Origin: Myxococcales bacterium
GTDB taxonomy: Bacteria; Myxococcota_A; Polyangia; Fen-1088
Assembly (NCBI GenBank): GCA_025350815.1
Contig: JANXXE010000218.1
Coordinates: 19,574 to 83,573, forward strand
Length of the DNA: 64,000 nucleotides
Direction of reading: 5' to 3'
The notes below the pieces were generated by a model, which did not search any database, was not told the DNA's origin, and was given only the letters and a program-made list of their open reading frames with translations. The translations under genes were made by a program, and so were the position numbers. Positions 1 through 64,000 of the stretch are shown in pieces. Numbering within the stretch: position 1 is the first letter of the stretch; the number at the start of each line of letters is the position of its first letter.

Positions 1-485
1 TTTTCCCGGTGCGCGAGCTGCTGGACGCCTTCCGCCGGTTTCAGCCCGAGATCCTTGCGGCCGCGACCGCGATCGACACCATCTTGCGCGCATCGCCCGA
101 CAAGCTGGCCACGGCCGAACAGGCCTACGCCGCAGGCCCCCACGTTTCCGTTGACCACGCCATCATGGAGCCAGCCGCGGCGGCGAACCTATGCGCGGTC
201 ATCCCGGTCGATCTCAAGCGCATCGACGCGGGAAATCTGGATTCACTGGGCGCGCTGTTCCCGGCGGACGCCCAGGGCAACACCGCTTCGGGCCCGGCGC
301 TATTCCTGGATTCACAAGGCTGTTTCTCGACGACCAAGGGCCCCCTCGTGGCCGTTCTGGGACTGCAAAACGTGGTGGTGACGGTGGAGAATGACGTGGT
401 GCTGGTCTGCCACCGCGACCGCGCCGGGGACGTGCGTCCCGTCCTGGCCGCCCTCAAGACACGTTCGCGCGGGGATTTGCTGTGA
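1..485 (+). CDS. mannose-1-phosphate guanylyltransferase, short type (5'-truncated at window edge)
   Basis: Frame 3 is open from nt 3 to the stop at 483-485. The translation contains the SVDHAIMEP ... LDSLGALF ... VVLVCHRDRAGDVRPV stretch characteristic of the ManC/CpsB nucleotidyltransferase domain. It ends without a cupin (PMI) domain. Confidence 0.6.
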   Translation, partial: FPVRELLDAFRRFQPEILAAATAIDTILRASPDKLATAEQAYAAGPHVSVDHAIMEPAAAANLCAVIPVDLKRIDAGNLDSLGALFPADAQGNTASGPALFLDSQGCFSTTKGPLVAVLGLQNVVVTVENDVVLVCHRDRAGDVRPVLAALKTRSRGDLL

Positions 486-492
486 GTGTCGG

Positions 493-1188
493 GTGACGCC
501 CCCATCCCTCGCCTACACGCACGTCGTGTTCGACTTTGACGGAACCTTGGTCGATTCGCTGCGCACAAAGGTGTCGAACGCGGGCGAGTTATTCGCCGAA
601 CGCTACGGCGCCGACCGGGACCTGGTGGCGCGGCGCTATTACTTTCATTCCGGGATTGCACGAAGGCTGCTGTTCGAACGCATCGCCGAGGATGTCCTTG
701 CGCGCGGCTTGACCGAGACCGAATACCAGGATCTGGATCAGGTGTTTACACGTCTGAATCTGGAACGGGCCGGCGCCGCGCCGCCCTGGCCCGCGGTTCC
801 TGCGGTGCTTGCACAGCTGGCTGCGTCGGGGGTCACGATGGCGGTGTCGAGTTCAGCGCCCGAGCATGACCTGGCACCGCGCGTGCGGGCCTCAGGCCTC
901 GGGGACTTTTTCGGCCCTGTCCTTGCCTCGCGCGATGGGTTTCGCAAGGGGCCTGATCATGTCGCGTCGCTGGAAAAGCTGTGGAAAGTCGAACGCGGAC
1001 ACTTTCTCAGCGTCGGTGACGAACTGGCTGACGCGCGGCTTGCGGCTGCGGCGCGTGTTGATTGCGCGCTGGTCAGCCACACCATCACGCCCGCCGAGGC
1101 CGCCACTGGACCGTCGGAGGCGCGACCCCGCTTCATCTTGACGACCTTCGATGAACTGCTGACAATCGTCGGTTCACAAAACCCATGA
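493..1188 (+). CDS. HAD-superfamily hydrolase/phosphatase
   Basis: GTG start at 493 sits just after the upstream stop. The N-terminal VVFDFDGTLVDS (DxDGT) motif and a downstream SVGD...D motif place it in the HAD superfamily. The 391 ATG listed in the ORF track overlaps the upstream gene and is unlikely to be the start. Confidence 0.7.
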   Translation: MTPPSLAYTHVVFDFDGTLVDSLRTKVSNAGELFAERYGADRDLVARRYYFHSGIARRLLFERIAEDVLARGLTETEYQDLDQVFTRLNLERAGAAPPWPAVPAVLAQLAASGVTMAVSSSAPEHDLAPRVRASGLGDFFGPVLASRDGFRKGPDHVASLEKLWKVERGHFLSVGDELADARLAAAARVDCALVSHTITPAEAATGPSEARPRFILTTFDELLTIVGSQNP

Positions 1189-2633
1189 CCGCCACCACCG
1201 ACAGACCGATCGTCATCGCCGCGGGAACCGGTTTCGTGGTGCGGAACTACCTGCTTGGCAAGTGCCTGACCAAGCTGCAGGAACGGCACCCCGTCGTGGC
1301 GCTGTCACCCATGGCGGACAATCCCGGATTTCGCCAGGTCATGAACGAACGTGGCGTGCGCGTCGAGCCCCTGCCCGCGCCGCACGTCCACAAGTCCTGG
1401 GGCCGCGTCCGGCGCTGGCGCGGCCGCTTGCACGCGGGCTGGGTGGACAACGAAACCTGGGCATTGAAGTATTCCGCCGAAAAATATCTGGCTGCGAAAC
1501 CTGACTACAGCCCCACGCGCTTCGAAGCGTTCTACCGCGATCTGGCGCAGTGGACGGCCGCGCGCCTCGCCAGCCCGCGGACGTTGACGCTGATCGATCG
1601 CGCGGAGGATCACTATGCGCTGCAGACCGCGGACGCCGCGCAGTACCGCAAGCTGTTCGGCACCCTGCGCCCCAAGCTGGTGTTTTCACCCGCGCCGCTC
1701 ATTTCCGAGGAATGGCTGCCTATACAGGTCGCGCGGGAAATGGGCATCCCGACGGTGCTGTCCGTCTTGTCGTGGGACAATCTGTCCAGCAAGGGCCGCA
1801 TGCCCCTGCCTTGCTCGGCTTTTCTGGTCTGGAGCGAACACATGCGCCAGGAACTTCTTGCGTACTACCCCGATGTGCGCGCGGACCAGATCACGATCAC
1901 TGGCCCGCCGCAGTTCGATTTCTATTTCGATTCCGCCTTCCAGCAGACGCGCGCCGCCTTCTTCGCCTCACTGGGGCTGGATCCCGGGCGACCACTCATC
2001 GTCTACGCCGGGGTGACGCCCGGCCTGATGCCCGACGAGCCCCGGGTCGTCGAGGGCTTGCTGGCGGCCATCCGCAGCGGGGCTGTACCGGGGAACCCGC
2101 AGCTGCACCTGCGTTTGCACCCGAAGGACGGTGGCGAGCGGTATCAGGAGCTGCGTTCACGCTGGCCGGAGGTGACCTTCACCATTCCGGGACAAAGAAG
2201 CGGCGGCCAGCTGAAGAACTGGGCACCCGACAACGAAGATCTGCGGCTACTCGTGAACACCGTTCGTCACGGCGACGTTCATATCAACGTGGCGTCCACC
2301 ATGACCGTCGATGCGGCGATCATGGGGCGACCCGTGGTCAACGTGCGCTTCGACTTTCGTCCCCCGACAGCGCCGCGATCCTGGGGACTGTGTATTTACG
2401 ATCAAACCCACTACCGCCCGTTGCTCAAGACGAACGGCATGCGCGTTGCCGAAAGCCCCGAAGAACTGGTCCAACACGTGCGCACCTATTTGCAAAACCC
2501 GACGCTGGATGAGGCCGGCCGCCGCAAGATTGTCGAGCTGGTCTGCGGCAAGGTAGACGGCCACTCAGGCGAGCGAGTGGCCACAAGACTCGACGAGCTG
2601 TGCGGTGCGAGCCCCGCGCCGGGCCGGTCGTGA
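1185..2633 (+). CDS. GT-B-like polysaccharide biosynthesis protein, paralog A (family uncertain; TagF/Capsule_synth-like motifs)
   Basis: 482-aa ORF with ATGA overlap onto the HAD stop. Motifs SWDNLSSKG, GVTPGL, LRLHPKD and HGDVHINVASTM are all shared with the next gene. The protein looks soluble and Rossmann-like. The coding call is strong; the function call is weak. Confidence 0.5.
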   Translation: MTATTDRPIVIAAGTGFVVRNYLLGKCLTKLQERHPVVALSPMADNPGFRQVMNERGVRVEPLPAPHVHKSWGRVRRWRGRLHAGWVDNETWALKYSAEKYLAAKPDYSPTRFEAFYRDLAQWTAARLASPRTLTLIDRAEDHYALQTADAAQYRKLFGTLRPKLVFSPAPLISEEWLPIQVAREMGIPTVLSVLSWDNLSSKGRMPLPCSAFLVWSEHMRQELLAYYPDVRADQITITGPPQFDFYFDSAFQQTRAAFFASLGLDPGRPLIVYAGVTPGLMPDEPRVVEGLLAAIRSGAVPGNPQLHLRLHPKDGGERYQELRSRWPEVTFTIPGQRSGGQLKNWAPDNEDLRLLVNTVRHGDVHINVASTMTVDAAIMGRPVVNVRFDFRPPTAPRSWGLCIYDQTHYRPLLKTNGMRVAESPEELVQHVRTYLQNPTLDEAGRRKIVELVCGKVDGHSGERVATRLDELCGASPAPGRS

Positions 2634-4045
2634 CGGACAGAGTTCGACCGGGCGACAGAAGACCCCGGGTCGTGATGCTGGGCGCCGCCGGTTGGTCGGT
2701 GCGGAACTACCTTGCCAATCCTGGCTTCCAGGCTTTCTTGCGCGACAACGATGTAACGTTTTGGTCCCCCGCGTGGCAGGAACTGGCCAAACTGGACGCG
2801 TTCAAGGGGCGCGCGTCCTTTGCCCCCCTGTCCGTGTGGCAGCCGCAGGGCTGGCGCCGCCGGGGCCTGTCGTTCGTGCATGCCTATTACGGGTACAAGC
2901 AACAGAGTCGGAATCTGCTGCAGAAGCTTGAGATCTCTGCGGTGTCGGCCCGCCGAGCGGGCCTGTTGAAGGGGCTGTACGCGCGCGGCGTGCACCGCGG
3001 CGCCTGGCTTGGCAGCCAGGTTCTTCCGGTCTCAACGGTGGAAGCGGTCGAGAGGTTTCTGGCGGCCCACGCGCCCGGCCTGGTCGCCGAGTACGAGTCG
3101 CGTCTGCGGGCCAGCCAGCCCGACCTGATGTTTTCGACTACCCCGCAGGCCAATCACATGGAATGGCCGGCCGCCCTCGCCGCCAGACGCCTTGGGATCC
3201 CCGTCGTCGCCCAGATCTCATCCTGGGACAATCTCAGCTCGAAGGGGCACTTCGCCATCGAGTACCAGCGCTACCTCGCCTGGTCGGACGTGATGGTGCG
3301 TGACCTAATGCGGGATTTCGCAGTCGCCCGCGAGGACATCCAGGTCACGGGGGCACCGGGTTTTGATTTCTATTTCCAGCCGGAATTTCAGGAAAGCCGT
3401 GAGGCTTTTGCCGCGCGCCAGGGACTGGACCCCGCCCGGCCGATCATTCTTTACGCCGCCGTGACGCCCGGTCTGTTTCCGAACGAGCCGCACATGGTGG
3501 CCTTGCTACTGGACGCGATCCGAGCCGGCGACCTGCCCCGCGAGGCCCAGGTCCTGCTGCGCCTTCACCCCAAGGATCCCGGGACGCGCTGGCAGTCCCT
3601 TGACGGCCGTTACCCCGAGCTTCGCGCCTGCGTGCCCAACACCGCCGGCGATCTGCGCCAGTGGATTCCGGACGAAAGCATCATCCGCGACCAGGTGTCG
3701 TGCGTTCGGCACGGCGACGTGCATGTGAATGCCGCATCGACCATGATCATCGACGCCTCGATTCTCGACAGACCGGTGGTCAGCGTGGCGTTCGATGCCG
3801 TCGAACCCACCTTCTCGAAATACATTCGGGGCTATTACGACTACCCGCACCTGGTTCCGGTGGTCAGGGCGGGTGCCTCTCGTCTCGTGTCGACGGGGCC
3901 TGAGCTCATCGGCGAAATCGACAACTATCTACGCGATCCATCGCGTGATCGCGCGGGACGGAGGGCGATCGTCACCATGCAGACAGGGGATTGCGACGGC
4001 CAGGCGGCCGCGCGCGTCGCTGCGGCGCTGACGTCGATGCTATGA
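2600..4045 (+). CDS. GT-B-like polysaccharide biosynthesis protein, paralog B (tandem duplicate of 1185..2633)
   Basis: It has the same motif set (VRNYL, SWDNLSSKG, GVTPGLFPNEP, LRLHPKDPG, HGDVHVNAASTM) and matches the upstream gene along its whole length. The true start may be the GTG at 2630, giving a GTGA overlap, rather than the ATG at 2600. Confidence 0.5.
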   Translation: MRCEPRAGPVVTDRVRPGDRRPRVVMLGAAGWSVRNYLANPGFQAFLRDNDVTFWSPAWQELAKLDAFKGRASFAPLSVWQPQGWRRRGLSFVHAYYGYKQQSRNLLQKLEISAVSARRAGLLKGLYARGVHRGAWLGSQVLPVSTVEAVERFLAAHAPGLVAEYESRLRASQPDLMFSTTPQANHMEWPAALAARRLGIPVVAQISSWDNLSSKGHFAIEYQRYLAWSDVMVRDLMRDFAVAREDIQVTGAPGFDFYFQPEFQESREAFAARQGLDPARPIILYAAVTPGLFPNEPHMVALLLDAIRAGDLPREAQVLLRLHPKDPGTRWQSLDGRYPELRACVPNTAGDLRQWIPDESIIRDQVSCVRHGDVHVNAASTMIIDASILDRPVVSVAFDAVEPTFSKYIRGYYDYPHLVPVVRAGASRLVSTGPELIGEIDNYLRDPSRDRAGRRAIVTMQTGDCDGQAAARVAAALTSML

Positions 4046-4047
4046 AG

Positions 4048-5487
4048 TTACCTGACCGGAAGGTGCCGACGCCCCACGGACAGCGCCAGCCGGTCAGCGG
4101 GACTGGCCGGGCTCGGGGCCTTCTTGGGCGCAGCACCTGACAGCCCCCTTTGGGCCGCAACGAATCCCGCCAGCCCGATGCCGAACCACTGAATGTACGT
4201 GAATGCGACCGCGACCTGTGCCGCGGCCACCGATGCGAGGGTCAGGCCCAGCGCCAACCTGCCGAGGGGCCCCTGCTCGCGGCGAACCTGCCAAGCTCTC
4301 CTGATCGCGGCTATCAGGAAATACGCGAAGGCGAAGGCGGCGATAAAACCACCTTCGGCGGCGGTGCGCAGAAGCACGTTGTGGGCGCCCATTGCCTTTC
4401 CGCGCCATTTTGTGCCTAGATTTGCCTTCTCTGCAAAATTGTCAAACTCGGTGGCATAGGCACCCGCGCCGACACCCGTCATCGGCCTGTCGGTGACCAT
4501 GGCCCAAGCCACCTTCCACAAATCCAGCCGGCCCGTGAAGGCCGCGTCGGGGTCGTCTGCCACGCCGACTGTCCGCTCGATACCCCTTTCGATGTCGGCG
4601 TCGCTTAGGCCCTTGGCGCTGTAGAGTATTGCGGCGATGAAGGCCCCGGCAATTGCCAGCCTGACGAGGATTTGCTTCCCGCCTCCGCCGACGGCCATAC
4701 AAAGAACCACGATCAGCAGGGCCACGACGCTGCCGCGACAGACAGTCATGGTCGTTCCGATAGACAGCGCGACCGCAGAGCCTAGGTAAAGGAATCGCGG
4801 CCGCCCACGCGACGTGAGGCCCAGATACAGTGCCACCCCAGCCGGAACGGCGATGTGTATCGACGTATCGCCCCCAGCGAGCGTGGACTTCATGTTGCCC
4901 AGTCGCCCCGCATAGGACTCGGGAAGCAGCGCAACCAGGCAGGCCAACATGGCCATGCCACCCATCACCATTGCAGACAGGCCACGCCGCAGGGACGGCA
5001 GGTCGCGGAACAGGCACACTGGGCCCAGGTACGCCACCACGAGGCCCAGCATCGCGACGCTCGATGTGAAGCCCTCCCAGCGGTCAATTGACCACGTGAC
5101 ACTGACCATCATCCAAGCTGTCAGACCGAGAATCACTGCGACGGTCGAGTCCATCTTGCGCAACTGGGTGCGCAACCTGCCCATGTTGGTCAGCATTAGC
5201 AGCGCCACACCGTAAAAGAATGCGAGATATCTGGTGCTGCCCCACACGCGGATGAGAGGATCAATGGGAAGGGCCAGGAACAAGATGGCCTTGGCGCCTT
5301 CAGAATTGCGCGACAGAAGGTTCGCGAAGAAGACCAGATAGAGCGCCGCGGTCGCCCCCAATCCCACGTTGCTCCGCGACAGCCCGACCCCCTGTAAGAC
5401 CACGGCGGTGCCAAGAATCAGCAGAAAGGCCACCAACGCGCTGACCGGCGGTGTCTCGCTGGTGGCCGCGGGGCCAGCTTTTGCCAT
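4048..5487 (-). CDS. O-antigen ligase / Wzy-type polymerase family membrane protein
   Basis: About ten hydrophobic segments with a periplasmic loop. The Wzy_C-like signature ...GAHNVLLRTAAEGGFIAAFAF... is present. Confidence 0.65.
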   Translation of the reverse strand: MAKAGPAATSETPPVSALVAFLLILGTAVVLQGVGLSRSNVGLGATAALYLVFFANLLSRNSEGAKAILFLALPIDPLIRVWGSTRYLAFFYGVALLMLTNMGRLRTQLRKMDSTVAVILGLTAWMMVSVTWSIDRWEGFTSSVAMLGLVVAYLGPVCLFRDLPSLRRGLSAMVMGGMAMLACLVALLPESYAGRLGNMKSTLAGGDTSIHIAVPAGVALYLGLTSRGRPRFLYLGSAVALSIGTTMTVCRGSVVALLIVVLCMAVGGGGKQILVRLAIAGAFIAAILYSAKGLSDADIERGIERTVGVADDPDAAFTGRLDLWKVAWAMVTDRPMTGVGAGAYATEFDNFAEKANLGTKWRGKAMGAHNVLLRTAAEGGFIAAFAFAYFLIAAIRRAWQVRREQGPLGRLALGLTLASVAAAQVAVAFTYIQWFGIGLAGFVAAQRGLSGAAPKKAPSPASPADRLALSVGRRHLPVR

Positions 5488-6249
5488 TTAGGCCAATGCC
5501 CCCCGGCAAAGAACCATCAGTCCGCATCCGCCAACAGTATGGGCGGCAGCGTCGGGCGAAAGGAGAAACGCGCGGCGCCGCAGCTTGTCCACGACGCGCC
5601 CACGAGCGGTCGTCGACGGCCTCCTCCCCTCGGCCGACGAGGAGGTGTATTCCCACCCCAGGATCTCGAGGCCACAACCCCGGAGTAGGCGAAGCGCGGA
5701 CCAGCGGTGGTAGAAGTGCAGGTGCCCCACTTCTACGCGTTGCTGTTCCCGAAGGCCACGAAGCCGGGCCCAGACGCTTTCCTCCACGGGAATATGAAGG
5801 GCGATGAAGCGCGCCTTTTTGACGGCTTCGCGCAAAAAATCGTCGGGACGGACCAGGTGCTCGATCACGTCAAATAGCATCAACAGATCCGCCGCCGGGG
5901 CATCGACCAAAGTCCCCTGTATGACCCGCAACGAAGGGAACAGTCGCCCCGCAACTTCAACAGCGTCCCCAGCGGGATCTACACCCACCGCGTCCACGAT
6001 CAGGCCATGGCCAGCCAGGATCCGGATCGCTGCACTCAGAGCGGCGCCGCTGCCACAGCCGAGATCTACCAGACGGATCGCTGACGATGACCGTCCGAGA
6101 CACGCCAGAATCGTCCGCTCGTGTTCGAGAGCAACCCCGAGCTTTTCCGCTTTCCAGGGACCATCCTCTGCGTGCCAGGTCCCTCCCGTGTTGTCGAGAT
6201 AGGTCCCGTCGACGTATCCCTGCGGCAGGCAGTCGTCCACCGGCGGCAT
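5488..6249 (-). CDS. class I SAM-dependent methyltransferase
   Basis: Motif I VDLGCGSG and a DVIEH motif are present. The gene abuts the Wzy gene. Confidence 0.65.
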   Translation of the reverse strand: MPPVDDCLPQGYVDGTYLDNTGGTWHAEDGPWKAEKLGVALEHERTILACLGRSSSAIRLVDLGCGSGAALSAAIRILAGHGLIVDAVGVDPAGDAVEVAGRLFPSLRVIQGTLVDAPAADLLMLFDVIEHLVRPDDFLREAVKKARFIALHIPVEESVWARLRGLREQQRVEVGHLHFYHRWSALRLLRGCGLEILGWEYTSSSAEGRRPSTTARGRVVDKLRRRAFLLSPDAAAHTVGGCGLMVLCRGALA

Positions 6250-6259
6250 TGTGCCATCG

Positions 6260-8641
6260 TCAGGGTTTCCGCGCCAGCGACTGAAGTTGTTTCCGGGCCC
6301 TTACGACAAGGTCCGGCCGGCCGACCTCTTCTGCGTACTGGGCCAGGGCCTCGAGCGGTGACGGCCACCGGGGGTCAAGGTCGCTCGCTGTCTGAAATGC
6401 CAGAAGTGCGGCCGCGGTCTCCCCCATACCCTTCCAGATCCATGCCGCGCTAAGCTGGACCTGCGCCGCCTGCTCGGCCGTGGCCACGAGCCGCGCCCGT
6501 TCCAGGGCCTCTCGGGTTGTCTTTCTGTCTCGGGCGCCGCCAGCAGCCTGGGCGAGACCCAACCAATATCGGAGCTCGCCGGGCTTGGCGTCGGTCGCCT
6601 TGCCGATCTCCGTAACGGCGTCCTTGAAGCGCTGTTCACCAAGCGCCACACGCCCCCGCAGGAAGGCCGCTTCCGTCGGATTCACGGCGCCGAGCTCGTC
6701 CGCGACGCTTGCCAGGTCGTGCAGGTTCCCGGTGGCCTGGGCTCGCTGGGACAGGCGCATCAACGCCCTTTCGTTGCGCGGTTGCACTTCGAGCAACGCC
6801 CGATCGGCATCGTCCGCCAGGGAGCGCTTGCCCATCACGTCGAGGACCCGAACCAGCGCCTCCAGGCGTTCCCCCGGGTGGTCCGTCCCCACCGTCAGCC
6901 GGCTAAGTAGGTCGATGCGCGGATAAGAACGGACTATTTCTTGGATAATTTCATCCGGCTGCTCGGCGATTGTCGGCGCGCAGTCAAGCGCCAGCCGATA
7001 CTCGACCAGTGCCTGCTGGTGGTGTCCGGTCGCCCGGAACCACCGCGCGGTAAGCCGATGCGCTTCGAAGGAACGGGGATACAGGGTCAGGACGCGATTG
7101 ATCCAAGGTAAGGGTCGCCCGAGGGGCCGGTCACCGGCCATCAGACCGGCTTCCCGTTCGGCCGCCAGCAAGGGCAAAAAGTAGTCCGACGGATGATCCC
7201 GCAGTACCTGCTGCATCGTGCTGGTGATCCGATCGGGATCGTCCGAGCCCAGGGCCTGGCGCACATGCGCCTCCGCGGAAGGCATCTGTCTGCCCACGCC
7301 CAGGGCGAATCCAACCACGCCGATGGCCACAGACACCGCAATTAGGGCGCGCGGCATGCGGACGCCCGCGCTGGCATCACGCCGCGCGCGAGTGGCGAGG
7401 AGAGCGAGGGCGGGGATCGCGACACCTAGCACTTCGAGATTGAAGTCGAACAGGTTATGGAGAAACAGTGCCAGCATCCCACTGGCAACCGCCCAGTCGA
7501 TGGCACTGCCACGGCGAGCGAACAGGGCGCGCAGGCCATAAAGCCACCCGAGGACGAACAAGCCACCGACGATGAGACCGTAGTCCAGGACCAGCTGTAG
7601 CGGAACGTTCTCGGCATGCGTGAACGTGCGCATCATGGCCAGACGCTGATAGCGGGTATAGGCGAAGGGGAACGCCCCGCGGCCCCCGCCCACCAACGGA
7701 AAATCCGCCACGAACTGCCCCGCGGGACGCCAGATGTCGACTTTCACGGTACTGCGATCCGCAAACTCGTCGATGAAGAACCCGTTCCAGAAAATCCCCA
7801 TCAACAGCAAGGTCCCGATCAGCGCGAAGGGAACGACACTGGGGGCAACCCTCTTGTCGAGCATGCGGACCGCAAGGGGCAGCACGATCGCCACGATCAC
7901 CGCCACGGTACCGGCACGCGATCGAGCCAGCAGCCCGGCGGTCAGAATCAAGACTGTGGCCGCCGCCCACAACGCCCGCATTCTGGCGTCTCGGCTCTCC
8001 AGCGTCAGGCCCACGGCGGCAGCGCCGGTCAGCGCGAGAAATCCCGCCTGGTGATTCCCGTTGATGAAAGGACCCGCGACCTGGGTCGCACCGTGGGTCG
8101 AAAACAGGCCGTACAGGGTGTCGCTGGCGCCCGCCGCCAGGTGAAAAAGACCGACCAACGCCACACAAACGCCGGCCGCCGCCACGATCTTCAGGACCCG
8201 CTGGCGCGAACGTGCCGCGACCAAGTCACGGGCATTCTGATAGGCAAGCAGGGCAATTGCCAGCTTGGCCGCCTCAAGCCATGTGGCGGGCTGGTCCAGG
8301 CTGATGCTCATCCAGTCTGATCGCTGGCCAACCCCCAGGGGGCGCAAGGCAGCGCTTTGTGTCTCCCATGACGCGGGACTAATCAGGCGAAGCAAGCCGG
8401 GCGGCAGTGGCAACGCCTGAAAAACGGTGAACAAGCAAAGCGCGAAAAGTGCGCCCGCCAGGAGATCGAGGCCCGCCCGTTCGGACCGAGGAACCAGGTA
8501 GCGAGAGCCTGCGGTCAGCATCACGACCAACCCAACCGCGGCAATCACGGGGATATGCACCGTCCCCGCGAGCAACGGCACGGCGATGATGGTGCCGCCG
8601 ATCAGGAAGTATCGAATGGTCGAAAACGGAAGCGACATCAC
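6260..8641 (-). CDS. O-antigen ligase (Wzy_C) domain fused to C-terminal TPR-repeat domain
   Basis: The N-terminal ~430 aa are polytopic with the FTHAENVPLQLVLDYGLIVGG Wzy_C motif. The C-terminal ~350 aa are TPR-like helical repeats. Confidence 0.65.
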   Translation of the reverse strand: MMSLPFSTIRYFLIGGTIIAVPLLAGTVHIPVIAAVGLVVMLTAGSRYLVPRSERAGLDLLAGALFALCLFTVFQALPLPPGLLRLISPASWETQSAALRPLGVGQRSDWMSISLDQPATWLEAAKLAIALLAYQNARDLVAARSRQRVLKIVAAAGVCVALVGLFHLAAGASDTLYGLFSTHGATQVAGPFINGNHQAGFLALTGAAAVGLTLESRDARMRALWAAATVLILTAGLLARSRAGTVAVIVAIVLPLAVRMLDKRVAPSVVPFALIGTLLLMGIFWNGFFIDEFADRSTVKVDIWRPAGQFVADFPLVGGGRGAFPFAYTRYQRLAMMRTFTHAENVPLQLVLDYGLIVGGLFVLGWLYGLRALFARRGSAIDWAVASGMLALFLHNLFDFNLEVLGVAIPALALLATRARRDASAGVRMPRALIAVSVAIGVVGFALGVGRQMPSAEAHVRQALGSDDPDRITSTMQQVLRDHPSDYFLPLLAAEREAGLMAGDRPLGRPLPWINRVLTLYPRSFEAHRLTARWFRATGHHQQALVEYRLALDCAPTIAEQPDEIIQEIVRSYPRIDLLSRLTVGTDHPGERLEALVRVLDVMGKRSLADDADRALLEVQPRNERALMRLSQRAQATGNLHDLASVADELGAVNPTEAAFLRGRVALGEQRFKDAVTEIGKATDAKPGELRYWLGLAQAAGGARDRKTTREALERARLVATAEQAAQVQLSAAWIWKGMGETAAALLAFQTASDLDPRWPSPLEALAQYAEEVGRPDLVVRARKQLQSLARKP

Positions 8642-8695
8642 CTGACCACGCGTGCACCAACCCCAGACGTTGCGGGCGCCGCACCCGCGCGATCG

Positions 8696-10936
8696 TTAGT
8701 TTGCGGCGACAGTCGGTTCGTCCGCCCGATAGGAATAACCATATGTGCGGTAATAGTCGTACCGGTAATACGATCCCCTGCTGAAATCCGCATCATTGAG
8801 GACCACGCCGAAAATTCGTGAGCCCAGTCGGCGCAACTGGCGGGATCCGTGCCGCAGCGACGCCTTGTGCGTGCGTCCGTGCCGGGCCACCAAAATGGTG
8901 CCGTCGACGACGCCTGACAGGATCGCAGCATCGGTAACCGCGCCGAGCGGCGGGCTGTCAAGCACCACCACGTCGAACATTTCGTTAAGCTGGGCCAGCA
9001 ATTCCATGAACCGGGTCGAGTGCAACAACTCGGCGGGATTAGGCGGGATGGGTCCCGCCAGGGCAACGGCGAGGTTCGGAACCGTCGTCTGCTCGACAAC
9101 ATCCGCGGGCACGCACTGCCCCGCCAGAACGTCGGTGAGACCGCGGGCGCCCTGCCCGGGGAAGATCTTGTGCAAGCGCGGCCGGCGAAGGTCCGTATCG
9201 ACGATGATGACCCGCTTGCCGCTCTGGGCGAGGATGATGGCCAGCGTGGTGGCCACGAAGGTCTTGCCCTCACTGGGGCCGGGGCTGGTGACCAGCAGTC
9301 GCTTCATGCTGGTGTCGGCCGACATGAACAGAAGGTTGGTGCGGATGGAACGCGCGGCTTCCGCAATGATCGAATGCGGATGTGTCGACGCGATCAGATC
9401 GAAGCCGTTTCGGTCCAGGGACTCCCGCAGCCCGTCGGATTCGCCTCCGCTTCCGTACTTGCTGTACTTCGTTCTCGCCAGAAACGTTTCGCGCCCCGCC
9501 AGCACGCCCAGAAGCGGCGCCCCTGACTCTTGCTGCGCGTCCTCGTAGCTGCGCACGGTGAAATCCAGAAATTCGATCAGGAACGTCAATGCAATCCCGA
9601 TCATGAAACCCAGCATCGCGGAGACGGCGATGATCATGCCGACCCGGGGACTGATCGGACCTGTCGGCCGCAGTGCCAGGTCCAGCAGCGAGATATTGTT
9701 GAAGTGCAGATAGCGCGCGAGATCGGTCTCCTTGCTGCGCGCGAGGACCAGGTCGAACAGCTTTGCGTTCTGCTCTTTTTCGCGCTCGAGCTTGTTGTAG
9801 TCGATCGCCAGCAGGCTCAGTTCGACGCCACGCTTATGCACATCGTCCAGCAGGACCTTCAGATTCTTCTCATTGCGAACCTTGGCCTGATACTCGGTTT
9901 CAATGCCGGTCATGAGGGACTTGACGTGTCCCTCGATTTGACCCTGCGTCTCCTTGATCTGCGCCTCGATGTTGCGAACGTTGGGATGTGACGGCCCGTA
10001 TTTGCTTTGAACCGCACTCAGGTCGATCAGTTCCTTGGCGTACTGGCTTTTCAGATTTTGCAACAGCATGTCGGCGGAGCGCTTGGTCCAACCGAGATCA
10101 TGTTCCTGAGTCTGCTTGAAGGCTTCGGTCAGAGCACCCTTTTCGGCCTCAAGCTGCAAGCGCTCGGTCTTGGTCTTCGTCAGAACCTCCGAGATGCTCG
10201 TCAGCTCGGTGCTGATGAGGTTCTGGCGGTCTTCCAGAGACACGGAAAGGACATTCCTGTCCTTCTTGAACTCGTACAGCTTTTGCTCGGACGCGGTGAC
10301 GGTCTCACGCAGCTTGTTCAGCTGCTCGGTCAACCAGCCGAGCGCGCCCTCCGTCGACAGCATGGCGCGTTCGAGGTTTCGGTCGATGAAGGCCTGCGCG
10401 ATCGTGTTGGACAGAAGTTCGGCCACTTCCGGATCGGTGTGCTTGATGTAGATGTTGACGAGGCGCGTGTCCTTGACCGGTTCGACGCGAATAGCCGCCT
10501 GCAGGAACTGCGCGGAATCGAGAATCGAATATTCGACCGGACCCGAGCCGGCCGGGGCGTTCCAGAAGCGCGGATCCTTGTGCAGATTCAGACGCTTGAC
10601 GACGACCTCAGCAAGGTCGCGGCTTTCCAGGATGCGGTACTGGGTCTCGAAATACTCCCGGTTGCTCCAAAAGGTCCCGGCGCCAATGTCGACGACTTCG
10701 TTGCCTTCGCGGCGGCCAAGAACGTTCGGAGCGCGCGGTTCAATCTGAATTGTGCACTTGGTCTGATAGATCTTCGGCTGCTTGAGGGCGTAGAAGAATC
10801 CGCCCGACGTCGCCACAGCCACGCACAGCAGAACCAGCCACTTGCGCTTCCAGGGGACCTTCAGTGCGCGGGTGAGGTTGACGACGGACTCTTCGTCCTG
10901 CGCCTGAATCGTTGCCGCCTCGTCGGTAGTTGCCAA
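8696..10936 (-). CDS. polysaccharide co-polymerase / tyrosine autokinase (Wzc/BY-kinase family)
   Basis: N-terminal Wzz-like domain with a long coiled coil and a second TM. C-terminal P-loop with Walker A SPGPSEGKT, Walker B VVVLDSPP and a Tyr-rich tail RGSYYRYDYYRTYGYSY. Confidence 0.85.
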   Translation of the reverse strand: MATTDEAATIQAQDEESVVNLTRALKVPWKRKWLVLLCVAVATSGGFFYALKQPKIYQTKCTIQIEPRAPNVLGRREGNEVVDIGAGTFWSNREYFETQYRILESRDLAEVVVKRLNLHKDPRFWNAPAGSGPVEYSILDSAQFLQAAIRVEPVKDTRLVNIYIKHTDPEVAELLSNTIAQAFIDRNLERAMLSTEGALGWLTEQLNKLRETVTASEQKLYEFKKDRNVLSVSLEDRQNLISTELTSISEVLTKTKTERLQLEAEKGALTEAFKQTQEHDLGWTKRSADMLLQNLKSQYAKELIDLSAVQSKYGPSHPNVRNIEAQIKETQGQIEGHVKSLMTGIETEYQAKVRNEKNLKVLLDDVHKRGVELSLLAIDYNKLEREKEQNAKLFDLVLARSKETDLARYLHFNNISLLDLALRPTGPISPRVGMIIAVSAMLGFMIGIALTFLIEFLDFTVRSYEDAQQESGAPLLGVLAGRETFLARTKYSKYGSGGESDGLRESLDRNGFDLIASTHPHSIIAEAARSIRTNLLFMSADTSMKRLLVTSPGPSEGKTFVATTLAIILAQSGKRVIIVDTDLRRPRLHKIFPGQGARGLTDVLAGQCVPADVVEQTTVPNLAVALAGPIPPNPAELLHSTRFMELLAQLNEMFDVVVLDSPPLGAVTDAAILSGVVDGTILVARHGRTHKASLRHGSRQLRRLGSRIFGVVLNDADFSRGSYYRYDYYRTYGYSYRADEPTVAAN

Positions 10937-11047
10937 TCAGCCTCCCTGGCATCTTGGTCTATATCACAGGTTGCAGGCCCTGACTAAATGCGGCGTCGTA
11001 GATTTCGGCCCCGGGTGGGGCCTTCAGACCTCGAAGAGGCGGGCTGG

Positions 11048-12073
11048 CTACCGCCGCAGAGTCCGCCATCCGTGCCGGCGTCCCGACCTCCAGCGCTCGA
11101 CAACATCCTCGTAGACCTTGCGCAGACGCGCGGCGCTGACGTCGACCGAAAACGCGGCGCGGATCCGCTCGGGCCCGTTCGAGCGCCGGCCGGCCTCCAG
11201 CACGTCCTTGAGCGCGGCGGCCAGGGACTCGGGCTCGGGGCTGGCCACCAGACCGGGCGTGACGCCCTTCAGAACGTGCTCGACGTCACCAACCGGGACC
11301 GACACCACGGGCACGCCGCAGGCGACGGCCTCCTTGACGACGTTGGGCGAGCCCTCGTGCTGGCTGGTCAATAGCAGGCAGTCAGCGGCGTTCATGTGCA
11401 CCGGCATCAGCTCTGGCGGCACTTGCTCGATGGTCGCGAGACGGGCGGGAAGGCCCAGTTCCGCCAGACGGCGGACGGCCGCCTGGGCGCGGTCGAAACG
11501 CTTGATGGTGCGGTGCCGGGACGCCCCGAACAGCACGACGGTCTCCGCGGGATCCCAGCCAAGCTGCCTGCGGCATGCCGCCTTGTCGAGGGGGCGAAAG
11601 GCAGCCGTGTCGACACCCGCCGGAATGACGTACGCCCGCTGGCGGTCGCGTGCAAGCAGCAGCCCCTGCCGTAACTGTTCGGACCGCGCCACGATGGCGT
11701 CGGCGTTGGGCGCGGCCAGCTGAGAAAACACCGCTGCCAGCGCACCCACGACCTTTTCAACCGGCGGATCCCGCCGCGCCGGCCCCAGCAAGTCCGAGCC
11801 ACCAAAGGTCAGCACCAGCGGCACGGGGCAGCCGAGCGCCGAGGCGAACGCCCCGACGGAACCGAAGTAGACGTTGACCACGTCGGGGCGGCTGGCAGCG
11901 ACGTGGTCGCGAAAGGCGGCCCAGTCCTTGTGTGGCGTCCGCCGGTAGGCCGTGGCGTGCTCCTCCACATCCAGACCCAGCGCCCGCAGCGCCAGCACTT
12001 CACGCCGCACGAAGATGCCGGCGAAGGGTGAATCGGGCCGGGGCCAGATGTTCGACACAGCGAGGACTTTCAA
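11048..12073 (-). CDS. glycosyltransferase family 4 (GT-B)
   Basis: EGSPNVVKEAVACGVPVV matches the GT4 C-terminal E-x7-E region. The probable TTG start at 12073 (LKVLAVSNIWP) avoids a 44-nt overlap with the downstream gene; the track ORF starts at 12142. Confidence 0.7.
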   Translation of the reverse strand: MKVLAVSNIWPRPDSPFAGIFVRREVLALRALGLDVEEHATAYRRTPHKDWAAFRDHVAASRPDVVNVYFGSVGAFASALGCPVPLVLTFGGSDLLGPARRDPPVEKVVGALAAVFSQLAAPNADAIVARSEQLRQGLLLARDRQRAYVIPAGVDTAAFRPLDKAACRRQLGWDPAETVVLFGASRHRTIKRFDRAQAAVRRLAELGLPARLATIEQVPPELMPVHMNAADCLLLTSQHEGSPNVVKEAVACGVPVVSVPVGDVEHVLKGVTPGLVASPEPESLAAALKDVLEAGRRSNGPERIRAAFSVDVSAARLRKVYEDVVERWRSGRRHGWRTLRR

Positions 12074-12098
12074 GGCGCGGTCCTGAAGCTGGGCGGAG

Positions 12099-12824
12099 TT
12101 ACGGCCGGTCGCGCAGCCGCAGAAAGTATTCCGCCAGGACAAGATCCGCTTCCGTGTCGATGTTGGCGGAACGCTCGACCGGCATGATGTGGCCCAGACA
12201 GCGCGCGCCCTTGAAGGAATTCTTGTTCATAAGAACGTCGCGACGGGTGGCGTACAGGGCGCCGTTGACCATGTACACCTTGGGCAGGCTTTGGCGCGGC
12301 GGGTTCTCGATCTCGGACGGCTCATAGTCCAGCAGCATCCCGTCGGCGAACTTCTTCATCTTTCGCGGGTGCCAGTTGTCGACGTCGATGACACTGATGA
12401 TGCCGTCGGCCCCCTCGGCCGCCAGACGTCCGAGCGCCGTGACGAGATCCTCGGCTGACCGCAGCGGCGTCGTCGGCTGCAGCATGGCAACGTAGTCATA
12501 CGGACTGCCGGTCAACGCCTCCATCTGTTTGACGGCGTGCTGAATGGTCGGGACCGCCAGCGCGCCATCCGTGGCCAGATCGGCCGGCCGCAGGAACGGC
12601 ACCTCGGCGCCCGCCTCAAGGGCAATGTCGCGGATGCGCGGATCGTCCGTCGACACGACGACGTTGGCGAACATGCCCGACTTCTGGGCGGCCTCGACGG
12701 TGTACGCCAGCAGCGGGCGGCCACCCAGTGGCCTGATGTTTTTGCCCGGCACCCCCTTGGAGCCGCCGCGCGCCGGGATCACCGCCAAATTGCGCGGGCG
12801 TCCCCCCGTCGGGTGGACCGTCAT
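12099..12824 (-). CDS. acylneuraminate (nonulosonic acid) cytidylyltransferase, NeuA/CTP_transf_3 family
   Basis: N-terminal AVIPARGGSKGVPGKNIRPLGGRPLLAYT is the canonical CMP-NeuAc/CMP-Kdo synthetase motif. Start ATGA-overlaps the NeuB-like gene. Confidence 0.8.
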   Translation of the reverse strand: MTVHPTGGRPRNLAVIPARGGSKGVPGKNIRPLGGRPLLAYTVEAAQKSGMFANVVVSTDDPRIRDIALEAGAEVPFLRPADLATDGALAVPTIQHAVKQMEALTGSPYDYVAMLQPTTPLRSAEDLVTALGRLAAEGADGIISVIDVDNWHPRKMKKFADGMLLDYEPSEIENPPRQSLPKVYMVNGALYATRRDVLMNKNSFKGARCLGHIMPVERSANIDTEADLVLAEYFLRLRDRP

Positions 12825-13780
12825 GACAGGGCCTTGTCCTCCCAGTTGTAGATGAAGCCGCCCGGTACGGGCGCCTGACTTGCAAAGCGGCCCCGGTAAT
12901 AGTCCCGGTTCAGCAATTCTTCAGGCGACAGCGCGCGCACGGGCGAGCCGCGCATGGCAGAAGCCTCGGGGATCTCGCGCGCCACGTAGTCGGCGATTTC
13001 GTTGCGCGGGGCGCGGGCCCAACGGACAAGCTCGGCCAGCTGGCCCGGATCGATCGACACCGGACCATCCCTGGTGAGGTCGGGCGGCAACACGCGAAAG
13101 TGCCGTTCCACCACATCCGCCCCCATGGCCAGCGCCCCGATGGACGCCTTCAGTCCGTCGCGGGCCACCAGGCTGTGGTCGGAAAATCCCACACTGGGCG
13201 TGAACTGGCGCAGCCATTCCAGACGGGCCAGATGCATCTGATCGAGGGGCGTGGGGTAAATGGTCACGCAGTGAAGGAAGGTGAAGTTGGTCGGCGCCAG
13301 CACCTTCGCCGCAGCCGCAATCTCCTCGTCGAAGGTGGCGCCGGTGGAAACATAGATGTGCTTGAACCGGCCGACCAATTGGCGCAGCAACGGCAAGCTG
13401 GCGCAGTCGTAGCTCGGTACCTTGATCTCATCGTAGCCCAGCTTGACCACGTCATCGACGGCGGCGCGGCTGAAGACCGACGTCAGGGCGCCCGTGCCCC
13501 AGCGCTTGCATTCCTCGCGGAAGAACGCCTCGTCGTCGACCGACAACTCCAGCGGCTTCAGTCGATCATATTCGGCCGCGTAGGGCCGCTTGATTGCTTT
13601 CTTCGCGCCGCCCTCGACGATCCCTTCTTCAAACCTTTCCCGGCGTGTCAGCTCGCGCACGCGGATGGTCTGCACCTTGGCGAAATCGGCGCCAGCCTCG
13701 GCGACCGCATGAATCATCTCGCTTAGCAGCGTGCGGCCGCCACCGTGGTTCTGACAAAGCTCTGCGATTACCTTGGCCAA
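12821..13780 (-). CDS. N-acetylneuraminate synthase family protein (NeuB-like nonulosonic acid synthase, no SAF domain)
   Basis: IAELCQNHGG ... AGADFAKVQ matches the IAEIGxNHNG/KFQ core of the NeuB TIM barrel. At 319 aa it is shorter than classical NeuB. Confidence 0.7.
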   Translation of the reverse strand: MAKVIAELCQNHGGGRTLLSEMIHAVAEAGADFAKVQTIRVRELTRRERFEEGIVEGGAKKAIKRPYAAEYDRLKPLELSVDDEAFFREECKRWGTGALTSVFSRAAVDDVVKLGYDEIKVPSYDCASLPLLRQLVGRFKHIYVSTGATFDEEIAAAAKVLAPTNFTFLHCVTIYPTPLDQMHLARLEWLRQFTPSVGFSDHSLVARDGLKASIGALAMGADVVERHFRVLPPDLTRDGPVSIDPGQLAELVRWARAPRNEIADYVAREIPEASAMRGSPVRALSPEELLNRDYYRGRFASQAPVPGGFIYNWEDKALS

Positions 13781-13882
13781 CGAGTTCCTCCCGCCTTGAC
13801 GGCCCCCTGCCCATACTACGATCCCGTGCCGCGGGGCAAGGCGCCGCGTCGACGAAATATGCTAAAAGGCGCTACGCTACCG

Positions 13883-15103
13883 ATGCGCATTCTGCTGCTG
13901 ACCCAGTATTTTCCGCCCGAGATCGGGGCGCCGCAGCGACGGCTGTCCGATCTGGTGACGCGCCTTGCGACCATGGGACACGAGTTGTCGGTGCTGACCG
14001 CCATGCCGAACTACCCAGGCGGCGTGGTGCAGGAGGCCTATCGTGGACGCGTTTTCGCGCGCGACGACTGGAACGGTGTGCCGGTCGCCCGTTCGTGGAT
14101 CCTGGCCAGCCCGCGGCCGGGCATGGCGCCCAAACTGGCGACGTATTTTTCGTTCACGCTGTCGTCGCTGGTTGCGGGCCTGCTGGATGGCACCCCCGTC
14201 GACATCGTACTGACGGAATCGCCGCCGCTGTTCTTGGGGCTGACGGGAATTGCACTGGCCCGGCGCAAACGCGCAGCCTTCGTGTTCAACGTCGCTGACC
14301 CATGGCCGAAAGCCGCGATCGAGCGCGGTATGCTGAAGCACCCGGCGGCGATAGCCGCAGCCACCGGCCTTGAAGAATGGATCTATTCGAAGGCCGCCCT
14401 GGTGCTGACGCAATCCGAATCCATGCAGCGGGACATTGCCTCGCGCACGGGCCATCCCCACGTCGTGCATTTTCCCAACGGCATCGATCTGAACCTTTTC
14501 GGGCCGGCAAAGGCGGATGCCGGAACGCTGGCCGAGCTGGGCCTGGCGGGCAAGTTCGTCGTTGGCTACGCGGGACTGCATGGTCCGGGACAGGGCCTGG
14601 ACGTGATTGTGAATGCGGCGGCCGGACTGGCCGACCTGCCGGATGTTTGTTTTGCGCTGTTCGGTGACGGGCCTGACAAAGATCGCCTGCAAAAGGCGGC
14701 GGCGCACCTGCCCAACGTGAAGTTTTTCCCGCCACGGCCGCCCAACACCATTCCGGCGCTGACGGCCGCCTGGTCCGCCGGCGCCGTAACCTTGCGCGAC
14801 GGTGCGTCGTTCGAAATGTGCGTGCCGTCGAAACTGTTCGAGGCCATGGGCTCCGCAATTCCCGTTGTGATGGCGGCCGACGGCGAAGCCGCCGACATCG
14901 TACGCGACTGCGGCTGCGGGCTGGCGGTTCGGGCGGGCGATGCCGCGGGCTTCGGCGCCGCCGTGCGGAAGCTGCACGCGGACGCGGGCCTGCGTCGCAA
15001 GCTCGGCGCGCAGGGGCGACAGGCCACGGAACAAAGGTACGATCGCCAGCGCATCGCCACCGAGGTAGAAAAGTTTCTCGAGCAAGCAAGGCTGGACGCG
15101 TGA
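13883..15103 (+). CDS. glycosyltransferase family 4 (WcaI-like)
   Basis: N-terminus MRILLLTQYFPPEIGAPQRRL. C-terminal GT4 motifs are present. An alternative ATG lies at 13859, and the 13745 track start is unlikely. The gene is divergent from the NeuB-like gene. Confidence 0.75.
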   Translation: MRILLLTQYFPPEIGAPQRRLSDLVTRLATMGHELSVLTAMPNYPGGVVQEAYRGRVFARDDWNGVPVARSWILASPRPGMAPKLATYFSFTLSSLVAGLLDGTPVDIVLTESPPLFLGLTGIALARRKRAAFVFNVADPWPKAAIERGMLKHPAAIAAATGLEEWIYSKAALVLTQSESMQRDIASRTGHPHVVHFPNGIDLNLFGPAKADAGTLAELGLAGKFVVGYAGLHGPGQGLDVIVNAAAGLADLPDVCFALFGDGPDKDRLQKAAAHLPNVKFFPPRPPNTIPALTAAWSAGAVTLRDGASFEMCVPSKLFEAMGSAIPVVMAADGEAADIVRDCGCGLAVRAGDAAGFGAAVRKLHADAGLRRKLGAQGRQATEQRYDRQRIATEVEKFLEQARLDA

Positions 15104-15768
15104 CCGACCGGACCGAGCGCTGGAAGCGCGTTGTCGATGTCGCGATCTCGGGCGCACTACTGATTGAACTTGCACCGCTGTTCGGTCTCATCGGCCTTGG
15201 TATCCGGGCCGAGACCCCAGGACCGATGTTCTACCGCTCGCGCCGCATGGGGCGGCACGGCGTGCCCTTCGACATGCTGAAGTTCCGATCGATGGTGGTC
15301 GCGGCGGCCGAAGCGGGCCCGATTACAAAGCCCGGCGACGCGCGCATCACGCGCCTTGGGGCGTGGCTGCGCCTGTTCAAGATGGACGAACTACCGCAAT
15401 TGCTGAATGTCTTTCGCGGCGACATGAGCCTGGTCGGCCCCCGGGCGGAGGACGTCCAGATCGTCGAGGACTTCTACACCGACGAACAACGACGGGCGCT
15501 GACTGTGCGGCCCGGAATGACGGGCCTCGGTCAGGTTCGATTCTTCCCCGACATGACGGGCGAAGTTCCCGCAGGCGCCGATCCGATGGCCTACTACCGG
15601 GATGTTCAGCTCAAGCGCAAGCTGGACGTCGATCTGGAATACGTGGACCGCGTGTCCGTGCCGCTGGATCTCGCGCTGCTGGCGAAGACGGCTTATTGCG
15701 TTCTGGTGAAGTCCTGGTGGATCCTTCTCAAAGATCCGCCGTCCGAGCTGCGACAATCCAGGACCTGA
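15100..15768 (+). CDS. sugar phosphotransferase (bacterial sugar transferase, PglC/WcaJ C-terminal type)
   Basis: GTG start at 15100 forms a GTGA overlap with the GT4 stop. One N-terminal TM, then the PF02397-like core ...FDMLKFRSM...DELPQLLNVFRGDMSLVGPRA. Confidence 0.8.
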   Translation: MTDRTERWKRVVDVAISGALLIELAPLFGLIGLGIRAETPGPMFYRSRRMGRHGVPFDMLKFRSMVVAAAEAGPITKPGDARITRLGAWLRLFKMDELPQLLNVFRGDMSLVGPRAEDVQIVEDFYTDEQRRALTVRPGMTGLGQVRFFPDMTGEVPAGADPMAYYRDVQLKRKLDVDLEYVDRVSVPLDLALLAKTAYCVLVKSWWILLKDPPSELRQSRT

Positions 15769-15793
15769 CACAAACAAAGGATTTGAAAGCGTG

Positions 15794-16963
15794 ATGGCCT
15801 ATCCCCGCAAACCCCCACGACCGATCCAACCTGCGCGCCAGCTTTTCCCGGACGAGGACATCGCCTTCATCCAGGGCGAGACCGCACGTCTGCTGCGCGA
15901 ACGCGTGACCCTGGGCCCCTGGGTCGAGCAGTTTGAACGTCTCGGCGCCGCGTCGGCCGGAACCAAGCATGGCCTGGCCGTGAACAACTGCACGACGGCG
16001 CTGGAAATCATTCTGCGGTCCATCGGCGTCGGCCCTGGCGACGAGGTCGTGGTCCCACCGCAGACCTTCGTGGCCACGGCATTTGCCGTGCTTCACGCCG
16101 GTGCACGCCCCACGTTCTGCGAGATCAACCCCAAGACGCATTGTCTGGACCCGAAGAGTCTGGCGGCCACCATCACGCCAAAGACGCGCGCCGCAATCCT
16201 GGTCCACATGGGGGGCCTGGTCACGCCGGACTTGCCCGAGATTGAACGCGTCTGCAAGGCGCGCGGCATCGCGCTGGTCGAGGATTGCGCGCACGCGCAC
16301 GGCTCCCAGAAAGGCGGCCGACCGGCCGGGTCCATCGGCGTGGCCGGCGCGTTCAGCTACTACGCGACGAAGGTCCTGACCGCCGGTGAAGGCGGCCTTA
16401 TCACCACCAACGACGACAAGCTGGCCGAGGTGCTGCGCTGCTACCAGGCCCGCGGGCAGGACCTGTCCGTGCACGACGAAGAAGTTTTCATTCGCCCCGG
16501 GCGCAGTTGCCGCATGACTGCGTTTTCCGGTCTGTGCGGCGTCACCCAGTACAAACGCCTGGACGAGTTCGTCGCCCGCCGCAACCGAACAGCCGGTCTT
16601 TACGATCACGCCCTGCAAGCAGGCGCCCCGGCGGTCGAGCTTCTGCCCGTGCCGCAAGACACCAGGCACAGCTACTGGAAGTACACGATGAACCTTCCGA
16701 AAGGCGTCTCGCGACTGGACCTGCAGGCGCTGCTGGCCAAGGATTATGGCGTGCCCCTGACGTGGTCCTACTGGCCGCCCGTGCACCTGATGCCCGTGAT
16801 GAAGGACCTGTGTGGCGGCAAGCCGGGCGATCTTCCTATCACCGAGGACATCATGAGCCGCAACGTCAGTCTGCCCATGCACGCTGCGCTGGACGACAAC
16901 GACGCCACCTATATCGCCGACGCGTTCGTGGACGCCTTCGGTCGGATGCGGGGCGCCCGGTGA
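15794..16963 (+). CDS. DegT/DnrJ/EryC1/StrS family PLP-dependent sugar aminotransferase (no. 1)
   Basis: Whole-length resemblance to DegT-family enzymes, including the ...SFYATKVLTAGEGG... region around the PLP lysine. Confidence 0.8.
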   Translation: MAYPRKPPRPIQPARQLFPDEDIAFIQGETARLLRERVTLGPWVEQFERLGAASAGTKHGLAVNNCTTALEIILRSIGVGPGDEVVVPPQTFVATAFAVLHAGARPTFCEINPKTHCLDPKSLAATITPKTRAAILVHMGGLVTPDLPEIERVCKARGIALVEDCAHAHGSQKGGRPAGSIGVAGAFSYYATKVLTAGEGGLITTNDDKLAEVLRCYQARGQDLSVHDEEVFIRPGRSCRMTAFSGLCGVTQYKRLDEFVARRNRTAGLYDHALQAGAPAVELLPVPQDTRHSYWKYTMNLPKGVSRLDLQALLAKDYGVPLTWSYWPPVHLMPVMKDLCGGKPGDLPITEDIMSRNVSLPMHAALDDNDATYIADAFVDAFGRMRGAR

Positions 16964-17877
16964 CAGCGACACCCACTGCCCGCGTCGCCGTGACCGGCTG
17001 CCACGGTTACGTCGGCGGCCACCTGGTAGAAAAGCTGCGCGCCGCCGGCCACGATGTGGTCGGCATCGATCACCGACCACAAGGGGACGTGCCCGTGCCG
17101 CAGTTCGCGCGCATGGAACTGGCCGACCCCGTTGCGGTCGAGACCTGCGCGAAGGCGATCGAAGGGTGCACCGCCGTATTTCACCTCGCATCCCGGCAGC
17201 CTTTCAGCTGGGATTTGCATCCTTTCGTGCGCGGCAACGTCATGCGCACTGCCCACTTGCTCGAGGCGATGCGTGTGGCGAAGGTGCCCCGCCTCATCCA
17301 TTCGTCCACGGTCGCGGTCTACGGCCGCCCCGAAACCCTACCGCTGCGCGAGAACACGCCGCTACATCCAGAAAACCCCTATGAGGTCACGAAGGCCCAG
17401 GCCGAGTCCCTTGCGGGCCTGTACGCCAGCAAGGCGGGACTCAATGTCGCCATTCTTCGCTATCCCAGCGTCTACGGCGGCCGGGCTCGCTTCGGCGCGA
17501 TGTACACCTTCATCGACGCAACCTTGCGTGGCGCCCCGATTCGTCTGTTTGCCAAGGGCACCGCCCGTCGCGATCTGGTTCACGTCTTCGACGTCGTCGC
17601 CGCCAACCTGCTGGCGCTGCAGCACGCGCAGGCGCAGCCAGTCGCCACCTACAATATTGCCAGCGGCCAGGCACCCATGAGCCACGAATTGGTCGAACTG
17701 ATCTTTGACGTCCTTGGCCAGAAGACAACGGTCGAGATGGCCGAGGATCCCAACTGGCGCTCGCAGGATCTGGTCGTTGACATCGGCCGGGCGCGTACCG
17801 AGCTCGGCTTTACCCCGATGCCCTTGGCCGAAGGCATCGCGGAGCTGGGGGCGGCCGTCCGCCAGGAACGAAAATAG
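16960..17877 (+). CDS. NAD-dependent epimerase/dehydratase (SDR family)
   Basis: GTG at 16960 forms a GTGA overlap with the DegT stop. N-terminal VAVTGCHGYVGGHL Rossmann motif. SDR extended-family layout. Confidence 0.75.
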   Translation: MTATPTARVAVTGCHGYVGGHLVEKLRAAGHDVVGIDHRPQGDVPVPQFARMELADPVAVETCAKAIEGCTAVFHLASRQPFSWDLHPFVRGNVMRTAHLLEAMRVAKVPRLIHSSTVAVYGRPETLPLRENTPLHPENPYEVTKAQAESLAGLYASKAGLNVAILRYPSVYGGRARFGAMYTFIDATLRGAPIRLFAKGTARRDLVHVFDVVAANLLALQHAQAQPVATYNIASGQAPMSHELVELIFDVLGQKTTVEMAEDPNWRSQDLVVDIGRARTELGFTPMPLAEGIAELGAAVRQERK

Positions 17878-17885
17878 CCCGCGGA

Positions 17886-18637
17886 TGAAGATCGTCGCCC
17901 ACCAGCCTGAGTACATTCCCTGGCTCGGCTATTTCGCCAAGCTCAGCGTGGCGGATGTCTTCTTCTTTTCGGACCACCTCCAGTACGCGATCAAGGATTT
18001 CCAGAACCGGAACAACATCCTTCAGGGCGGCGGCAAGCAGATGCTGTCCATTCCGGTGCTGACCAAGGGGCGCGTCGACCAGGCCATCCGCGACGTCGAG
18101 ATCGAGGCCAACACGCCCTGGGCGCGCAAGCACATGCTGACCCTGCGCCACGCCTATCACCGGCACCCGCACTTTTCGCGCTACGCACCCCGCCTGGAGG
18201 AAATCTACGCCCGCCGTTGGGACAGGCTGTGCGAACTCAACGTCACGCTGATCAAGCAGATCGCCGAATGGTTGGACATCAAGGTCCCGATGCGCCTGTC
18301 GTCCGAGCTTTCGCTGGTCGAGCACAAGACGCGGTTGCTGATCGAGATGTGCGAAAAGTGTCCGGCCGACACCTTCGTCTCGGGCCTGGGCGCCGCCGCT
18401 TACGTCGACCCTGCGCTGTTCGCCGAAAAACACCTCAATCATCTTTTCTTCCGATTCACCCACCCGACCTATCCCCAGAAGGGGGCGACGTCGGGCTTCG
18501 TGTCCCATCTGTCCGCGCTGGATCTGCTGTTCAACTGCGGTCCGGACGCCGCCCTGCTGTTGCAGCAAGCCGTCGCTGCGTCGACCTTGACGGCGGAGGT
18601 TCCGTCGGCACCCGTGACCGCCGATCCGGCGCCCTGA
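17886..18637 (+). CDS. WbqC-like family protein
   Basis: N-terminus MKIVAHQPEYIPWLGYFAKL... is typical of WbqC-family proteins found in O-antigen clusters. The ATG at 17886 follows the upstream stop. Confidence 0.65.
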
Positions 18638-19797
18638 TGGAACGCCTTGACGCCAGTTCTGAAGAAGGGCCGTACCACGCCGCGTTCGGCAATCTGCTCG
18701 CCGGCCGGCCGAGTGGGCTGCGCGGCTCTGGCGAATCTATCGATGGCTTCGGGGCGTGGACCGGCGAACATCGTCTGGCGCCCTACGCCGCTCACCTGGC
18801 CATCACCTGTGACCCGATAGTCGCTGCCGCCCTCAAGCCGGCGCTGCGAAAGGCGGCCATCAAGGATCTATTGCACGCGACGCCGACCGGCCGGCTGCTC
18901 CGCGCCCTGGCCGACAACGGGGTCAGGCCCATCGTCTTCAAGGGGCTGGGCGTCGGCCATCTATACTACCCGGAACCCTATCTACGCCCGCTCGGTGATC
19001 TCGACATCTTGTTTCGACCCGCAGACATCCCGGCCATGCTTCGGACCTGCCTGGCACTGGGCTACCGCCACCAGAATTCCGACCCCGTGGTCGTCGCGTC
19101 GTATACCGAGGCCCACTACAACATTCCGCTGGTCCATCGCGAGTTCGGCTTGCTAGAGGCCCACCATCGTCTGTGGGGCGACTGCGAAAACGCGTTCACC
19201 GACGCTGTATTCGCGCGTTGTCGGCCCGTCTCGATCCTGGGCGCCCTGGGCGAACGCCCGACCGGGGTTGACCTGTTCATCATGCTGTCCGTGCACTTTG
19301 GCATCAGCAACATCGGCAGCAGCTGGATGTGGCTCGCCGATCTGGTCCTCATCGGTCGCACCCTGGATGCAGCCGAGTGGGCGGACCTTGTGGCCACGGC
19401 CAATCGCCATGGCCTGCAATTGTTTGTCGCCCTCGCTCTTGGCGCCCTACGGAAACTGTGGAACGTGACCTTCCCTGCGCAGGTCGACCCGGCAGAGGAC
19501 AGGCTACGTGCGACATTGCGCCCCCCCGAACAACTGGCCTTCAACCGGGCGCTCGCGCTGGTGGGCAGCCGCCGCCTGGGAAAGCACTTTCTAATCGTCG
19601 CGCGCCGCCTCAGCCACCGGCCCGTTCGCGCCGCCAGCCATCGGTTCGAGTGGCTGGTGTGCCATCCGGGCGTCGTCGCCGATGAGCTAGGGGTCTCGTC
19701 AGCGTCGCCGTGGTTTCCACTTTACCGTCTCAAGCACCCCCTGTCGCGCCTGACAAGGGCCGCCGACTCGATCTATAAGGCTGTGACCCGCACATGA
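18637..19797 (+). CDS. uncharacterised nucleotidyltransferase-family protein (NTP_transf_5-like)
   Basis: ATGA overlap with the WbqC stop. It carries a GDLDILF motif resembling the nucleotidyltransferase G-x-D-x-D signature. Function is unknown. Confidence 0.4.
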   Translation: MERLDASSEEGPYHAAFGNLLAGRPSGLRGSGESIDGFGAWTGEHRLAPYAAHLAITCDPIVAAALKPALRKAAIKDLLHATPTGRLLRALADNGVRPIVFKGLGVGHLYYPEPYLRPLGDLDILFRPADIPAMLRTCLALGYRHQNSDPVVVASYTEAHYNIPLVHREFGLLEAHHRLWGDCENAFTDAVFARCRPVSILGALGERPTGVDLFIMLSVHFGISNIGSSWMWLADLVLIGRTLDAAEWADLVATANRHGLQLFVALALGALRKLWNVTFPAQVDPAEDRLRATLRPPEQLAFNRALALVGSRRLGKHFLIVARRLSHRPVRAASHRFEWLVCHPGVVADELGVSSASPWFPLYRLKHPLSRLTRAADSIYKAVTRT

Positions 19798-21005
19798 CCG
19801 TCCCGTTCTTTCGACCTTCGATTACTGAACTAGAAATCGAAGAGGTGCTTGCCAGCCTGCGCTCTGGCTGGCTGACGACCGGCCCCCGCGTAAAAGAGTT
19901 CGAGCGCCGCTTTGCCGAGACCGTCGGGGCCAAACACGCGATCGCATTGAATTCCTGCACGGCGGCCTTGCATCTGGCGCTTGAAGCGGTGGGGGTGGGG
20001 CGCGGCGACGGCGTGCTCGTACCGACGATGACCTTCGCCGCCACCGCCGAGGTCGTGCGCTATTTCGACGCCGTGCCCATCTTCGTCGATTGCGACCCCG
20101 TCACCTTGTGCCCCGATCCCACTTCCATCCGCGCGGCCCTTGAGGCCCTGAACGCTGGCCGGACCTGGCCCGGCGTCCCGCCCGGCACAAAGCCTCCCCG
20201 CGTTTTGGTGACCATGCACTACGGCGGCCTGGTCGGGGCGATGGGTGAATACCGCCGCCTGGCGGACGATTTCAACCTGCAGCTGATCGAGGATGCCGCC
20301 CACACCATGCCGGCCGCTTTTCGGGCCGACGCAACGGCGCCCTGGGAAGCGGTCGGTGGCGCCAGCCTGGTCACGTGTTTTTCCTTCTACGCGAACAAGT
20401 GCATCACGACGGGCGAAGGCGGCATGGCCACCACCAATGACGATGCGGTGGCGGCGCGCATGCGCTTGATGTCCCTGCACGGCATGGATCGCGACGCCTG
20501 GAAGCGCTACACCGATCAGGGCTCGTGGTACTACGAGGTCGTCGCACCCGGCTTCAAGTACAACATGACCGATGTGGCGGCGGCCCTGGGTCTGGCCCAG
20601 CTTGGGCGCCATCAGACCTTGTGGGCCGAGCGCAGACAGGTCGCCGGCCGACTGACCGCCGCCCTTGCCGACCTTCCGCTCGAACTACCGTTCGAGCCGC
20701 CCGACCGACAGCACTCGTGGCACCTGTACTCCGTCAAGCTCAGATTGAACGAGCTGCGCATCGGCCGCGATCAGTTCCTCGATGCGCTGAAGGCCAGGGG
20801 CATCGCCCACTCTGTGCACTGGCAGCCCCTGCACATGATGCCCTACTACCGCGAGCGCTACGCCTTGCGCGCCGAGGATTTTCCCGTCGCCGCATCCCTG
20901 TGGCCGCGGCTTGCATCGCTGCCCATCTTCGCCGGCATGACAACCGACGAACTGGCCGAGGTGACATCGACCGTGGCAGCGTTACTGCGCGCCAACCTGC
21001 GCTGA
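19794..21005 (+). CDS. DegT/DnrJ/EryC1/StrS family aminotransferase (no. 2)
   Basis: ATGA overlap with the upstream gene. DegT-like over its full length (FRPSITELEIEEV...; FYANKCITTGEGG). Confidence 0.8.
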   Translation: MTVPFFRPSITELEIEEVLASLRSGWLTTGPRVKEFERRFAETVGAKHAIALNSCTAALHLALEAVGVGRGDGVLVPTMTFAATAEVVRYFDAVPIFVDCDPVTLCPDPTSIRAALEALNAGRTWPGVPPGTKPPRVLVTMHYGGLVGAMGEYRRLADDFNLQLIEDAAHTMPAAFRADATAPWEAVGGASLVTCFSFYANKCITTGEGGMATTNDDAVAARMRLMSLHGMDRDAWKRYTDQGSWYYEVVAPGFKYNMTDVAAALGLAQLGRHQTLWAERRQVAGRLTAALADLPLELPFEPPDRQHSWHLYSVKLRLNELRIGRDQFLDALKARGIAHSVHWQPLHMMPYYRERYALRAEDFPVAASLWPRLASLPIFAGMTTDELAEVTSTVAALLRANLR

Positions 21006-22091
21006 AGCAAGGCGCCTGACCGTCGCGATGATCCGCTCGGCCGCTTTGCCGTCCCACAACTCGGGGATTCCGCCCTTCTTCCAGGCCCCGGCGAAGACTC
21101 GCTCCAGTGCCGGCGCGATGGCGGCGGGGTTGGTGCCGATGATTTCGTTGGTGCCGACCAGTGCCGTCTCCGGCCGTTCCGTGTTGTCTCGCAAGGTCAG
21201 ACACGGCACACCGAGGTACGTCGTTTCTTCCTGAATGCCGCCCGAATCCGTCAGCACCGCGCGCGCGTTCTTGACCAGGTACATGAACTCGAAATACCCC
21301 ATCGGCTCGACCTGGTGAATGTTCGACCAACCCGGCATCTGCGCCAGGGCCTTGCGCGTGCGCGGATGCACCGGAAAGATCACCGGCGCCCCCCGGACGG
21401 CGGCCGACACTTCATCGAGCAACCTCCGCAGCGTAACCGGGACGTCCACATTCGCCGGCCGGTGCAACGTGACGACGGCGTAGCCTCCAGCCGCGAGCCC
21501 CAGGTCGCCCCACACGGCCGGAGGCACAAGCCGCGGCAGGCTGAACACCAGACTGTCGATCATCGTGTTGCCCACGAAGTGGATGCGCTCCTCGGACGTA
21601 CCCGAGCGCCGAAGCTGTTCGTTCGCGTGCCGCGAGGTCGTGAAAAACTGGTCGGCCAGCGCATCGGTGACCATCCGGTTGATCTCCTCCGGCATGGTCA
21701 TGTCGAACGATCGAATACCGGCCTCGACGTGGGCCACGGCGGTGTTCATCTTCTTGGCGACGATGGTGCAGGCCATCGTGGACGTCACATCGCCGACAAC
21801 CAGCAGCAGATCGCACGGATTCGCCGCCAGGTCCTTCTCGAACCGCACCATGATCTGCGCGGTCTGCTCGGCCTGGCTGCCCGATCCCACCTCAAGATTC
21901 GCCTGCGGCGGCGGAATGCCCAGTTGGTCGAAGAACTGTCCGCTCATGTTGGCGTCGTAGTGCTGCCCGGTGTGCACCAGCCTCACCGAAATGTCTGCGC
22001 CATCGCTCGCATTGACGCGCCGGATCTCCCGCATGAGCGGAGCGATCTTCATGAAGTTCGGCCGGGCGCCGGCCACCAGGGTCAGCCGCAT
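20982..22091 (-). CDS. UDP-N-acetylglucosamine 2-epimerase (WecB/NeuC family)
   Basis: LVAGARPNFMKIAPL ... HTGQHYD ... HVEAGIRSFD ... DSGGIQEE are canonical Epimerase_2 motifs. The gene converges on DegT no. 2 with a 24-nt overlap. Confidence 0.85.
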   Translation of the reverse strand: MRLTLVAGARPNFMKIAPLMREIRRVNASDGADISVRLVHTGQHYDANMSGQFFDQLGIPPPQANLEVGSGSQAEQTAQIMVRFEKDLAANPCDLLLVVGDVTSTMACTIVAKKMNTAVAHVEAGIRSFDMTMPEEINRMVTDALADQFFTTSRHANEQLRRSGTSEERIHFVGNTMIDSLVFSLPRLVPPAVWGDLGLAAGGYAVVTLHRPANVDVPVTLRRLLDEVSAAVRGAPVIFPVHPRTRKALAQMPGWSNIHQVEPMGYFEFMYLVKNARAVLTDSGGIQEETTYLGVPCLTLRDNTERPETALVGTNEIIGTNPAAIAPALERVFAGAWKKGGIPELWDGKAAERIIATVRRLASAQVGAQ

Positions 22092-22114
22092 CGCAGTTCC
22101 TGTTCGACCGGCAG

Positions 22115-22711
22115 CTAGAACATGCGTTCGTCGACGACCAGGACATCACCTGGGAAGATCGCGACGTTGGGTGCCCGGCCCTCGCTAATGTCAGCGACGG
22201 GATAGGATCGGCTGACCACCGATCCCTTGTCCTCGCGCCTCAGCGTGACCTTGTTCTTCGCCGCGATTCCAGTGAATCCGCCCGCGGCCGCAATGGCATC
22301 GATGATGGTCATGTTCGAGAAGTACACCACCGCACCGGGTTTCAGCACCTGCCCCAGCACCGAGACCTTGCGGCTGTTCCATTCATGCACGGTCACGGTG
22401 ACCTGAGGATTCTTGATGAATCCGTCCTTTAATTTCTCCGTGATCATCGCCTGAACCTCGCCGCTGGTCATGCCCACCACCTTGATGCGACCTATCAACG
22501 GGTAGTCCACCATACCGTCGCCCGCGATCCGGTACAGCCCAGTCAGATCGCCCTCAAGGAAGACCCGGGTCTCAAAAACGTCGTCCACGCCCAGTCGCTC
22601 ATCGGGCGCCAGCGTCATGACCTCCGCGGGTACCGGCGCGGGGATCTGCCGCGAGGCGCATCCCACCTGCGCGATAAACAGCACGACGGGCCAGGCCCTC
22701 AAGCGAGTCAT
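22115..22711 (-). CDS. polysaccharide export protein (Wza/GumB-like, Poly_export + SLBB)
   Basis: A lipoprotein-like signal (…IAQVGCAS) is followed by ...GDGMVDYPLIGRIKVVGMTSGEVQAMITEKL... and a PGDVLVV motif typical of Wza-family exporters. The start is taken at the internal Met at 22711. Confidence 0.7.
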   Translation of the reverse strand: MTRLRAWPVVLFIAQVGCASRQIPAPVPAEVMTLAPDERLGVDDVFETRVFLEGDLTGLYRIAGDGMVDYPLIGRIKVVGMTSGEVQAMITEKLKDGFIKNPQVTVTVHEWNSRKVSVLGQVLKPGAVVYFSNMTIIDAIAAAGGFTGIAAKNKVTLRREDKGSVVSRSYPVADISEGRAPNVAIFPGDVLVVDERMF

Positions 22712-22774
22712 TGCCCCGGATTGTAGTCCGTCCAGCCAGTCGTCGCAATGTCGCGGCAATGTCGCGGGGCTCCT

Positions 22775-23497
22775 CTATTGGGGGTCTGAGTCTCCACGAC
22801 GGGGCGGCTTCAGGCGCGACAGCAAGACCTCCGCCAGGACAAAGTCGACTTCCTCGTCGATATCCACGGCCCGATCCCGCGGGACGACCACCCCGGCGAC
22901 ACGTTCGCCATACAAAGAATTCCGGTCGAGGACTGCGCGCGCCGTCGCGTAGACAGAGCCCGAGCGCACGTAGGCGGGGGCAAGATCCTGGCCTCGCGCG
23001 CCCTCAGTCTCGGCGGCCTGTGCGAAATAGGGCTCCAGCCAGTTTCCCCGCAACCTCTTCAGCTTCGCCGGGTGCACGGGGCCAACCGGCACAATGGTGA
23101 CCGCGGAGTGGGCCCCCGCCGCCACGGCCTCCAGACACGAGTCGATGTCCGCCGAGCTAACCAGGGGGTTGGTGGCCTGCACAATGGCCGTGGCGTCGAA
23201 GGGTCCCTCGCCTGCGGCCTCCAGCGTCCTGACCGCGTGCCGAACGGCGTCGATGCTGGGGCTGTCGTCGCGGGCCAGTTCCGGCGGACGCGCGAGCGCC
23301 AGGCGTGGGTCAATCGCCCGCACGATCGCCAGGACCTCGGGGTCCTCGCTTGAGACCACACAACGGGTCGCCAGGCGCGCGCCCATGGCCGCGTCGACAG
23401 CGTAGCTCAGCAGGGGTCGCCCGAGCAGTAACCGAACATTCTTTCGCGGCAAGCGCTTGGATCCACCCCGCGCCGGGATAACGACTAGGGAGGTCAC
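22775..23497 (-). CDS. acylneuraminate cytidylyltransferase family protein (second NeuA-like paralog)
   Basis: LVVIPARGGSKRLPRKNVRLLLGRPLLSYAV is the CTP_transf_3 motif. It is distinct from the 12099..12824 copy. Confidence 0.75.
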   Translation of the reverse strand: MTSLVVIPARGGSKRLPRKNVRLLLGRPLLSYAVDAAMGARLATRCVVSSEDPEVLAIVRAIDPRLALARPPELARDDSPSIDAVRHAVRTLEAAGEGPFDATAIVQATNPLVSSADIDSCLEAVAAGAHSAVTIVPVGPVHPAKLKRLRGNWLEPYFAQAAETEGARGQDLAPAYVRSGSVYATARAVLDRNSLYGERVAGVVVPRDRAVDIDEEVDFVLAEVLLSRLKPPRRGDSDPQ

Positions 23498-23612
23498 GAA
23501 ACGAATCCTTTTGGCGGTGGCTCAGGCGCTTCGGTACGCACCAAGATGGCGAATTATACGCGAACCGTCCCCAGGTCCCGAGTCCAATCTGTTATCGTTC
23601 CGTCGGTCCGAT

Positions 23613-24275
23613 ATGAATGTCCTGGTCCTGGCGGCTCACCCGGATGACGAAACCCTGGGTGCTGGCGGTGCGATGGCCCACGCCATTGAGCGCGGCGACC
23701 AGGTGCACGTAATCGTCGCCTGCGGCTCCGCACGTGTGGACGTTGTCGATGATGGTCGATTCGCAGCCCAGAAAGCCTCAGAACTTGAGACCGCCATGCG
23801 CTCACTCGGTGTCACCTTCGAGGCGCTGGGCTTGCCCGACCAAAAGCTAGACGTCGTTCCCCTGGTCGATCTTGCTCGCGCCATCGAAAACACCATGGCT
23901 AGATTCCGCCCGGCTACGGTGCTTACGCACTTCGCTGGAGACGTAAACCAGGACCACCGGCGCGTGGCGGAGGCGACGCTAATCGCTTGTCGATGCGTTC
24001 CAGGCTCCCCCGTTCGCAGGCTAGCCTCGTACTTCGTGCCGTCCAGCACCGATTGGGGGGACCCGCAAGTCGGTTTCGTTCCCAACGCATTCGAAATCCT
24101 CGAAGAATCCCATGTCTCGGCCAAGCTGGCGGCGATGCGCTGCTATGCTTCCGAACTGAGGCCGGCGCCGCATCCCCGTTCGGAAAGGGGGATTCGAGCA
24201 GCGTTGGAGCATTTCGGCTCGCGTGTCGGCGCCGCCTATGCCGAACCTTTTGTGATCCTTCGCGAGTTGCTCTGA
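23613..24275 (+). CDS. PIG-L/LmbE family N-acetylglucosaminyl deacetylase
   Basis: MNVLVLAAHPDDETLGAGG contains the PIG-L AHPDDE motif. The ATG at 23613 sits inside the longer track ORF. Confidence 0.75.
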   Translation: MNVLVLAAHPDDETLGAGGAMAHAIERGDQVHVIVACGSARVDVVDDGRFAAQKASELETAMRSLGVTFEALGLPDQKLDVVPLVDLARAIENTMARFRPATVLTHFAGDVNQDHRRVAEATLIACRCVPGSPVRRLASYFVPSSTDWGDPQVGFVPNAFEILEESHVSAKLAAMRCYASELRPAPHPRSERGIRAALEHFGSRVGAAYAEPFVILRELL

Positions 24276-24390
24276 GGCCTGCAATCCCCACCGCCGACAC
24301 GGAAGCATTGGACAGACAAGGGCCGGACGTGGAACGATCGAAGGCGATGCTACAGTCTGTCGAACGGCGCCGACGGGATCCTCCCGGCGC

Positions 24391-26367
24391 ATGAGCTCCC
24401 GGTTCTACTGGAAGTCAGCGCAGCTGGCCGTCGACGCCCTGGTCTGCGTCATGGCGTTCCTGGCCGCATACCTGATTCGTTTCGAGGGCATTTTGTCGGC
24501 CCCGACGCTCAAGCAGATGGCGCTGCTGATGCCCTACCTGGTGTTCGCGCGCCTGCTGTGCAATCAGATCCTGGGCGTCTATCGGATCGCCTGGCGTTAC
24601 GTGGGTCTGCGCGACCTGCGCACCTTCGTGATCGCTACCTCTCCAGCGACCGCGTTCTTTCTGATCCTACGTTTCGGCGTGGCCCCAAACACGGTTCTTT
24701 TTGGTCTTTGGTTGGACGTCTTTCGCATTCCCCTGTCGGTGGTCGCTCTTGAAGGCATGCTTTTCTTCCTGGGAACCGTCGGGGCACGGGTCTTGCGGCG
24801 CATCACGCTGGACGTTCAGCGAGCTAAGGTCAGTAGTGGCCCGAAGAAGGTCCAGCAAAAGCCGATTCTTCTTATCGGCGCCGGGCGAGCCGGCGTCATC
24901 GTCGCGCGGGAAATTCGTTCGCGGCCCGACATGGGCCTCAAGATCGTGGGTTTCATCGACGACGACCCGATGAAATTGGGACAGATTATCGACGGTCTTC
25001 AGGTCCTCGGACCGACCGCCGACTTGCCGCGACTGGCACGCCTGCACCACCTTGACCACGTGGTCATCTCAATCGCCAGCATTCCAGGTGTGGACATGCG
25101 CCGGATTCTCGCAGTGTGCGAGTCAATACCCATTCGTCCCCAGGTGGTGCCGGGTATTTATGAGTTGGTGGAAGGTAGCGTCAGCATCAACCGTATACGC
25201 GACGTGGAGTTCGAGGATCTGCTGGGCCGCTCCCCGGTGAACCTGGACACGGAGGGTGTCGCCGCGTTCTTGGGCGGTAGCCGCATCGTCGTGACCGGTG
25301 CTGGCGGGTCGATTGGCTCTGAGATGTGCCGCCAGGTGTGTCGATTCGGCCCCGCGTCGCTTATTCTCGTCGAGCGCTACGAGAACAATCTTTTCGAAAT
25401 CGAACGGGAGCTGCGCTCAAGCTACCCCAACTTGCAGATCATTCCCTGCGTTGCCGATATCACCGATGCCCCACGAATGGCGTCGATATTCGAGACGCAG
25501 GCGCCCCAGGTGGTGATCCACGCGGCCGCCCACAAACACGTTCCGATGATGGAAAGTAATCCGTCCGAAGCCGTCAAGAACAATGTCCGCGGCACCCGAA
25601 TGCTGGCCGAGTTGGCGGACCGACACAAGGCCGCCGTGTTCGTCATGATTTCGACGGACAAGGCCGTCCGGCCGAAGTCCGTGATGGGCGCGTCCAAGCG
25701 CATGGCCGAACTATACGTGCAGTCGCTGGCTCAGAACTCAGGCACGCGCTTTATGACGGTCCGTTTTGGCAACGTTCTCGGAAGCGCAGGCAGTGTGATT
25801 CCTATTTTCAAGAAGCAGATCGCCGCCGGCGGCCCCATCACCGTCACACACCCCGAGATGAAGCGCTACTTTATGACCATTCCGGAGGCCGCACAGTTGG
25901 TGTTGCAAGCGGCCTCCATGGGTTCAGGGGGGGAGATCTATGTGCTCGACATGGGCGAGCCCGTGAAGATCGTCTCGCTGGCTGAGGAACTAATCCGCCT
26001 GAGCGGCCTCAAGCCTTACGACGACATCGAGATTACTTTTACGGGCGTTCGGCCGGGCGAGAAACTGTTCGAGGAGATTTCCCTGGATGACGAGAATCTC
26101 ACCAAGACCCAGCACGCGAAGATCTACGTAGGCAAGAACAGACCTCTCGCGGCCGAGGGCGTGGCGGAGAAGGTACGTCTGTGCGAACAGCTCATCGACG
26201 AGCCCGATGCGACGACGGTCCGAGCGACCCTGATAGACCTGGTACTGGAAGACCGAGCCGAAGGAGAGCAGCGGACAGCTCAGGTGGGTGAAGATCAGGA
26301 AGGCGCGTCAGGCTCCAGCGATCGAGGCTTGACGACAGCGCTTCGAAAGCCCGAGCTCCTGCACTAG
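24391..26367 (+). CDS. membrane-anchored UDP-GlcNAc 4,6-dehydratase (PglF/CapD/WbpM/FlaA1 family)
   Basis: Four N-terminal TM helices, then two Rossmann motifs (ILLIGAGRAGVIV and IVVTGAGGSIGSE) and the CapD core. Confidence 0.85.
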   Translation: MSSRFYWKSAQLAVDALVCVMAFLAAYLIRFEGILSAPTLKQMALLMPYLVFARLLCNQILGVYRIAWRYVGLRDLRTFVIATSPATAFFLILRFGVAPNTVLFGLWLDVFRIPLSVVALEGMLFFLGTVGARVLRRITLDVQRAKVSSGPKKVQQKPILLIGAGRAGVIVAREIRSRPDMGLKIVGFIDDDPMKLGQIIDGLQVLGPTADLPRLARLHHLDHVVISIASIPGVDMRRILAVCESIPIRPQVVPGIYELVEGSVSINRIRDVEFEDLLGRSPVNLDTEGVAAFLGGSRIVVTGAGGSIGSEMCRQVCRFGPASLILVERYENNLFEIERELRSSYPNLQIIPCVADITDAPRMASIFETQAPQVVIHAAAHKHVPMMESNPSEAVKNNVRGTRMLAELADRHKAAVFVMISTDKAVRPKSVMGASKRMAELYVQSLAQNSGTRFMTVRFGNVLGSAGSVIPIFKKQIAAGGPITVTHPEMKRYFMTIPEAAQLVLQAASMGSGGEIYVLDMGEPVKIVSLAEELIRLSGLKPYDDIEITFTGVRPGEKLFEEISLDDENLTKTQHAKIYVGKNRPLAAEGVAEKVRLCEQLIDEPDATTVRATLIDLVLEDRAEGEQRTAQVGEDQEGASGSSDRGLTTALRKPELLH

Positions 26368-26385
26368 GACGGGTGGTACGCGATT

Positions 26386-27720
26386 CTAGTAGGTAACGCC
26401 CAGGCGGGCGAAGACCTGCTGCTTGACGTAGTTGAAGCCGCCCATCGAGGTGACCCCAGTGGTCTGAAAGTCCGTGGTGTTCTTCATGAGCAGGTAGCCG
26501 ACACCTGCGTAAAACCACTTCTGTACCTGATAGTCGACCTGCAGGCCCGCCTGAAGAAACTGGTCACTACGACTGGCCCCGTTACCCGCAAGCTGGAATC
26601 CGTGATAGCGGCGAAATTCGTAGCGAGCGTGGGCCAATATAGACAGCTGCGAGCCGACCTTCTGTCGCAAACCGACGTAGGGGCTATCAAGATCGTAGAA
26701 AGTGCCGATGACAGAGTTCCGAAACTCATGGCGGTAGCCCACCACGAACTCCGTCAACTGGGTGATCTTGTAGTTGATCTCACCAAGCGCCGCCAGATTG
26801 CTGATACCCGTCGGATTGGTAGCGACGCCCTGGTAGAAGCCGGCGGCGTAACCAACAGCAAGATTCACGGATAGCTTTTCAGTAACGAGGCCACGGAGAC
26901 CGCCCATGACCCGGAAGGGAAACGAGTTCTCCTTGTGGTTGAGCGGATCGGAGTCCTTGTTGAAATAGCTAATAGCGCCCTGGGCCGCCTGAACGAAGAT
27001 CGCAGTCTTCGGAAGCCACCGCCAACTACCGTCGAACAGCAGCTCGTTCCCCATGAGGTTCGCGTACTTGAGGTCCGCGTTGTCGAAGACGTCGATGCCG
27101 TTGGTATAGCGGAGCAGCGCCTGCAGCCGACCACCCCCGGGGGCAGCTCGCACTTGCGCGCTGGCAACGTTGTTGTTCCGCGTTATGTTGGCCCTGGATG
27201 TTCCGTAGGGCGGCTCTTCTGTTCGCACGAACTGGTCGGCCAACAAAAAACCGTAGCGCTGACCAGCGCCCATCTCGGCGTTCCCCGAAATGGTGGGATT
27301 AAAGGCGCGCTGCTGCTTGGCCTCCTCGCCGCCACCGAGATACTCGCGGTACTGGAGCGATGTCGCCAGATCGTAGAAGAGATTTGACGGGGCCGCCCCG
27401 CCGCGGGTTGCGTTCGTGATCTCCGCGAAGGGGGTTACCCGCATAAGGGGAGCGGACACGGGAGCTGTGTCGCTGTAAAAAACGTTCGTATCGTAGCCCG
27501 CCTCGGCTCCGACACCCACGTGCAGCACGCTGTCATCGCTCAGCTTAACCCCTGTGTCCTGACCGATGGCGGCCTTGCCGGCGATCGACGTGCCCGTGAA
27601 ACTCGCCTGCGAAGTCACCGCTGCTGATTCCGCGGTCACGCCTGGGGCGGCCGAAGACCTCACAGCCCACAGGGAGGAGGAGGCAGACAGGAGGATGGGG
27701 AGGAGGAGACGGCGGCTCAT
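26386..27720 (-). CDS. outer-membrane beta-barrel protein (GltB/GltH/NfsB-like?)
   Basis: Signal peptide (LLLPILLSASSSLWA), alternating amphipathic beta strands, and a C-terminal aromatic end ...ARLGVTY. It is the last gene of the TPR operon. Confidence 0.55.
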   Translation of the reverse strand: MSRRLLLPILLSASSSLWAVRSSAAPGVTAESAAVTSQASFTGTSIAGKAAIGQDTGVKLSDDSVLHVGVGAEAGYDTNVFYSDTAPVSAPLMRVTPFAEITNATRGGAAPSNLFYDLATSLQYREYLGGGEEAKQQRAFNPTISGNAEMGAGQRYGFLLADQFVRTEEPPYGTSRANITRNNNVASAQVRAAPGGGRLQALLRYTNGIDVFDNADLKYANLMGNELLFDGSWRWLPKTAIFVQAAQGAISYFNKDSDPLNHKENSFPFRVMGGLRGLVTEKLSVNLAVGYAAGFYQGVATNPTGISNLAALGEINYKITQLTEFVVGYRHEFRNSVIGTFYDLDSPYVGLRQKVGSQLSILAHARYEFRRYHGFQLAGNGASRSDQFLQAGLQVDYQVQKWFYAGVGYLLMKNTTDFQTTGVTSMGGFNYVKQQVFARLGVTY

Positions 27721-27792
27721 CTAGGCTTTGAAGGCTGGGCTGGTCGAGAGGAGAGAACGGAAAAAATATCGGTCTTCTGTGGTATCGGGCGG

Positions 27793-28389
27793 CTAGATAT
27801 GGGGACTGGCCTGCTGCGGCCTATCAAGGGGCTGGTGATCGAACTTGGGGGTCGTCGTGTCGGTCGGCGTGATGTTGGGATCAATTGTCACCTCCACCTT
27901 CGTCGCGCCAACAAAGCTCAAATCTTCGCCGACGCACGCCTCGGCCTCGGCACCCAGGACCTGGGCCTTCTGGTGGACGATGGTGATGCGTGTGAATTCA
28001 TGGACACTGCCGGGCTCATCCTTGCGGCCAATGGCTTCCTGAACACTGCCCATAGCCTGATCGGCAATATTGAGATTCACTTTAGCTTGCACGAGCTTAT
28101 CTGCGAGACAGTTGAGCCGAATAATGTCTTTCTGCTTACGTGCCTGTTCCTGCAAAGACTGAATGCGGAGCAAAATCTCCTGTACGCGGGCGCGATAGTC
28201 GCGGCTCTGCGTCATCATGTCTTCCGCATTGAGTTTTGACTTCCGCGGCACCGAGATATCCACGTCAGTTGGCCCAGCTGTGGGGCCCCCAGCTGCGGGC
28301 GCACGTTGCGCTCCGGGCGGGGGCGTCTGGGCAAAGGCCTGATGTCCGACTAGGACGACTCCAACCAACAATTTGAATGCCCTCGACAT
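27793..28389 (-). CDS. secreted hypothetical protein
   Basis: Start taken at the internal Met 28389 (MSRAFKLLVGVVLVGHQAFAQ signal). Coding-like codon usage. No recognisable domain. Confidence 0.45.
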   Translation of the reverse strand: MSRAFKLLVGVVLVGHQAFAQTPPPGAQRAPAAGGPTAGPTDVDISVPRKSKLNAEDMMTQSRDYRARVQEILLRIQSLQEQARKQKDIIRLNCLADKLVQAKVNLNIADQAMGSVQEAIGRKDEPGSVHEFTRITIVHQKAQVLGAEAEACVGEDLSFVGATKVEVTIDPNITPTDTTTPKFDHQPLDRPQQASPHI

Positions 28390-28565
28390 GCGCAACCTCA
28401 GCTGGAAATTGGTCGTTCCATGATATCTGACTGCGCGCACTATAGGGTGGCAGAAGCGGGAGTGTCAACATCCTGTGCTGCTGAAACGTCCGCCGAAAGA
28501 CTGATGTTCCGCGAACCTAGCCCTGCGCTGGGGTGGCAGGTCACCAGTTTTCTTTCGGCCGGTCC

Positions 28566-29984
28566 TTACTGCGAAGACTGGAAGACGAAGGGATACGAGA
28601 CCTCGACCGCCCCACCGGACGGTGCCGGGAAGCGCCAGCGAGCCACGAGACCCTTGATGCAGCTCGCTACCTCGGAGTCGCCGATGCTGTCCTGCTCGAT
28701 GTCGACGCCCGAAACGGTGCCGGCGGCCGTAATCGTCCAGTGGACGACGATCTTTCCGCTGAGTGCCGGGTTGCGCTTCAGGGCGCGCTCGTAACAGGCC
28801 TTGATGGCGCCGATGCGCGCTTTCACTTCCTTTGCCACGAGGCTGGGATCCAGAGACCCATCGACGGCGGGGGCCTCGCTCTTCACGCTGCCGGTAACTT
28901 TCTTCTCGGCCGCCGCGCCGCCCGTGTCTGCGCCCGCAATGCCGCCGCCGCCGCGCAAGCCGCCAACGCTGGCGACCTTGCCACTGCCGCCGGTGCCGCT
29001 CTTTACACCGCGAAGGGCGCCTTGATCTGTGGCGACGGCCAAGCCGCCGACGCCCTGGAAGGCCTTTTCCTGATCGCGATCGACGTCGCCCTTGCCGAGG
29101 ACGTCGGCAATCGAGCCCTCGCCGTCAGACTTGGCGCCCAGCAACTTCAGAATGCCGGTGTTCTTGACCTGCTCGGCAAGACGGGCGCGGCGTTCCGCAT
29201 CCAGACGGGCCTTTTCCTCGGCCGCCTTGGCACGTTCCTCGTCCGTCAGTTCCTTCTTGGGCGCTTCGACCTTCTTCTCGGCGACCTTTTCCTTCTTCTC
29301 GGCCTTCTTCTCTTCTTTCTTCTCTTCGACCTTCTTCTCTTCCTTCTTCTTCTCTTCCTGCTTCTTGACGACCATCTTCACGAAGCGATCCGGGATCTCA
29401 TCGACGGCGGGTTTGCGCGGCCAGTCGACGCTGCGCAGATAGAGAATGAGCCCGAGGTGGGCCGCAAACGAGATCACGCTGATGGTGGTGAAAAACCAGT
29501 CGAGGTCGGAGGTTAGTGATCCACGCACCGACGCCGGAAGCTGCGGCCGCGGCTGCGGCGGCGGCGGCGTCACGAACTGGAAGAGGACGGTCATGTCGCC
29601 GACGCTGATCTTGCCGCGCGACCGTTCGTCGAGTGGCATGTTCCAGCTTTGGCCCTGCTTCTTGATCTTGCCGGTCTGCTTTAGCTGGGACAGCGAGATG
29701 ATTTCGTTGCCGATGGCGATCCGGGCATCCATCGCGTCAGCGAAGTGTGCGACGTAGCCCTTCGAGGTCTCTTCGAACAGCAGCCACTCGCGCGGCAGCG
29801 AATCCGAAGGGACGACGAATAGGTTCTTGGCTGACTGGCCAATCGTGATGTTGTCGCGCTTTCTGACCAGACGTTCATCGACGATGCGTCCGCCCTGGAT
29901 GATGCCAATGCGCAGCACCTTGGGCTTGGCGGTTGCGCTGGAAGCGGTCTGAGCTGGTTTGGGCGCTGCGGCCTGCGTCGTCAT
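28566..29984 (-). CDS. inner-membrane protein with K/E-rich periplasmic linker and TonB-C-like C-terminal domain (GltG/NfsG-like)
   Basis: A soluble N-terminal domain is followed by one TM (FFTTISVISFAAHLGLILYL). A (K/E)n low-complexity region comes next. The C-terminus ...GKIVVHWTITAAGTVSGVDIEQDS...WRFPAP...SYPFVF matches the TonB_C pattern. Confidence 0.6.
   Translation of the reverse strand: MTTQAAAPKPAQTASSATAKPKVLRIGIIQGGRIVDERLVRKRDNITIGQSAKNLFVVPSDSLPREWLLFEETSKGYVAHFADAMDARIAIGNEIISLSQLKQTGKIKKQGQSWNMPLDERSRGKISVGDMTVLFQFVTPPPPQPRPQLPASVRGSLTSDLDWFFTTISVISFAAHLGLILYLRSVDWPRKPAVDEIPDRFVKMVVKKQEEKKKEEKKVEEKKEEKKAEKKEKVAEKKVEAPKKELTDEERAKAAEEKARLDAERRARLAEQVKNTGILKLLGAKSDGEGSIADVLGKGDVDRDQEKAFQGVGGLAVATDQGALRGVKSGTGGSGKVASVGGLRGGGGIAGADTGGAAAEKKVTGSVKSEAPAVDGSLDPSLVAKEVKARIGAIKACYERALKRNPALSGKIVVHWTITAAGTVSGVDIEQDSIGDSEVASCIKGLVARWRFPAPSGGAVEVSYPFVFQSSQ
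29170..29390 (-). repeat. low-complexity cttcttctc (Lys/Glu codon) repeat region inside the GltG-like gene
   Basis: Encodes KKQEEKKKEEKKVEEKKEEKKAEKKEKVAEKK... The nucleotide repeats are visible at 29260..29390. Confidence 0.6.
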
Positions 29985-30005
29985 AAGGTGAATTCCCCTG
30001 GTGGT

Positions 30006-30344
30006 TTAAAAAGGCGCCTTCGAAACGCTGTCGATGATCTTGGGCAGGAAGTCCTGCTTCAATTCCTGCCAGTCGTAGTTGATGCTGGACTTCTGAAGGA
30101 CGTAGAAAGCCTCGGGCTTTTGGATTTTACCCTCGATTTTGATCTCTTCGGTAATTCGATAGACTTTTTTTCCGGTCGAGCCGCGCTCGATCTTCACGCC
30201 GGACCCTTGGGGCTTGCCGTCTGGACCGACTGGGGGCGCAGCCTTCGCGGCGCCTTTTTGGGCGAACGCGGCCCCTTGGGGGGCCAGAACCGAGATGAAA
30301 AGAAGGGCGCGCACGAATCGAGACATATTTTTCGACAGAGCCAT
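30006..30344 (-). CDS. small secreted/periplasmic protein (GltF/NfsF-like position)
   Basis: 112 aa with a signal peptide (ALLFISVLAPQGAAFA). Tightly packed between its neighbours. Confidence 0.5.
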   Translation of the reverse strand: MALSKNMSRFVRALLFISVLAPQGAAFAQKGAAKAAPPVGPDGKPQGSGVKIERGSTGKKVYRITEEIKIEGKIQKPEAFYVLQKSSINYDWQELKQDFLPKIIDSVSKAPF

Positions 30345-30352
30345 GGGAACCT

Positions 30353-31468
30353 TTACTTGGAACCCGCCGGGGCGGGGGTGGGCGGGACCGGCGCAGGGAG
30401 CGCCGGAGGGGCGGGCGCGGCGGGATCAGCGGGTTTTGGGGTATCCGCAGCCGGGGCGGCGGGGGCATCGCCGCCTGCGGGGGCCGCTTTGGCGGTTTCG
30501 GCGGCCTTGGCGGCTTTCGCAGCATCTTGGACAGCCTTCTGCGCCGCCCGCTGCTTATCCCGCTCCTCGGCCTTCTTGATGCGCTCGATGCGCTTTTCTT
30601 CCTTCTTGATGCCTTCCTGGGCTTCCAGAATGTAGGTGTCGGCGGGATCTTTCGGTGGAACACCGCCAGCCTGCTGCAGCATCTGCTTGTACTTCTGCAA
30701 GTGGCCAATCGCCGTGTTCATCTTGGCCGTGATGTCCATGTTTGGGATCTTGTCGGCGTCGAGGTACAGGATGCCCAAGTTGAAGACGGCGTCGGCGTAG
30801 TTCGGGAAAAGCTGGAGGGCTTTTTCGTAGGATGTCTTCGCCTTGTCGAAGTCCTTGAGGCCCCGGTAGGCGCTACCCAGATTCAGGTGCGCTCGCGAGT
30901 AAGCGGGTTGGAGCGCGACGGACTTTTCGAGGACAGGAACCGCCTCGCGGTAGTTCTTGACGGTGAGGTACTGCGCGCCGAGGTTGTTCCAGAAAATGGC
31001 GTTTTCAGGCCCCGCTTCCGTGGCCTTCTTGAGCTGCTCGATGGCACCGGGAATGTTCTTCCGCTCAAGCTCCATGAAGGCGAGGATCTGGTACATCTCG
31101 GCCTGGTCAGCGGCCGGGGCGTTATTCGCCTGCATCATCTTCCACAAGGTGCGCGTCCACTCGTACTTCTTCAGCTTGTAGTAGGCCTTGGCCATGATGA
31201 ACATGGCGGGGGTGTGGCGCTCGTTCTTGTTCAGGGCCGCCTTCGCCGCGGCTACCGCACCCCCAAAATTGCCGGCCTCGTATTGCTTCTTGGCGGCCTC
31301 GGTCTCCTCAGTCGGAATGGGTAGGGGCGGGGGTTCGCGCTTCTTCTTTCCGCCAGCCGCTGGCGCCGCTTCGACGGCCGGGGCCGGGGTCTGCGCGTAG
31401 GACGACGACGACCCGACGACGGAAAGCTGCCAACCCAGCGACAAGGCGACAAATCGCGTGATCTTCAT
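30353..31468 (-). CDS. TPR-repeat protein with signal peptide and Pro/Ala-rich C-terminus (GltE/NfsE-like)
   Basis: Start at Met 31468 (MKITRFVALSLGWQL...) forms an ATGA overlap with the upstream stop. Several TPR units (AKAYYKLKKYEW..., ...LGSAYRGLKDFDKAKTSYEKALQLFPNYADA...). C-terminal PAPA-rich tail. Confidence 0.6.
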   Translation of the reverse strand: MKITRFVALSLGWQLSVVGSSSSYAQTPAPAVEAAPAAGGKKKREPPPLPIPTEETEAAKKQYEAGNFGGAVAAAKAALNKNERHTPAMFIMAKAYYKLKKYEWTRTLWKMMQANNAPAADQAEMYQILAFMELERKNIPGAIEQLKKATEAGPENAIFWNNLGAQYLTVKNYREAVPVLEKSVALQPAYSRAHLNLGSAYRGLKDFDKAKTSYEKALQLFPNYADAVFNLGILYLDADKIPNMDITAKMNTAIGHLQKYKQMLQQAGGVPPKDPADTYILEAQEGIKKEEKRIERIKKAEERDKQRAAQKAVQDAAKAAKAAETAKAAPAGGDAPAAPAADTPKPADPAAPAPPALPAPVPPTPAPAGSK

Positions 31469-34400
31469 GGGGCCTCGATGGCGACTTTCTCGTCCTTGAT
31501 GAACGGGAACTCGTCGGGCAGGTACTTCGACAGCTTTTCGCGCGCTGACTTGACGTATTCGTTGGTCACACCCAGCTTCGACGCCATCTCCAGGGTGTCT
31601 CGCCACATCTTCTTGGCCTCGTCTTCGATGGGGGTCACGAACTGGAAGATTGCGTCCTTGTATTGGCCTTCGACAACGCCGCAGTCGTCCGGATTCGCCT
31701 TGCAGGCCATCTTGGCCAGCTTCTTGAGATCGTCGGGAGGATTGTCGGCCGCCTTGATGAGCTTCTGAGAGAACTCGTAGAAGATGTCGCCGCTGCGCAG
31801 GTACGAAGCGAGCGACCAGGTGGCGTACTTGTACTCGAAGATTTTCTGGTATTCCTCGCGCAGGGCCTTGGCCGAGGCAACGAAGTCGTCGAAGGTTTTC
31901 TTGATCTGCTCCGGCTTACCCTTGAATTCGAGCTTGCGGACCTGGAATGCCTTGAACTTCTCGTCAAGAAGCAGGTAGTCGGCTTTGGCGGCGGCGCCCG
32001 CGGCTTCGGAGGCAGCGGGCAGCTTGCGGCTGATGAATTCATCGCGCACGCGCTTGTAGGCGGCGAAGGTGGCCTTCTGGTCTTTACCCTGCTCGGCGAT
32101 GGTCGCCAGCTTCAGCAGCGAATTCACGACCGTCGGGCCGGCCGGCTGCTGCGAGCTATAGCGTTTGATCAGGTCGTTCAGGCACTTTCTGAGCTTGTCG
32201 GTGTCCTTCAGCTTCTCGTAGGCGGAACAAGAGGCTGCGAAGGCCTCGGATGAATCGAGGGGCTTATCGGCGACGGCATCGGCGTAGCGCTTATAGAAGT
32301 CGGCGGCCCGCGCGTATTGCTGGTCGTTATCGAGCAAGATGGCCGCCTGGGCCAGTGCCTCCTTGCGGTGCTCGTATTCGGCGAACTTGGGATCGGTGGC
32401 GACCTTCACGAAGCCCGTGACGGCCTGTTCGAACTCGAAGAAGCGGAAGTGGTTACGGGCCGCGTTCCAGATAGCGTCCTTGACCAGCACGCTCTCGGGG
32501 TATTCGCGCGCCAGGCGCTCGTAGCATTTCGTCGCCTCGCCGTACTGGAAGAGCTTCTCGTAGATGACGCAGACGTTGTTGAGGTTACCCGGGGCGTCCT
32601 GATCCTTCGGGTTCGCGTTGATCATGTCGAGCAGGTCGAGCGCCAGACTGATGTCGATGTCCGTCGAGACCTTGCTCGGCCCCGCTGCGACGGGCTTGCC
32701 ATCGGGGGTCGTGCCGGGGGTCGTGGCGGTCCCGGTTACGATTGCGATGCCGCCGTTGCCTTCCTTACACTGCGTGATCTGTTTGTTGGTGCCCTTCTCC
32801 TCGTTCTCCATCGCCAGCGTCAAGCGCTTGGAGATGATGGCCGACTTGACGGAGGTCCGAATGCCGTTGAAGCGGGCGGTGTATTCGGCCGCCTCCTTCG
32901 ACGGTGACTTGCCACAGACAGATCCACCGAACTGATCAGCGACCAGCAGAAGTTTACCAAGCGCGCAATCTTTTTGCTCTTCGTCCTCGATCAGATAGTC
33001 GATGAAATAGGTTTCCAGGATGGCGGAGTAGGCCTTGAGGCCCGTCTCGGGGGCGGAGGTGCAAGAGAAGTCCGCCACCTCCTGCAGGCGCGTGCGAGCC
33101 ACAGGCCAGTTCCGGTAACGCAACATGAGGACGGCGGCGGCATATCGAAGACCGGGCACGCGGGGATTGTTGGGCAAGGTCTTGACGAACCAGTCGAGGG
33201 AGACAAGGTACTTCTGATAAACGTCCGGCATCTCCAGCGGTGTGACGGGAGGCTTGGTGTTTTTCTGGTCGGGAATCGGGGGGTCTTCCAGCTTCTTTTC
33301 GTCCTTGAGCTTGGCAATCATGCCCTCGTAGGACTTCATGATCTGGACGGCCGCTTCTTCCTGGTACTTGTTGTCCAGGCTTGAATCGCGCACGGCGGTG
33401 TAGGCGACAATGGCCTCGGGCAGGCGATCCGCGTAGTACAGCGTGTCGGCGTAGGACTCGCTGAACTCGTAGGTGCTTTTCGAATTCGGGTAGACGGTCA
33501 GGTAGTTCTTGTAAAGTTCGGCGGCGTCGCCGTACAACTTCTGGCATTCCTGAAGCTTCTTCAGGTCGGACGGGCTCTCCCGCCACTTGTCCTTGCAGGC
33601 CTGGGCGATGATGTGAACGTTCTGGGCAGCAGCCTGCAACGCCTGCTCGGCAAGCTCAATGCCCAGCGCCAAGGCGTCGGGGTCGGCGCGGTTGGCCTTG
33701 TACCATTCGCTGCCTTTTTGATACGTGCGGCCGAGAATCTCGCGCTCTTTCGAGGCGGCCGCCATGTTGCGGTCTTTTTCGTAGGCCTTGACGATCTTGT
33801 CCTGCACCTGCGGCGCTTCGGCGGTCGTTGGCCACTTCTGCAGCACGGACCGGTAAACGGCGATGGCCTCGGGATACTTCGTCGAATCGAAGTAGATGTC
33901 GCCGAGTCGCTGGAAGACTTCCTTGACATGCGGCTCGCTCTCGCGACCCTTGTAGAAGGTCTGCGCCCGCTGCAAGCCGGTCTCGGGGTCAGGATTGGTG
34001 TCGCCATCCCAGTCGGGTTCAGAAAAGCTGACGCCGAGGTACTGAACAGCCTCGGGCCGAAGGTCGGAGCCGAATTTCTCACCGCTGGCCTTCTTGCCGT
34101 CGGCGAACTTCACGAGGTTGTCGAATTCCCGGATGGCCTCGGGAAACCGGTTGTCGCGGTAATACGACCACGCCAGCTTGTAAAGTGCCTTGTCGTAGTA
34201 GGAGGAATCCTTGATGGCGACCACGCGGCTGTAAGCCGAGATGGCGGGCCCCAGTTCGCCCGCGTCGAAGTGGGTCTCACCGACGCGCGTCCAGGCCTCG
34301 GCCAGGAACTTCGAGCCCTTCCGGACCGGAACGCAGTCCTTGTAGACGTCAACCTTCACGCCCGTGCGGGTCGTGGGTGACGGCGGTGGGGGGGGATCGA

Positions 34401-35031
34401 GCGGCTTGTAGCGGTTGGAACAGGTGAGAGCCAACAGCGCCTGGTTCGATTCGGCCTCCTTGCCCATTTCAGCAAGGCAGTAGCCAAGCAGGTAGTAGGC
34501 CGCGTCGAGCAACCGATAGGTGGGGAAGTCGGTAAGAAGACGACGGTAGAGGTCAACCGTGGGACCGTAGTCGGGTTTCGGTGGCTGCCCGTCGGGTGGT
34601 GTCGGGGACTCAAGAGCCTTCTGGAATGCCTCCTGGGCGGTGAGGTACTCGTCAGACGACTTTTCGTAGTAGAGCTCGGCCAGCCGAAACATCGCGTCCG
34701 GTGTCCAGCGCCGATCGTTGGGGTACTTCTTGAGGAAACCCTCGAACATGGCGATCGCGTCGAGGCGTCGCTGGCGTTCCTCCTTTTCGCTTTGGTTGAT
34801 CTCGGCTTCGTACTTGGACTTGATGGTCTTCATCTTGTCCATGTAGACGCGCTTGATCACGCTCGTGGCGGCGCTGCGGTAGCCCTTGACGGCTTCGGCA
34901 TAGCGCTGAACATCCTGGGCCATCTCCTGCAGAAGCTGAGGATTGGTCGGTGGCTCAGGAGCGGCGTGAGCGACGGGGGAAAGCGCGAGCAACGCGACGA
35001 GGCCGAGTGAGGCGCGATGAGGCAACCTCAC
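31465..35031 (-). CDS. giant TPR-repeat protein, 1188 aa, signal peptide (GltD/AgmU/NfsD-like)
   Basis: Signal peptide (LVALLALSPVAHA) followed by more than 20 TPR-like helical pairs along the entire length. Confidence 0.6.
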   Translation of the reverse strand: MRLPHRASLGLVALLALSPVAHAAPEPPTNPQLLQEMAQDVQRYAEAVKGYRSAATSVIKRVYMDKMKTIKSKYEAEINQSEKEERQRRLDAIAMFEGFLKKYPNDRRWTPDAMFRLAELYYEKSSDEYLTAQEAFQKALESPTPPDGQPPKPDYGPTVDLYRRLLTDFPTYRLLDAAYYLLGYCLAEMGKEAESNQALLALTCSNRYKPLDPPPPPSPTTRTGVKVDVYKDCVPVRKGSKFLAEAWTRVGETHFDAGELGPAISAYSRVVAIKDSSYYDKALYKLAWSYYRDNRFPEAIREFDNLVKFADGKKASGEKFGSDLRPEAVQYLGVSFSEPDWDGDTNPDPETGLQRAQTFYKGRESEPHVKEVFQRLGDIYFDSTKYPEAIAVYRSVLQKWPTTAEAPQVQDKIVKAYEKDRNMAAASKEREILGRTYQKGSEWYKANRADPDALALGIELAEQALQAAAQNVHIIAQACKDKWRESPSDLKKLQECQKLYGDAAELYKNYLTVYPNSKSTYEFSESYADTLYYADRLPEAIVAYTAVRDSSLDNKYQEEAAVQIMKSYEGMIAKLKDEKKLEDPPIPDQKNTKPPVTPLEMPDVYQKYLVSLDWFVKTLPNNPRVPGLRYAAAVLMLRYRNWPVARTRLQEVADFSCTSAPETGLKAYSAILETYFIDYLIEDEEQKDCALGKLLLVADQFGGSVCGKSPSKEAAEYTARFNGIRTSVKSAIISKRLTLAMENEEKGTNKQITQCKEGNGGIAIVTGTATTPGTTPDGKPVAAGPSKVSTDIDISLALDLLDMINANPKDQDAPGNLNNVCVIYEKLFQYGEATKCYERLAREYPESVLVKDAIWNAARNHFRFFEFEQAVTGFVKVATDPKFAEYEHRKEALAQAAILLDNDQQYARAADFYKRYADAVADKPLDSSEAFAASCSAYEKLKDTDKLRKCLNDLIKRYSSQQPAGPTVVNSLLKLATIAEQGKDQKATFAAYKRVRDEFISRKLPAASEAAGAAAKADYLLLDEKFKAFQVRKLEFKGKPEQIKKTFDDFVASAKALREEYQKIFEYKYATWSLASYLRSGDIFYEFSQKLIKAADNPPDDLKKLAKMACKANPDDCGVVEGQYKDAIFQFVTPIEDEAKKMWRDTLEMASKLGVTNEYVKSAREKLSKYLPDEFPFIKDEKVAIEAP

Positions 35032-37322
35032 TTGTCCTCCTGAAGCAATGCGTGGAAGTCGTCGTCGATGGCCTTCAGCTCCTGCTTTTGCTGCGTGATG
35101 AGCTGCGTGAGCTTGGAGGTCTTTTGATCCTTGAGACCCCAGGAGACGTCGATAAGACCGACGTCAGACTGCACAACAAGATCGTAGAAGCGGTCGGTCA
35201 CTTTGCCGAGGACTGCCTGCGCGAGGCCACCGCCAAGAGCCTGCGATTCGCCCAGCAGCGATGAGAAGCGACCCGTCGCCGCCTGGATCTGAATCTTCTC
35301 GGCCGCGAGTCGTTCTTTGATCGAACCAAGGCGGCGCTCGGCTGCGGCATCGACGCGACCGTCGAAGTTCTGAAGCTGTGACTGCACAAGTGACGCTCGG
35401 GTGATCACGCCGGCGAGTGCATCGAACTCGCCACGCGCTTCGGGGCTCATCTTGTTGCGGACCTTCTGGTAGATCTCGTATTCGCGACCCATCACGGACG
35501 CCAGTCGTCCGGCCGCGTTGCGCTCTCCATCGGCGGTCACCGAGCCAGCCAGGCGAGTGGCCTCCAGCACCTCCTCGTGGATCCGGTCGTGCGCTCCCCG
35601 CAGAGCTGCGATCGAAGCCCGCAATTCGGCCACCGGACGCTTGAGCTCCTCGGGCCGAATCTTCTGTTCGGTTTTCGAATTGCTGTAGTACTGCTCGACG
35701 GCGATCAGTTCCGCCTCCATGGTCTGGATCGCGACATAAGACTCGGCAAGACGTGTCTGAAATTCCTGAATTTGGTTGCGCGCCACGTCCTCGCGGTTGC
35801 GGCTGTCTCCCTCTGCGGAAGGCAGGGTCTCGATTTGCTGTTCCAGGCGGGCGCGATCAAAACCCATTTCGTCCAGGGCCACGGTTTCGGTGGACGACAG
35901 GTGGGGTGCGGCCAGGCTTCGGGCGCGTTCCAGGAACCTGCGCCTGATGTCCAGGGCCTGGCTCAAAACCTCGTTTGATCGAGATCGCGCGGCTGCCAAA
36001 TCGGGAAAGATCGCGATCTTTCCTTCGCCGTTTACGACCCGCTCCAGCCGACCGATGGTTTGCTCGGTCTCCCGGATGCCGCGTTGAAGTTCGCCCACCT
36101 CACTGGCCAGGTTGACCATGCGGGTTAAATCGGGATCAGCCTTGAGCCATCTGACCGCCACCGGCGGTACGAACAAGGCGATGTCGAATCGTTCGAGACC
36201 CTTGCCGATCAGGGACTCGAAGTAGTGGGGTTCCGACTGTGACCGGGCAAGCGCGGACTTGAGTTGGGTGTGAATGGGCTCGAATTCCTCACGGGCCGAG
36301 CCAAAGATTTCGTTGGCCTGGAAATAGTTGTTGATACGCAGGTTAAGGTTGCCCATCAGGAGCCGCAGTTCCGGGGCTTCGGGACTGTTGGGGCTTTGCA
36401 GGAGCATGAGGTCGAGCGCGCGGTAGGCGGCCTTGTAATCCTTGGCCTTGATGGAGTTCCAGGCCGATTCGTACATCGCGTCAGCGAAGTACTTGGATTG
36501 GCGGCTTATGGCGGAATAGAGGTCCTTGGCCTTGTCGGCTTGGCCGCGTTCGTAAAGGAGGCGGGCGATGGCAAGACGGGCCAGATCCTGAATGTCATTG
36601 TCAGCGTCGCTGCGCGGCTGGACTTTGAGAACGGCGTCGAATCCCGTAGCGGCAGCGGCCAGATTGCCCTTCTTGACCTGGGTCGTGGCGAAGAAGTACA
36701 GCCCCTGCAGGTAATAGGGATTGTCGGTCCCGATGGCGGAAAAAGCCGCCAACGCCTCGTCGGTCCGATCGCGGAAAAAAAGGTACTTGCCCTTGACGTA
36801 CGGAACCGACGGTTCGAGCTGGTTCGACGGAATCTTATCAAGCCGCGCCAAGTATTCCTCGACGTTGTCGTAGTCGCCGGTGCGCAGGGTTAGCTCGACC
36901 AGGCGCTGTAGAGCACTTTGTTCCTTGCGCGAACCGGTGTTCCGCTTGATGGCCTGCTGGAAGTAGGTACGCGCCGAGTTGTAGTCCTTGCTTTGATAGA
37001 GCGACTCACCCAAAAGCACCAACGCGTCATCCGCCGCCCTGGACCCAGGCCATTTCTCCAGCACATCGAGCAGGATGGTCGCGGCGCCCACGTAGTTGCC
37101 CAGGCTGTAGTAGCCTTCAGCCTCGATGACGCGGCGGTCGGGCGCGTTGATGTCCGGCGCCGGCGCGTCCCGTAGCTCAGCCGTGAGCACGCGGACCCGT
37201 TCTTCCAGGTCGATCAGGCTGCGGTTCGCATCATCGATCCTGTCGTCAGCACGACCGCCCCGGACCGGAACGATCAGAAGCGCCAGGACGGCAAGCGCAA
37301 GCTGCCATTTCGTCAGACCCAT
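35028..37322 (-). CDS. TPR-repeat / coiled-coil protein with signal peptide, 764 aa (GltC/NfsC-like)
   Basis: Signal (LALAVLALLIVPVRG), an N-terminal TPR array and a C-terminal long coiled coil. ATGA-coupled to the downstream giant TPR gene. Confidence 0.55.
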   Translation of the reverse strand: MGLTKWQLALAVLALLIVPVRGGRADDRIDDANRSLIDLEERVRVLTAELRDAPAPDINAPDRRVIEAEGYYSLGNYVGAATILLDVLEKWPGSRAADDALVLLGESLYQSKDYNSARTYFQQAIKRNTGSRKEQSALQRLVELTLRTGDYDNVEEYLARLDKIPSNQLEPSVPYVKGKYLFFRDRTDEALAAFSAIGTDNPYYLQGLYFFATTQVKKGNLAAAATGFDAVLKVQPRSDADNDIQDLARLAIARLLYERGQADKAKDLYSAISRQSKYFADAMYESAWNSIKAKDYKAAYRALDLMLLQSPNSPEAPELRLLMGNLNLRINNYFQANEIFGSAREEFEPIHTQLKSALARSQSEPHYFESLIGKGLERFDIALFVPPVAVRWLKADPDLTRMVNLASEVGELQRGIRETEQTIGRLERVVNGEGKIAIFPDLAAARSRSNEVLSQALDIRRRFLERARSLAAPHLSSTETVALDEMGFDRARLEQQIETLPSAEGDSRNREDVARNQIQEFQTRLAESYVAIQTMEAELIAVEQYYSNSKTEQKIRPEELKRPVAELRASIAALRGAHDRIHEEVLEATRLAGSVTADGERNAAGRLASVMGREYEIYQKVRNKMSPEARGEFDALAGVITRASLVQSQLQNFDGRVDAAAERRLGSIKERLAAEKIQIQAATGRFSSLLGESQALGGGLAQAVLGKVTDRFYDLVVQSDVGLIDVSWGLKDQKTSKLTQLITQQKQELKAIDDDFHALLQEDK

Positions 37323-37341
37323 GCCACGGCCCCAGGCTTTG

Positions 37342-38181
37342 TCACTTCTTGCTGGTACTGGTCGCGGCCCCGCCCTGCGGCGCGAGAACGTTCACGCGAA
37401 ATTCGATATCGGGCTTGTCTTCCATGTTGGTGGCAATGCTGCCTTTTTCGTAGCCAACTGCGGTGACGATCGTGGCCTTACCCTCGCCGGCAATGAACGT
37501 GTGACTGGAGCGTACAGCGAACTTGTAGCCACGGAGATAACTAAACACGCCGAAGCCATTGCCCTGGTACACCAGTTGAACCGTCAGCGTGTGCGAGCCC
37601 GGCTGGATGGCGCCGTTGTACACGTCGAACTCGGTCATCTCGGACAGCTTCCCGGTGTCCTCCGCCTTGGAGAAGATCTGAACCCCATCGAGCGCGTAGA
37701 CGACCTTGATCAGGCGGAACGAATTGCTCATCTCGTTCTTGTGGCGAATCACGCCGCGCGAAGCGCCGATGACACCGCCCAAAACCGTTTCCTTAAGAAC
37801 GTTCAGGCGCAGCTTGGTGCGAAAGACCTGCTCTTTGAGCTCGTTCACGCTGCGCTCAAGGGAACGGAGTCGGATGATGTAGGCACCAGCGTCGCTGCCC
37901 GCCCCGCCGGCGGCAGGCGGCCCCGCGGGTGGCGGGGCCCCGGTGGCAGAAGGTGGCGCAGCGCCGGGCGCCGGACTGGCGGTCGACGGGCCCGGTAGGC
38001 CCGACGGGGTGGCCGGAGCCGCGGCGGCAACCGCAGCAGTGACCGCAGGAGCGGCTCCAGCGGCGGAAGGAACGGCGGGGTTGGCGCCGGTATTGGCCTT
38101 GGGCGCTTGGCCGTAGGCAGTACTGGTGGCACCAAGGACGGTCATCAGTCCCAGCAGCCCCCAGGTTCGCAGCAGTCTCAT
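37342..38181 (-). CDS. secreted protein with Pro/Ala-rich linker and beta-rich C-terminal domain (first gene of operon)
   Basis: Start at the internal Met 38181, preceded by a GAGGGA ribosome-binding site. Signal MRLLRTWGLLGLMTVLGATSTAYGQ, then about 90 aa of P/A-rich sequence, a coiled coil, and a beta-strand-rich domain. Confidence 0.5.
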   Translation of the reverse strand: MRLLRTWGLLGLMTVLGATSTAYGQAPKANTGANPAVPSAAGAAPAVTAAVAAAAPATPSGLPGPSTASPAPGAAPPSATGAPPPAGPPAAGGAGSDAGAYIIRLRSLERSVNELKEQVFRTKLRLNVLKETVLGGVIGASRGVIRHKNEMSNSFRLIKVVYALDGVQIFSKAEDTGKLSEMTEFDVYNGAIQPGSHTLTVQLVYQGNGFGVFSYLRGYKFAVRSSHTFIAGEGKATIVTAVGYEKGSIATNMEDKPDIEFRVNVLAPQGGAATSTSKK

Positions 38182-38247
38182 TATGGCAGCTCCCTCTCGG
38201 CGTCTAGGGGCATATGCCTCGCCCACAGAGTCTTTGTGAACGTCATC

Positions 38248-38277
38248 TGTATACCAGGGGCTTTCAACGCGAGTCAA
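38248..38277 (-). promoter_or_regulatory. candidate sigma70-type promoter of the TPR/Glt-like operon
   Basis: Minus strand reads TTGACT-18 nt-TATACA about 65 nt upstream of the 38181 start codon. It lies in a 275-bp intergenic region of lower GC and overlaps one copy of a duplicated motif. Confidence 0.3.
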
Positions 38278-38456
38278 AAGTTCCATGCACTCGATCCGCC
38301 TGGATCCGCTTGGCACGTGCCCGTCGCCAGGGTCATCTGTATCACGCTGGCTTTCCAGTCAGCTTTGCAGGCCAGCTTTCCAGCTTTCCCAACCCAACCT
38401 TGGACGCGGCAACTTTTCACGAGGCCGGCATCTTATCACAGCTTAAGGGGAATTCT

Positions 38457-39530
<1,074 letters not shown>

Positions 39531-39593
39531 TTACCAGCGCGACCGGACCGACACTGCGGGTCCCTGGCGTCGCACGAGGCTTGCCCCTTCGGG

Positions 39594-39854
39594 CTAGGCC
39601 TCGAGCTTGGCGTCTACTTTGACGGTCTGACGAGCGCCAGAGTGGCCGTAGCGAACCGTCCCCTCTTTGAGCGCGAACAGCGTGAAGTCGCGACCCATGC
39701 CCACGTTCATACCCGGGTGAAACACCGTCCCGACCTGGCGCACCAGGATGTTTCCAGCCAGCACGTGCTCACCGCCGAAACGCTTGACGCCCCGACGCTG
39801 ACCCTGAGAGTCGCGTCCATTGCGGGAACTTCCTTGGCCTTTTTTGTGAGCCAT
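39594..39854 (-). CDS. rpmA: 50S ribosomal protein L27
   Basis: [29 protein letters not shown]... is canonical L27. Confidence 0.95.
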
Positions 39855-39859
39855 GAGCC

Positions 39860-40180
39860 TTAGGCCTTCGCCCCGGAGATGGCCGTGATCTTCAGCGCAG
39901 TGAAGGGCTGACGGTGGCCGGTCTTGCGGCGGTAACTCTTTCGCCGCTTGTATTTGAAGATGATGATCTTCTTGCCCAGGCCCTGTTCCAGGACCTCGGC
40001 CTCGACCTTCATACCCGGGACGTGGGGACGTCCTAGGGTCACGCCACCGCCGTCGTCGGCGAACATAAGTGGGTCAAACGTCAGCTTATCCCCAGCAGAC
40101 GCAGGCAGCTTCTCCACGCGCAGGGTTTCCCCTTCGGCCACGCGGTACTGCTTTCCTCCGGTTTCGATAACGGCATACAT
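39860..40180 (-). CDS. rplU: 50S ribosomal protein L21
   Basis: [25 protein letters not shown]... is canonical L21. The start is taken at the MYAVI Met rather than the upstream in-frame ATG. Confidence 0.9.
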
Positions 40181-40257
40181 GGTTCTTGGCTCCAAGCGAG
40201 TCGGCTAATTTAGAACAGCCTACGTCCCTGTCAAGCACTTCCTGGGAAACTGGGAAA

Positions 40258-40671
40258 CTATCCCTTTCGGGCCCGGGCGCCTGGCTTGGTCTTGGCGGCG
40301 CGGCGGTCGGCGCGGTACTTCGCAATCTGGTCCTTCGCCACACCCTTGTGGCTGCTGCACACCATTCCAAAGATGGGCGCGGCGACATTCTTGCAGCCGG
40401 GGACCGGACAGAATTGCTTGGGTCGCCTTCGCCTCGGTGCGCGGCGCGCTGCCGGAACAGAAACCGCCGATGAAATGCCGGGGCGGTTTTTTGGCGGGCG
40501 ACCACGCCGGCGTGGAAGTCCGAGTGCCCCGCCAGCGCCCAGCGCAGACAGCAGAGCCGCCTGCACCCTTTCAGTGGCCCGTATTTGGACGGCAACTGCA
40601 AGCCGGGTCACGAAACCGTCGACCAGGATTCTTAGATCGGAATTGAGGCCGCCCGCGTTGCGGTTTGTCAT
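40258..40671 (-). CDS. hypothetical small basic protein with AT-hook (RRGRPPK) and C-terminal CxxC..C..H cluster
   Basis: Only the 3' half has high third-position GC. The N-terminal half is doubtful and the true start may be internal. Confidence 0.25.
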   Translation of the reverse strand: MTNRNAGGLNSDLRILVDGFVTRLAVAVQIRATERVQAALLSALGAGGALGLPRRRGRPPKNRPGISSAVSVPAARRAPRRRRPKQFCPVPGCKNVAAPIFGMVCSSHKGVAKDQIAKYRADRRAAKTKPGARARKG

Positions 40672-40839
40672 TGGATGCCCGGGAGAATGGTGCGACTACC
40701 TTTTGAAGTAAAGGCATTTTGCGGACGGGTCGCACTGCTTTTGCTTGACCGCCATCGTTGCGCGAACGATAGATCGGCCTCGGACATGGCTGCCTCAGAG
40801 CAATTGCCCCCGGCGGGCATTTCAAAAGTCGTTTCGAAC

Positions 40840-42942
40840 ATGAACGGTGGAGATCTGCGCGCCCAGCTTTCCCGTTATTCCGATATCGCCTTGGCGGCGC
40901 TGGTCGTTGGCATCGTCGGGATGATGATCATTCCGCTGCCGACCTTCTTGCTGGATCTGTTGATTTCTCTGAACATCGCCGTTTCCGTCACGTTGCTGCT
41001 TATTGCCATTTACGTGAGCGATGCGCTGAAGATAGCCACGTTCCCGTCGCTGTTGCTTATTACGACCTTGTTTCGCCTGGCACTGGAGGTGTCCGCGACG
41101 CGGCTGATCCTTCTGAAGGCCGATGGGGGCGAGGTCATTCACGCCTTCGGCAATTTTGTCGTTGCCGGAAATCTGGTCGTCGGTGGGGTTATCTTCTTTA
41201 TCTTGACGATCATCCAATTCGTGGTGATTTCGAAAGGCGCCGAACGCGTGGCCGAGGTCGGGGCGCGCTTCACCCTGGATGCGATGCCCGGAAAGCAGAT
41301 GTCCATCGACGCGGAGCTGCGCGGGGGGCACATCGACCACCACGAGGCGCGGCGGCGGCGGGCCCTGTTGACGCGAGAATCGCAATTCTTTGGCGCCATG
41401 GACGGCGCGATGAAGTTCGTGAAGGGCGATGCGATCGCCGGCGTGGTGGTGTTGGTCACCAATATCGTGGGCGGCCTGATCATTGGTATGGTTCAGCGCG
41501 GCCTGGACGCGGGCGCCGCTGCGCGGACGTATACCGTGTTGACGATCGGCGAAGGCCTGGTCGCGCAGATTCCGGCACTTATCATCTCGACCGCGGCCGG
41601 TATTATTGTCACGCGCGTGTCGTCGGAGGAGGAAGGCGGACATCTGGGCCGGGACATCGGCCTGCAGATCCTTGGCCAACCGAAGGCGCTGGGGATCGCA
41701 GGAGCCCTGTTGTTGGCAATGGCACTGGTGCCGGGTCTTCCCACTGTGCCGTTTCTGTTGCTGGGGCTGGTCCTGTGTTTTGTGGCTTATCAACTGCCGA
41801 CCCTGGGCCGAGACCCGTCGTCAGCCACTTCGGACGATACGTCACAGGGTGGCGCCGCCGCCCGCGGCCCTGCGACGCGCGATGGGGCAGCGGGCCGGTC
41901 AGAAGCGCTACCCTTGCTGGCGCCCATCGCGATCGAACTGGCCGGCCCCCTGGCGGACGAGGTACTGGCGGGCGCAGGCGGGGCACGTCTGTTGCGCGAG
42001 GTCATTCCGGCGCTGCGCGAGCGATACTTTGCCGAGACCGGTATCGTCCTGCCTGCGGTCAGACTGCGACCCATCGTTGGTGCGCTGAACGACGGTGGCT
42101 TCGTGATTCGTCTGAACGAGGTGCCGATGGCCAGGGGCGAGGTCGTCCCGGGTGGGGGGCTGACCTTCGAAACCCCCGCGCGGTTGGCGGCAGCGAACGT
42201 GCCGTCGAGGACCACCGTGTATCCGGACGGGACGGCGGCAGCGTGGATTGCACGGGAAGATCTGGCGGCGGCGCGGGTGAACGGCATCGCGGTCCTCGGG
42301 ACTGAGGAATTCATCGCCGCCCATTTGTTGCAACTGGTGCGGCGTTACGGCCATGAGTTCGTCGGCGTCCAGGAAGCGCAGGCTTTGCTCGACGGGATCG
42401 AAAAGACCCAGCCGGCCCTGGTACGGGAAGTCGTTCCCAAGCTGGTCTCGCCCATCTTGCTGGCCGATGTCTTGCGGCGCCTTGCCGAGGAGCGCGTGTC
42501 GCTGCGCGACCTGCGAGAGATTCTGGGGGCGCTGGCGCAATGGGCACCGCACGAACGAGATCCGGTGGCGCTGACGGAACACGTGCGGGCGGCTTTGCGC
42601 AGGCAAATCACCCACCAGTATGCCGGCGCGGCCGGGACGCTGGGGGTGTTCATGCTGGACCCAGTTATCGAGGACACGGTTCGAGAGGCGATTCACAAGA
42701 CGGCCTCGGGAAGTTACCTTGCGCTAGAGCCAGGGCTGGCGCGCGACATCGTAATGGCCGTGCGCCGGGCGATCCCGGCCAGCAACAGCATGCCGGTCCT
42801 GGTGACGAATGCCGACATCCGCCGTTATGTGAAACGCCTGGTCGAAGGTGAGCTGCCCGGCTTGGCCGTGCTGTCGTTCCAGGAGCTGTCGCCCGAGACG
42901 CAGCTGCAGCCTCTGGGCCGGGTCAGCGTCGCGGAGGCGTGA
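40840..42942 (+). CDS. FHIPEP-family export-gate protein (FlhA / SctV homolog)
   Basis: Start at the MNGGDLRAQLSRYSDIALAA Met. Eight TM helices with ...FPSLLLITTLFRLALEVSATRLIL... and the FHIPEP signature GARFTLDAMPGKQMSIDAEL. Large C-terminal cytoplasmic domain. Confidence 0.85.
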   Translation: MNGGDLRAQLSRYSDIALAALVVGIVGMMIIPLPTFLLDLLISLNIAVSVTLLLIAIYVSDALKIATFPSLLLITTLFRLALEVSATRLILLKADGGEVIHAFGNFVVAGNLVVGGVIFFILTIIQFVVISKGAERVAEVGARFTLDAMPGKQMSIDAELRGGHIDHHEARRRRALLTRESQFFGAMDGAMKFVKGDAIAGVVVLVTNIVGGLIIGMVQRGLDAGAAARTYTVLTIGEGLVAQIPALIISTAAGIIVTRVSSEEEGGHLGRDIGLQILGQPKALGIAGALLLAMALVPGLPTVPFLLLGLVLCFVAYQLPTLGRDPSSATSDDTSQGGAAARGPATRDGAAGRSEALPLLAPIAIELAGPLADEVLAGAGGARLLREVIPALRERYFAETGIVLPAVRLRPIVGALNDGGFVIRLNEVPMARGEVVPGGGLTFETPARLAAANVPSRTTVYPDGTAAAWIAREDLAAARVNGIAVLGTEEFIAAHLLQLVRRYGHEFVGVQEAQALLDGIEKTQPALVREVVPKLVSPILLADVLRRLAEERVSLRDLREILGALAQWAPHERDPVALTEHVRAALRRQITHQYAGAAGTLGVFMLDPVIEDTVREAIHKTASGSYLALEPGLARDIVMAVRRAIPASNSMPVLVTNADIRRYVKRLVEGELPGLAVLSFQELSPETQLQPLGRVSVAEA

Positions 42943-42973
42943 CAGCCGTTCACCGGGCGCTATAGTCGCGCGC

Positions 42974-45778
42974 ATGTCGACATCGCGAAGCCGGGGCAGC
43001 GCCCTGTTGCTGTGCACGTTTCTGGCCATGGGCTGCGCCGCAAGCGCGCTGCCCGACAAACCCATCCTCAAGGACTACGAGCTAGCGCAACGGGATTTTC
43101 CCCTCAAAAGCGGTCTGCGGGTTCTGGTCCAGGAAGACCACAGCGCCCCGGTGGTGGTCGTCGCCGCCATGTACGCCGTCGGTAGCACGTCCGACCCCAA
43201 GGGACTGGAAGGTCTGGCCCATTTCATCGAGCACCTGGCGTTCCGTTCGCGCCCCGGCGGCGGCCCCGAGCTGATGCACGTCATCGACCGGATGGGCGGC
43301 TTTCGCAACGCCTTCACCACCCTGGACAAAACTGTCTATTTCACGATGGCCCACAAGGACCATCTGAACGAGCTGATGCAGTTGGAGGCTTGGCGCCTGG
43401 CCCGTACGGTCGATGGCGTGACGCCCGAGGTCTTCGCCACCGAGCGCGAGGTGGTGCGCAACGAGCTGCGCCTGGGCAATGAAACCAATCTGCGCGGCAA
43501 GCTGTTCGACAAGGTGTTGGCGCAGTTGTTTCCCGCCGGGCATCCCTTTTCGCGTCCTGTGATCGGTTCGCACGAATCGCTGTCGGCGGCCAAGTTGGAA
43601 GACGCGCGGGCCTTCATCAAGAAGGACTACACGCCCGACAACTGCACCATCGTGATCTCGGGCGACGTCAACGCCGACGAGGTGCAGAAATTGCTGGGCC
43701 AGTGGCCGGCCGAGATCTTGTTTGGTCCTGCGGGCCCCGACGGCCCGGCTGTACAGCCGCGCCAGCGCTATGGCGAGCGCCCCGTGCCCGCGGTGCCGCC
43801 GCCGGTTAATCGAGCGCTGGTCAAGGACAAGGGACCGATCGAACAGCCGATTCTGGTGCTGGGTTGGTCGGCGCCGGCCGCATACCGCGGCAACGACGAA
43901 CTTTTGAGCTTCGTCTCTACCCGACTGAATCTGGCGCTGCAGGAGGTCTATGCAAACTCGGACATCTATGTCGATGACGATATAGAGAGTGTCGGGGCGT
44001 TTGCCGATCCGCTGGCCGAGGCGACGGTGGTTTATGTGGTGGCGAACCTCAAGCCGGGGGCGGATCCCGAGAAGGCCCGGCAGCGCGTGCTGGACACGCT
44101 GGTCAACGCCTGGACGACCGAGCTTGGCCGTCTGGACGTCGAGGTCACACGGTGGTTTGCGGCCACTGATCTGTTGCTGGCGGTGGCCGAACCTTTCGAC
44201 AAGGCCGTGTCGCTGGTGCAGCACCTGGGGGCGACGGGCCACCCGGCCTTCTTCAAGGATTCACTGGAAGGCCTGGCCGCCGTGAAGAATTCGCAGGTGA
44301 TGGAATTCGCAGCCAAGTGGATCACGCGCGAGCGCGCCGTGGCCGTGTACTTCGAGCCCGAATCGGATTTCGTGCCCAAAGTAGTAGGCGGGTCGGGCGC
44401 GGCCAGGGCGCCAGCTAAAACAGGCGCCAGCACCGCCGAACACCAGATCGGCGGCGAACAGGCGACGGTGACCGAGGATCTGGGCGCCGACAAGATTCGC
44501 CTGGTGACGCCGTCGCCGGATCTGGCGCGATTTCCTTCCTTCAAGTTGACCAATGGTCTGGAGGTCTTTGCCATCCCACACGGGCTGGCGCCGGTCGCCC
44601 AGATTCACCTGGGTATTCGCGGCGGCAATGCGACGGTCAAACCGTTTGGCCTGGCGGGCCTGGCCAGCAATCTGTCGCGCAGCATGTGTCGCGAGCATGG
44701 GTCGTTGCTTGCCGTGGGCGGGCGCATGGGCTCGTTCACGGGACTGACCCGCAGCACCCACCGGGTCAACGTCATGTCCGGCAACCTGGCCAACGGCCTG
44801 GCGGTGCTGGGCGATCAGGTTCGGTGTCAGGAGGTCAGCGAGGAGTCTTTTTTGTTTCTCGGACGCATTCTTGAGATCAACAAGAAGGCCTACGACCGCA
44901 TCGCGAAGAAGCCGGAATTCGTCGCCAGCAAGCGTTTCTGGGCCGAGCTTTATCCGGGGCACGCCTACGGCGAGCTGGCGATGAACCCCGAAGCGCTGAA
45001 GGGCGTGACCCGCGAGGAGGCGGCGGCGTACGTCAGCAGCCACTACAAGCCCGAGAACGCCGTGGCGGTGGTGACCGGCGACGTCGAGGCCGGCGAGGTC
45101 AAGGCGCTGGCCGAGCGCTACCTGGCGACGTGGAAGAGCGGCGGTGGCGGGTCGGCGGCGGTGGCCGCAATTCCCCCTGGGCCGGCCGGCCGCAAGGTGT
45201 TCTTGATTGAACGACCGAAGGCCACGCAGGCCACGATCCAGATTGGCTGCCGGATTCCTGCCTTGCGGCCAGAATGGCTGCCCGCGCACGACGTGCTGGA
45301 AGCGATGGCCAACGATCACGCCTGGAAGCTGCGCGAACAGCTGGGCGCCACGTACGGAATCTACGCGGGGATCACGGGACACCCGGGCGGGGCGGCCGAC
45401 CTTACGTTCGGGGGCGCCGTCGTGAACCCGCTGGTTGGCGAGGTGGTGGCGAAGCTTCTGGGGTTCATCGAAGACGCCGAACGCGGGCACCTGGACGAAG
45501 GGTGGTTTCTCAGCCAGCGCTGGGACGTGGCGAGAAAATTCGCACTGACCTTTGCCACCAGCGACGGGATTGCATCGGGCATATTGCAGGCCGCCGACCT
45601 GGGATTCGCCCCGGATGTCTGGAACCAGTACCCGGACAACCTGGCGAAGACCACGCGTGAAACCCTGGCAAGTGTGGTTGCGGGGTGCGCCGGCAAGGAG
45701 ATTGTGACCGTCGTCGGCGATCCCGTCGTGATCCGGCCGCAACTGGAGAAGGCCGGATTGAAGCTGGAGACGGAGTGA
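42974..45778 (+). CDS. M16-family zinc metallopeptidase (pitrilysin-like, tandem M16 units), lipoprotein signal
   Basis: Signal LLLCTFLAMGCAAS. Inverted zinc motif HFIEH...E in the first unit. A second inactive-type M16 pair follows. Confidence 0.8.
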   Translation: MSTSRSRGSALLLCTFLAMGCAASALPDKPILKDYELAQRDFPLKSGLRVLVQEDHSAPVVVVAAMYAVGSTSDPKGLEGLAHFIEHLAFRSRPGGGPELMHVIDRMGGFRNAFTTLDKTVYFTMAHKDHLNELMQLEAWRLARTVDGVTPEVFATEREVVRNELRLGNETNLRGKLFDKVLAQLFPAGHPFSRPVIGSHESLSAAKLEDARAFIKKDYTPDNCTIVISGDVNADEVQKLLGQWPAEILFGPAGPDGPAVQPRQRYGERPVPAVPPPVNRALVKDKGPIEQPILVLGWSAPAAYRGNDELLSFVSTRLNLALQEVYANSDIYVDDDIESVGAFADPLAEATVVYVVANLKPGADPEKARQRVLDTLVNAWTTELGRLDVEVTRWFAATDLLLAVAEPFDKAVSLVQHLGATGHPAFFKDSLEGLAAVKNSQVMEFAAKWITRERAVAVYFEPESDFVPKVVGGSGAARAPAKTGASTAEHQIGGEQATVTEDLGADKIRLVTPSPDLARFPSFKLTNGLEVFAIPHGLAPVAQIHLGIRGGNATVKPFGLAGLASNLSRSMCREHGSLLAVGGRMGSFTGLTRSTHRVNVMSGNLANGLAVLGDQVRCQEVSEESFLFLGRILEINKKAYDRIAKKPEFVASKRFWAELYPGHAYGELAMNPEALKGVTREEAAAYVSSHYKPENAVAVVTGDVEAGEVKALAERYLATWKSGGGGSAAVAAIPPGPAGRKVFLIERPKATQATIQIGCRIPALRPEWLPAHDVLEAMANDHAWKLREQLGATYGIYAGITGHPGGAADLTFGGAVVNPLVGEVVAKLLGFIEDAERGHLDEGWFLSQRWDVARKFALTFATSDGIASGILQAADLGFAPDVWNQYPDNLAKTTRETLASVVAGCAGKEIVTVVGDPVVIRPQLEKAGLKLETE

Positions 45779-47013
45779 GCGCGCCGATCCCGCCGTCGAA
45801 GGACGCGCGGCGAGGCATCACGCTGGCGGTGATCGTCGCGGCATTGGGATATTTCGTCGACATTTACGACCTGCTGCTGTTCAGCATCGTGCGCATCAAA
45901 AGCCTGCAGAGCCTGGGCCTGTCCGGAACCGATTTGCTGGAAAAGGGCGGGCAGATCTTGAACTGGCAAATGGCCGGCATGCTTCTTGGGGGCGTGCTGT
46001 GGGGCATGATCGGCGACAAGCGGGGGCGGCTGTCGGTGCTGTTCGGGTCGATCATCCTGTACTCGACGGCCAACATTGCGAACGGGTTGATCCACAGCTT
46101 CGAGGCATATCGAACGGTGCGATTTGTCGCGGGCATCGGTCTTGCCGGGGAACTGGGCGCCGGGATCACGCTGGTCAGCGAGTTGATGACGAAGGAGTCG
46201 CGCGGCTACGGCACCGCGATCGTCGCGACGGTCGGAATTTTGGGCGCCATCGCCGCGTCATTGGTAACCGATCTTGTCCCGTGGCGAACCGCTTACTTTA
46301 TCGGCGGCGGCCTTGGCGTCGCGCTGTTGCTGCTGCGGGTGGGCGTGATGGAATCCGGAATCTTCGAGCAGGTGAAGCTTCAGGCCGTGGCCCGGGGCAA
46401 CTTCTTCAGTCTGTTTGCCACGCGCGCGCGGGCGCGGCGTTATCTGGGCGTGATCCTGATTGGCGTGCCCATCTGGTACGTGATCGCGATCCTGATTTCC
46501 TTTTCGCCTGAACTGGGCAAGGCGATGGGCATGAAGGAGATCCCCAGCGCCTCCCGGGCCGTGCTGTTTTCGTATACGGGCCTGGCCTTCGGTGACATCG
46601 GCAGCGGTTTGCTGAGCCAGCTGTTTCATTCGCGCAAGAAGATTGTCGGGGTCTTCATCTTTTTGACCGCGCTGTTTGTCGCCGCGTATTTTCTGGTCGC
46701 CGCCTCGTCGCTGACGGCGTTCTATTCCGTCTGCGTGGGCCTGGGCGTGGCGACAGGCTACTGGGCCGTCTTCGTGACCACCGCCAGCGAGCAGTTCGGA
46801 ACCAACATTCGCGCCACTGTCACGACGACGGCACCCAACTTTGTTCGGGGCGCGGTGGTTCCGATGAACCTGGCCTTTCAGGCGGGCAAGGCCACGCTGG
46901 GCGTGACCGGCAGCGCGATGCTGGTGGGGGCAGTGACAATCGTCATGGCAGCCCTGGCCCTGACGGCGTTTGACGACACCTACGGCAAGGATCTGAACTT
47001 TCTGGAATCGTGA
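45775..47013 (+). CDS. MFS transporter
   Basis: GTG at 45775 gives a GTGA overlap. Twelve predicted TM helices. MFS motif A-like GDKRGRL between TM2 and TM3. Confidence 0.75.
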   Translation: MSAPIPPSKDARRGITLAVIVAALGYFVDIYDLLLFSIVRIKSLQSLGLSGTDLLEKGGQILNWQMAGMLLGGVLWGMIGDKRGRLSVLFGSIILYSTANIANGLIHSFEAYRTVRFVAGIGLAGELGAGITLVSELMTKESRGYGTAIVATVGILGAIAASLVTDLVPWRTAYFIGGGLGVALLLLRVGVMESGIFEQVKLQAVARGNFFSLFATRARARRYLGVILIGVPIWYVIAILISFSPELGKAMGMKEIPSASRAVLFSYTGLAFGDIGSGLLSQLFHSRKKIVGVFIFLTALFVAAYFLVAASSLTAFYSVCVGLGVATGYWAVFVTTASEQFGTNIRATVTTTAPNFVRGAVVPMNLAFQAGKATLGVTGSAMLVGAVTIVMAALALTAFDDTYGKDLNFLES

Positions 47014-47014
47014 T

Positions 47015-47947
47015 TCAGGCGTCCGCGGCCGCGACACTGAGATAGCGCTCGCCGGTATCGGCCAGCACCGTGACGACGGCCTGGTCGGGTCGCAGGCTAG
47101 CGGCGATGTCCAGCGCCACCTTCACGGACGCCCCCGACGAGATGCCAACCAGCAGGCCCTCGCGGCGGGCAAGCGCGGCGCGCGTGCTTTGCGCGTCCGA
47201 CTCGCTGACGGAACGCACCTGGGACAGGATTGACCGGTCGAGAAGCTCGGGCACGAAGCCCGCGCCAATGCCCTGGATGAGATGCGGGCCGGGCGAGCCA
47301 CCCTGAAGGACGGCGCTGCGTTCGGGCTCGACCGCGACCAGCCGCACGTTTGCATTCGCCGCGCGCAGGCACCGACCCACGCCCGTGATCGTGCCGCCCG
47401 TTCCCACGCCGGCGACGAAGACATCGGGTGCGTGCCCGCCGAGCTGTTCCAGGATTTCGGGGCCGGTGCGCCTCTGGTGCGCCAGCGCGTTCGTGGGATT
47501 GCGGAACTGCTGCGGCATGAAGGCGCCCGGCAGACGTGCCGCCAATGCCGACGCGGCATCGACCGCACCCCGCATCACGGCGGCCGCCGGCGTCAGGTGA
47601 ATTTCCGCCCCGTACGCCCGCAGCAGGGTCAGGCGCTCGCTCGACATGTTGTCGGGCATGGTGAGAATCAGGCGATAGCCCTTCACTGCACACACCAGGG
47701 CCAAGCCGACGCCCGTGTTGCCGGACGTGGCCTCGACAACGACGGATTCGCCCCGGTGCAGCCGTCCGTCCCGTTCGGCCTCGTCGATCATCGCAAGCGC
47801 GACCCGATCTTTGAGCGAGCCGCCCGGATTGAGGTGCTCGCACTTGACGAAGACAGCGGCCCCTTGCGCGCGGGGCAGACGGCCGAGCCGAACGAGCGGC
47901 GTGCGCCCAATGCGGGCCAGGATGTCGTGGTCAGATCGAATAGTCAC
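47015..47947 (-). CDS. cysteine synthase (CysK/CysM, PLP fold type II)
   Basis: IGRTPLVRL...NPGGSLKDRVALAMI (PLP lysine motif)...ATSGNTGVGLA. The probable GTG start at 47947 overlaps the end of the upstream ATPase gene. Confidence 0.85.
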   Translation of the reverse strand: MTIRSDHDILARIGRTPLVRLGRLPRAQGAAVFVKCEHLNPGGSLKDRVALAMIDEAERDGRLHRGESVVVEATSGNTGVGLALVCAVKGYRLILTMPDNMSSERLTLLRAYGAEIHLTPAAAVMRGAVDAASALAARLPGAFMPQQFRNPTNALAHQRRTGPEILEQLGGHAPDVFVAGVGTGGTITGVGRCLRAANANVRLVAVEPERSAVLQGGSPGPHLIQGIGAGFVPELLDRSILSQVRSVSESDAQSTRAALARREGLLVGISSGASVKVALDIAASLRPDQAVVTVLADTGERYLSVAAADA

Positions 47948-49073
47948 CGACAAAGATCTTGGCCCCTTGCAGATCCGCCAGCACGCGATCGCCTTCGACG
48001 ATGCCAAGCGCGGCTATTTCCGCCTTGCCGAGTTCGACGACCAGAGTGCCGCCATCGGGCAGGCGCAAGGTCACCTTGACGTAGGCGCCCATCAGCGCCA
48101 GTCGTTCGACGCGGGCCACGGAAACCGCCGGGGCCTCGTCCTCGGCCTTGGTCAGCTTCACGTCGTGGGGACGGACGAAGCCGTGGACTTCGGCGCCCTC
48201 TTCGGGTTTCTCGCCCTGCGGGACCGCCACCGCGAAGGCGCCAACGGTCGCGCGGCCGTCCCGGATGTGTCCACGCAAAAGGTTGGCGCCGCCCACGAAT
48301 GAGGCCACGAACGGGGACGCCGGGCGATCGTAAATCTCCTGCGGGGCGCCCATCTGGGCCACCTTGCCTTCGTTCATGACCACGACGCAGTCGGATAGTT
48401 CCATCGCTTCTTCCTGGTCGTGCGTGACCAGCAAGGTGGTGACCGGGGCGACGCCCGGCGCGTGGGCCCGCTCTTCATGAAAGCGCCGCAGCCACTGGCG
48501 CAGCGACAATCGGACCTGCGCGTCAAGCGCGCCGAACGGCTCGTCGAGAAGCAGAATCTTCGGCGCAATGGCCAGGGCCCGGGCAAACGCCACACGCTGG
48601 CGCTGGCCGCCCGACAGCTGCCCGGGATAGCGATCACCGTAGCCGGCGAGTTCCACCGCGGTCAGAAGGTCGTCGACCTGACGATTGATTTCCGCTTGCG
48701 GCACCTTGCGGACCTTCAGCCCAAACGCGATGTTGCGGCGAACGGTCATGTGCGGGAACAGCGCGTAGCTTTGAAAAACAAAACCCACGCCCCGCTTCTG
48801 CGGTGAAAGGGTGGTCCCTTCGACGCCGCCGATGACGATGCGACCCGCGTCAGGGTGTTCAAGTCCGGCTATCAGCCGCAAAATGGTGGACTTTCCGGAG
48901 CCCGAAGGGCCGAGCAGCGTCGTGATGGTGCCAACGGGAATCGAGAACGACACGCCGTTCACGGCCGCCACGTCGCCCCCCGCAAAACGCTTGGTCAGGC
49001 CTTCGACCGACAGGCCGTGACCAGCGGCCGCGGCTGTGGGTTGAATCTGGGGGGTCGCGCCGCCACCGTTCAT
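47931..49073 (-). CDS. ABC transporter ATP-binding protein with C-terminal TOBE domain (CysA/ModC family)
   Basis: Start at the MNGGGATPQ Met forms an ATGA overlap with the rrf2 stop. Walker A GPSGSGKST, signature LSGGQRQR, Walker B LLLDEP. OB-fold tail. Confidence 0.6.
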   Translation of the reverse strand: MNGGGATPQIQPTAAAAGHGLSVEGLTKRFAGGDVAAVNGVSFSIPVGTITTLLGPSGSGKSTILRLIAGLEHPDAGRIVIGGVEGTTLSPQKRGVGFVFQSYALFPHMTVRRNIAFGLKVRKVPQAEINRQVDDLLTAVELAGYGDRYPGQLSGGQRQRVAFARALAIAPKILLLDEPFGALDAQVRLSLRQWLRRFHEERAHAPGVAPVTTLLVTHDQEEAMELSDCVVVMNEGKVAQMGAPQEIYDRPASPFVASFVGGANLLRGHIRDGRATVGAFAVAVPQGEKPEEGAEVHGFVRPHDVKLTKAEDEAPAVSVARVERLALMGAYVKVTLRLPDGGTLVVELGKAEIAALGIVEGDRVLADLQGAKIFVGDYSI

Positions 49074-49525
49074 ATGAAGTACATCTGGGCCGCAGGCGTC
49101 GGCGAGATGCGGTCGAGCCCCATGGCCTCGGCCCGCGCGACGAGATCCCTGAGCGTGATCCCGTTGTAGAGATCGACGACGCGGCCGACCAGATCGCCCC
49201 ACACGCTGCCGGGAACGTCGGTCTTGGCGGCCGTGCCCGCACTGTCGAGCGCAAACAGCGTCTCGATCGGGCCATCGACCGCGGTGATGACGTCGCTGAG
49301 GCGAATCGCTTCGGGCGGCTGGCAAAGAGTGTAACCCCCGCGCGGGCCGCGCTTGGCGTCCACGATCTTCGCGCGACGCAGGTCCTGAAGGATCTGTTCG
49401 AGGTAACGAAGTGGGATCGACTGACGATCGGCTATTTCCTTGGCCCCCACCGCGCGGCCGGGGCAATGAAAAGCCATGTCGAACAGGGCGTGCAATCCGT
49501 ATCCAGTCTTTGTGGTAATTCGCAC
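49070..49525 (-). CDS. Rrf2-family transcriptional regulator (IscR/CymR-like)
   Basis: MRITTKTGYGLHALFDMA... with a helix-turn-helix. A single Cys means it may not bind an Fe-S cluster. Confidence 0.75.
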   Translation of the reverse strand: MRITTKTGYGLHALFDMAFHCPGRAVGAKEIADRQSIPLRYLEQILQDLRRAKIVDAKRGPRGGYTLCQPPEAIRLSDVITAVDGPIETLFALDSAGTAAKTDVPGSVWGDLVGRVVDLYNGITLRDLVARAEAMGLDRISPTPAAQMYFI

Positions 49526-49529
49526 GTCG

Positions 49530-50354
49530 TCAGGTCCGGCTGGCCAGGGCGGTCAAGGCGGCGAATGGCTGCGCGGCGTTCGTCGCGGCGTTCGTCGCGA
49601 TGTCCGTCGCAACGTCCGTCGCAAAAGCCGGATTCAGGAACTGCGCCAGGGCCGCGACCTCGCCGACGACCAGTACGCCCGGGGCGCCCGCACTTTCCGC
49701 GGGCAGAACGGAATGCGCCAGGGCATCGAGGGGGCCGACCCAGCGCCACGCAGCCGGGGTGCCAGCGCCAAGAACGATCGCGCTTGGGGTTCCGGCGGCC
49801 CAGCCGCGAACAATGAGCCGTTGTGCGATCGGCCCCCGGGCGCCGAGGCCCATCAACACCACCACGGTTGCGGTGGCCGGCGGCAACGCGTCCAGCAGGG
49901 GTGCGTAAGCCGCCTCCGCATGACCGGACACCACCACGAATGCAGACGAGACGCCCCGGTGGGTCAGGGGAATTCCAGCCAACGCCGGGGCGGCCAGGGC
50001 GGACGACACGCCCGGGATCACTTCGAAAGGAACGCCCGCCTCGGCCAGCGCCTGCGCTTCTTCGCCGCCGCGCCCAAAAATGAAAGGATCGCCGCTCTTG
50101 AGGCGCACGACGCAGTAGCCACGGCGGGCTTCGCGAATGAGCAAGCGATTGATGGTTTCCTGTGCGGTCGACGCCCGTCCGGCGCGTTTGCCGACATAAA
50201 ACCAGCGGGCCTCCGGTGCCAGGGCACGCGCCTCGGGTGAGGCCAGGGCGTCGTACAGGACCAGGTCAGCCTCGGCCAGGCGCCGCACCGCCCGCAGGGT
50301 CAGCAGATCGGGATCGCCCGGACCGGCGCCAACCAGGGAAACGTGTCCCGTCAT
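49530..50354 (-). CDS. cobA: uroporphyrinogen-III C-methyltransferase (SUMT) with repetitive C-terminal tail
   Basis: VSLVGAGPGDPDLLTLRA...GDPFIFGRGGEE...VIPGVSS are the TP_methylase motifs. Confidence 0.85.
   Translation of the reverse strand: MTGHVSLVGAGPGDPDLLTLRAVRRLAEADLVLYDALASPEARALAPEARWFYVGKRAGRASTAQETINRLLIREARRGYCVVRLKSGDPFIFGRGGEEAQALAEAGVPFEVIPGVSSALAAPALAGIPLTHRGVSSAFVVVSGHAEAAYAPLLDALPPATATVVVLMGLGARGPIAQRLIVRGWAAGTPSAIVLGAGTPAAWRWVGPLDALAHSVLPAESAGAPGVLVVGEVAALAQFLNPAFATDVATDIATNAATNAAQPFAALTALASRT
49573..49620 (-). repeat. four tandem 12-nt imperfect repeats inside the cobA 3' end
   Basis: gcggcgttcgtc occurs twice, then gcgatgtccgtc and gcaacgtccgtc. Together they encode the (A-T-D/N-x) tail ATDVATDIATNAATNAA. 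Confidence 0.6.
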
Positions 50355-50998
50355 GGTCGACCTTCCGGCGGGACCGAGGGCGAGCGCGGCCGGTCGGCGT
50401 AAAGCCGGGACAGTGCCTCAAGCAACCGCGGCCGACGTTCGGACATCGGCACGCCGTCGCGCTGCCAGCCGGGGCGAAGGTCAGCGGCGACCTTCAGCCA
50501 CGATTCAATTTCCGGGGGAAGAACCGCGTCCAGGCCTTCCCGCAGCAAGCCCGCGAGGGCGGGCGCAGCGCCACCGGTCGAGAACGCCACCGTGATATCG
50601 CCCCGGCGCAAGACGCCGCCGGCGTAGGCCGAGGCTGATTGTTGGTCGTCCACCGCGTTGACGAAGAGGCGGCGTTCCATTGCCGCGGCCGCAACCGCGC
50701 GGTTGATTTCGGGCGGCGCCGCGGCCACGACGAACCAGGCATCGTCCAGATCGCTCGGCACGAAGGCGCGCTCGACCAGTTGCGACCCGATGGTGCGCAA
50801 TTCGGGCCGAATGCGCGGCGCCACCACGGTGACCAGCGCGCCCGCGGCCTGCAGCCCGCCGCACTTGCCCACAGCCACTAGGCCACCGCCAACCAGAACG
50901 ACCTTCCGACCCGTAAGTTTCAGGAAGGCCGGGAACAGCGGCCCGGACGGCTCAGGCGTGGGGGTCGGCAGGGACATATTGTACTGTTCCTGAATCAT
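50351..50998 (-). CDS. precorrin-2 dehydrogenase / sirohydrochlorin ferrochelatase (SirC/CysG N-domain-like)
   Basis: Rossmann motif VVLVGGGLVA. Similar to the siroheme synthase N-terminal domain. ATGA-coupled to cobA. Confidence 0.7.
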   Translation of the reverse strand: MIQEQYNMSLPTPTPEPSGPLFPAFLKLTGRKVVLVGGGLVAVGKCGGLQAAGALVTVVAPRIRPELRTIGSQLVERAFVPSDLDDAWFVVAAAPPEINRAVAAAAMERRLFVNAVDDQQSASAYAGGVLRRGDITVAFSTGGAAPALAGLLREGLDAVLPPEIESWLKVAADLRPGWQRDGVPMSERRPRLLEALSRLYADRPRSPSVPPEGRP

Positions 50999-51114
50999 GA
51001 ATTGACGGGCGAAGGGCAGAGGTGGACTTCGACGTCTTGGGTGCTGTGCTAATAACTAGCGGTTTGATGGCCAGGGTCAAGCGGGCCAGTTGTACGGTGT
51101 CCATGTCAAGAATG

Positions 51115-52413
51115 TCAAATGACGTCCCGGTGAAGGTATTGTCGGCCGGACGGCCCGTAGTCGGTGGCGCCCTGCCCGCTGCCGGCCAACAGCCAGCGGT
51201 AGGTCAGCAAGCCCTCGACGCCGACCGGCCCGCGGGCGTGCAGCTTATCCGTGCTGATGCCGACCTCGGCCCCCAGCCCAAAACGATAGCCATCCGCAAA
51301 CCGGGTGCTGGCGTTGTGGAAGACGCAGGCCGCGTCGACCTCGGCAAGGAATCGTTCGGCCGCGACCGGGTCCTCGGTAACGATGGCCTCGGTATGCCGC
51401 GAGCCATGCGCGGCAATGTGCGCGAGCGCGCCCGCCAGGTTGTCACGCTGCCGAATGGACAGGGTGAGCGCGCCATATTCGGTGTCCCAGTCGGCGCCCG
51501 TGGCCGGCTTCATCGCCGGGTGGCGCCGGCGGGTCTCCGCACAGCCGCGCAGTTCCACGCCCCGCGCGCCCAGCGCCGCCACGCAGGCGTCGAGAGCCGC
51601 GCCCGCAGCCGGATCCCAGAGCAGCGTCTCGATGGCGTTGCAGGCCGCCGGGTAGCTGCACTTCGCGTCGATGGCGATATGCGCCGCCATGGCCGGGTCG
51701 GCGGCCCCATGCAGGTACAGGTGGCAAATGCCGTCGGCATGGGCCATCACGGGAATGCGCGTGTGCGCCCGCACGTGGTGGATGAACTGCGACGAGCCGC
51801 GCGCCACCATCATGTCGACAAGATCGTCCATCGCCAGCAAGGCGTCGACGTCACTTCTGTCTTCGAGCAGGACGAGGGCGCGCTCGTCGAGGCCGTGGGC
51901 CCGCAAGACCTGGTGGGCAACATCGGTCAGCGCCCGGTTGCTGGCGCGCGCCTCGCGGCCGCCCTTGAGGACCGCGGCGTTGCCACTTTTCCACGCCAGA
52001 CCCGCGATCTGCACCAGGGCGTCGGGGCGCGCCTCGAAGACCACGCCCAGAACACCCAGCGGACAGGTTACCCGCCTGAGAATCAATCCGTCGTCGAGCT
52101 GGCGGTGGGTGGTCACGCGTCCGACCAGTTCGGGCATGGCGCCCAACTGGCGCAGACCGTCTGCGACGGCGGCAAGCTTGGCAGCATCCAGCCCCAGTCG
52201 TTTCGTGAGGGCAGGGTCAAGCTCGCCCCTTTCCTCGGCCAGGCGCGCGTTCGCCATATCGGCGGCGTTCGCGGCGACGATGGCCTCCTGGGTTGCCGGG
52301 CGCAGCAGGGCAGCGGCAAAATCCTCCAGCAGCTTGCTCCGCTCGGCGCCCGTCAGCGCCGCCAGATGCCGGGCGGCGACGCGGGCCGCAATGATGGTTT
52401 CACGCAGGTCCAT
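51115..52413 (-). CDS. proA: gamma-glutamyl phosphate reductase
   Basis: ProA-like across its length (…VLKGGREA…, catalytic Cys region ACNAIETLL). Start taken at the MDLRETI Met. Confidence 0.85.
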   Translation of the reverse strand: MDLRETIIAARVAARHLAALTGAERSKLLEDFAAALLRPATQEAIVAANAADMANARLAEERGELDPALTKRLGLDAAKLAAVADGLRQLGAMPELVGRVTTHRQLDDGLILRRVTCPLGVLGVVFEARPDALVQIAGLAWKSGNAAVLKGGREARASNRALTDVAHQVLRAHGLDERALVLLEDRSDVDALLAMDDLVDMMVARGSSQFIHHVRAHTRIPVMAHADGICHLYLHGAADPAMAAHIAIDAKCSYPAACNAIETLLWDPAAGAALDACVAALGARGVELRGCAETRRRHPAMKPATGADWDTEYGALTLSIRQRDNLAGALAHIAAHGSRHTEAIVTEDPVAAERFLAEVDAACVFHNASTRFADGYRFGLGAEVGISTDKLHARGPVGVEGLLTYRWLLAGSGQGATDYGPSGRQYLHRDVI

Positions 52414-52505
52414 GGTGGAAGGCCGGGATACTACTACGCCGGTCGCCTGCCCCGGGGACAACAGCAGGGCCGGTTTGTCGCAAGTTATGGTAAGGAGTCC
52501 GATAC

Positions 52506-54782
52506 ATGAGCGCGTCCCCCACCTGGAAAGAGAAGCTTGCCGGCCGCATCCCGGAGGTGATTGGTCGCGAGATCGATATCTTCGAGACGCAGATAGAGCT
52601 GCGCAAGAAGGGGAAGATCGAAGAGAAACTGTTCGCCGAAACGCGCCTGCGCCGGGGTGTCTACGGGCAGCGTTACGACAACGGCCAGCGACACGACGGC
52701 GAAAAGACGCAGGAACTGAAGTGGCCGTGCGGCGACATCACCAAGGGGCCCATTACTGTCTGGGATGCGCCGGGGATGCAGCGGATCAAGGTTCCGTTCG
52801 GTAAGCTGACGGCCGCGCAATTGAATGCCCTGAGTGACGTGGCCGAGGAGTACTCGGACGGCATCCTGCATGTCACGACCCGGCAGGACATTCAGCTGCA
52901 CTTCGTCCACATCGAAAACACGCCGGACCTGATGCGGCGCCTGGGTGCCGTCGGAATCACCACGCGCGAGGCGTGCGGGAACACCGTGCGGAATGTGACC
53001 GCGTGTCCCTACGCAGGCGTTTGCAATGAAGAGGCCTTCGACGTTACGCCGTACACCCAAGCGCTGGCGGATTTTCTGCTGGGGCACGACGACACCCAGG
53101 ACTTCGGGCGGAAGTTCAAGGTGGCGTTCTCGGGCTGCAAGGACAACGCGTGCGGCCTGACGAACTTTCACGACATGGGCCTCATCGCACGGACGCGCAC
53201 CGTCGACGGCAAGATCGAGCGCGGCTTCGAGCTATACGTCGGCGGCGGGCTTGGGGCCGTCCCGCAGTCGGCCTTGCTGTTTGACGACTTTTTGCCCGAG
53301 AGCGAACTTCTGCCCATCGCCCAGGCGTTAAGCCGCGTGTTTGCCCGCCTGGGCGAAAGACAGAACCGGGCGCGTGCGCGCCTGAAGTTCGTGGTCAAGA
53401 AGCTGGGAATCGAGGAGTTCAAGCGCGTTGTGCGCGAAGAGCGCGCCAAGTTGCGCACGGACGATCGTTGGACGGCCTTTCTGGCCGACCTGCACACCAC
53501 CGATGAGCAACCGCTGCGCGAGGCACGAACGCTGCCCGGCGCTCCGCCGTCGTCCGGGTTTGCGCGCTGGCGCGCCACCAACGTGCTGCCGCAACGACAA
53601 GCGGGGTATTTCATCGCCATCGTGCGGCTGCCGCTTGGGGATATGACGTCCGAACAGGGCCGGGCCCTGGCTGACATCGCCCGTCGTTTCACGGGCGACA
53701 CCATGCGCACGACTGTGGATCAGAATCTGCTGTATCGGTGGGTTGGCGAAGGCGATCTGCCGGCGCTGTACGAGGCACTGCACGCTTTGGCGCTGGCGCA
53801 GCCGGGTGCCGGATCAATCGCCGACATCACGGCGTGCCCGGGAACCGACACCTGCAAGCTGGGGATCTCATCGTCGCGCGCGCTGGCGGCAGAGCTTGGC
53901 CGGCAACTCGACGCTGCGGGTGACACGACCGCCAAGACACAAAGCCTGCACATCAAGGCCAGCGGCTGCTTCAATTCGTGCGGGCAGCATCACGTGGCCG
54001 ACATCGGATTTCTCGGCGTCAGTCGCAACGTCAACGGCCGGCGCGTGCCGCATTTCCAGCTGGTCGTGGGCGGTCAGTGGACGCACAACGCCGGCAGCTA
54101 TGGATTGGCCATCGGCGCGATCCCGTCCAAGCGCGTGCCCGAAGCCGTCAAACGCCTGACCGAGTCCTATGCCAAAGACGGCCACGAGGGCGAGCCCTTC
54201 GCCCAGTTCATCAAGCGCGTGGGCAAGAAAAGCATCCGCGCGATGGTCGAGGAGCTGCAGGTCTTGCCGAGCTACGAGCAGGATCCCAGCTACTACTCGG
54301 ACTGGGGCGATCCCCGCGAGTACACCATAGCGGACATGGGCGTGGGCGAATGCGCCGGCGAGGTCGTCCCGTTCGTCGAGATGGGCCTGGCGGCCAGCGA
54401 GCGCGAGATCTTCGAAGCGCAGATGCTGCTGGACGACGGCAAGGTCGAGGCGGCCGGGGCGCGCGCGTACAGCGCCATGCTGGGCGCAGCCAAGGCCCTG
54501 GCGCGCGAGAAAAGCCCCAACCTGGGCAGCGCGCCCGACGAAATCGTGCGCGAATTCAAGGCACAACTGTGCGACACGCAGCTGTTCTTCGATCCCTTCG
54601 CCGGCGGAAAGTTTGCGCAGTATCTGTTCCGCGCCCACGACGAGGCGGGCAAGGCCGCGTCGAAGGAAGCGGCCCATCAGTTGATCGAGGAGGCGCAGCT
54701 GTTCGTGGACGCGTCGTACCAGTGCTACACGCGTCTGGGCGCCGCCCTGACGGCCGCCGTGACCGCGACGGGGCCGGCGTAG
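52506..54782 (+). CDS. assimilatory sulfite reductase (ferredoxin-type siroheme hemoprotein, NirA/Sir family)
   Basis: Two nitrite/sulfite-reductase ferredoxin-like half domains. Siroheme/4Fe-4S Cys cluster ...TACPGTDTCKLG...CFNSCGQHH. Extra C-terminal domain of about 150 aa. Confidence 0.85.
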   Translation: MSASPTWKEKLAGRIPEVIGREIDIFETQIELRKKGKIEEKLFAETRLRRGVYGQRYDNGQRHDGEKTQELKWPCGDITKGPITVWDAPGMQRIKVPFGKLTAAQLNALSDVAEEYSDGILHVTTRQDIQLHFVHIENTPDLMRRLGAVGITTREACGNTVRNVTACPYAGVCNEEAFDVTPYTQALADFLLGHDDTQDFGRKFKVAFSGCKDNACGLTNFHDMGLIARTRTVDGKIERGFELYVGGGLGAVPQSALLFDDFLPESELLPIAQALSRVFARLGERQNRARARLKFVVKKLGIEEFKRVVREERAKLRTDDRWTAFLADLHTTDEQPLREARTLPGAPPSSGFARWRATNVLPQRQAGYFIAIVRLPLGDMTSEQGRALADIARRFTGDTMRTTVDQNLLYRWVGEGDLPALYEALHALALAQPGAGSIADITACPGTDTCKLGISSSRALAAELGRQLDAAGDTTAKTQSLHIKASGCFNSCGQHHVADIGFLGVSRNVNGRRVPHFQLVVGGQWTHNAGSYGLAIGAIPSKRVPEAVKRLTESYAKDGHEGEPFAQFIKRVGKKSIRAMVEELQVLPSYEQDPSYYSDWGDPREYTIADMGVGECAGEVVPFVEMGLAASEREIFEAQMLLDDGKVEAAGARAYSAMLGAAKALAREKSPNLGSAPDEIVREFKAQLCDTQLFFDPFAGGKFAQYLFRAHDEAGKAASKEAAHQLIEEAQLFVDASYQCYTRLGAALTAAVTATGPA

Positions 54783-54790
54783 GACCGACC

Positions 54791-55366
54791 ATGGAAGCCC
54801 AACGTCTGCAGGTGAAGCTGTTTTTCGAAAACACCGGGCGGCCGGCGTTCGAGCCTTTCGTGAAGGTATTTCACGCGTGGATCAAGCACCACAAACTGGA
54901 TGAACTGCTGATCGACGTGGCCAACTACGCACACGTCCACCGCGGTCCCGCGGTGGCGCTGATCGGCCACGAATCGGACTACTTTTTGGAGGAAGGCGAC
55001 GGGCGTCCCGGCCTTCTGTACAGCCGCAAGCGTGATGCACCGCCGCCGGGCGAGCGCGTGGCCGACGCCTTCCGCCGCGCGCTGCATGCCTGCGCCCTGC
55101 TGGAGGGAGATCGGACGCTGGAAAACATTGGCGTTCGTTTTCGCACCGACGAGCTTCTGTTTCGCATCAACGACCGGCTACTGGCGCCCAGCAACGACGC
55201 CACCTTCAAGGCGGTGCGCGGCGAGCTGGAGGCGGTGTGCACCAAGCTGTTCGCCGGCGGAGCGTTCGTCATGGCGGCGGTGGGCGCGCCCAAGCAACTG
55301 TTTGCGGTGCGCGTGACCACCAACAGCCGGGCCGACCTGCCGACGCTGCTGCAGCGGCTGGGCTGA
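54791..55366 (+). CDS. conserved hypothetical protein downstream of sulfite reductase
   Basis: 191 aa with high third-position GC, 9 nt after the sir stop. No recognised domain. Confidence 0.4.
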   Translation: MEAQRLQVKLFFENTGRPAFEPFVKVFHAWIKHHKLDELLIDVANYAHVHRGPAVALIGHESDYFLEEGDGRPGLLYSRKRDAPPPGERVADAFRRALHACALLEGDRTLENIGVRFRTDELLFRINDRLLAPSNDATFKAVRGELEAVCTKLFAGGAFVMAAVGAPKQLFAVRVTTNSRADLPTLLQRLG

Positions 55367-55418
55367 TAGCCCCACGCTGCGCCCGGGCGGTGCGTCCAGT
55401 CGCAGCTGACGCTAACAG

Positions 55419-56450
55419 CTAACGACGCAACACTTCGGCGATGACGGTGGCCGCGTGCGCGCAGGCGGCTTGGTCGACATCCAGGTGGGTGACCAGGCGC
55501 AGGCGCCGGGATCCGAACGGAAGACACAGAACGCCGCGCGCACGCAGCGCCTCGACCACAGTAGCCGCGACCGGCAAGTCCGGTCCGAGGTCGGCAAGGA
55601 CGATGTTGGTCTGGACGCCCGCAAGATCAACGGACACGCCCGGGATCGTCGCCAGCTGGCCACCGACAAAGCGCGCATTCGCATGATCGTCCGCCAGGCG
55701 CTGCACATTGTTTTCGAGCGCGTACAGGGCCGCCGCCGCAACAATGCCGGCCTGCCGCATGCCCCCGCCCAGCATCTTGCGAAACCGGTGCGCGCGGTCG
55801 ACCAGGGCCTTGCTGCCCGCAATCACCGATCCCACTGGCGCGCCCAGACCCTTCGAGAAGCACAAACTGGCCGTATCAAACTGCGCGGCCAGGGATGCCG
55901 CGCTTACCGCCTGCGCGACCGCGGCGTTCATCAAGCGCGCCCCGTCGAGGTGTAGAACCAGGCCCCGATCGCGCGCGCTGGCGGCGATCCCGGCGATAGC
56001 CTCCTGTGACCAAACGACGCCGCCGCCGCTGTTGTGGGTGTTCTCGACGCACACCAGACGCGTTGGCGCGTGTCCGTGCAGGTGCGACGGCTTGAATACG
56101 GCCTCGACATCCGCGGCCGTGAACAGTCCGCCGCGGCCGACCAGCGTGAACTGCACGCCCGCAATCGCCCCGGCCGCGCCCGACTCAAAGGCATAGTTGT
56201 GGGAGCCGGCACCGACGACGACTTCGTCCCCTGGCTGGCAGTGGATCTTGAGAGCGATTTGGTTCGCCATGCTGCCCGACGGAACGAACAGCGCCGCTTC
56301 CTTGCCCAGCAGCGCTGCCGCGCGTTCCTGCAGGGCGTTCACCGTCGGATCCTCGCCGAAGACATCATCGCCCACTTCGGCGGCGGCCATGGCGGCGCGC
56401 ATGCCCGGCGACGGTCGGGTCACGGTGTCGCTGCGCAGGTCGACGGTCAT
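55419..56450 (-). CDS. ltaE: low-specificity L-threonine aldolase
   Basis: [10 protein letters not shown]...[10 protein letters not shown]... is typical Beta_elim_lyase/threonine aldolase. Start at the MTVDLRSD Met forms an ATGA overlap with the proB stop. Confidence 0.8.
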
Positions 56451-57622
56451 ACGACGCCCATCACCAGGTTGTCCCGTGTGATGAGGGCGTCGTAGCCGCG
56501 CGAGCCCAGAATCGCATCGATGTCGTCGCTGTGGCGCCCCGCCAGCTTGCGACACGCGTCCGCGTCGTAATTGGCCAGGCCCCGGCCGTGCACCCGCCCG
56601 CTGCCGTCGCGGATCTCGACCACGTCGCCCTGGTCGAAGTTCCCGTCCACGCCGACCACGCCAATGGGCAGCAGTGATGCCTTCTGCTCGGTCAGGGCCC
56701 GCAGGGCGCCGTCATTGACGATGAGCGCGCCCTGGTGCCGGCCCGACACGGCGATGTGGCGCATGCGCGCTGGTCTCTGACCGGCCGACGGGATCAATGT
56801 TCCGATGTCCTCGCCCGCGAGGATCCGCTCGACGACGTTAACCTCGGCGCCGTTGGCTATCACGACCGTCGTCCCTTCCGTCGTGGCCAGACGAGCGGCC
56901 TCCAGTTTGCTGGTCATGCCGCCCGTGCCGCCGCTGGACCCGCCCCCCGCGCGTGCCAGTGATTCGTCGTCGACGACGGACAGTTCCGCCACGCGCGTGG
57001 CGTTTGGATCCACCGCCGGGTTCAGCGTGTACAAGCCGTTCACGTTGGTCAGCATCACCAGCACGTCGGCGTCCAGACAGACAGCGACACGGGCAGACAG
57101 ACCGTCGTTGTCGCCAAAGACCGGCGCCGTGGCGTCGGCGGCGCCCGTGGTCTGACGGCGGTGCTCGACCAGTTCTTTGACGCTGACGCTGTCGTTCTCG
57201 TTCAGCACAGGAATGGTTCCCAGCTCCAAAAGCCGCATCAACGTCGTCCGCAGGCACAGGGCGCGATCCCGATCGCCCAGATCTTCCTGGGTCAGCAGCA
57301 CCTGCGCCGCCGTCACGCCCAGTTCCGCGAAGGCCTTGGCATATACCCCCATCAGATGCCCCTGGCCGACGGCGGCGCAGGCCTGGCGCAGACCCAGCGA
57401 CCGGGGTCGTTCCCTGAGACCCAGCACGCGCATTCCCATGCCGACCGCTCCGCTCGATACAAGAACCACTTCGCGGCCACCCGCGCGGAGCCGCGCCAGA
57501 CTTTCAATGAGGCCGCGCAGGCGCTCGATCGCCAGGTCGACCCCGTCGTGAGTGACGACGTGTGTGCCCAGCTTGACGACAAGACGGTGAGCGTCAGCGA
57601 GGCTGCGGCGCGTGGGCGACAT
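56447..57622 (-). CDS. proB: glutamate 5-kinase with PUA domain
   Basis: [11 protein letters not shown]...[11 protein letters not shown]... amino-acid-kinase fold plus a C-terminal PUA domain. Confidence 0.85.
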
Positions 57623-57711
57623 GGGCAGGCTGCAATTTACCCTATTTGGGTCGCGCGGCCGCGCCCGCGCAGACCTTTGCCTCGGCCGCATCTTCATGTC
57701 GTAATGGCCGC

Positions 57712-58530
57712 ATGCTGGAAGGGAACAATTCGTTGGCTGTCATCGGCTGCGGGACCATGGGCGAGGCCATCGTCCGGGGGATATTTCGCTCGGGCAAGCT
57801 GACGCCCGCACAGGTTTTTGCCACTGATCGGCGCGTCGAGCTGGTGCGCGAGTTGGCAGAACGGCATGGCATGCGGACCAGCACCGACAACCTGGAGGCG
57901 GCCAAAGCGGCGCAAGTGGCCCTGGTTTGTCTCAAGCCCCAGCACATGGGCGCGGCGCTCGATTCCGAGGCCATGCGCGCGGCGCTGGCGGGCAAGCTGG
58001 TCATCAGTATCGCTGCGGGCGTGCGGCTGGCGCAGATCGCCGCGTGGTTGCCCGGCAGCCCGCTTATCCGCGCAATGCCCAACACGCCGGCCGTCATCGG
58101 CGAGGGCATGACCGTTCTGGCACGCGGCAAGGGCGTCACAGATGCCCAGATTGCGCTGGCTTCCGAGATCTTCAAGGCCGTGGGCCGCTGCACCGAGATC
58201 GACGAGGCCAACATGGACGTCGTCACTGCGCTGAACGGCAGCGGGCCGGCGTTCGCGTACCTGGTACTCGAAGCGCTGGCCGACGGTGCGGTCATGATGG
58301 GCTTGCGCCGGGACGCCGCGGTTTCGATTGCTGCCCAGATGCTTCAGGGGGCCGCGCGGATGGTGCTTGAAACGGGTCTGCACCCGGCCGCTTTGAAGGA
58401 CCAGGTGACCACGCCCGCCGGGTGCACCATCGCCGGACTTCTGACCCTGGAAGACGGCCGCATTCGTTCCGTCGTGGCCCGCGCCGTGGAAGAGGCGACG
58501 CGCGTCGCCGGGAAACTGGGACAAAGCTAG
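57712..58530 (+). CDS. proC: pyrroline-5-carboxylate reductase
   Basis: LAVIGCGTMGEAIVRG Rossmann motif. P5CR C-terminal dimerisation region. Divergent from proB. Confidence 0.85.
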   Translation: MLEGNNSLAVIGCGTMGEAIVRGIFRSGKLTPAQVFATDRRVELVRELAERHGMRTSTDNLEAAKAAQVALVCLKPQHMGAALDSEAMRAALAGKLVISIAAGVRLAQIAAWLPGSPLIRAMPNTPAVIGEGMTVLARGKGVTDAQIALASEIFKAVGRCTEIDEANMDVVTALNGSGPAFAYLVLEALADGAVMMGLRRDAAVSIAAQMLQGAARMVLETGLHPAALKDQVTTPAGCTIAGLLTLEDGRIRSVVARAVEEATRVAGKLGQS

Positions 58531-58542
58531 GACGCACCACAG

Positions 58543-59700
58543 GTGGCCGAGATTCGCGTTCCGATGGTTCGTCCCGGGCTGGGTGAGGTCGAGGCCGAGG
58601 CTGCCGCGCGGGTGGTTCGTTCGGGCTGGGTCGCGCAGGGGCCCGAGGTGGCGGCTTTCGAGGCCGAGCTTGCCGCCGCCGTCGGGGCCACGCACGCCGT
58701 GGCGGTCGCGAACGGGACCGTGGCGCTGGAACTTGCGCTGCGCGCGCTGGGCGTCGGGCCGGGTGACGACGTGGTCACCGTCAGCCACAGCTTCATCGCG
58801 ACCACCAACGTGGTGCATACGGTGGGGGCGCGCCCCGTCTTCGTCGACGTCGAGCGCGACACCTACGGCATGGATCCGGCGTTGCTGCCGGCCGCCCTCA
58901 CGCCGCGAACGAAGGCAGTTTTGTGTGTGCACCAGCTAGGTTTTCCCTGCGCCATAGAACGCATCGTCGCCATCGCGGACCAGCGCGGCATTCCCGTCAT
59001 AGAGGACGCCGCGTGTGCCCTTGGCACTGAGGTGCGCATGGGCGGCGCGTTCCAGCGCATCGGCCGGCCTTACGGGCGCATCGCCTGTTTTTCGTTTCAC
59101 CCACGCAAGATCATCACCACCGGGGATGGCGGCATGGTGACCACGAATGATGCGCAACTGGCGGCCCGCTGTCGGTCGCTGCGCCAGCATGCGGCGACGT
59201 CCACCGCCGAGGCGCGAGATCGCAATCCTTTGGCCAGCGAGGCTTATCTTGAACCCGCCTACAACTTTAGGCTGACCGATCTGGCGGCGGCGGTCGGGCG
59301 TCCGCAGCTGGCGCGTCTGGATCAGGCGATTTCCGAACGCCGGCGCCTGGCCGCGGTATACGCGGAAGCGCTGGCCGGGCACCCGGCGCTGGTGGCGCCC
59401 ACAGAACGCCCGGATGCCCGCTGCAACTGGCAAAGCTACCCCGTGACCGTGCGGCCGGCAGGCGCCTGGAACCAGGACCGGGTGCTCCGACACCTTCACG
59501 ACCGGGGCATCGCCAGCCGCCGGGGTCTGACCAACGCCCATCAGGAGCCGGCCTACGCCGCGCGGGGATCATGGGGCGGCGGACCGCTGCCGGTGTCCGA
59601 GTCCTTACGGGATAACACGGTGATGCTGCCCCTGTTTCACGGCATGACGGCGCCGGAAACCGACGAGGTGCTTAGCGCCCTACGCGAGATCAGGGGGTAG
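58543..59700 (+). CDS. DegT/DnrJ/EryC1/StrS family aminotransferase (no. 3)
   Basis: DegT-like throughout (EAEAAARVVRSGWVAQGPEV...; FSFHPRKIITTGDGG). Confidence 0.8.
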   Translation: MAEIRVPMVRPGLGEVEAEAAARVVRSGWVAQGPEVAAFEAELAAAVGATHAVAVANGTVALELALRALGVGPGDDVVTVSHSFIATTNVVHTVGARPVFVDVERDTYGMDPALLPAALTPRTKAVLCVHQLGFPCAIERIVAIADQRGIPVIEDAACALGTEVRMGGAFQRIGRPYGRIACFSFHPRKIITTGDGGMVTTNDAQLAARCRSLRQHAATSTAEARDRNPLASEAYLEPAYNFRLTDLAAAVGRPQLARLDQAISERRRLAAVYAEALAGHPALVAPTERPDARCNWQSYPVTVRPAGAWNQDRVLRHLHDRGIASRRGLTNAHQEPAYAARGSWGGGPLPVSESLRDNTVMLPLFHGMTAPETDEVLSALREIRG

Positions 59701-59768
59701 GCGCCCGCGGCCGTCTTTGTGTTTCCACCGACCGCTGTGTCTAAACCCTTCGAAAGGAGACACGCAAA

Positions 59769-60782
59769 ATGATTCGTCGCTTCATCTTTTCTTCGAATGC
59801 CCTTTGGACTGGTTTGTCCGCGCTGACTCTGGCCATCGGTTGCCGCCCGGCCCCGGAGGCTGCCAGCGAATTCCGCAACGCCGTTCCCCGCAAGGAAACG
59901 GTCGCCATGATCGTACCGGCCCGAGCCGGGCAGGCGCTAACGCAGGCGGTGACAGCGGAAAGGCAGGCGCAGCCGGTGCGGGGCGCCACGGCCGAGCTTT
60001 ACCAGACAACCCGCGGGGTCAGTTTGATGGTCAACGGGGGCGGCGCCGTCGTCCTCGGACTGGTGAAGGCGGTGACCCACTATCCACCGACCAATCTGAC
60101 CAACAACACCGCGGTGTGGGGCCCCTGGACCGAGGCTCTGTCGCCCAACACCTGGAAGGTCACGGTCAACCGCGTGGCCGATCATCAGTACGAGTACAGA
60201 TTCGAGGGCAAGCCAAAGACGGCCGCCGATTCTGCCTTCGTGGTGGTGCTGTCGGGAACCCATATCCCGGCGCTCGACGCCGACGGCGATCCGGTCGAGG
60301 GCTTCGGCCGCGGAAGCTTCACGCTGGACTGGGACAAGGCGCAGACGCTGCCCGAGCACGACAAGAACGTCGGCAAGACCAGCTACACCTATTCGCATAT
60401 GGGCCCGCAACAGCTGGTCGATGTCACGGCCCAGTTCCGTCAGGTCCAGGACGACAAGACCGGCAAGCTGGTGGACGTCGACTATGCGTACGCGCAGCAG
60501 CCGGGCGGCGAGGGCAACCTGGACTTCACGTTCACGGCGCCCGGGACCATGCACCCGGCCCCCGGCAAGATGGCGGTCAAGAGCCGCTGGCAGCGCTCGG
60601 GCGCGGGCCGGTCGGACGTGACGGGCAGCGGGGGCGACCTGGCCACGCCGCTACACGCCTCCGAATGCTGGGACAGCAACTTCAGCAGCAGCTACCTGCA
60701 CGCGGACTGGGATCCGACAGGCGCCTACGGCACCGAGGCCACCGACTGCGTTTTTGCCACAGCAGTCTATTCGAGCCTTTGA
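59769..60782 (+). CDS. putative lipoprotein
   Basis: Lipobox LTLAIGC after a signal peptide. Strong AAAGGAGA ribosome-binding site. No known domain. Confidence 0.5.
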   Translation: MIRRFIFSSNALWTGLSALTLAIGCRPAPEAASEFRNAVPRKETVAMIVPARAGQALTQAVTAERQAQPVRGATAELYQTTRGVSLMVNGGGAVVLGLVKAVTHYPPTNLTNNTAVWGPWTEALSPNTWKVTVNRVADHQYEYRFEGKPKTAADSAFVVVLSGTHIPALDADGDPVEGFGRGSFTLDWDKAQTLPEHDKNVGKTSYTYSHMGPQQLVDVTAQFRQVQDDKTGKLVDVDYAYAQQPGGEGNLDFTFTAPGTMHPAPGKMAVKSRWQRSGAGRSDVTGSGGDLATPLHASECWDSNFSSSYLHADWDPTGAYGTEATDCVFATAVYSSL

Positions 60783-60801
60783 TGCGCGAAGGTCGTTCCC
60801 C

Positions 60802-61368
60802 ATGAACGACGGCGGCAAGCCCCGCTTGCAGGTCATCCGCGGCGACGGCGCCAGCGGGCAACCTGCGGGCGGGGAGCCCCTGCGCGTCCTGTACGAGAAA
60901 TACGGAGCGGGCGTGTATGGACGATGCGTGTACGTGCTGAAGGATCGCACCAAGGCCGAGGACGCCATGCAGGACGTGTTCGCAAAGGCACTGGAACATT
61001 ACGCGAGCTTTCGGGCCGACGCCTCCCCGCTGACCTGGCTCATGAAGATTGCGACGCACCATTGCCTGAATGTTTTGCGCGGCGAACGCGCTGGCTGGCG
61101 CGCCCGTTTCGACCAGGAACAAAGGGCCCGGCCGGCCGGGCACGGCGGGCCGCAGGTCTTCGAGATGCGGGATCTCGTGCGGCAATTGCTCGGCCGCGTT
61201 GATCTCGAAACCCAGCTGGCGGTCGTGCATTACCACGTCGACGAGATGACCCTCGAAGAAGTCGCTGCGCTGCTCGACCGGTCGGTGCCGACCATCCGCA
61301 AGCGCCTCGATGATTTTTCGTCTCTCTGTGAAAAGGAGCGTCGCCATGACGAGTCTGCCGGCCTTTAG
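60802..61368 (+). CDS. ECF-subfamily RNA polymerase sigma factor
   Basis: Sigma70 region 2 (…YGRCVYVLKDRTKAEDAMQDVF…) and region 4 (LEEVAALLDRSVPTIRKRL). Confidence 0.8.
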   Translation: MNDGGKPRLQVIRGDGASGQPAGGEPLRVLYEKYGAGVYGRCVYVLKDRTKAEDAMQDVFAKALEHYASFRADASPLTWLMKIATHHCLNVLRGERAGWRARFDQEQRARPAGHGGPQVFEMRDLVRQLLGRVDLETQLAVVHYHVDEMTLEEVAALLDRSVPTIRKRLDDFSSLCEKERRHDESAGL

Positions 61369-62155
61369 CCCTTCCGAACCTCCCGCCCGCGGCGCCCATC
61401 CGGGTGAGCTGCGGCTGCGCCGATTTCGCGCCGGTGAGCTCGACCGCGACGAAAGCGAGTCCCTCACGCGCCACACCGCCGAATGCGGTCGCTGCCGCAG
61501 CGGGCTGCGCGCCCTGGAGGACGAACAGACACAGTTCGAGCAGGAGATCCCCTTTCCGCGTTTTGCCGGCGGTGTCGAGCGCGCACAGCGGGTGCCCCGC
61601 GCACGACCGCGGCGTCTGTGGGCCTTTGCCACCGTTGCCTTTGCTGCCGCAGCAGCGCTGCTTTTGGTGGTACGCACCAGCCCGCCCGGTGCCGGCAACA
61701 ATCGACTGAAGGGGGCCGACGATGCTGAGGGTGTCGTGCGCATCGCCGCCCCCGACGGCGGCGGTCAGCGTTCGGCCGAACAGGGTGTCGTCACCGTGCT
61801 GCTTCCCGGCGAGCTTATGCGCATCGGGTACCGCACGAGCGCGGCCGGATATCTGGCGGCGGTTTCCGTGGATGATGCGGGCAAGATCTCGCGACTTTAT
61901 CCTGCGGATGGCAAGTCGCTGGCCGTAACGGGTCAAGCGGGAACGGTTTTTCTACCCGACAGCCTGCAGCTGACGGGAGCGGGACGCGAGCGTCTGTTTC
62001 TGATCATCGCGGACCGGCCCCTTGGGGACGATGTTGCCGTGGCCGTTGGGGATGCCTGGCGCACGGGGCACGGGGATCTGGTGACCATGCCATTGCCGCA
62101 GTTGCTGGGCCCGGTACACGCACGACTATCGACCTGGCTATTTCAAAAGCCGTGA
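61346..62155 (+). CDS. anti-sigma factor (zinc-binding ZAS type, single TM)
   Basis: HTAECGRCRS matches the ZAS motif H-x3-C-x2-C. A TM helix (LWAFATVAFAAAAALLLVV) is followed by a periplasmic domain. The gene overlaps the sigma gene's 3' end and has an AAAAGGAG ribosome-binding site. Confidence 0.7.
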   Translation: MTSLPAFSPSEPPARGAHPGELRLRRFRAGELDRDESESLTRHTAECGRCRSGLRALEDEQTQFEQEIPFPRFAGGVERAQRVPRARPRRLWAFATVAFAAAAALLLVVRTSPPGAGNNRLKGADDAEGVVRIAAPDGGGQRSAEQGVVTVLLPGELMRIGYRTSAAGYLAAVSVDDAGKISRLYPADGKSLAVTGQAGTVFLPDSLQLTGAGRERLFLIIADRPLGDDVAVAVGDAWRTGHGDLVTMPLPQLLGPVHARLSTWLFQKP

Positions 62156-63783
62156 AGGCGCCGCGTCTCATGCTTGGTCCTTCGCGGGCGGCTCTTGTCG
62201 CCGCAATGGCGATGTGCGGGCTATTCGCTTCGCGCGCCCGGCAGACGGCCCTTGCGGCCACGGGACACCGACGGTTCGCGCTGGTTGTTGGCAACAATTC
62301 CGGGGGCGATGACACGCGACCGCTGCTGTACGCCACGCAGGACGCCCGCCGGATCCATTCACTGCTCACGGGCGCCGGCGGCGTCCATCCCGACGACGCA
62401 ATTCTGTTGCTCGACGGAACGTCCGACGAATTTTGGCGGGCACTGGGCGCGGTCGAGGCGAAAGTCGCGCACGCGGGGCAAGCCGGCGAGCGCACGGCGC
62501 TGGTCGTTTACTACTCGGGTCACGCGAAGGACGGTGTCCTGCGTCTGGGGCGAACCCACGTTCCCATGGCGGACGTCAAGGCGCATCTGACGGCGGCACC
62601 CGCAGACGTGCGGATTGGCATCTTCGATTCGTGTCGCTCAGGCGTGGTGACGCGCACAAAAGGGGCACGCCGCGCTCCCGCCTTCGAGGTCGAGGCCAAC
62701 AGCGGCGCCGAGACCCGCGGCGTGGTCATCCTGACATCCAGCGGCTTCGACGAGGATTCGCAAGAGGCCGACAGCATCGGGGGCAGTTACTTTTCGCACC
62801 ATCTGGTCAGCGGCCTGCGCGGTGACGCCGACCGTTCGGGCGACAAACGCGTCACCCTGTCCGAGGCCTATGCCTACGCCTACGCGCACACCGTCGCTGA
62901 CACGGCCGACAGCGCCGCCGGCGCCCAGCACCCGACCTTCAGCTACGATCTGAAGGGAAACGGCGATCTGGTCCTGACCGACATGGGCAGCTGGCGCGAG
63001 GGATTGGTTGTCCCCGCAGCGGCGCCGGCAGGAACCTACTTCGTCGTCGACAAAGACGTGATCGTCGCCGAGATCGTGAAGACCACGAACGTCGAGCGGC
63101 AGATCGCCGTCGGCCCCGGCCGCTACATGATCAAACGGCGCCTCGCGGATCGTCTTCGTATCGGCGAGGTGCGGATCAGCAGTGGACAGCTTCTTTCCCT
63201 TGACGAGACAACCCTGCACGACGCCCCGTTTTCAGACGATCCCGTGAAAGGGATCTCGCGCGAGCCAACGTCGCGCTTCAGCCTGGGCGTGGCGGGCAGC
63301 CTGCAAGCCTTTTTCGACGCCCCGACGCGCGACGGGTTGTTTCCACCCGCCGGTCTCGTCGGAGCAGAGCTGCTGGTGCGCGACTTCTTTCGGCGGAACT
63401 GGGTCTGGGGCGCCGATCTGGCGTTCGGGGGAACCCGCGGCACTTTGCTGCGCCCCACTATTACCCTGCCCTTTCGCTTCAGCGAGGTGGCGCTTGGCTC
63501 ATCGCTGTTTGCCGAATGGCCGTCGGCCAGTGGGCGCGTCGTTCCGTTCTTCGGAGCGCGGGTGGCGTTCATGTTCATGAGCCGCACCTTTGAAGGCAGC
63601 GCCATTCCCGCGCAGACCTTTTCGACGTTTTCCCCGGGATTGCTTGGGGGCGGCCGCTACCGCTTCAGCGACGGCGTCTCCGCCGTGGCGCGGGCGCGCG
63701 TCCACTACCTGCTGTACAACATCGACGAGAACCGCTCGCTTGGATACTGGGAACTGGCACTGGCGATGGCCTATGAATTCTAG
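62152..63783 (+). CDS. caspase-like (peptidase C14) domain protein with C-terminal beta-barrel-like domain
   Basis: Signal peptide, then FALVVGNNSGGDDTRPLLYATQDARRI…YYSGHA (His)…FDSCRSG (Cys), the caspase catalytic dyad layout. The last ~200 aa are alternating amphipathic strands ending …LAMAYEF. Confidence 0.65.
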   Translation: MKAPRLMLGPSRAALVAAMAMCGLFASRARQTALAATGHRRFALVVGNNSGGDDTRPLLYATQDARRIHSLLTGAGGVHPDDAILLLDGTSDEFWRALGAVEAKVAHAGQAGERTALVVYYSGHAKDGVLRLGRTHVPMADVKAHLTAAPADVRIGIFDSCRSGVVTRTKGARRAPAFEVEANSGAETRGVVILTSSGFDEDSQEADSIGGSYFSHHLVSGLRGDADRSGDKRVTLSEAYAYAYAHTVADTADSAAGAQHPTFSYDLKGNGDLVLTDMGSWREGLVVPAAAPAGTYFVVDKDVIVAEIVKTTNVERQIAVGPGRYMIKRRLADRLRIGEVRISSGQLLSLDETTLHDAPFSDDPVKGISREPTSRFSLGVAGSLQAFFDAPTRDGLFPPAGLVGAELLVRDFFRRNWVWGADLAFGGTRGTLLRPTITLPFRFSEVALGSSLFAEWPSASGRVVPFFGARVAFMFMSRTFEGSAIPAQTFSTFSPGLLGGGRYRFSDGVSAVARARVHYLLYNIDENRSLGYWELALAMAYEF

Positions 63784-63793
63784 GAGACGCGGG

Positions 63794-64000
63794 ATGAAGG
63801 GCATTACACGTGTGTGGTTGGCAACGGCGTTGCTGGGCGCCTGCGGCGGCAATTATTCGAATGAAGATTTGGATTTCCAGGCCGCCCTGCCCGAACACGA
63901 TGATCTGGTGGCCAAGCTGCCCGCGCAGGCCCTGACCACCGCCGATTCCGCCGAGTACTACCGAACCACCCGCGACGTGGTGAAGATCTTCAACACCGTT
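63794..64000 (+). CDS. putative lipoprotein (3'-truncated at window edge)
   Basis: GGAG ribosome-binding site. MKGITRVWLATALLGACGG lipobox. The open frame runs to the end of the window. Confidence 0.5.
   Translation, partial: MKGITRVWLATALLGACGGNYSNEDLDFQAALPEHDDLVAKLPAQALTTADSAEYYRTTRDVVKIFNTV

Follow-up and report, generated by a model that had tools for sequence, protein, structure and literature searches.

The 64,000-nt stretch of Myxococcales DNA analysed here (the window) encodes on its minus strand a Glt-like gene cluster, which is separated from the preceding gene, obg, by a spacer of 275 bp containing a conspicuous repeat. An initial annotation had read this spacer as a regulated promoter with a repeated binding site for an activator or repressor, and the question was therefore whether the spacer is a promoter and whether the repeat within it is a regulator site. 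Comparison with related Polyangia loci gave strong support for the promoter, while the repeated activator or repressor site was not supported. The explanation that we prefer, and regard as probable, is a promoter region with two conserved sigma-70-type elements, termed P1 and P2, together with a lineage-specific partial duplicate of P1.

Gene context of the spacer

The features discussed below are collected in Table 1. The upstream neighbours of the spacer are rplU-rpmA-obg, with obg as the last of the three genes, and the first gene of the cluster downstream encodes a secreted protein of 279 aa. This protein has no Pfam or NCBIfam match, and no Pfam domain was present in its 918 homologues found at E <= 0.001 among 8000 candidates scored, the sources of which were Polyangia metagenome bins. 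Its C-terminal domain of about 180 aa is highly conserved, with 70-87% identity in the listed homologues, one of which is named 'dihydrolipoamide acetyltransferase' in its source, probably because of the Pro/Ala-rich linker. The segment GAGAGGGAGCT..ATG of the gene is kept in L002, the closest relative having P1, and the N-terminus MRLLRTWGLLGL is kept in the relatives. Downstream follow genes for TPR proteins of 764, 1188 and 417 aa and for a GltG/GltJ-like protein of 472 aa, whose AgmX/PglI C-terminal domain passes the NCBIfam cut-off of 40 with 106.6 bits. The NCBIfam equivalog scores within the cluster are far under their cut-offs (GltG 192.9 against 650, GltE 47.9 against 225 and GltC 58.3 against 450) and, as all three fall below, the label 'Glt-like' is fair at the domain level only.

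The same contig is present, identical, in three samples, and the sequence is therefore not a one-off assembly artefact. The spacer was confirmed to be lower in GC than its surroundings (0.56 as against 0.644 for the window); only 2.1% of all 275-nt windows are as low, yet several spots are lower. It had also been called the only sizeable intergenic region of its block, which holds for the cluster itself; another low-GC gap lies at about 40196-40674. This second sizeable non-coding region near the spacer, of about 480 bp, separates rplU from a divergent gene of the FHIPEP family (FlhA/SctV-type export gate; 40675-42942, plus strand).

In related loci with enough upstream DNA, obg almost always directly precedes the gene for the 279-aa protein, with a spacer of 93-423 bp. 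The gene order rplU-rpmA-obg, 279-aa protein, TPR764, TPR1188 (31465-40195 of the window, minus strand) is kept in almost every related Polyangia locus (L002, L006 and L008-L091), and an envelope/gliding-type machine thus stands consistently directly behind a ribosome-associated GTPase operon in these bacteria, with no terminator-like site between the two. A terminator scan found no intrinsic terminator between obg and the cluster, and P1 and P2 would therefore add to any read-through from obg.

Table 1. Positions of genes, putative promoter elements and repeats at the spacer (window coordinates; where a range is given in descending order, it is read along the minus strand)
Feature	Coordinates	Strand	Remarks
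Intergenic spacer, 275 bp	38182-38456	-	flanked by the stop codon of obg (38459-38457) and the ATG of the first cluster gene (38181)
obg (GTPase ObgE/CgtA)	38457-39527	-	Pfam GTP1_OBG, 3.4e-61; NCBIfam ObgE, 486.8 bits (cut-off 406)
Gene for 279-aa secreted protein, first of the Glt-like cluster	37342-38181	-	Pro/Ala-rich linker and conserved C-terminal domain
Shine-Dalgarno sequence and start codon	38179-38194	-	GGGAG 38194-38190; ATG 38181-38179; first cluster gene
P1 (putative promoter)	38248-38277	-	-35 TTGACT (38277-38272); 18-nt spacer ending TGG (38256-38254); -10 TATACA (38253-38248)
P2 (putative extended -10 element), GTGATAAGAT	38430-38439	-	TGnTAnnAT; TG 38438-38437; hexamer TAAGAT 38435-38430
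Proximal repeat copy, TTGAAAGCCCCTGGTATACAGATGAC	38242-38267	-	P1 spacer, extended -10, -10 and discriminator
Distal repeat copy, CTGACT-G-GAAAGCC-AGCGTG-ATACAGATGAC	38332-38362	-	putative degenerate P1 duplicate; as a promoter, TGaTACAGA 15 nt past CTGACT
8-nt tandem repeat, CCAGCTTT x2.2	38372-38389	.	GGAAAGCT on the minus strand; TRF score 36, 100% matches
10-nt tandem repeat, GATCCGCCTG x2.1, and palindrome GGCACGTGCC	38293-38321	.	repeat 38293-38313 (TRF); palindrome 38312-38321

P1 is conserved upstream of the orthologous gene

The promoter proposed in the initial annotation, with TTGACT and TATACA separated by 18 nt on the minus strand, is present as claimed and lies about 66 nt upstream of the ATG of the cluster. 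Its conservation was assessed in 91 related Polyangia loci, 552 kb of which were scanned on both strands with the pattern TTGAC-N15/16-(C)CTGn-TATAnA. This gave 78 matches, every one of them (78/78) just upstream of the orthologous gene, with 78 of the 91 loci positive, and a single match in the 64-kb window (38277-38248), which is the site that had been annotated. The general form of the element in these loci is TTGAC(T/G/C), 15-16 nt, (C)CTGn and TATA(C/G/A/T)A. When information content was calculated from 29 representatives differing by >25%, positions outside the constraint of the pattern were also informative, namely the T before TTGAC (1.2 bits), the two C residues before TG (1.1 and 1.5 bits) and positions 3 and 6 of the -10 hexamer (1.8 and 1.6 bits, respectively).

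In its -35, its spacer and its TGn extension P1 has the features expected of a sigma-70-type promoter. Its -35 hexamer agrees with TTGACA at 5 of 6 positions, its spacer of 18 nt is within 17 +/- 1 nt (19 of the representatives have 18 nt and 10 have 17 nt), and a TGn extension, here TGG, directly precedes the -10 hexamer. The latter, TATACA, agrees with TATAAT at 4 of 6 positions; the A at position 2 is invariant, and position 6 is A in nearly all relatives. With a hexamer ending in A, P1 failed a sigma-70 scan, which demands T at position 6 and returned 0 sites. A literature search found no promoter consensus for the sigma-A of Myxococcota and nothing on the regulation of glt promoters.

With the customary gap of about 7 nt between the -10 hexamer and the start, transcription from P1 would begin near 38241. 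A weakly conserved CCTC/CCTT (0.8-0.9 bits per position) is found in relatives 7-10 nt past the -10, near the expected start, where the window has GTTC. We also considered an N-terminal extension of the first gene from the ATG at 38286 or the GTG at 38316 and rejected it, as the relatives start at a MRLLRTWG-type signal peptide after a conserved Shine-Dalgarno sequence; the apparent 'extension' of the open reading frame is P1, conserved at the DNA level.

P2 and its spacing to P1

At or just past the stop codon of obg lies a second putative element, P2, of the form TGnTAnnAT (TGaTAAGAT in the window), which is conserved in 51 relatives. In the 552 kb its pattern was matched 59 times, in 52 cases upstream of P1, and the match in the spacer is the only one in the window. 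The hexamers are TAGGAT (33), TAAGAT (14), TATCAT (3), TACGAT (1) and TAGTAT (1). T-12, A-11, A-8 and T-7 are thus invariant, as in an extended -10 element, and fixed ends around two variable middle positions are the pattern expected of a -10 element. The start of transcription from P2 would fall near 38423.

The distance from P2 to P1 is 59-86 nt in the 51 relatives (median 64; 59-70 nt bar one case at 86), with 70 nt in L002, L039 and L090, and the 162 nt found in the window is the only outlier. This spacing is held although the intervening sequence is not conserved (L002, L009 and L011-L090). Some lineages have P2 only (L004 and L005) and others P1 only (L006, L008, L010 and the TTGACC clade), a distribution that fits two independent promoters. 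The two loci with P2 only are the closest relatives at the protein level (C-terminal domain 87% and 83% identical), with a spacer of about 100 nt (L004, 717-837; L005, 159-255) that contains P2 and no P1; P1 has therefore been lost at least once. On this comparative evidence P1 and P2 are putative promoters that probably drive the Glt-like cluster.

A probable partial copy of P1 within a lineage-specific stretch

The duplicated motif of the initial annotation is real and its copies are 90 bp apart, each lying one base to the left of where it had been placed. Read on the plus strand, the repeat is GTCATCTGTAT-N6-GGCTTTC, at 38242-38265 (GTCATCTGTATACCAGGGGCTTTC in full) and at 38332-38355 (GTCATCTGTATCACGCTGGCTTTC). 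Both copies share the exact 11-mer GTCATCTGTAT and the exact 7-mer GGCTTTC in register at an offset of 90; the AC that was said to follow the 11-mer is in register in the proximal copy only. The repeat is rarer than chance: the best gapped self-alignment of the 275 nt scored 25, whereas dinucleotide shuffles scored 16.5 +/- 2.3 and only 2 out of 300 reached 25, and ungapped self-similarity of the spacer had a z-score of 4.1, with 0 of 60 shuffles reaching the observed value. The pattern, with its 18 specified bases, had no third match in the 64-kb window at <=3 mismatches, nor did the motif recur in some 270 kb of sequence from related loci.

The proximal copy consists of parts of P1 itself, namely its spacer, -10 and discriminator. 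The distal copy has the same parts in the same order, CTGACT, GAAAGCC and ATACAGATGAC as compared with TTGACT, GAAAGCC and ATACAGATGAC in P1, and its gapped alignment to P1 consists of collinear blocks of 5, 7 and 11 identical bases (TGACT, GAAAGCC and ATACAGATGAC). Its spacer is 5 nt shorter than that of P1 and the conserved CCTGnT is absent. Outside this core of about 37 nt the two 90-nt units are without detectable similarity, since 90 of 500 shuffles scored as well as the upstream 53 nt (p ~0.18) and 886 of 2000 as well as the downstream block. Extension of the duplication downstream (GGCGA..GGCAYRTGCC) or upstream was tried and gave nothing significant. Thus, with the similarity confined to the core, a simple recent tandem duplication of 90 bp does not fit.

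The differences between the copies are clustered, 5 of the mismatches falling into one 6-nt patch while the 18 flanking bases are identical; by our own estimate, which assumes an even spread, the chance of finding 5 mismatches in 25 positions so close together is about 0.002. Even neutral decay does not fit this distribution, which could have come about by selection on the flanking blocks or by separate small copying events. Such blocky identity is the best argument for a protein-binding repeat, and it also fits a re-registered third promoter, with TGaTACAGA after CTGACT-N15.

Set against the relatives, all of them at <=87% protein identity, the window has about 92 nt extra between P2 and P1. 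This stretch occurs in no relative and holds the distal copy together with two short tandem repeats. The excess agrees with the offsets of the repeat, 85 nt from one -35 element to the other and 90 nt for the -10 elements, as a local duplication would have it. At 77 nt from P2 (69 nt if the 8-nt tandem duplication is discounted), the distal copy falls in the range of P1 in the relatives and would thus sit at about the ancestral position of P1.

The run of CAGCTTT(G/C) noted earlier was found again, as three copies at 38360-38389. GAAAGC occurs four times on the minus strand of the 275 nt, where 0.07 occurrences would be expected from the composition of the window, and 0 of 2000 shuffles reached four. 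The perfect 10-bp palindrome GGCACGTGCC between the repeat copies is not unexpected, about 0.26 such palindromes being expected in 275 nt by our own estimate; a similar sequence, GGCATATGCC, is found in the 5'UTR at about 38208-38217, its likeness to GGCACGTGCC not being statistically significant. A sigma-54 reading of GGGCACGTGCCAAGC (GG-N10-GC, 38322-38308) was rejected, as this sequence belongs to the lineage-specific stretch, is part of the palindrome and has no counterpart in relatives.

Unrelated direct repeats are found in the same spacer elsewhere, including five copies of the 11-nt GGAAGACCAGC in L049, two copies of a 34-nt unit in L083, a tandem of the 11-nt GCTACCGGCAA in L068, a repeat with an offset of 19 nt in L044 and a duplicated GGAGATTGACC in the -35 region of L054. 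With repeats of their own in several lineages, the spacer is evidently prone to local duplication.

Alternative readings of the repeat

Instead, the two copies could serve a lineage-specific transcription factor as operators, one of them over the spacer, -10 and start of P1, where binding would occlude the promoter, and the other 90 bp upstream, acting through cooperativity or looping, with GGAAAGC perhaps as extra half-sites. The copies agree exactly in blocks of 7 and 11 bases and differ at 5 of the 6 bases in between, the promoter positions CCTGnT that are most conserved in relatives, the excess of GAAAGC is marked, and the spacing of 90 bp is like that of auxiliary operators such as lac O1-O3. 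Comparison with relatives spoke against a regulator site: a second copy is missing from all of the roughly 75 orthologous spacers, and the information content of those repeat positions that lie beyond the core promoter (GAAAGCC, CAGATGAC) is only 0.1-0.6 bits in the 29 representatives. Likewise, L002 keeps just 3 of the 7 and 6 of the 11 block bases, other copies are absent from the 64-kb window and the roughly 270 kb of related loci, and 90 bp corresponds to 8.6 helical turns, a distance that puts the sites out of phase where looping on the same face is concerned. The collinear TGACT block at the -35 is moreover not needed for an operator and is expected of a copied promoter. An operator pair is thus unlikely, and the narrower form of this idea, in which GAAAGCC-N6-ATACAGATGAC newly evolved into an operator pair for a lineage-specific regulator through duplication of the promoter core, we consider quite improbable. 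If it were true, a constitutive, widely conserved promoter of an envelope/gliding machine would have become a looped, switchable one, and the exactness of the flanking blocks, next to an extended -10 that is scrambled, would be the outcome of selection that kept binding but not promoter activity.

Hardly more probable than this narrower form is a distal copy that works as a third promoter, with CTGACT, a 15-nt spacer ending in TGa and TACAGA, so that three promoters about 90 nt apart would be kept to raise or diversify expression. TG-n does stand right before TACAGA, a hexamer that conforms to the TA[T/C]A-n-A family of the relatives (such as TACAAA of L040), the copy stands at the ancestral distance from P2, and a TGnTA..AGATG-like core is common to P2, P1 and the distal copy. 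However, its -35 matches at 4 of 6 positions, its spacer is only 15 nt (13 nt in the register of the repeat), the conserved CC before TG is lost and, being unique to this lineage, it has no support from conservation. Very improbable indeed is chance similarity, or a structured RNA (leader, riboswitch or sRNA) with the repeats as RNA elements, even though gapped self-similarity is only moderately significant (2 of 300 shuffles, as mentioned above) and the 5' leader of a transcript derived from P2 would measure about 240 nt. Chance is opposed by the ungapped z-score of 4.1 and by the three collinear blocks, and a structured RNA by the lack of any Rfam match at E <= 10 within 38182-38456 and by folding energies, calculated for the leader from P2 and for the plus strand, that were no better than those of shuffles on either strand (z -0.28 and -0.53). 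The Rfam search of 37900-38800 at E <= 10 returned just two weak matches, which lie inside the flanking genes. A recurrent hairpin that was seen by eye in the 5'UTR past P1 was discarded, as the 56 distinct orthologous 5'UTRs that were folded averaged a z of only -0.8 and had no fold in common. Two antisense open reading frames (38214-38609 and 38107-38460) were likewise set aside, with no Pfam match.

Our preferred reading thus remains a promoter region of an ordinary kind, with a footprint of conservation that is unusually clear and a lineage-specific partial duplicate of P1. Under it, P2 and P1 would both read toward the cluster, and read-through from obg may contribute as well. Local duplication or slippage may have copied the core of P1 in this lineage, adding about 92 nt, and this insertion would have pushed the intact P1 away from P2. 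A degenerate copy would have been left at about the old position of P1, where it would now be decayed or at most a weak promoter.

Comparison with known systems

Tandem extended -10 sigma-70 promoters are known, for example E. coli gal P1/P2 and rrn P1/P2. P1 resembles these in its TTGAC -35, its 18-nt spacer and the TGn before the -10, and P2 in its invariant T-12, A-11, A-8 and T-7; the two elements also point in the same direction before one operon, and some lineages manage with one of them. In contrast to such promoters, the -10 of P1 has a final A instead of T in nearly every lineage, the P1 spacer is close to the upper limit of length and the distance between P2 and P1 is kept at 59-70 nt in nearly all relatives.

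In the looping systems with auxiliary operators, lac O1 and O3 are 92 bp apart, and gal has the pair OE and OI. Here, too, there are two similar sites about 90 bp apart with one of them over the core promoter, a resemblance in spacing only. Unlike the lac and gal operators, the copies are direct repeats and not palindromes, they are out of phase at 8.6 turns, and the distal site is absent from relatives. The likeness to local duplication or slippage extends to the length excess that equals the repeat offset, the collinear blocks, the two repeats found by TRF and the unrelated repeats in other lineages. A clean tandem duplication differs in that only about 37 nt of each 90-nt unit are similar here and the mismatches are clustered, and a single event is insufficient.

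The cluster itself is like the Agl-Glt and Nfs clusters of Myxococcus xanthus in its TPR proteins with sub-threshold similarity to GltC and GltE and in its GltG/GltJ-like protein that passes AgmX/PglI. It differs from them in that the equivalogs are below cut-off and neither Pfam nor NCBIfam has a match for the first gene, and its fixed position after rplU-rpmA-obg is, as set against the M. xanthus clusters, a feature of the Polyangia loci.

These results offer a well-supported promoter annotation, P2 and P1 with a spacing conserved over dozens of lineages, for a Glt-like envelope-machinery cluster in uncultured Polyangia without mapped promoters. They also suggest that a repeat which catches the eye at a promoter can stem from local duplication, as a by-product, and need not be a regulator site. 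What motility biology gains is modest, comprising concrete positions for reporter fusions and a test case of whether a copied promoter core may turn into an operator or a third promoter.

What the first reader, a model, noticed from the sequence alone, without database searches (positions are those of the whole stretch)
40840..42942. Solitary FHIPEP (FlhA/SctV) export-gate gene with no other flagellar or T3SS genes in 64 kb
A full-length FlhA/SctV homolog with eight TM helices and a large cytoplasmic domain lies between the rplU operon and an M16 peptidase. The window contains no FliPQR/FlhB, no ATPase and no needle or rod genes. Either the organism has a flagellum or injectisome whose genes are scattered, or this is an orphan export-gate homolog retained for another function.
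Basis: partly seen in the sequence, partly recalled or inferred. Interest (0 to 1): 0.6.

Follow-up and report, generated by a model that had tools for sequence, protein, structure and literature searches.

The report
Lone SctV of a split secretion gate
An uncultured soil myxobacterium (class Polyangia) carries an intact type III secretion gate protein (SctV) alone among housekeeping genes, and the other gate subunits (FliO, SctR, SctS, SctT, SctU) probably lie in a separate small operon elsewhere in the genome, giving a stripped-down secretion core with no needle, motor or ATPase genes found near either half.

Summary
Window 40840-42942 (+) encodes a full-length, eight-TM FHIPEP protein. No other flagellar or T3SS gene is detectable in the 64 kb.

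It is a non-flagellar SctV, not FlhA. It passes the SctV equivalog cut-off and fails FlhA's, and it falls in the NF-T3SS clade with bootstrap 100.

The solitary state is inherited, not accidental. More than 120 relatives (60-71 % identity) exist in soil and peat metagenomes and in MAGs, a few of them labelled Polyangia. About 20 sampled loci, several of them redundant, show SctV alone. In the window's clade the synteny is constant: obg-rpmA-rplU-small AT-hook gene | sctV | proABC.

The protein is under normal constraint. It keeps 97 % of canonical invariant columns, including the putative equivalents of FlhA's charged cluster. Its cytoplasmic/TM conservation ratio equals that of working systems.

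I also found the complementary half. A SctV-less operon, rpoA-rplQ-FliO-SctR-S-T-(4 extra genes)-SctU-priA, occurs in more than 80 high-GC loci with the same genome signature (the window's best tetranucleotide match). No ATPase, C-ring or ring gene lies near either half.

Best reading: a split, reduced "export-gate-only" derivative of the myxobacterial needle-less T3SS. Presence of both halves in one genome is inferred, not shown.

The parts
40840..42942 (+). sctV: non-flagellar T3SS export-gate subunit (FHIPEP family), 700 aa. In-frame alternative starts lie at 40786 (718 aa, the database call) and 40675.
   Evidence: Pfam FHIPEP 745 bits. TIGR01399 SctV 782.8 bits against a cut-off of 692. 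FlhA TIGR01398 650 bits against a cut-off of 772.
40840..41829 (+). N-terminal membrane domain (aa 1-330) with eight hydrophobic segments. It includes the conserved cytoplasmic 'FHIPEP' loop and the charged residues R136, R143, D147, K192 and D197.
   Evidence: hydropathy; all five residues lie in columns >=93 % conserved among 72 canonical FHIPEPs. The equivalence to Salmonella FlhA R147/R154/D158/K203/D208 is my inference from the motif, using an offset of +11.
41830..42000 (+). Low-complexity Gly/Ala/Ser/Pro linker (aa 331-387) between the membrane and cytoplasmic domains.
   Evidence: Linker identity within the clade is 0.41, against 0.82 for the TM domain and 0.65 for the cytoplasmic domain.
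42001..42942 (+). Cytoplasmic ring-forming domain (aa 388-700), aligned along its whole length to solved SctV/FlhA cytoplasmic domains.
   Evidence: 7ALW, 6WA6, 7QIJ, 7OSL and others; constraint equal to canonical systems.
40258..40671 (-). Divergently transcribed 137-aa basic protein with an AT-hook-like RRGRPPK motif and a CPVPGC...C..HK motif. It is a conserved neighbour of sctV in the window's clade, may be DNA-binding or regulatory, and matches no family.
   Evidence: no Pfam hit; conserved in L001, L041, L082, L172-L178 and L180-L182, but not in L003 or clade 2.
40672..40839 (.). Divergent intergenic region between the small gene and sctV; presumed promoter region.
   Evidence: No convincing sigma-70 consensus was found here, so the function is inferred from position only.
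38457..40195 (-). rplU-rpmA-obg: the housekeeping synteny anchor that accompanies sctV throughout the clade. This is context only, not a functional part.

Best explanation
The gene encodes a functional non-flagellar SctV. SctV is the nonameric, proton-motive-force-coupled subunit of the type III export gate. In this uncultured Polyangia lineage the gene has been inherited vertically as a single gene next to rplU-rpmA-obg.

It most likely works with the other gate subunits (FliO as assembly factor, then SctR, SctS, SctT and SctU). These are encoded in a separate compact operon just downstream of rpoA-rplQ. Together they would form a reduced, needle-less 'export-gate-only' machine derived from the myxobacterial NF-T3SS. 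It would move a single class of substrates across the inner membrane using PMF.

Shown here: the identity, intactness and constraint of SctV; its conserved solitary synteny; and the existence, conservation and SctV-less nature of the complementary operon in the same kind of genomes.

Inferred: that both halves sit in the same genome; that they assemble together; that no ATPase, ring or needle exists elsewhere; and what is exported.
For: 1. Identity. SctV equivalog above cut-off, FlhA below. NF-T3SS clade bootstrap 100 in an 82-protein tree. Best PDB match is full-length SctV 7ALW.

2. Constraint. The window clade keeps 97.4 % of 88 canonical near-invariant columns (canonical mean 98.2 %), including R136, R143, D147, K192 and D197, which I take to be the equivalents of FlhA's charged cluster. 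The cytoplasmic/TM identity ratio is 0.75-0.80, against 0.76-0.79 for flagellar FlhA and 0.77-0.82 for other SctV.

3. Stable solitary state. At least 120 database clusters have 60-71 % identity. The same neighbourhood appears on a 728-kb JGI contig, in two MAGs (GCA_003161935.1 and GCA_003158735.1) and in Logan contigs. No T3SS reference hits 288 kb from 20 solitary loci, several of them redundant copies of one locus.

4. The complement. The operon rpoA-rplQ-FliO-SctR-S-T-(x184-x315-x141-x252)-SctU-NTP transferase-PriA appears in L087 (whose SctR NCBI names from a Polyangia MAG), L089 (GCA_031431215.1), L170/L171 and 80 metagenome loci. None of them has a hit to FHIPEP, SctN, L, O, Q or J.

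5. Matching phylogeny. The operon's SctR forms a clade (bootstrap 100) inside the NF-type SctR clade (bootstrap 100). It groups, at bootstrap 51, with the Archangium 'Myxo' SctR and the SctRs of L084-L086 and L088; the Archangium protein is the closest outside the operon clade (60 % identity to L087's SctR). This mirrors SctV. L089's SctR passes the SctR equivalog cut-off.

6. Matching genome signature. The window's best tetranucleotide match of all loci is L089 (r = 0.967). L081 matches L087 at 0.988. The MAG-derived SctV loci L172, L174 and L041 match operon loci at about 0.96-0.98. GC-matched SctV-versus-operon correlations (0.938) are close to SctV-versus-SctV (0.946) and exceed SctV-versus-control (0.879).

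7. Established knowledge. SctRSTU without SctV is inactive, and so is SctV without SctRSTU. The gate can export without the ATPase (PMC4230889, listed; its abstract reports flagella forming without the ATPase, and the rest is my own knowledge of the paper).
Against: No single assembly or contig was shown to carry both halves. Contig-length fingerprints, accession numbers and sample identifiers did not coincide. The window's own assembly is not indexed.

Tetranucleotide similarity shows relatedness of lineages, not co-residence.

The well-conserved cytoplasmic domain of SctV usually serves the ATPase stalk, gatekeeper and chaperones, and none of these was found. Either more components exist elsewhere, or the domain has other partners.

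Lower-GC relatives have larger SctV-less clusters: L084 has SctJ and SctQ, and L086 has SctJ, SctL, SctN, SctO and SctQ. The true partner set could therefore be larger than the compact operon.
Confidence: 0.62

Rival explanations
1. True orphan. The genome has no SctRSTU, and SctV has been kept for a T3SS-independent role, for example as a PMF- or ion-conducting membrane protein, a regulator, or a partner of another envelope machine.
For: No T3SS gene lies within 64 kb of the window or within about 10 kb (less where contigs are short) in about 20 related loci. Published comparative genomics reports the T3SS mainly in the order Myxococcales rather than Polyangiales, Nannocystales or Haliangiales (PMC10196010). 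All eight solitary sequences share a D-to-E change at window residue 159 that the operon-encoded Myxo SctVs lack. Same-genome co-occurrence with SctRSTU is unproven.
Against: Every feature known to serve gate function is conserved at canonical levels, including the whole cytoplasmic ring domain. A perfectly complementary SctV-less operon exists in MAGs and metagenomes of the same kind, a few labelled Polyangia, with the same genome signature, and that operon itself needs a SctV. A KEGG-based survey reports both SctV and SctR orthologs in Polyangia (PMC11509652).
Confidence: 0.2
2. Scattered but fuller system. SctV belongs to a larger needle-less Myxo-type T3SS* (with ATPase SctN/L/O, SctJ and SctQ) whose cluster elsewhere in the genome simply lacks sctV.
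For: SctV-less clusters with SctJ and SctQ (L084), or with SctJ, SctL, SctN, SctO and SctQ (L086), exist. The conserved cytoplasmic domain of SctV suggests cytoplasmic partners. Chlamydiales show that working NF-T3SSs can be split over several loci (PMC3459982).
Against: L084 and L086 have 51-53 % GC, unlike the window lineage at 63-71 %. The high-GC loci with the window's genome signature carry only FliO-R-S-T-(4 extra genes)-U embedded in housekeeping genes, with no ATPase, SctJ or SctQ hit in 80 loci. Their SctU has lost the canonical NPTH switch motif.
Confidence: 0.13
3. Decaying relic or assembly artefact. The gene is a pseudogenising remnant of a lost T3SS, or a mis-binned or chimeric fragment.
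For: The L041 ortholog looked fragmented into three frames.
Against: L041's breaks coincide with 35 Ns, a scaffold gap. The gene is an intact ORF in all other loci examined and full length (>=640 aa) in all 120 database relatives. Synteny is conserved on contigs up to 728 kb; a relative in a different gene context also sits alone on a 2.1-Mb contig. Conservation is at canonical levels. G+C and GC3 are typical of the surrounding genes.
Confidence: 0.02
4. Flagellar FlhA of a flagellated organism whose other flagellar genes lie elsewhere.
For: Some database records name relatives 'flagellar biosynthesis protein FlhA'. Flagellar-type FlhA clusters do occur in some 'delta'/Myxococcota MAGs (L023, L028, L049, L080).
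Against: The FlhA equivalog score is below its cut-off while SctV's is above. The NF clade has bootstrap 100. Those flagellar loci are in a different part of the tree and are conventionally clustered.
Confidence: 0.01

Closest known systems
'Myxo' NF-T3SS / needle-less T3SS* of Myxococcus and other Cystobacterineae (Abby & Rocha 2012, PMC3459982; Thiery et al. 2022, as cited in PMC12403147 and PMC10196010)
   Same: It is myxobacterial, non-flagellar, has no secretin or needle, and includes FliO. Archangium operon L002 (SctP-like, SctQ, FliO, SctR, SctT, SctU, TPR, SctV) is the nearest clustered relative: SctV 51 % identity, and the partner SctR of L087 60 %. The NPDH variant of the SctU cleavage motif is shared with L002.
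   Different: In the Myxo system sctV is inside the operon, together with the ATPase, SctJ, the inner rod and SctQ. Here sctV is alone, the presumed partner operon holds only FliO-R-S-T-U, both halves sit among housekeeping genes, and the lineage is Polyangia rather than Cystobacterineae. Sister-group support is weak for SctV (bootstrap 32-60) and modest for SctR (51).
'CORE' complex FliO/P/Q/R-FlhB-FlhA proposed as a nanotube platform, with CORE-only genomes noted (Bhattacharya et al. 2019, PMC6456723)
   Same: The protein set is exactly the same six proteins. The paper already notes bacteria (Myxococci, Chloracidobacterium, Succinatimonas) that keep CORE genes while lacking most flagellum or injectisome genes.
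   Different: Their Myxococci example is the clustered Myxo T3SS. The split arrangement found here (solitary sctV plus the rplQ-linked operon) in Polyangia was not described in the papers I could search. The nanotube role is untested here, and from my own knowledge it is debated.
Flagellar-T3SS-like genes of the non-flagellated predator Lysobacter enzymogenes OH11 (PMC7277350)
   Same: A non-flagellated soil predator that retains export-apparatus homologs which are functional for export and linked to surface motility.
   Different: The Lysobacter set is flagellar-type and includes the FliI ATPase. Here the type is non-flagellar and no ATPase was found.
Chlamydial scattered NF-T3SS (PMC3459982) and, from my own knowledge, chlamydial orphan flagellar homologs FlhA/FliI/FliF
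   Same: A precedent for a working T3SS split over several loci, and for stray FHIPEP paralogs outside any flagellar cluster.
   Different: In my own chlamydial loci (L005, L011) sctV still sits next to sctU, and the chlamydial system is a complete injectisome.

Membership tests
FHIPEP / SctV (non-flagellar T3SS export-gate subunit) | Full-length FHIPEP domain | tested here: met
   PF00771, 745 bits, model positions 1-656 of 657.
FHIPEP / SctV (non-flagellar T3SS export-gate subunit) | Scores above the curated SctV equivalog cut-off and better than FlhA | tested here: met
   TIGR01399 782.8 bits against 692.25. TIGR01398 FlhA 650.1 bits against 772.1.
FHIPEP / SctV (non-flagellar T3SS export-gate subunit) | Eight-TM N-terminal domain, linker, and four-subdomain cytoplasmic domain | tested here: met
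   Hydropathy scan. End-to-end alignment to full-length SctV 7ALW and to the cytoplasmic-domain structures 6WA6, 7QIJ, 7OSL and 2X49. No 3-D model was built.
FHIPEP / SctV (non-flagellar T3SS export-gate subunit) | Conserved charged cluster of the membrane domain and loop (FlhA R147, R154, D158, K203, D208) | tested here: met
   R136, R143, D147, K192 and D197 all lie in columns >=93 % conserved in 72 canonical proteins. The residue equivalence is my inference from the motif.
FHIPEP / SctV (non-flagellar T3SS export-gate subunit) | Phylogenetic placement among NF-T3SS SctV proteins | tested here: met
   Neighbour-joining tree of 82 FHIPEPs; the NF clade that includes the window has bootstrap 100.
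FHIPEP / SctV (non-flagellar T3SS export-gate subunit) | Encoded in a locus with other T3SS genes (SctU, R, S, T, N and others) | tested here: not met
   None in 64 kb, and none in about 20 related loci.
FHIPEP / SctV (non-flagellar T3SS export-gate subunit) | SctRSTU present in the same genome, with SctV assembling as a nonamer around them | not testable with these tools
Only circumstantial support exists: the complementary operon in related genomes.
Flagellar FlhA | FlhA equivalog score above cut-off, flagellar clade, flagellar gene neighbourhood | tested here: not met
   650 bits, below the 772 cut-off. The protein lies outside the flagellar part of the tree. There are no flagellar genes nearby.
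'Myxo' NF-T3SS / T3SS* (Abby & Rocha 2012) | Conserved locus with export apparatus, ATPase, SctJ and inner rod, and no secretin or needle | tested here: not met
   The locus organisation is absent here. The ATPase and SctJ references give no hit near either half. The genome-wide state is unknown.
'Myxo' NF-T3SS / T3SS* (Abby & Rocha 2012) | SctV monophyletic with the Myxo-locus SctVs | tested here: inconclusive
   It groups with L002 and L021, but bootstrap is only 32-60. The partner SctR groups with L002 and L084-L086/L088 at bootstrap 51.
CORE-only set (FliO, FliP, FliQ, FliR, FlhB, FlhA; Bhattacharya 2019) | All six genes in one genome that lacks the rest of the flagellum or injectisome | tested here: inconclusive
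   SctV is here. The other five are in an operon in related MAGs and metagenomes. Same-genome presence, and genome-wide absence of other parts, were not shown.
CORE-only set (FliO, FliP, FliQ, FliR, FlhB, FlhA; Bhattacharya 2019) | Nucleates intercellular nanotubes | not testable with these tools
   This is an experimental phenotype.

The most novel reading that the evidence does not exclude
A large, uncultured soil and peat lineage of Polyangia has reduced the type III machine to its bare membrane gate. That gate is FliO-SctR-S-T-U, fixed behind the rpoA-rplQ operon, plus a separately encoded SctV fixed beside rplU-rpmA-obg. There would be no ATPase, C-ring, MS/SctJ ring, rod, needle or secretin anywhere in the genome, and the SctU substrate switch would be lost. 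The gate would work on its own as a PMF-driven inner-membrane protein exporter, or as a 'CORE' platform. It would be a living example of the minimal export engine postulated at the root of flagella and injectisomes.
Probability: 0.3. Interest if true: 0.8.

Novelty: new variant of a known kind. Interest (0 to 1): 0.6.

Why it matters
All well-studied T3SSs embed the five-protein export gate in a large scaffold of rings, an ATPase and a sorting platform. Whether the gate can live and work alone in nature is an open point. It bears on how flagella and injectisomes arose, and on the disputed 'CORE/nanotube' idea.

A vertically inherited gate-only gene set would make that question testable in a natural system. 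Here the set is split into two housekeeping-embedded loci, kept under canonical constraint across a widespread soil lineage, and has a degenerate SctU switch.

There is also a practical point. Cluster-based tools such as TXSScan-type rules that need several co-localised core genes, and KEGG module completeness, will report these genomes as 'no T3SS' or 'degenerate'. That is how the literature currently describes Polyangia.

Tried and rejected
1. Finding the window's genome. The exact-protein look-up for SctV found nothing. The look-up for L27 found only three short Logan contigs.

2. Contig-length 'fingerprints' linking SctV and SctR hits. The first SctR search was saturated by Myxococcia at >=75 % identity. 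The second, with P0253, gave Polyangia-type SctRs but no coincident contig.

3. Sequential NCBI accessions to pair proteins of one MAG. Accessions were absent for almost all members.

4. Sample overlap between SctV P0068 (8 assemblies or MAGs) and SctR P0436/P0452. There was none.

5. L084, L085 and L086 as partners. Rejected for this lineage on G+C, 51-55 % against 63-71 %.

6. L041 as evidence of pseudogenisation. Rejected, because the breaks coincide with a 35-N scaffold gap.

7. M16 peptidase as a functional partner. Rejected. It is adjacent only in the window: in relatives proA follows sctV, and the window's 42.8-55.4 kb block of M16, MFS and sulfur-assimilation genes is an insertion relative to L082 and L172.

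8. L003's 138-aa upstream ORF as an ortholog of the AT-hook gene. Rejected by alignment.

9. I did not pursue profile searches for the four accessory genes of the long operon variant (x184, x315, x141, x252), and I built no 3-D models.
Full report
**Observation.**
The window has an ORF at 40675-42942 on the + strand. The identical database protein P0001 was called as 718 aa, which I compute to correspond to a start at 40786.

Pfam FHIPEP matches essentially the whole model at 745 bits. NCBIfam places the protein above the curated cut-off of the SctV equivalog (TIGR01399, 782.8 against 692) and below that of FlhA (TIGR01398, 650 against 772). A hydropathy scan shows hydrophobic segments between residues 16 and 315 that I read as eight TM helices; TM2 is merged into one run with TM1. 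The protein aligns from residue 10 to 697 with the full-length SctV cryo-EM structure 7ALW.

I called genes by GC3 bias and scanned about 55 plausible ORFs with Pfam. The window holds these blocks:
- a polysaccharide cluster (1-26 kb);
- a minus-strand cluster of TPR and unknown proteins (26-38 kb);
- obg-rpmA-rplU;
- a 137-aa unknown gene;
- sctV;
- an M16 peptidase, an MFS transporter and sulfur-assimilation genes;
- proline-biosynthesis genes;
- a caspase-like protein.

No flagellar or T3SS family other than FHIPEP appears. tblastn with labelled T3SS components from related loci also finds nothing.

**What kind of FHIPEP it is.**
I extracted FHIPEP proteins from 80 genome loci found with the window protein and from further loci. 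A neighbour-joining tree of 82 proteins puts the window inside the non-flagellar (SctV) half, with bootstrap 100. It falls in a group of Myxococcota sequences.

That group contains two kinds of gene. The first kind is SctVs embedded in operons, such as L002 from an Archangium MAG. Pfam labels L002's operon as SctP/FliK-like, SctQ, FliO, SctR, SctT, SctU, a TPR protein and SctV. This corresponds to the 'Myxo' NF-T3SS of Abby & Rocha (PMC3459982). The second kind is solitary SctVs:
- the window clade (window, L001, L081, L082; bootstrap 100);
- L003;
- a second clade of Polyangiaceae MAGs (L014, L016, L018; bootstrap 100).

Relationships among these subgroups are poorly resolved (bootstrap 32-60).

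**The solitary state is conserved.**
The protein database holds at least 120 clusters with 60-71 % identity. Most come from soil and peat metagenomes, and a few are named 'Polyangia bacterium'.

On a 728-kb JGI contig (L082) the neighbourhood is TPR-TPR-unknown-obg-rpmA-rplU-hisD-small gene | sctV | proA-proB-proC...caspase. The window shows the same order, with an extra block (M16 to sulfite reductase, 42.8-55.4 kb) inserted after sctV. The same order recurs in two MAGs (GCA_003161935.1 and GCA_003158735.1) and in several ENA assemblies. It also recurs in Logan contigs that carry the window's own L27.

A 2.1-Mb contig (L081) and the second clade have different neighbours: FIST, Ddl, PP2C and TPR proteins. 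They too have no T3SS genes. tblastn of all my T3SS references against 288 kb from 20 solitary loci, several of them redundant copies of one locus, hits only SctV and the small neighbour gene. The one ortholog that looked broken (L041) spans a 35-N scaffold gap.

**Is it still a working gate subunit?**
Among 72 canonical FlhA/SctV proteins, 88 alignment columns are at least 93 % conserved. The window clade keeps 97.4 % of them, against a canonical mean of 98.2 % and a minimum of 88.6 %. The window itself differs at three columns (A96G, D159E, Y421F), all conservative.

The retained columns include R136, R143, D147, K192 and D197. By motif and a constant offset of +11 I take these to be the equivalents of Salmonella FlhA R147, R154, D158, K203 and D208. 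That equivalence is my inference from memory of the FlhA literature.

Across 120 clade members, mean identity is 0.82 in the membrane domain and 0.65 in the cytoplasmic domain, a ratio of 0.80. At matched divergence the ratio is 0.75. The flagellar set gives 0.76-0.79 and other injectisome SctVs give 0.77-0.82. There is therefore no relaxation of the ring domain that faces cytoplasmic partners. A decaying relic is excluded, and a radically repurposed protein is unlikely.

**Searching for the partners.**
A first search with the Archangium SctR was swamped by Myxococcia. An exhaustive search against 50 %-identity representatives, followed by context look-ups, showed T3SS gene sets that lack sctV:
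- L084: SctU, SctJ, SctQ, FliO, SctR, SctS, SctT;
- L085: a lone FliO-FliP pair;
- L086: SctJ, SctL, SctN, SctO, SctQ, FliO, SctR, SctS, SctT.

These loci have only 51-55 % G+C, so I do not assign them to the window lineage.

A search with a high-GC-like SctR (P0253) returned proteins named 'Polyangia bacterium' or 'Myxococcota bacterium'. Their contexts were decisive:
- L087 (its SctR is named by NCBI as from a Polyangia MAG; 71.5 % GC) has rpoA-rplQ ... FliO-SctR-SctS-SctT-x184-x315-x141-x252-SctU-NTP transferase-PriA.
- L089 (GCA_031431215.1, 65 % GC) has the compact form, FliO-SctR-SctS-SctT-SctU, placed directly after the ribosomal spc/alpha operon.
- L170 and L171 repeat the compact form.
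- L088 carries a lone SctR.

A metagenome scan with a FliO alignment specific to this clade returned 80 further loci with the same order. Counting those 80 together with L087-L089, tblastn gave these hits: FliO 82, SctR 68, SctS 58, SctT 48, SctU 32, rplQ 58, rpoA 44 and PriA 17 loci. The FHIPEP, SctN, SctL, SctO, SctQ and SctJ references hit none.

The operon's SctR forms a clade (bootstrap 100) within the NF-type SctR clade (bootstrap 100). It groups, at bootstrap 51, with the Archangium protein and the SctRs of L084-L086 and L088. The Archangium protein is the closest outside the operon clade, at 60 % identity to L087's SctR. L089's SctR passes the SctR equivalog cut-off and not FliP's. FliO passes its cut-off. 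SctS, SctT and SctU are divergent.

The canonical N/PTH autocleavage motif of SctU/FlhB is changed. It is NPDH in Archangium and in part of the operon clade, and degenerate (DGGR, DDDR, APDR, GAGD) in the rest. From established knowledge, loss of cleavage abolishes substrate-class switching. That fits a machine with no needle or hook to measure.

**Are the two halves in the same genomes?**
I could not show this directly. Contig-length coincidences, accession numbers and sample identifiers gave nothing, and the window's assembly is not indexed.

The indirect evidence is consistent:
- Both gene sets occur in records labelled Polyangia and in soil and peat metagenomes.
- Each set lacks exactly what the other has.
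- Both are nearest to the Myxo NF-T3SS.
- Tetranucleotide signatures interleave. The window's best match among all loci is operon locus L089 (r = 0.967, marginally above its own clade-mate L082 at 0.965). L081 matches L087 at 0.988. The MAG-derived SctV loci L172, L174 and L041 match operon loci at about 0.96-0.98.
- GC-matched SctV-to-operon correlations (0.938) are close to SctV-to-SctV (0.946) and exceed correlations with high-GC controls from other phyla (0.879).

This shows that the two locus types come from the same or closely related lineages. It does not show co-residence.

**Mechanism proposed.**
SctV would form its usual ring around an SctR5S4T1-SctU core whose assembly FliO assists. 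It would use the proton-motive force to move unfolded substrates across the inner membrane.

Two points from the literature make such a reduced machine plausible. Export-gate assembly independent of the other injectisome parts is suggested by the title of Diepold et al. 2011, seen only as a reference in PMC11509652. ATPase-independent export rests on PMC4230889, of which I saw only the listing and the start of the abstract, plus my own knowledge.

What it exports, and whether envelope proteins provide an outer conduit, is unknown. Candidates are the four accessory genes of the long operon variant: a lipoprotein, a Pro-rich beta-barrel-like protein, a small polytopic membrane protein and a Met-rich secreted protein. 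The conserved divergent AT-hook/Cys-motif gene next to sctV may regulate it; this is inferred from position only.

**Comparison with what is known.**
- The nearest system is the needle-less Myxo T3SS/T3SS* of Cystobacterineae. The present case differs in lineage, in being split, and in lacking the ATPase, SctJ, rod and SctQ genes near either half.
- The six-protein set equals the 'CORE' of Bhattacharya et al. 2019 (PMC6456723). That paper already notes CORE-retaining bacteria that lack the rest of the organelle.
- Lysobacter enzymogenes shows that a non-flagellated predator can keep a working export apparatus for another purpose.
- Comparative papers describe the T3SS as existing mainly in the order Myxococcales (PMC10196010), or report substantial T3SS homolog sets only in Myxococcaceae bins (PMC11821767). 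One KEGG survey mentions SctV and SctR orthologs in Polyangia (PMC11509652).
- I found no description of the split arrangement in the library I could search.

**Verdict.**
The gene is a bona fide member of the SctV family. The arrangement is a new variant of a known kind: a probable split, gate-only derivative of the myxobacterial NF-T3SS. I put 0.62 on the split-gate explanation, 0.20 on a true orphan, 0.13 on a fuller scattered T3SS*, and little on the rest. Interest is 0.6. The finding is solid and phylogenetically broad, and it touches an open question about the autonomy and origin of the export gate. The decisive genome-wide check has not been done.

Noticed in passing
window 26386-38316 (minus strand): This is a seven-gene envelope cluster: a 324-aa secreted Pro/Ala-rich protein, TPR proteins of 764, 1188 and 417 aa, and unknowns of 472, 215 and 444 aa. 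It gives weak NCBIfam matches to gliding-motility GltC, GltE and GltG, and an AgmX/PglI C-terminal domain above cut-off. G+C drops to about 0.61 here. The cluster looks like a Glt/Nfs-type machine and is syntenic with L082 and L172.
   Followed up: partly
L087:2936-7566 (also L108): Six to seven tandem paralogous genes of about 185 aa lie divergently upstream of the FliO operon. Each has a lipobox-like N-terminus, hydrophobic segments and a conserved IYNA.PPPGCGPP C-terminus, and a 236-aa unknown gene accompanies them. No Pfam hit is on record. They could be substrates or envelope parts of the reduced system.
   Followed up: no
L087:9976-12745 and 19 other loci (L098, L108, L123, L128, L135, L147, L150, L155, L160, L161, L164 and others): The long variant of the FliO-SctRSTU operon carries four conserved extra genes between sctT and sctU. 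They are a lipoprotein (x184), a Pro-rich protein with a beta-barrel-like C-terminus (x315), a small polytopic membrane protein (x141) and a Met-rich secreted protein (x252). None has a Pfam family on record.
   Followed up: partly
L089:11782-12909, L087:12770-13873, L002:6156-7211, L096, L113, L123, L129: The SctU/FlhB autocleavage motif NPTH is NPDH in the Archangium Myxo T3SS and in part of the Polyangia-type operon clade. It is fully degenerate (DGGR, DDDR, APDR, GAGD) in other members. L002 also has a separate 92-aa FlhB-C-terminal-domain gene just after sctU.
   Followed up: partly
L088:10001-10678 (JGI 168-kb contig, 72 % GC) and L085:9691-10783 (55 % GC): Export-gate genes are scattered even further in other lineages. 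L088 has a lone SctR between sspB and an HTH regulator. L085 has a lone FliO-FliP pair followed by an Ion_trans/TrkA-type channel gene.
   Followed up: no
L084 (JGI 79.5-kb contig, 51 % GC) and L086 (53 % GC): These are larger T3SS clusters that also lack an adjacent sctV. L084 has SctU, SctJ, SctQ, FliO, SctR, SctS and SctT. L086 has SctJ, SctL, SctN, SctO, SctQ, FliO, SctR, SctS and SctT, with no SctU or SctV in the following 4.5 kb. Detachment of sctV therefore appears to be recurrent in relatives of the Myxo system.
   Followed up: partly
window 42848-55400: The block of M16 peptidase (lipoprotein-like signal from Met 42974), MFS transporter, CysK-like PALP enzyme, CysA, Rrf2, sirohaem synthesis genes and sulfite reductase is absent between sctV and proA in the syntenic relatives L082 and L172. 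It is therefore a lineage-specific insertion next to sctV. A sigma-70-like site at 42939-42966 precedes the M16 gene.
   Followed up: partly
L023, L028, L049, L080 ('delta proteobacterium' / Myxococcota MAGs): These loci have conventional flagellar-type FliN/M-FliP-FliR-FlhB-FlhA clusters and fall in the flagellar part of the FHIPEP tree. Some MAGs labelled Myxococcota or delta-proteobacteria therefore seem to encode flagella.
   Followed up: no
window residue 159 of SctV (nt 41314-41316) and the equivalent in L001, L003, L014, L016, L018, L081, L082: All eight solitary SctVs have Glu where more than 93 % of canonical FHIPEPs, including the operon-encoded Myxo SctVs, have Asp. The position is the second acidic residue of the ...MSID-x-D/E... 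loop motif. The second solitary clade also lacks a conserved Trp (window W469) and has Y421V.
   Followed up: partly
window 62152-63783 and L082:18134-19642: A caspase-like (Peptidase_C14) protein is conserved in the same neighbourhood, downstream of proC. In L082 it lies next to an ECF sigma factor gene and unknown genes.
   Followed up: no

Follow-up and report, generated by a model that had tools for sequence, protein, structure and literature searches.

What would a secreted caspase-family protease, with an outer-membrane beta-barrel apparently forming its C-terminus, be doing directly behind an ECF sigma factor and its anti-sigma? The question is raised by a locus at the 3' end of the window, the 64,000-nucleotide stretch of Myxococcales DNA analysed here. 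The original prediction had described a four-gene unit -- lipoprotein, ECF sigma, anti-sigma and caspase-like protein -- and proposed that the last might be a regulated cell-surface protease or an effector of programmed cell death or developmental lysis. Every described element was found in its place (Table 1) and the four genes are real, but a fifth, encoding lipoprotein B, and a conserved promoter-like element had been missed. The protease is most likely part of an envelope signalling pathway rather than a death enzyme of the cell surface.

Layout and conservation of the operon

Table 1. Features of the five-gene locus, in window coordinates
Feature	Position	Strand	Basis or remark
Bipartite promoter-like element, conserved, CTTTGTGTTTCC-N9-CTGTGTCTAA	59715..59744	+	Motif counts over upstream regions
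Ribosome-binding site AAGGAG	59754-59759	+	3' of promoter-like element
Lipoprotein A, 337 aa, lipobox LAIGC	59769..60782	+	Cys25 invariant
ECF-type sigma, 188 aa, regions 2 and 4 only	60802..61368	+	Profile matches
Single-pass anti-sigma, 269 aa	61346..62155	+	23-nt overlap with sigma gene
HTAECGRC (HxxxCxxC) of anti-sigma	61472-61495	+	Motif in 74/76 orthologues
Anti-sigma TM helix	61616-61672	+	
Juxtamembrane R-L-K-G of anti-sigma	61703-61714	+	
DUF4384-like domain of anti-sigma, periplasmic	61805-62008	+	
Invariant C-terminal Lys-Pro of anti-sigma	62147-62152	+	
Secreted Peptidase_C14 protein, 537/543 aa depending on start	62152/62170-63783	+	
Signal peptide of caspase protein	62152..62259	+	Cleavage likely around ALA|AT
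Peptidase_C14 catalytic domain, metacaspase/orthocaspase-like	62266..62946	+	Profile match
His124	62521-62523	+	Catalytic dyad
Cys161	62632-62634	+	Catalytic dyad
Disordered loop RTKGARRAPAF, after catalytic Cys	62653-62685	+	pLDDT below 50
Small beta-sandwich spacer (residues 274-358)	62971..63225	+	AlphaFold2 secondary structure, pLDDT
8-stranded outer-membrane beta-barrel (residues 375-543), end Y-E-F	63274..63783	+	Structure model
Lipoprotein B start, lipobox LLGAC	63794..64000	+	Cut by window end

The suggested search for this gene order in other genomes found the five genes -- lipoprotein A, ECF sigma, anti-sigma, barrel-tethered Peptidase_C14 and lipoprotein B -- in identical order at 71 of 80 loci; the remaining nine are interrupted by contig ends and none violates the order, an arrangement far beyond chance expectation. 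All named sources of these loci are Myxococcota or "Deltaproteobacteria bacterium", and the operon is conserved across the phylum Myxococcota as a fixed single unit; the cassette is also present in many uncultured Polyangia and in one low-GC lineage. Median gaps are about -4 nt between sigma and anti-sigma and about 0 nt between anti-sigma and caspase. Distant members, 27-29% identical in the C-terminal half, retain these three genes together, and they remain adjacent in a variant locus where lipoprotein A lies on the opposite strand. The neighbours are housekeeping genes: proB, proC and an aminotransferase gene precede the operon, and fpg, ksgA and tsaD follow it.

The 2012 survey of Asplund-Samuelsson et al. 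(PMC3501461) placed four of the five metacaspase genes of M. xanthus in predicted operons together with genes of the sigma-70 family, and found this layout of metacaspase plus sigma in Anaeromyxobacter, Haliangium and Sorangium as well; the sigma-containing metacaspase operons of Deltaproteobacteria surveyed there very probably include the present locus. The available part of that survey deals with co-occurrence only; it mentions no anti-sigma, DUF4384-like domain, barrel anchor or lipoprotein pair, and neither a promoter nor a mechanism.

The ECF sigma call is upheld by matches above cut-off to Sigma70_r2 (50.7 bits, cut-off 24, E 1.6e-13) and TIGR02937 (57.8 bits, cut-off 42.9), along with Sigma70_r4_2 at E 1.8e-5; orthologues and the database gene call of 188 aa place its start at ATG 60802, not TTG 60754. 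Lipoprotein A, in which Cys25 is invariant in sets of 33 and of 56 homologues, consists in order of the lipobox, a tether of poor model quality, a long helix (residues 76-103) and a 13-strand antiparallel meander sheet, with C300 and C327 also invariant. Lipoprotein B, whose full length is 303 aa, lies at 4523-5434 of L001, the locus recovered from the same contig; the window ORF at 63581-64000 is matched by the A3 profile. By phmmer it matches lipoprotein A at an E-value of about 1e-18, and the two are paralogues; the search for structural or sequence relatives of the lipoproteins found none.

The promoter-like element, which like the gene order is kept throughout the phylum, has the family consensus TTTCTGTTTTC-N9-11-GC(C/T)GTGTC(C/T)AT. 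An unbiased count of 5-mer/4-mer pairs over 71 upstream regions finds TTTCT-N16/17-GTGT(C) in 42 of them as against at most six in shuffles, and a looser pattern matches 64. When a regular expression for the element was run over both strands of 935 kb, 84 of 94 matches fell just 5' of lipoprotein A. It is retained in a genome with 38.8% GC, and the divergent variant locus carries it on both strands. Over the whole operon, a search of the + strand for sigma-70-type promoters found none. The element would be driven by the operon's own sigma, and the operon is probably self-induced. The conserved promoter stands 5' of all five genes, and the genes transcribed together with an ECF sigma usually make up its regulon, which favours a possible though rather doubtful explanation: the sigma/anti-sigma pair would sense envelope stress by another route, and the protease and two lipoproteins would be induced effectors, for example of periplasmic protein clearance or outer-membrane remodelling, leaving the anti-sigma untouched.

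The protease and its tether

All 55 caspase homologues begin with a hydrophobic stretch and then small residues, and the model of the caspase protein has a low-confidence helix at residues 11-36. The 4-nt overlap (GTGA) reported for this junction holds only if translation starts at GTG 62152, but is lost if the public gene call is right, which begins at ATG 62170, 14 nt past the anti-sigma stop. The proposed profile search gave a Peptidase_C14 match of 40 bits (cut-off 21.4) over residues 40-265, and the His/Cys dyad is intact as predicted, H124 and C161 being invariant in 55 sequences in the contexts YYSGHA and FDSCRSG. Three further invariant residues, D64, S122 and D159, align with metacaspase motifs and are candidates for the S1 pocket, their counterpart being the acidic S1 pocket of TbMCA2 (PMC4357240, PMC6426788); because of this match, cleavage after Arg/Lys is predicted. 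The label caspase/metacaspase-like is correct as to the C14 fold and dyad, but by its S1 pocket the enzyme is metacaspase/orthocaspase-like rather than caspase-like. The disordered loop has the conserved form TR[TS]KGAR[KR]APAF.

Behind the catalytic domain lie the spacer, with weak CysA_C_terminal matches in 24 of 55 homologues, and a low-confidence linker (residues 359-374). Profile comparison found no similarity between the spacer and the anti-sigma domain. The predicted barrel was indeed modelled, with eight strands and short loops, and resembles OmpA, NspA and OmpW; its terminal Phe, present in the window, gives way to Pro or Leu in many orthologues. The architecture is as unusual as had been thought, in that the module of sandwich plus barrel matched no more than 183 cluster representatives out of 1.84 billion. 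Ten members were tested; eight have a caspase domain, and the other two are shorter, with no Pfam match.

Small eight-stranded outer-membrane barrels include the N-domains of OmpA and OprF, NspA and OmpW; those of the OmpA/NspA/OmpW type have both termini in the periplasm and lack an export pore, and the barrels known to display an attached domain at the surface have at least 12 strands (autotransporters, intimins). Since an eight-stranded barrel cannot export an attached N-terminal domain, the caspase should stay periplasmic, and the model suggests an outer-membrane anchor from which it would hang into the periplasm. OmpA and OprF carry a C-terminal, peptidoglycan-binding soluble domain, whereas here the barrel comes after protease and spacer, a domain order closer to that of BamA or LptD.

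A surface-exposed protease, or a death or developmental-lysis effector on the outer membrane, is consequently very improbable. Such roles would suit a secreted, barrel-anchored protein with an intact dyad, and myxobacteria do lyse developmentally, a process in which, as the 2012 survey speculated, their metacaspases might take part (PMC3501461); yet the short-loop barrel should keep the N-terminal domain in the periplasm, the operon has no lysis-related gene, and the cassette occurs as well in many uncultured Polyangia and a low-GC lineage. Nothing found here points to a death or lysis role.

The anti-sigma as a possible substrate

The description of the anti-sigma as a transmembrane protein with a zinc-binding motif is borne out by the near-universal HxxxCxxC and the TM helix. 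Of 34 orthologues, 25 match DUF4384 at E<0.01 and 16 match zf-HC2, though no score reaches the Pfam cut-off; in the PDB, the anti-sigma domains of ChrR and DdvA are matched weakly. The DUF4384-like domain recurs in the anti-sigmas of two distant members. The HxxxCxxC domain is cytoplasmic and sigma-binding and the DUF4384-like domain periplasmic. The motif [ND]-x-x-[KR]-G is present in 65 of 76 orthologues, R-x-K-G adjoins the TM helix in 65 of 76, and about 67 of 76 end in xKP. The same R-x-K-G occurs in the disordered loop of the caspase. DUF4384 is frequently fused to caspases (PMC8283722), and some Csx30 proteins have it at their C-terminus (bioRxiv 10.1101/2022.08.17.504292).

The DUF4384-like domain, the shared R-x-K-G and the published control of sigma factors by caspase-family proteases together lead to a reading in which the protease may, on circumstantial evidence, act on the anti-sigma rather than being merely a regulated target; that it cleaves or docks the anti-sigma, thereby releasing sigma, is put forward tentatively, at not quite an even chance. 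An envelope signal would be received, perhaps passed on or gated by the paralogous lipoprotein pair, upon which the tethered Arg/Lys-specific protease would engage the DUF4384-like domain of the anti-sigma and, as the site-1 enzyme, make its cut next to the membrane, at the conserved R-x-K|G; an RseP-type site-2 protease would complete the degradation, and the freed sigma would drive the operon's own promoter. The R-x-K-G in the post-Cys loop would be the protease's self-activation site.

Several observations bear against cleavage. Protease and anti-sigma domain lie at different membranes, the former at the outer and the latter near the inner one, so that spacer and linkers would have to extend across periplasm and peptidoglycan; a protease that is a mere sigma target would be co-transcribed just as well; and the DUF4384 and zf-HC2 matches all fall under the Pfam gathering score. 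The invariant Lys-Pro of the anti-sigma could instead mean inhibition or docking of the protease, not cutting. The explanation by induced effectors accommodates both the distance from the membrane-proximal site and the lack of similarity, by profile comparison, between caspase protein and anti-sigma, but leaves unexplained why the anti-sigma carries a type of domain otherwise fused to caspases (PMC8283722), why anti-sigma and caspase have R-x-K-G in common, and why sigma, anti-sigma and caspase stay adjacent where lipoprotein A is on the opposite strand.

Related protease-controlled sigma systems

Control of sigma factors by caspase-fold proteases has precedents, two of them in Myxococcota: DdvA/DdvS (PMC11506125) and PCaspase/PCc-sigma (bioRxiv 10.1101/2023.06.23.546230). 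DdvS of Myxococcus xanthus, in the same phylum, is likewise an ECF sigma held by a single-pass, zinc-motif anti-sigma, DdvA, whose periplasmic caspase-fold His/Cys protease has been proposed to make the site-1 cut before RseP (PMC11506125, PMC6061681). DdvA is a fusion of about 900 residues in which anti-sigma and TPR-CHAT protease form one chain, the protease working within a dimer; it governs a CBASS/CRISPR island. The present locus is without defence genes; its protease is encoded separately, as a C14 protein with an outer-membrane anchor, and a small DUF4384-like fold makes up the anti-sigma domain. PCaspase of Haliangium ochraceum, a Peptidase_C14, cleaves a putative sigma and has a dedicated inhibitor, but it is cytoplasmic, activated by SAVED-CHAT filaments, broad in substrates and a cause of abortive infection, and its system has neither a TM-helix anti-sigma nor a barrel. 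In craspase, Csx29 (TPR-CHAT) cleaves Csx30, bound to an ECF-type sigma, at a linker (bioRxiv 10.1101/2022.08.17.504292), and some Csx30 C-terminal domains belong to DUF4384, the family matched by the present anti-sigma; craspase differs in being type III-E, cytoplasmic, RNA-guided and CRISPR-associated, with CHAT instead of C14 and without membrane barrel or lipoproteins.

These systems also suggest that the periplasmic protease might detect a phage, competitor or prey protein, as in DdvA/DdvS, and then release the sigma, which would activate a broader regulon, for defence or predation, at other genomic sites. DdvA, with its periplasmic caspase-fold CHAT, does control a defence island (PMC11506125), caspase-like proteases of type III CRISPR systems control sigma factors (bioRxiv 10.1101/2022.08.17.504292, 10.1101/2023.06.23.546230), and the present protease has a weak NCBIfam match to the EACC1-associated caspase type (59 bits against a cut-off of 140). 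Invader sensing is nevertheless unlikely, as PADLOC models gave no match to any of the five proteins, the flanking genes are housekeeping, the cassette does not vary as an island would but is fixed as a single unit throughout the phylum, and the promoter-like motif occurs essentially only at the operon in the 935 kb of flanking sequence.

The proposed cleavage of the anti-sigma also resembles the RseA/DegS/RseP sigma-E and FecA-FecR-FecI systems, in which an outer-membrane event triggers cutting of a single-pass anti-sigma, first at site 1 and afterwards at site 2, and releases an autoregulated ECF sigma. There the site-1 step is due to serine proteases (DegS, Prc) or self-cleavage, the Fec outer-membrane partner is a 22-stranded TonB-dependent transducer, and neither system has a caspase-fold enzyme or an eight-stranded tether. 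If the proposed mechanism is true, the operon would represent a new variant of protease-controlled sigma signalling.

Layout and distribution of the cassette

The cassette forms one compact gene set on the + strand, running from 59715 to the end of the window (see the table), with housekeeping genes on both sides. All four genes of the unit named in the original prediction are present, but a fifth had gone unlisted: lipoprotein B, which is cut by the window end and is 303 aa long in full (positions 4523-5434 of L001, the public-assembly copy of this contig). It is a paralogue of lipoprotein A (phmmer E about 1e-18). No second copy of the cassette was found in the 64-kb window, where the profiles of all four proteins match this locus alone. 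When PADLOC models were run against the five proteins, none matched at E<=0.01, and a defence island has been rejected as the main explanation because of this negative result and the housekeeping neighbours. Taken from their longest starts, the annotated proB and proC ORFs share about 50 nt in a head-to-head overlap, so at least one of these two starts probably lies later.

A scan using one genome per species gave 268 related stretches, and the five window proteins were searched against the six-frame ORFs of the best 80 of these, which come from Myxococcus, Corallococcus, Pyxidicoccus, Archangium and Citreicoccus along with many uncultured Polyangia and Myxococcota. A search for the gene order in other genomes had been proposed with the original prediction, and the order proves to be kept: 71 of these best 80 loci have all five genes as in the window, the other nine are cut by contig ends in ways compatible with it, and none of the 80 breaks it. 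The gaps between the sigma, anti-sigma and caspase genes are usually zero or negative. Contigs of two divergent members were inspected, and the same three genes are adjacent in both; one of the two, L083, from a genome with 38.8% GC ('Deltaproteobacteria bacterium', GCA_016931625.1, cassette at 3248-8681), keeps all five. Named members all bear the label Myxococcota or "Deltaproteobacteria bacterium". With the caspase protein as query, over 1,400 relatives were returned from 5.8 billion proteins; the 120 best of them are almost all full-length, with ~60% identity to the query, and the named sources among them are Polyangia, Myxococcales or "Deltaproteobacteria". In public records the caspase-plus-barrel protein is annotated as "caspase family protein" and nothing more. 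One locus, L057 (BNCN01000006.1), is titled 'Comamonas sp. KCTC 72670' and has a cassette layout near-identical to those of Myxococcus, and the paper on DdvA, a fused anti-sigma discussed below, has a single Comamonas in its list of DdvA-like proteins, the rest being myxobacterial; the L057 record may come from a myxobacterial assembly that was mislabelled or contaminated.

Lipoprotein A has no match in Pfam, NCBIfam or PADLOC. Its structural model is confident (pLDDT 88), with a tether leading into a long helix and then a 13-strand meander sheet, and no relative of it was found among solved structures; the two flanking lipoproteins, neither of which belongs to a Pfam family, seem to form a fold family of their own, unclassified and confined to this operon.

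Positions of the cassette genes, of motifs within their products and of the neighbouring genes (window coordinates, except where L001 is named)
Feature	Position	Strand	Remarks
Upstream neighbours	56447-59700		proB (- strand), proC, DegT-type aminotransferase gene
Promoter-like element	59715-59744	+	one-base variant of the consensus; GTGTC at 59739-59743
Lipoprotein A	59769-60782	+	337 aa; lipobox LAIGC
ECF sigma	from 60802	+	best start ATG; 188 aa
Anti-sigma	61346-62155	+	269 aa; 23-nt overlap with the sigma gene; preceded by AAGGAG
Anti-sigma, HxxxCxxC	61472-61495		HTAECGRC, N-terminal domain
Anti-sigma, TM helix	61616-61672		19 residues
Anti-sigma, R-x-K-G	61703-61714		NRxKG of the juxtamembrane linker
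Anti-sigma, Lys-Pro	62147-62152		C-terminal
Caspase protein	62152 or 62170 to 63783	+	GTG start, 543 aa, or ATG start, 537 aa
Caspase loop with R-x-K-G	62653-62685		TRTKGARRAPAF
Barrel, first segment predicted to face outward	63310-63345		residues 387-398, FFDAPTRDGLFP
Barrel, second segment predicted to face outward	63718-63750		residues 523-533, NIDENRSLGYW
Lipoprotein B	63794 to window end	+	ATG start, ten bases past the caspase stop; lipobox LLGAC
Downstream neighbours	L001 5444-10669		fpg, ksgA, tsaD (convergent to the cassette), PatA_N response regulator gene

The protease and its beta-barrel

The profile search that had been suggested for the caspase protein gives 40 bits against Peptidase_C14 (PF00656; Pfam cut-off 21.4) over residues 40-265, and 55 of 55 homologues match the same family; the fold is that of the caspase-hemoglobinase group. 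The His/Cys dyad is intact, as predicted: H124 (in YYSGHA) and C161 (in FDSCRSG) are invariant in the 55-sequence alignment, and both codons have been confirmed in the window. The description of the protein as caspase-like thus stands for its C14 fold and dyad, but its type is that of a metacaspase, as judged from the S1 pocket. Three further residues, D64, S122 and D159, are invariant in the 55 sequences and are the equivalents of Asp95, Ser156 and Asp211 of Trypanosoma TbMCA2, which form a pocket for basic residues (PMC4357240, PMC6426788). The acidic S1 pocket of C14B is therefore present, which makes this an enzyme of the metacaspase/orthocaspase kind, and these residues predict cleavage behind Arg or Lys and not behind Asp. 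HMMER also aligns the DSCxSG and DA motifs of the family with those of fungal metacaspase-1.

In the AlphaFold2 model (mean pLDDT 82), the caspase domain (residues 39-260) comes after a signal helix; a small beta-sandwich follows (274-358), and a linker that is modelled poorly leads on to eight long strands (375-542). The loop directly after the catalytic Cys (165-188), the usual place of self-processing in this family of enzymes, is disordered in the model and contains a conserved TR[TS]KGAR[KR]APAF. The possibility that the middle sandwich is a copy of DUF4384 was considered and rejected: the caspase-protein and anti-sigma profiles, compared to see if the sandwich might pair with the anti-sigma domain, showed no similarity (probability 0.3%). 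A lipid anchor through Cys22 (AMAMC) was likewise rejected; the lipobox is poor, and the Cys is unconserved in aligned N-termini.

The C-terminal domain is modelled as a closed antiparallel barrel of eight transmembrane strands, with a block-mean pLDDT above 90 for most of its length. Pfam gives no match to OMP_b-brl (PF13505) in the window protein; the same family is matched in 13 of the 55 homologues (best E 3.8e-6), appears in the precomputed annotation of one homologue and scores below the cut-off in some distant members. The matches in homologues argue against a soluble sandwich, and the beta-barrel originally proposed is upheld. The terminal Phe that was offered in its support is there in the window protein, which ends in Y-E-F, but many Myxococcus and Corallococcus orthologues (at related loci L026, L032, L039 and others) end in Pro or Leu (YQP, YEP, YDL); the Tyr at -3 is invariant across orthologues. 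To go by these endings, the outer-membrane insertion signal in such organisms may need no terminal aromatic. Two inter-strand segments, FFDAPTRDGLFP and NIDENRSLGYW, are predicted to face outward. In a small barrel, surface loops so well conserved are unusual; these two could act as a plug or as a site of contact with a ligand or with lipopolysaccharide.

The combination is as unusual as had been claimed, and it is real. Searched exhaustively with HMMER against 1.84 billion cluster representatives, the sandwich-plus-barrel half alone returned no more than 183 matches. The full-length ones are ~480-570 aa long, with the matched region beginning at about residue 210-290, and 8 of the 10 members tested have an N-terminal Peptidase_C14 domain, some of them being only 27-32% identical; the other two, both shorter, gave no match to it.

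A cell-surface protease was one of the roles put forward in the original prediction. In all known even-stranded bacterial barrels both termini are periplasmic, and to display an attached domain on the surface takes the wider autotransporter and intimin barrels, with 12 or more strands. The present barrel does not fit the autotransporter or inverse autotransporter type, in which 12 or more strands enclose a threaded passenger. By analogy, such an 8-stranded, short-loop barrel should serve as an anchor from which the caspase and spacer hang into the periplasm, and with the caspase so placed a role at the cell surface is unlikely.

The sigma factor, its candidate promoter and the anti-sigma

The ECF sigma assignment is borne out by scores above the cut-offs for Sigma70_r2 (50.7 bits, cut-off 24; Pfam) and TIGR02937 (57.8 bits, cut-off 42.9; NCBIfam), with Sigma70_r4_2 slightly below its own (24.7 bits, cut-off 25.7; Pfam). 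The protein carries regions 2 and 4 only, as do ECF (sigma-70 group 4) factors. Neither a caspase nor a DUF4384 context appears in the main text of the ECF reclassification paper.

When 5-mer/4-mer pairs were counted without bias over the 250 nt preceding lipoprotein A, TTTCT-N16/17-GTGT(C) came up at 42 of 71 loci, while shuffled sequences gave at most 6 matches for this pair. A looser pattern is found at 64 of the 71 loci, 35-60 nt before the lipoprotein A start codon; the consensus of the element is TTTCTGTTTTC-N9-11-GC(C/T)GTGTC(C/T)AT, and 84 of the 94 pattern matches in 935 kb, both strands included, lie at the position upstream of lipoprotein A. The element is retained in the 38.8% GC genome of L083 as TTTTCGTTAATTTCTTTTTGCCGTGTCTAT. 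A search of the + strand over the whole operon gave no sigma-70-type promoter, and no convincing sigma-70 promoter or terminator inside it by which it would be divided. The element is read as the operon promoter, with the sigma of the operon itself as the probable factor to recognise it; ECF systems are usually autoregulated. At a related locus, L082 (1-1949), a lipoprotein gene resembling those of A and B lies divergent from the sigma gene. The region between them has a copy of the element on each strand, one facing each way, which suggests that both transcription units belong to one regulon.

The anti-sigma has the layout of ZAS class I, with HxxxCxxC in a cytoplasmic N-terminal domain and then a single TM helix, and it agrees in this with the zinc-binding transmembrane anti-sigma originally described, zinc binding being predicted from the motif. 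The motif is found in 74 of 76 orthologues; the L083 anti-sigma lacks its cysteines, and so zinc binding is probably dispensable for the module. The zf-HC2 profile is matched weakly in the window protein (15 bits, cut-off 22.2) and at E<0.01 in 16 of 34 orthologues, and the solved anti-sigma domains of ChrR and DdvA are also weak matches (E 0.1-0.3). For DUF4384 (PF14326), the window protein scores 20.3 bits against a cut-off of 27, with E<0.01 for the same periplasmic region in 25 of the 34 orthologues (best 8.7e-6) and in two distant members; these matches are consistent across the anti-sigmas, yet every one lies below the Pfam cut-off. In the 34 aligned orthologues the first residues of the periplasmic part, where it leaves the TM helix, are a conserved N-R-x-K-G in which K122 and G123 are almost invariant. 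At the other end, the C-terminal Lys-Pro has been called invariant, and xKP is found in about 67 of the 76 orthologues. Speculatively, this tail could be an uncleavable pseudo-substrate or a docking tail for an Arg/Lys-specific protease, and it might restrain or dock the protease at rest.

A possible path from protease to sigma factor

R-x-K-G is found twice in the cassette, in the juxtamembrane linker of the anti-sigma and in the caspase loop, and is conserved in both places, as would be expected if both are substrates of an Arg/Lys-specific enzyme. DUF4384 has been described as a frequent fusion partner of protease domains. In cyanobacterial orthocaspases it ranks with the commonest accessory domains, being fused in 23 proteins (PMC8283722; also PMC7475262, PMC6426788), and it forms the C-terminal domain of some Csx30 proteins (bioRxiv 10.1101/2022.08.17.504292). 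With DUF4384 fused to caspases elsewhere, a DUF4384-like domain encoded next to one here suggests direct contact between protease and anti-sigma.

On this basis, the caspase would face the periplasm from the outer membrane and would dock on or cut the anti-sigma as a site-1 protease; an RseP-type enzyme would then complete the degradation, as has been shown for DdvA in M. xanthus (PMC11506125), and the freed sigma would drive the conserved promoter. That the protease acts on the anti-sigma within the five-gene unit and so releases the sigma is a tentative reading, to which we would give slightly less than an even chance; its main weaknesses are the DUF4384 scores, sub-threshold throughout, and the distance of an outer-membrane protease from a site adjacent to the inner membrane. 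A simpler view, which we think somewhat unlikely, is that the protease and lipoproteins are only the output of the sigma. Release of the sigma by the protease might also take a more specific form, though we consider this quite doubtful: the module would be a trans-envelope proteolytic sensor of an undescribed kind, in which the proximity of the two membranes leads directly to sigma activation. Held at the periplasmic side of the outer membrane, the Arg/Lys-specific caspase homologue would gain access to the R-x-K-G site and Lys-Pro tail of the inner-membrane anti-sigma only once the geometry or integrity of the envelope has altered or the two half-barrel-like lipoproteins have let it go. Under the main reading the lipoproteins may gate or relay the signal. 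The probability left by the release and output readings is shared by an invader-sensing variant, a surface or cell-death role and explanations outside this list.

Sigma-70-family genes co-occur with those for 4 of the 5 metacaspases of M. xanthus and with metacaspase genes of other Deltaproteobacteria, as noted in a 2012 survey (PMC3501461) whose passages on these genes record the co-occurrence without further anatomy or mechanism. Three systems link a caspase fold with a sigma factor: DdvA, in which a periplasmic TPR-CHAT domain is fused to an anti-sigma (PMC11506125); craspase, in which the caspase-like Csx29 of type III-E CRISPR cleaves sigma-bound Csx30 (bioRxiv 10.1101/2022.08.17.504292); and PCaspase/PCc-sigma of Haliangium, with caspase-fold control of a sigma factor (bioRxiv 10.1101/2023.06.23.546230). 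In its proposed working the cassette is like all of these in outline, and it is a member of none. In contrast to the TPR-CHAT type (DdvA and craspase), none of its proteins has a CHAT or TPR match in Pfam and its protease is a separate C14 protein; the sole link to DdvA is a weak similarity of the N-terminal part of the anti-sigma. Unlike the CRISPR- and CBASS-linked systems it has no CRISPR or CBASS genes, and it would share the two-membrane logic of sigma-E and Fec signalling but has no TonB-dependent transducer. In the literature, nothing usable was found on an experimental study of any orthologue or on an M. xanthus locus tag, and the CRISPR-linked PCaspase work was all that was found for a metacaspase together with an anti-sigma. 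The separate C14 enzyme on an 8-stranded barrel, the DUF4384-like anti-sigma partner, the lipoprotein pair and the promoter element appear to be undescribed. The architecture that the original prediction drew is a real and unusual one, though it is now to be seen as probably periplasmic rather than surface-facing, of metacaspase rather than caspase type, and of five genes rather than four.

Of the many bacterial caspase homologues, only a handful have a substrate or role that is known; for ECF anti-sigma factors, in turn, the site-1 protease is often not identified. Read as a protease-governed variant of ECF signalling, the cassette is phylum-wide in the Myxococcota. It is conserved and amenable to genetics, and cultured Myxococcus, Corallococcus and Archangium carry orthologues. 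Its lipoproteins make up an uncharacterised family, for which the search made with lipoprotein A gave no relative among solved structures. If the protease cuts the anti-sigma, the link between caspase folds and sigma factors would extend from the cytoplasm and fused proteins to a periplasmic relay between two membranes, and the widespread DUF4384 would gain a function as a docking or substrate module for caspases. Should the enzyme indeed act as a sensor across the envelope, no earlier bacterial pathway would have a member of the caspase family as its periplasmic site-1 protease in trans.
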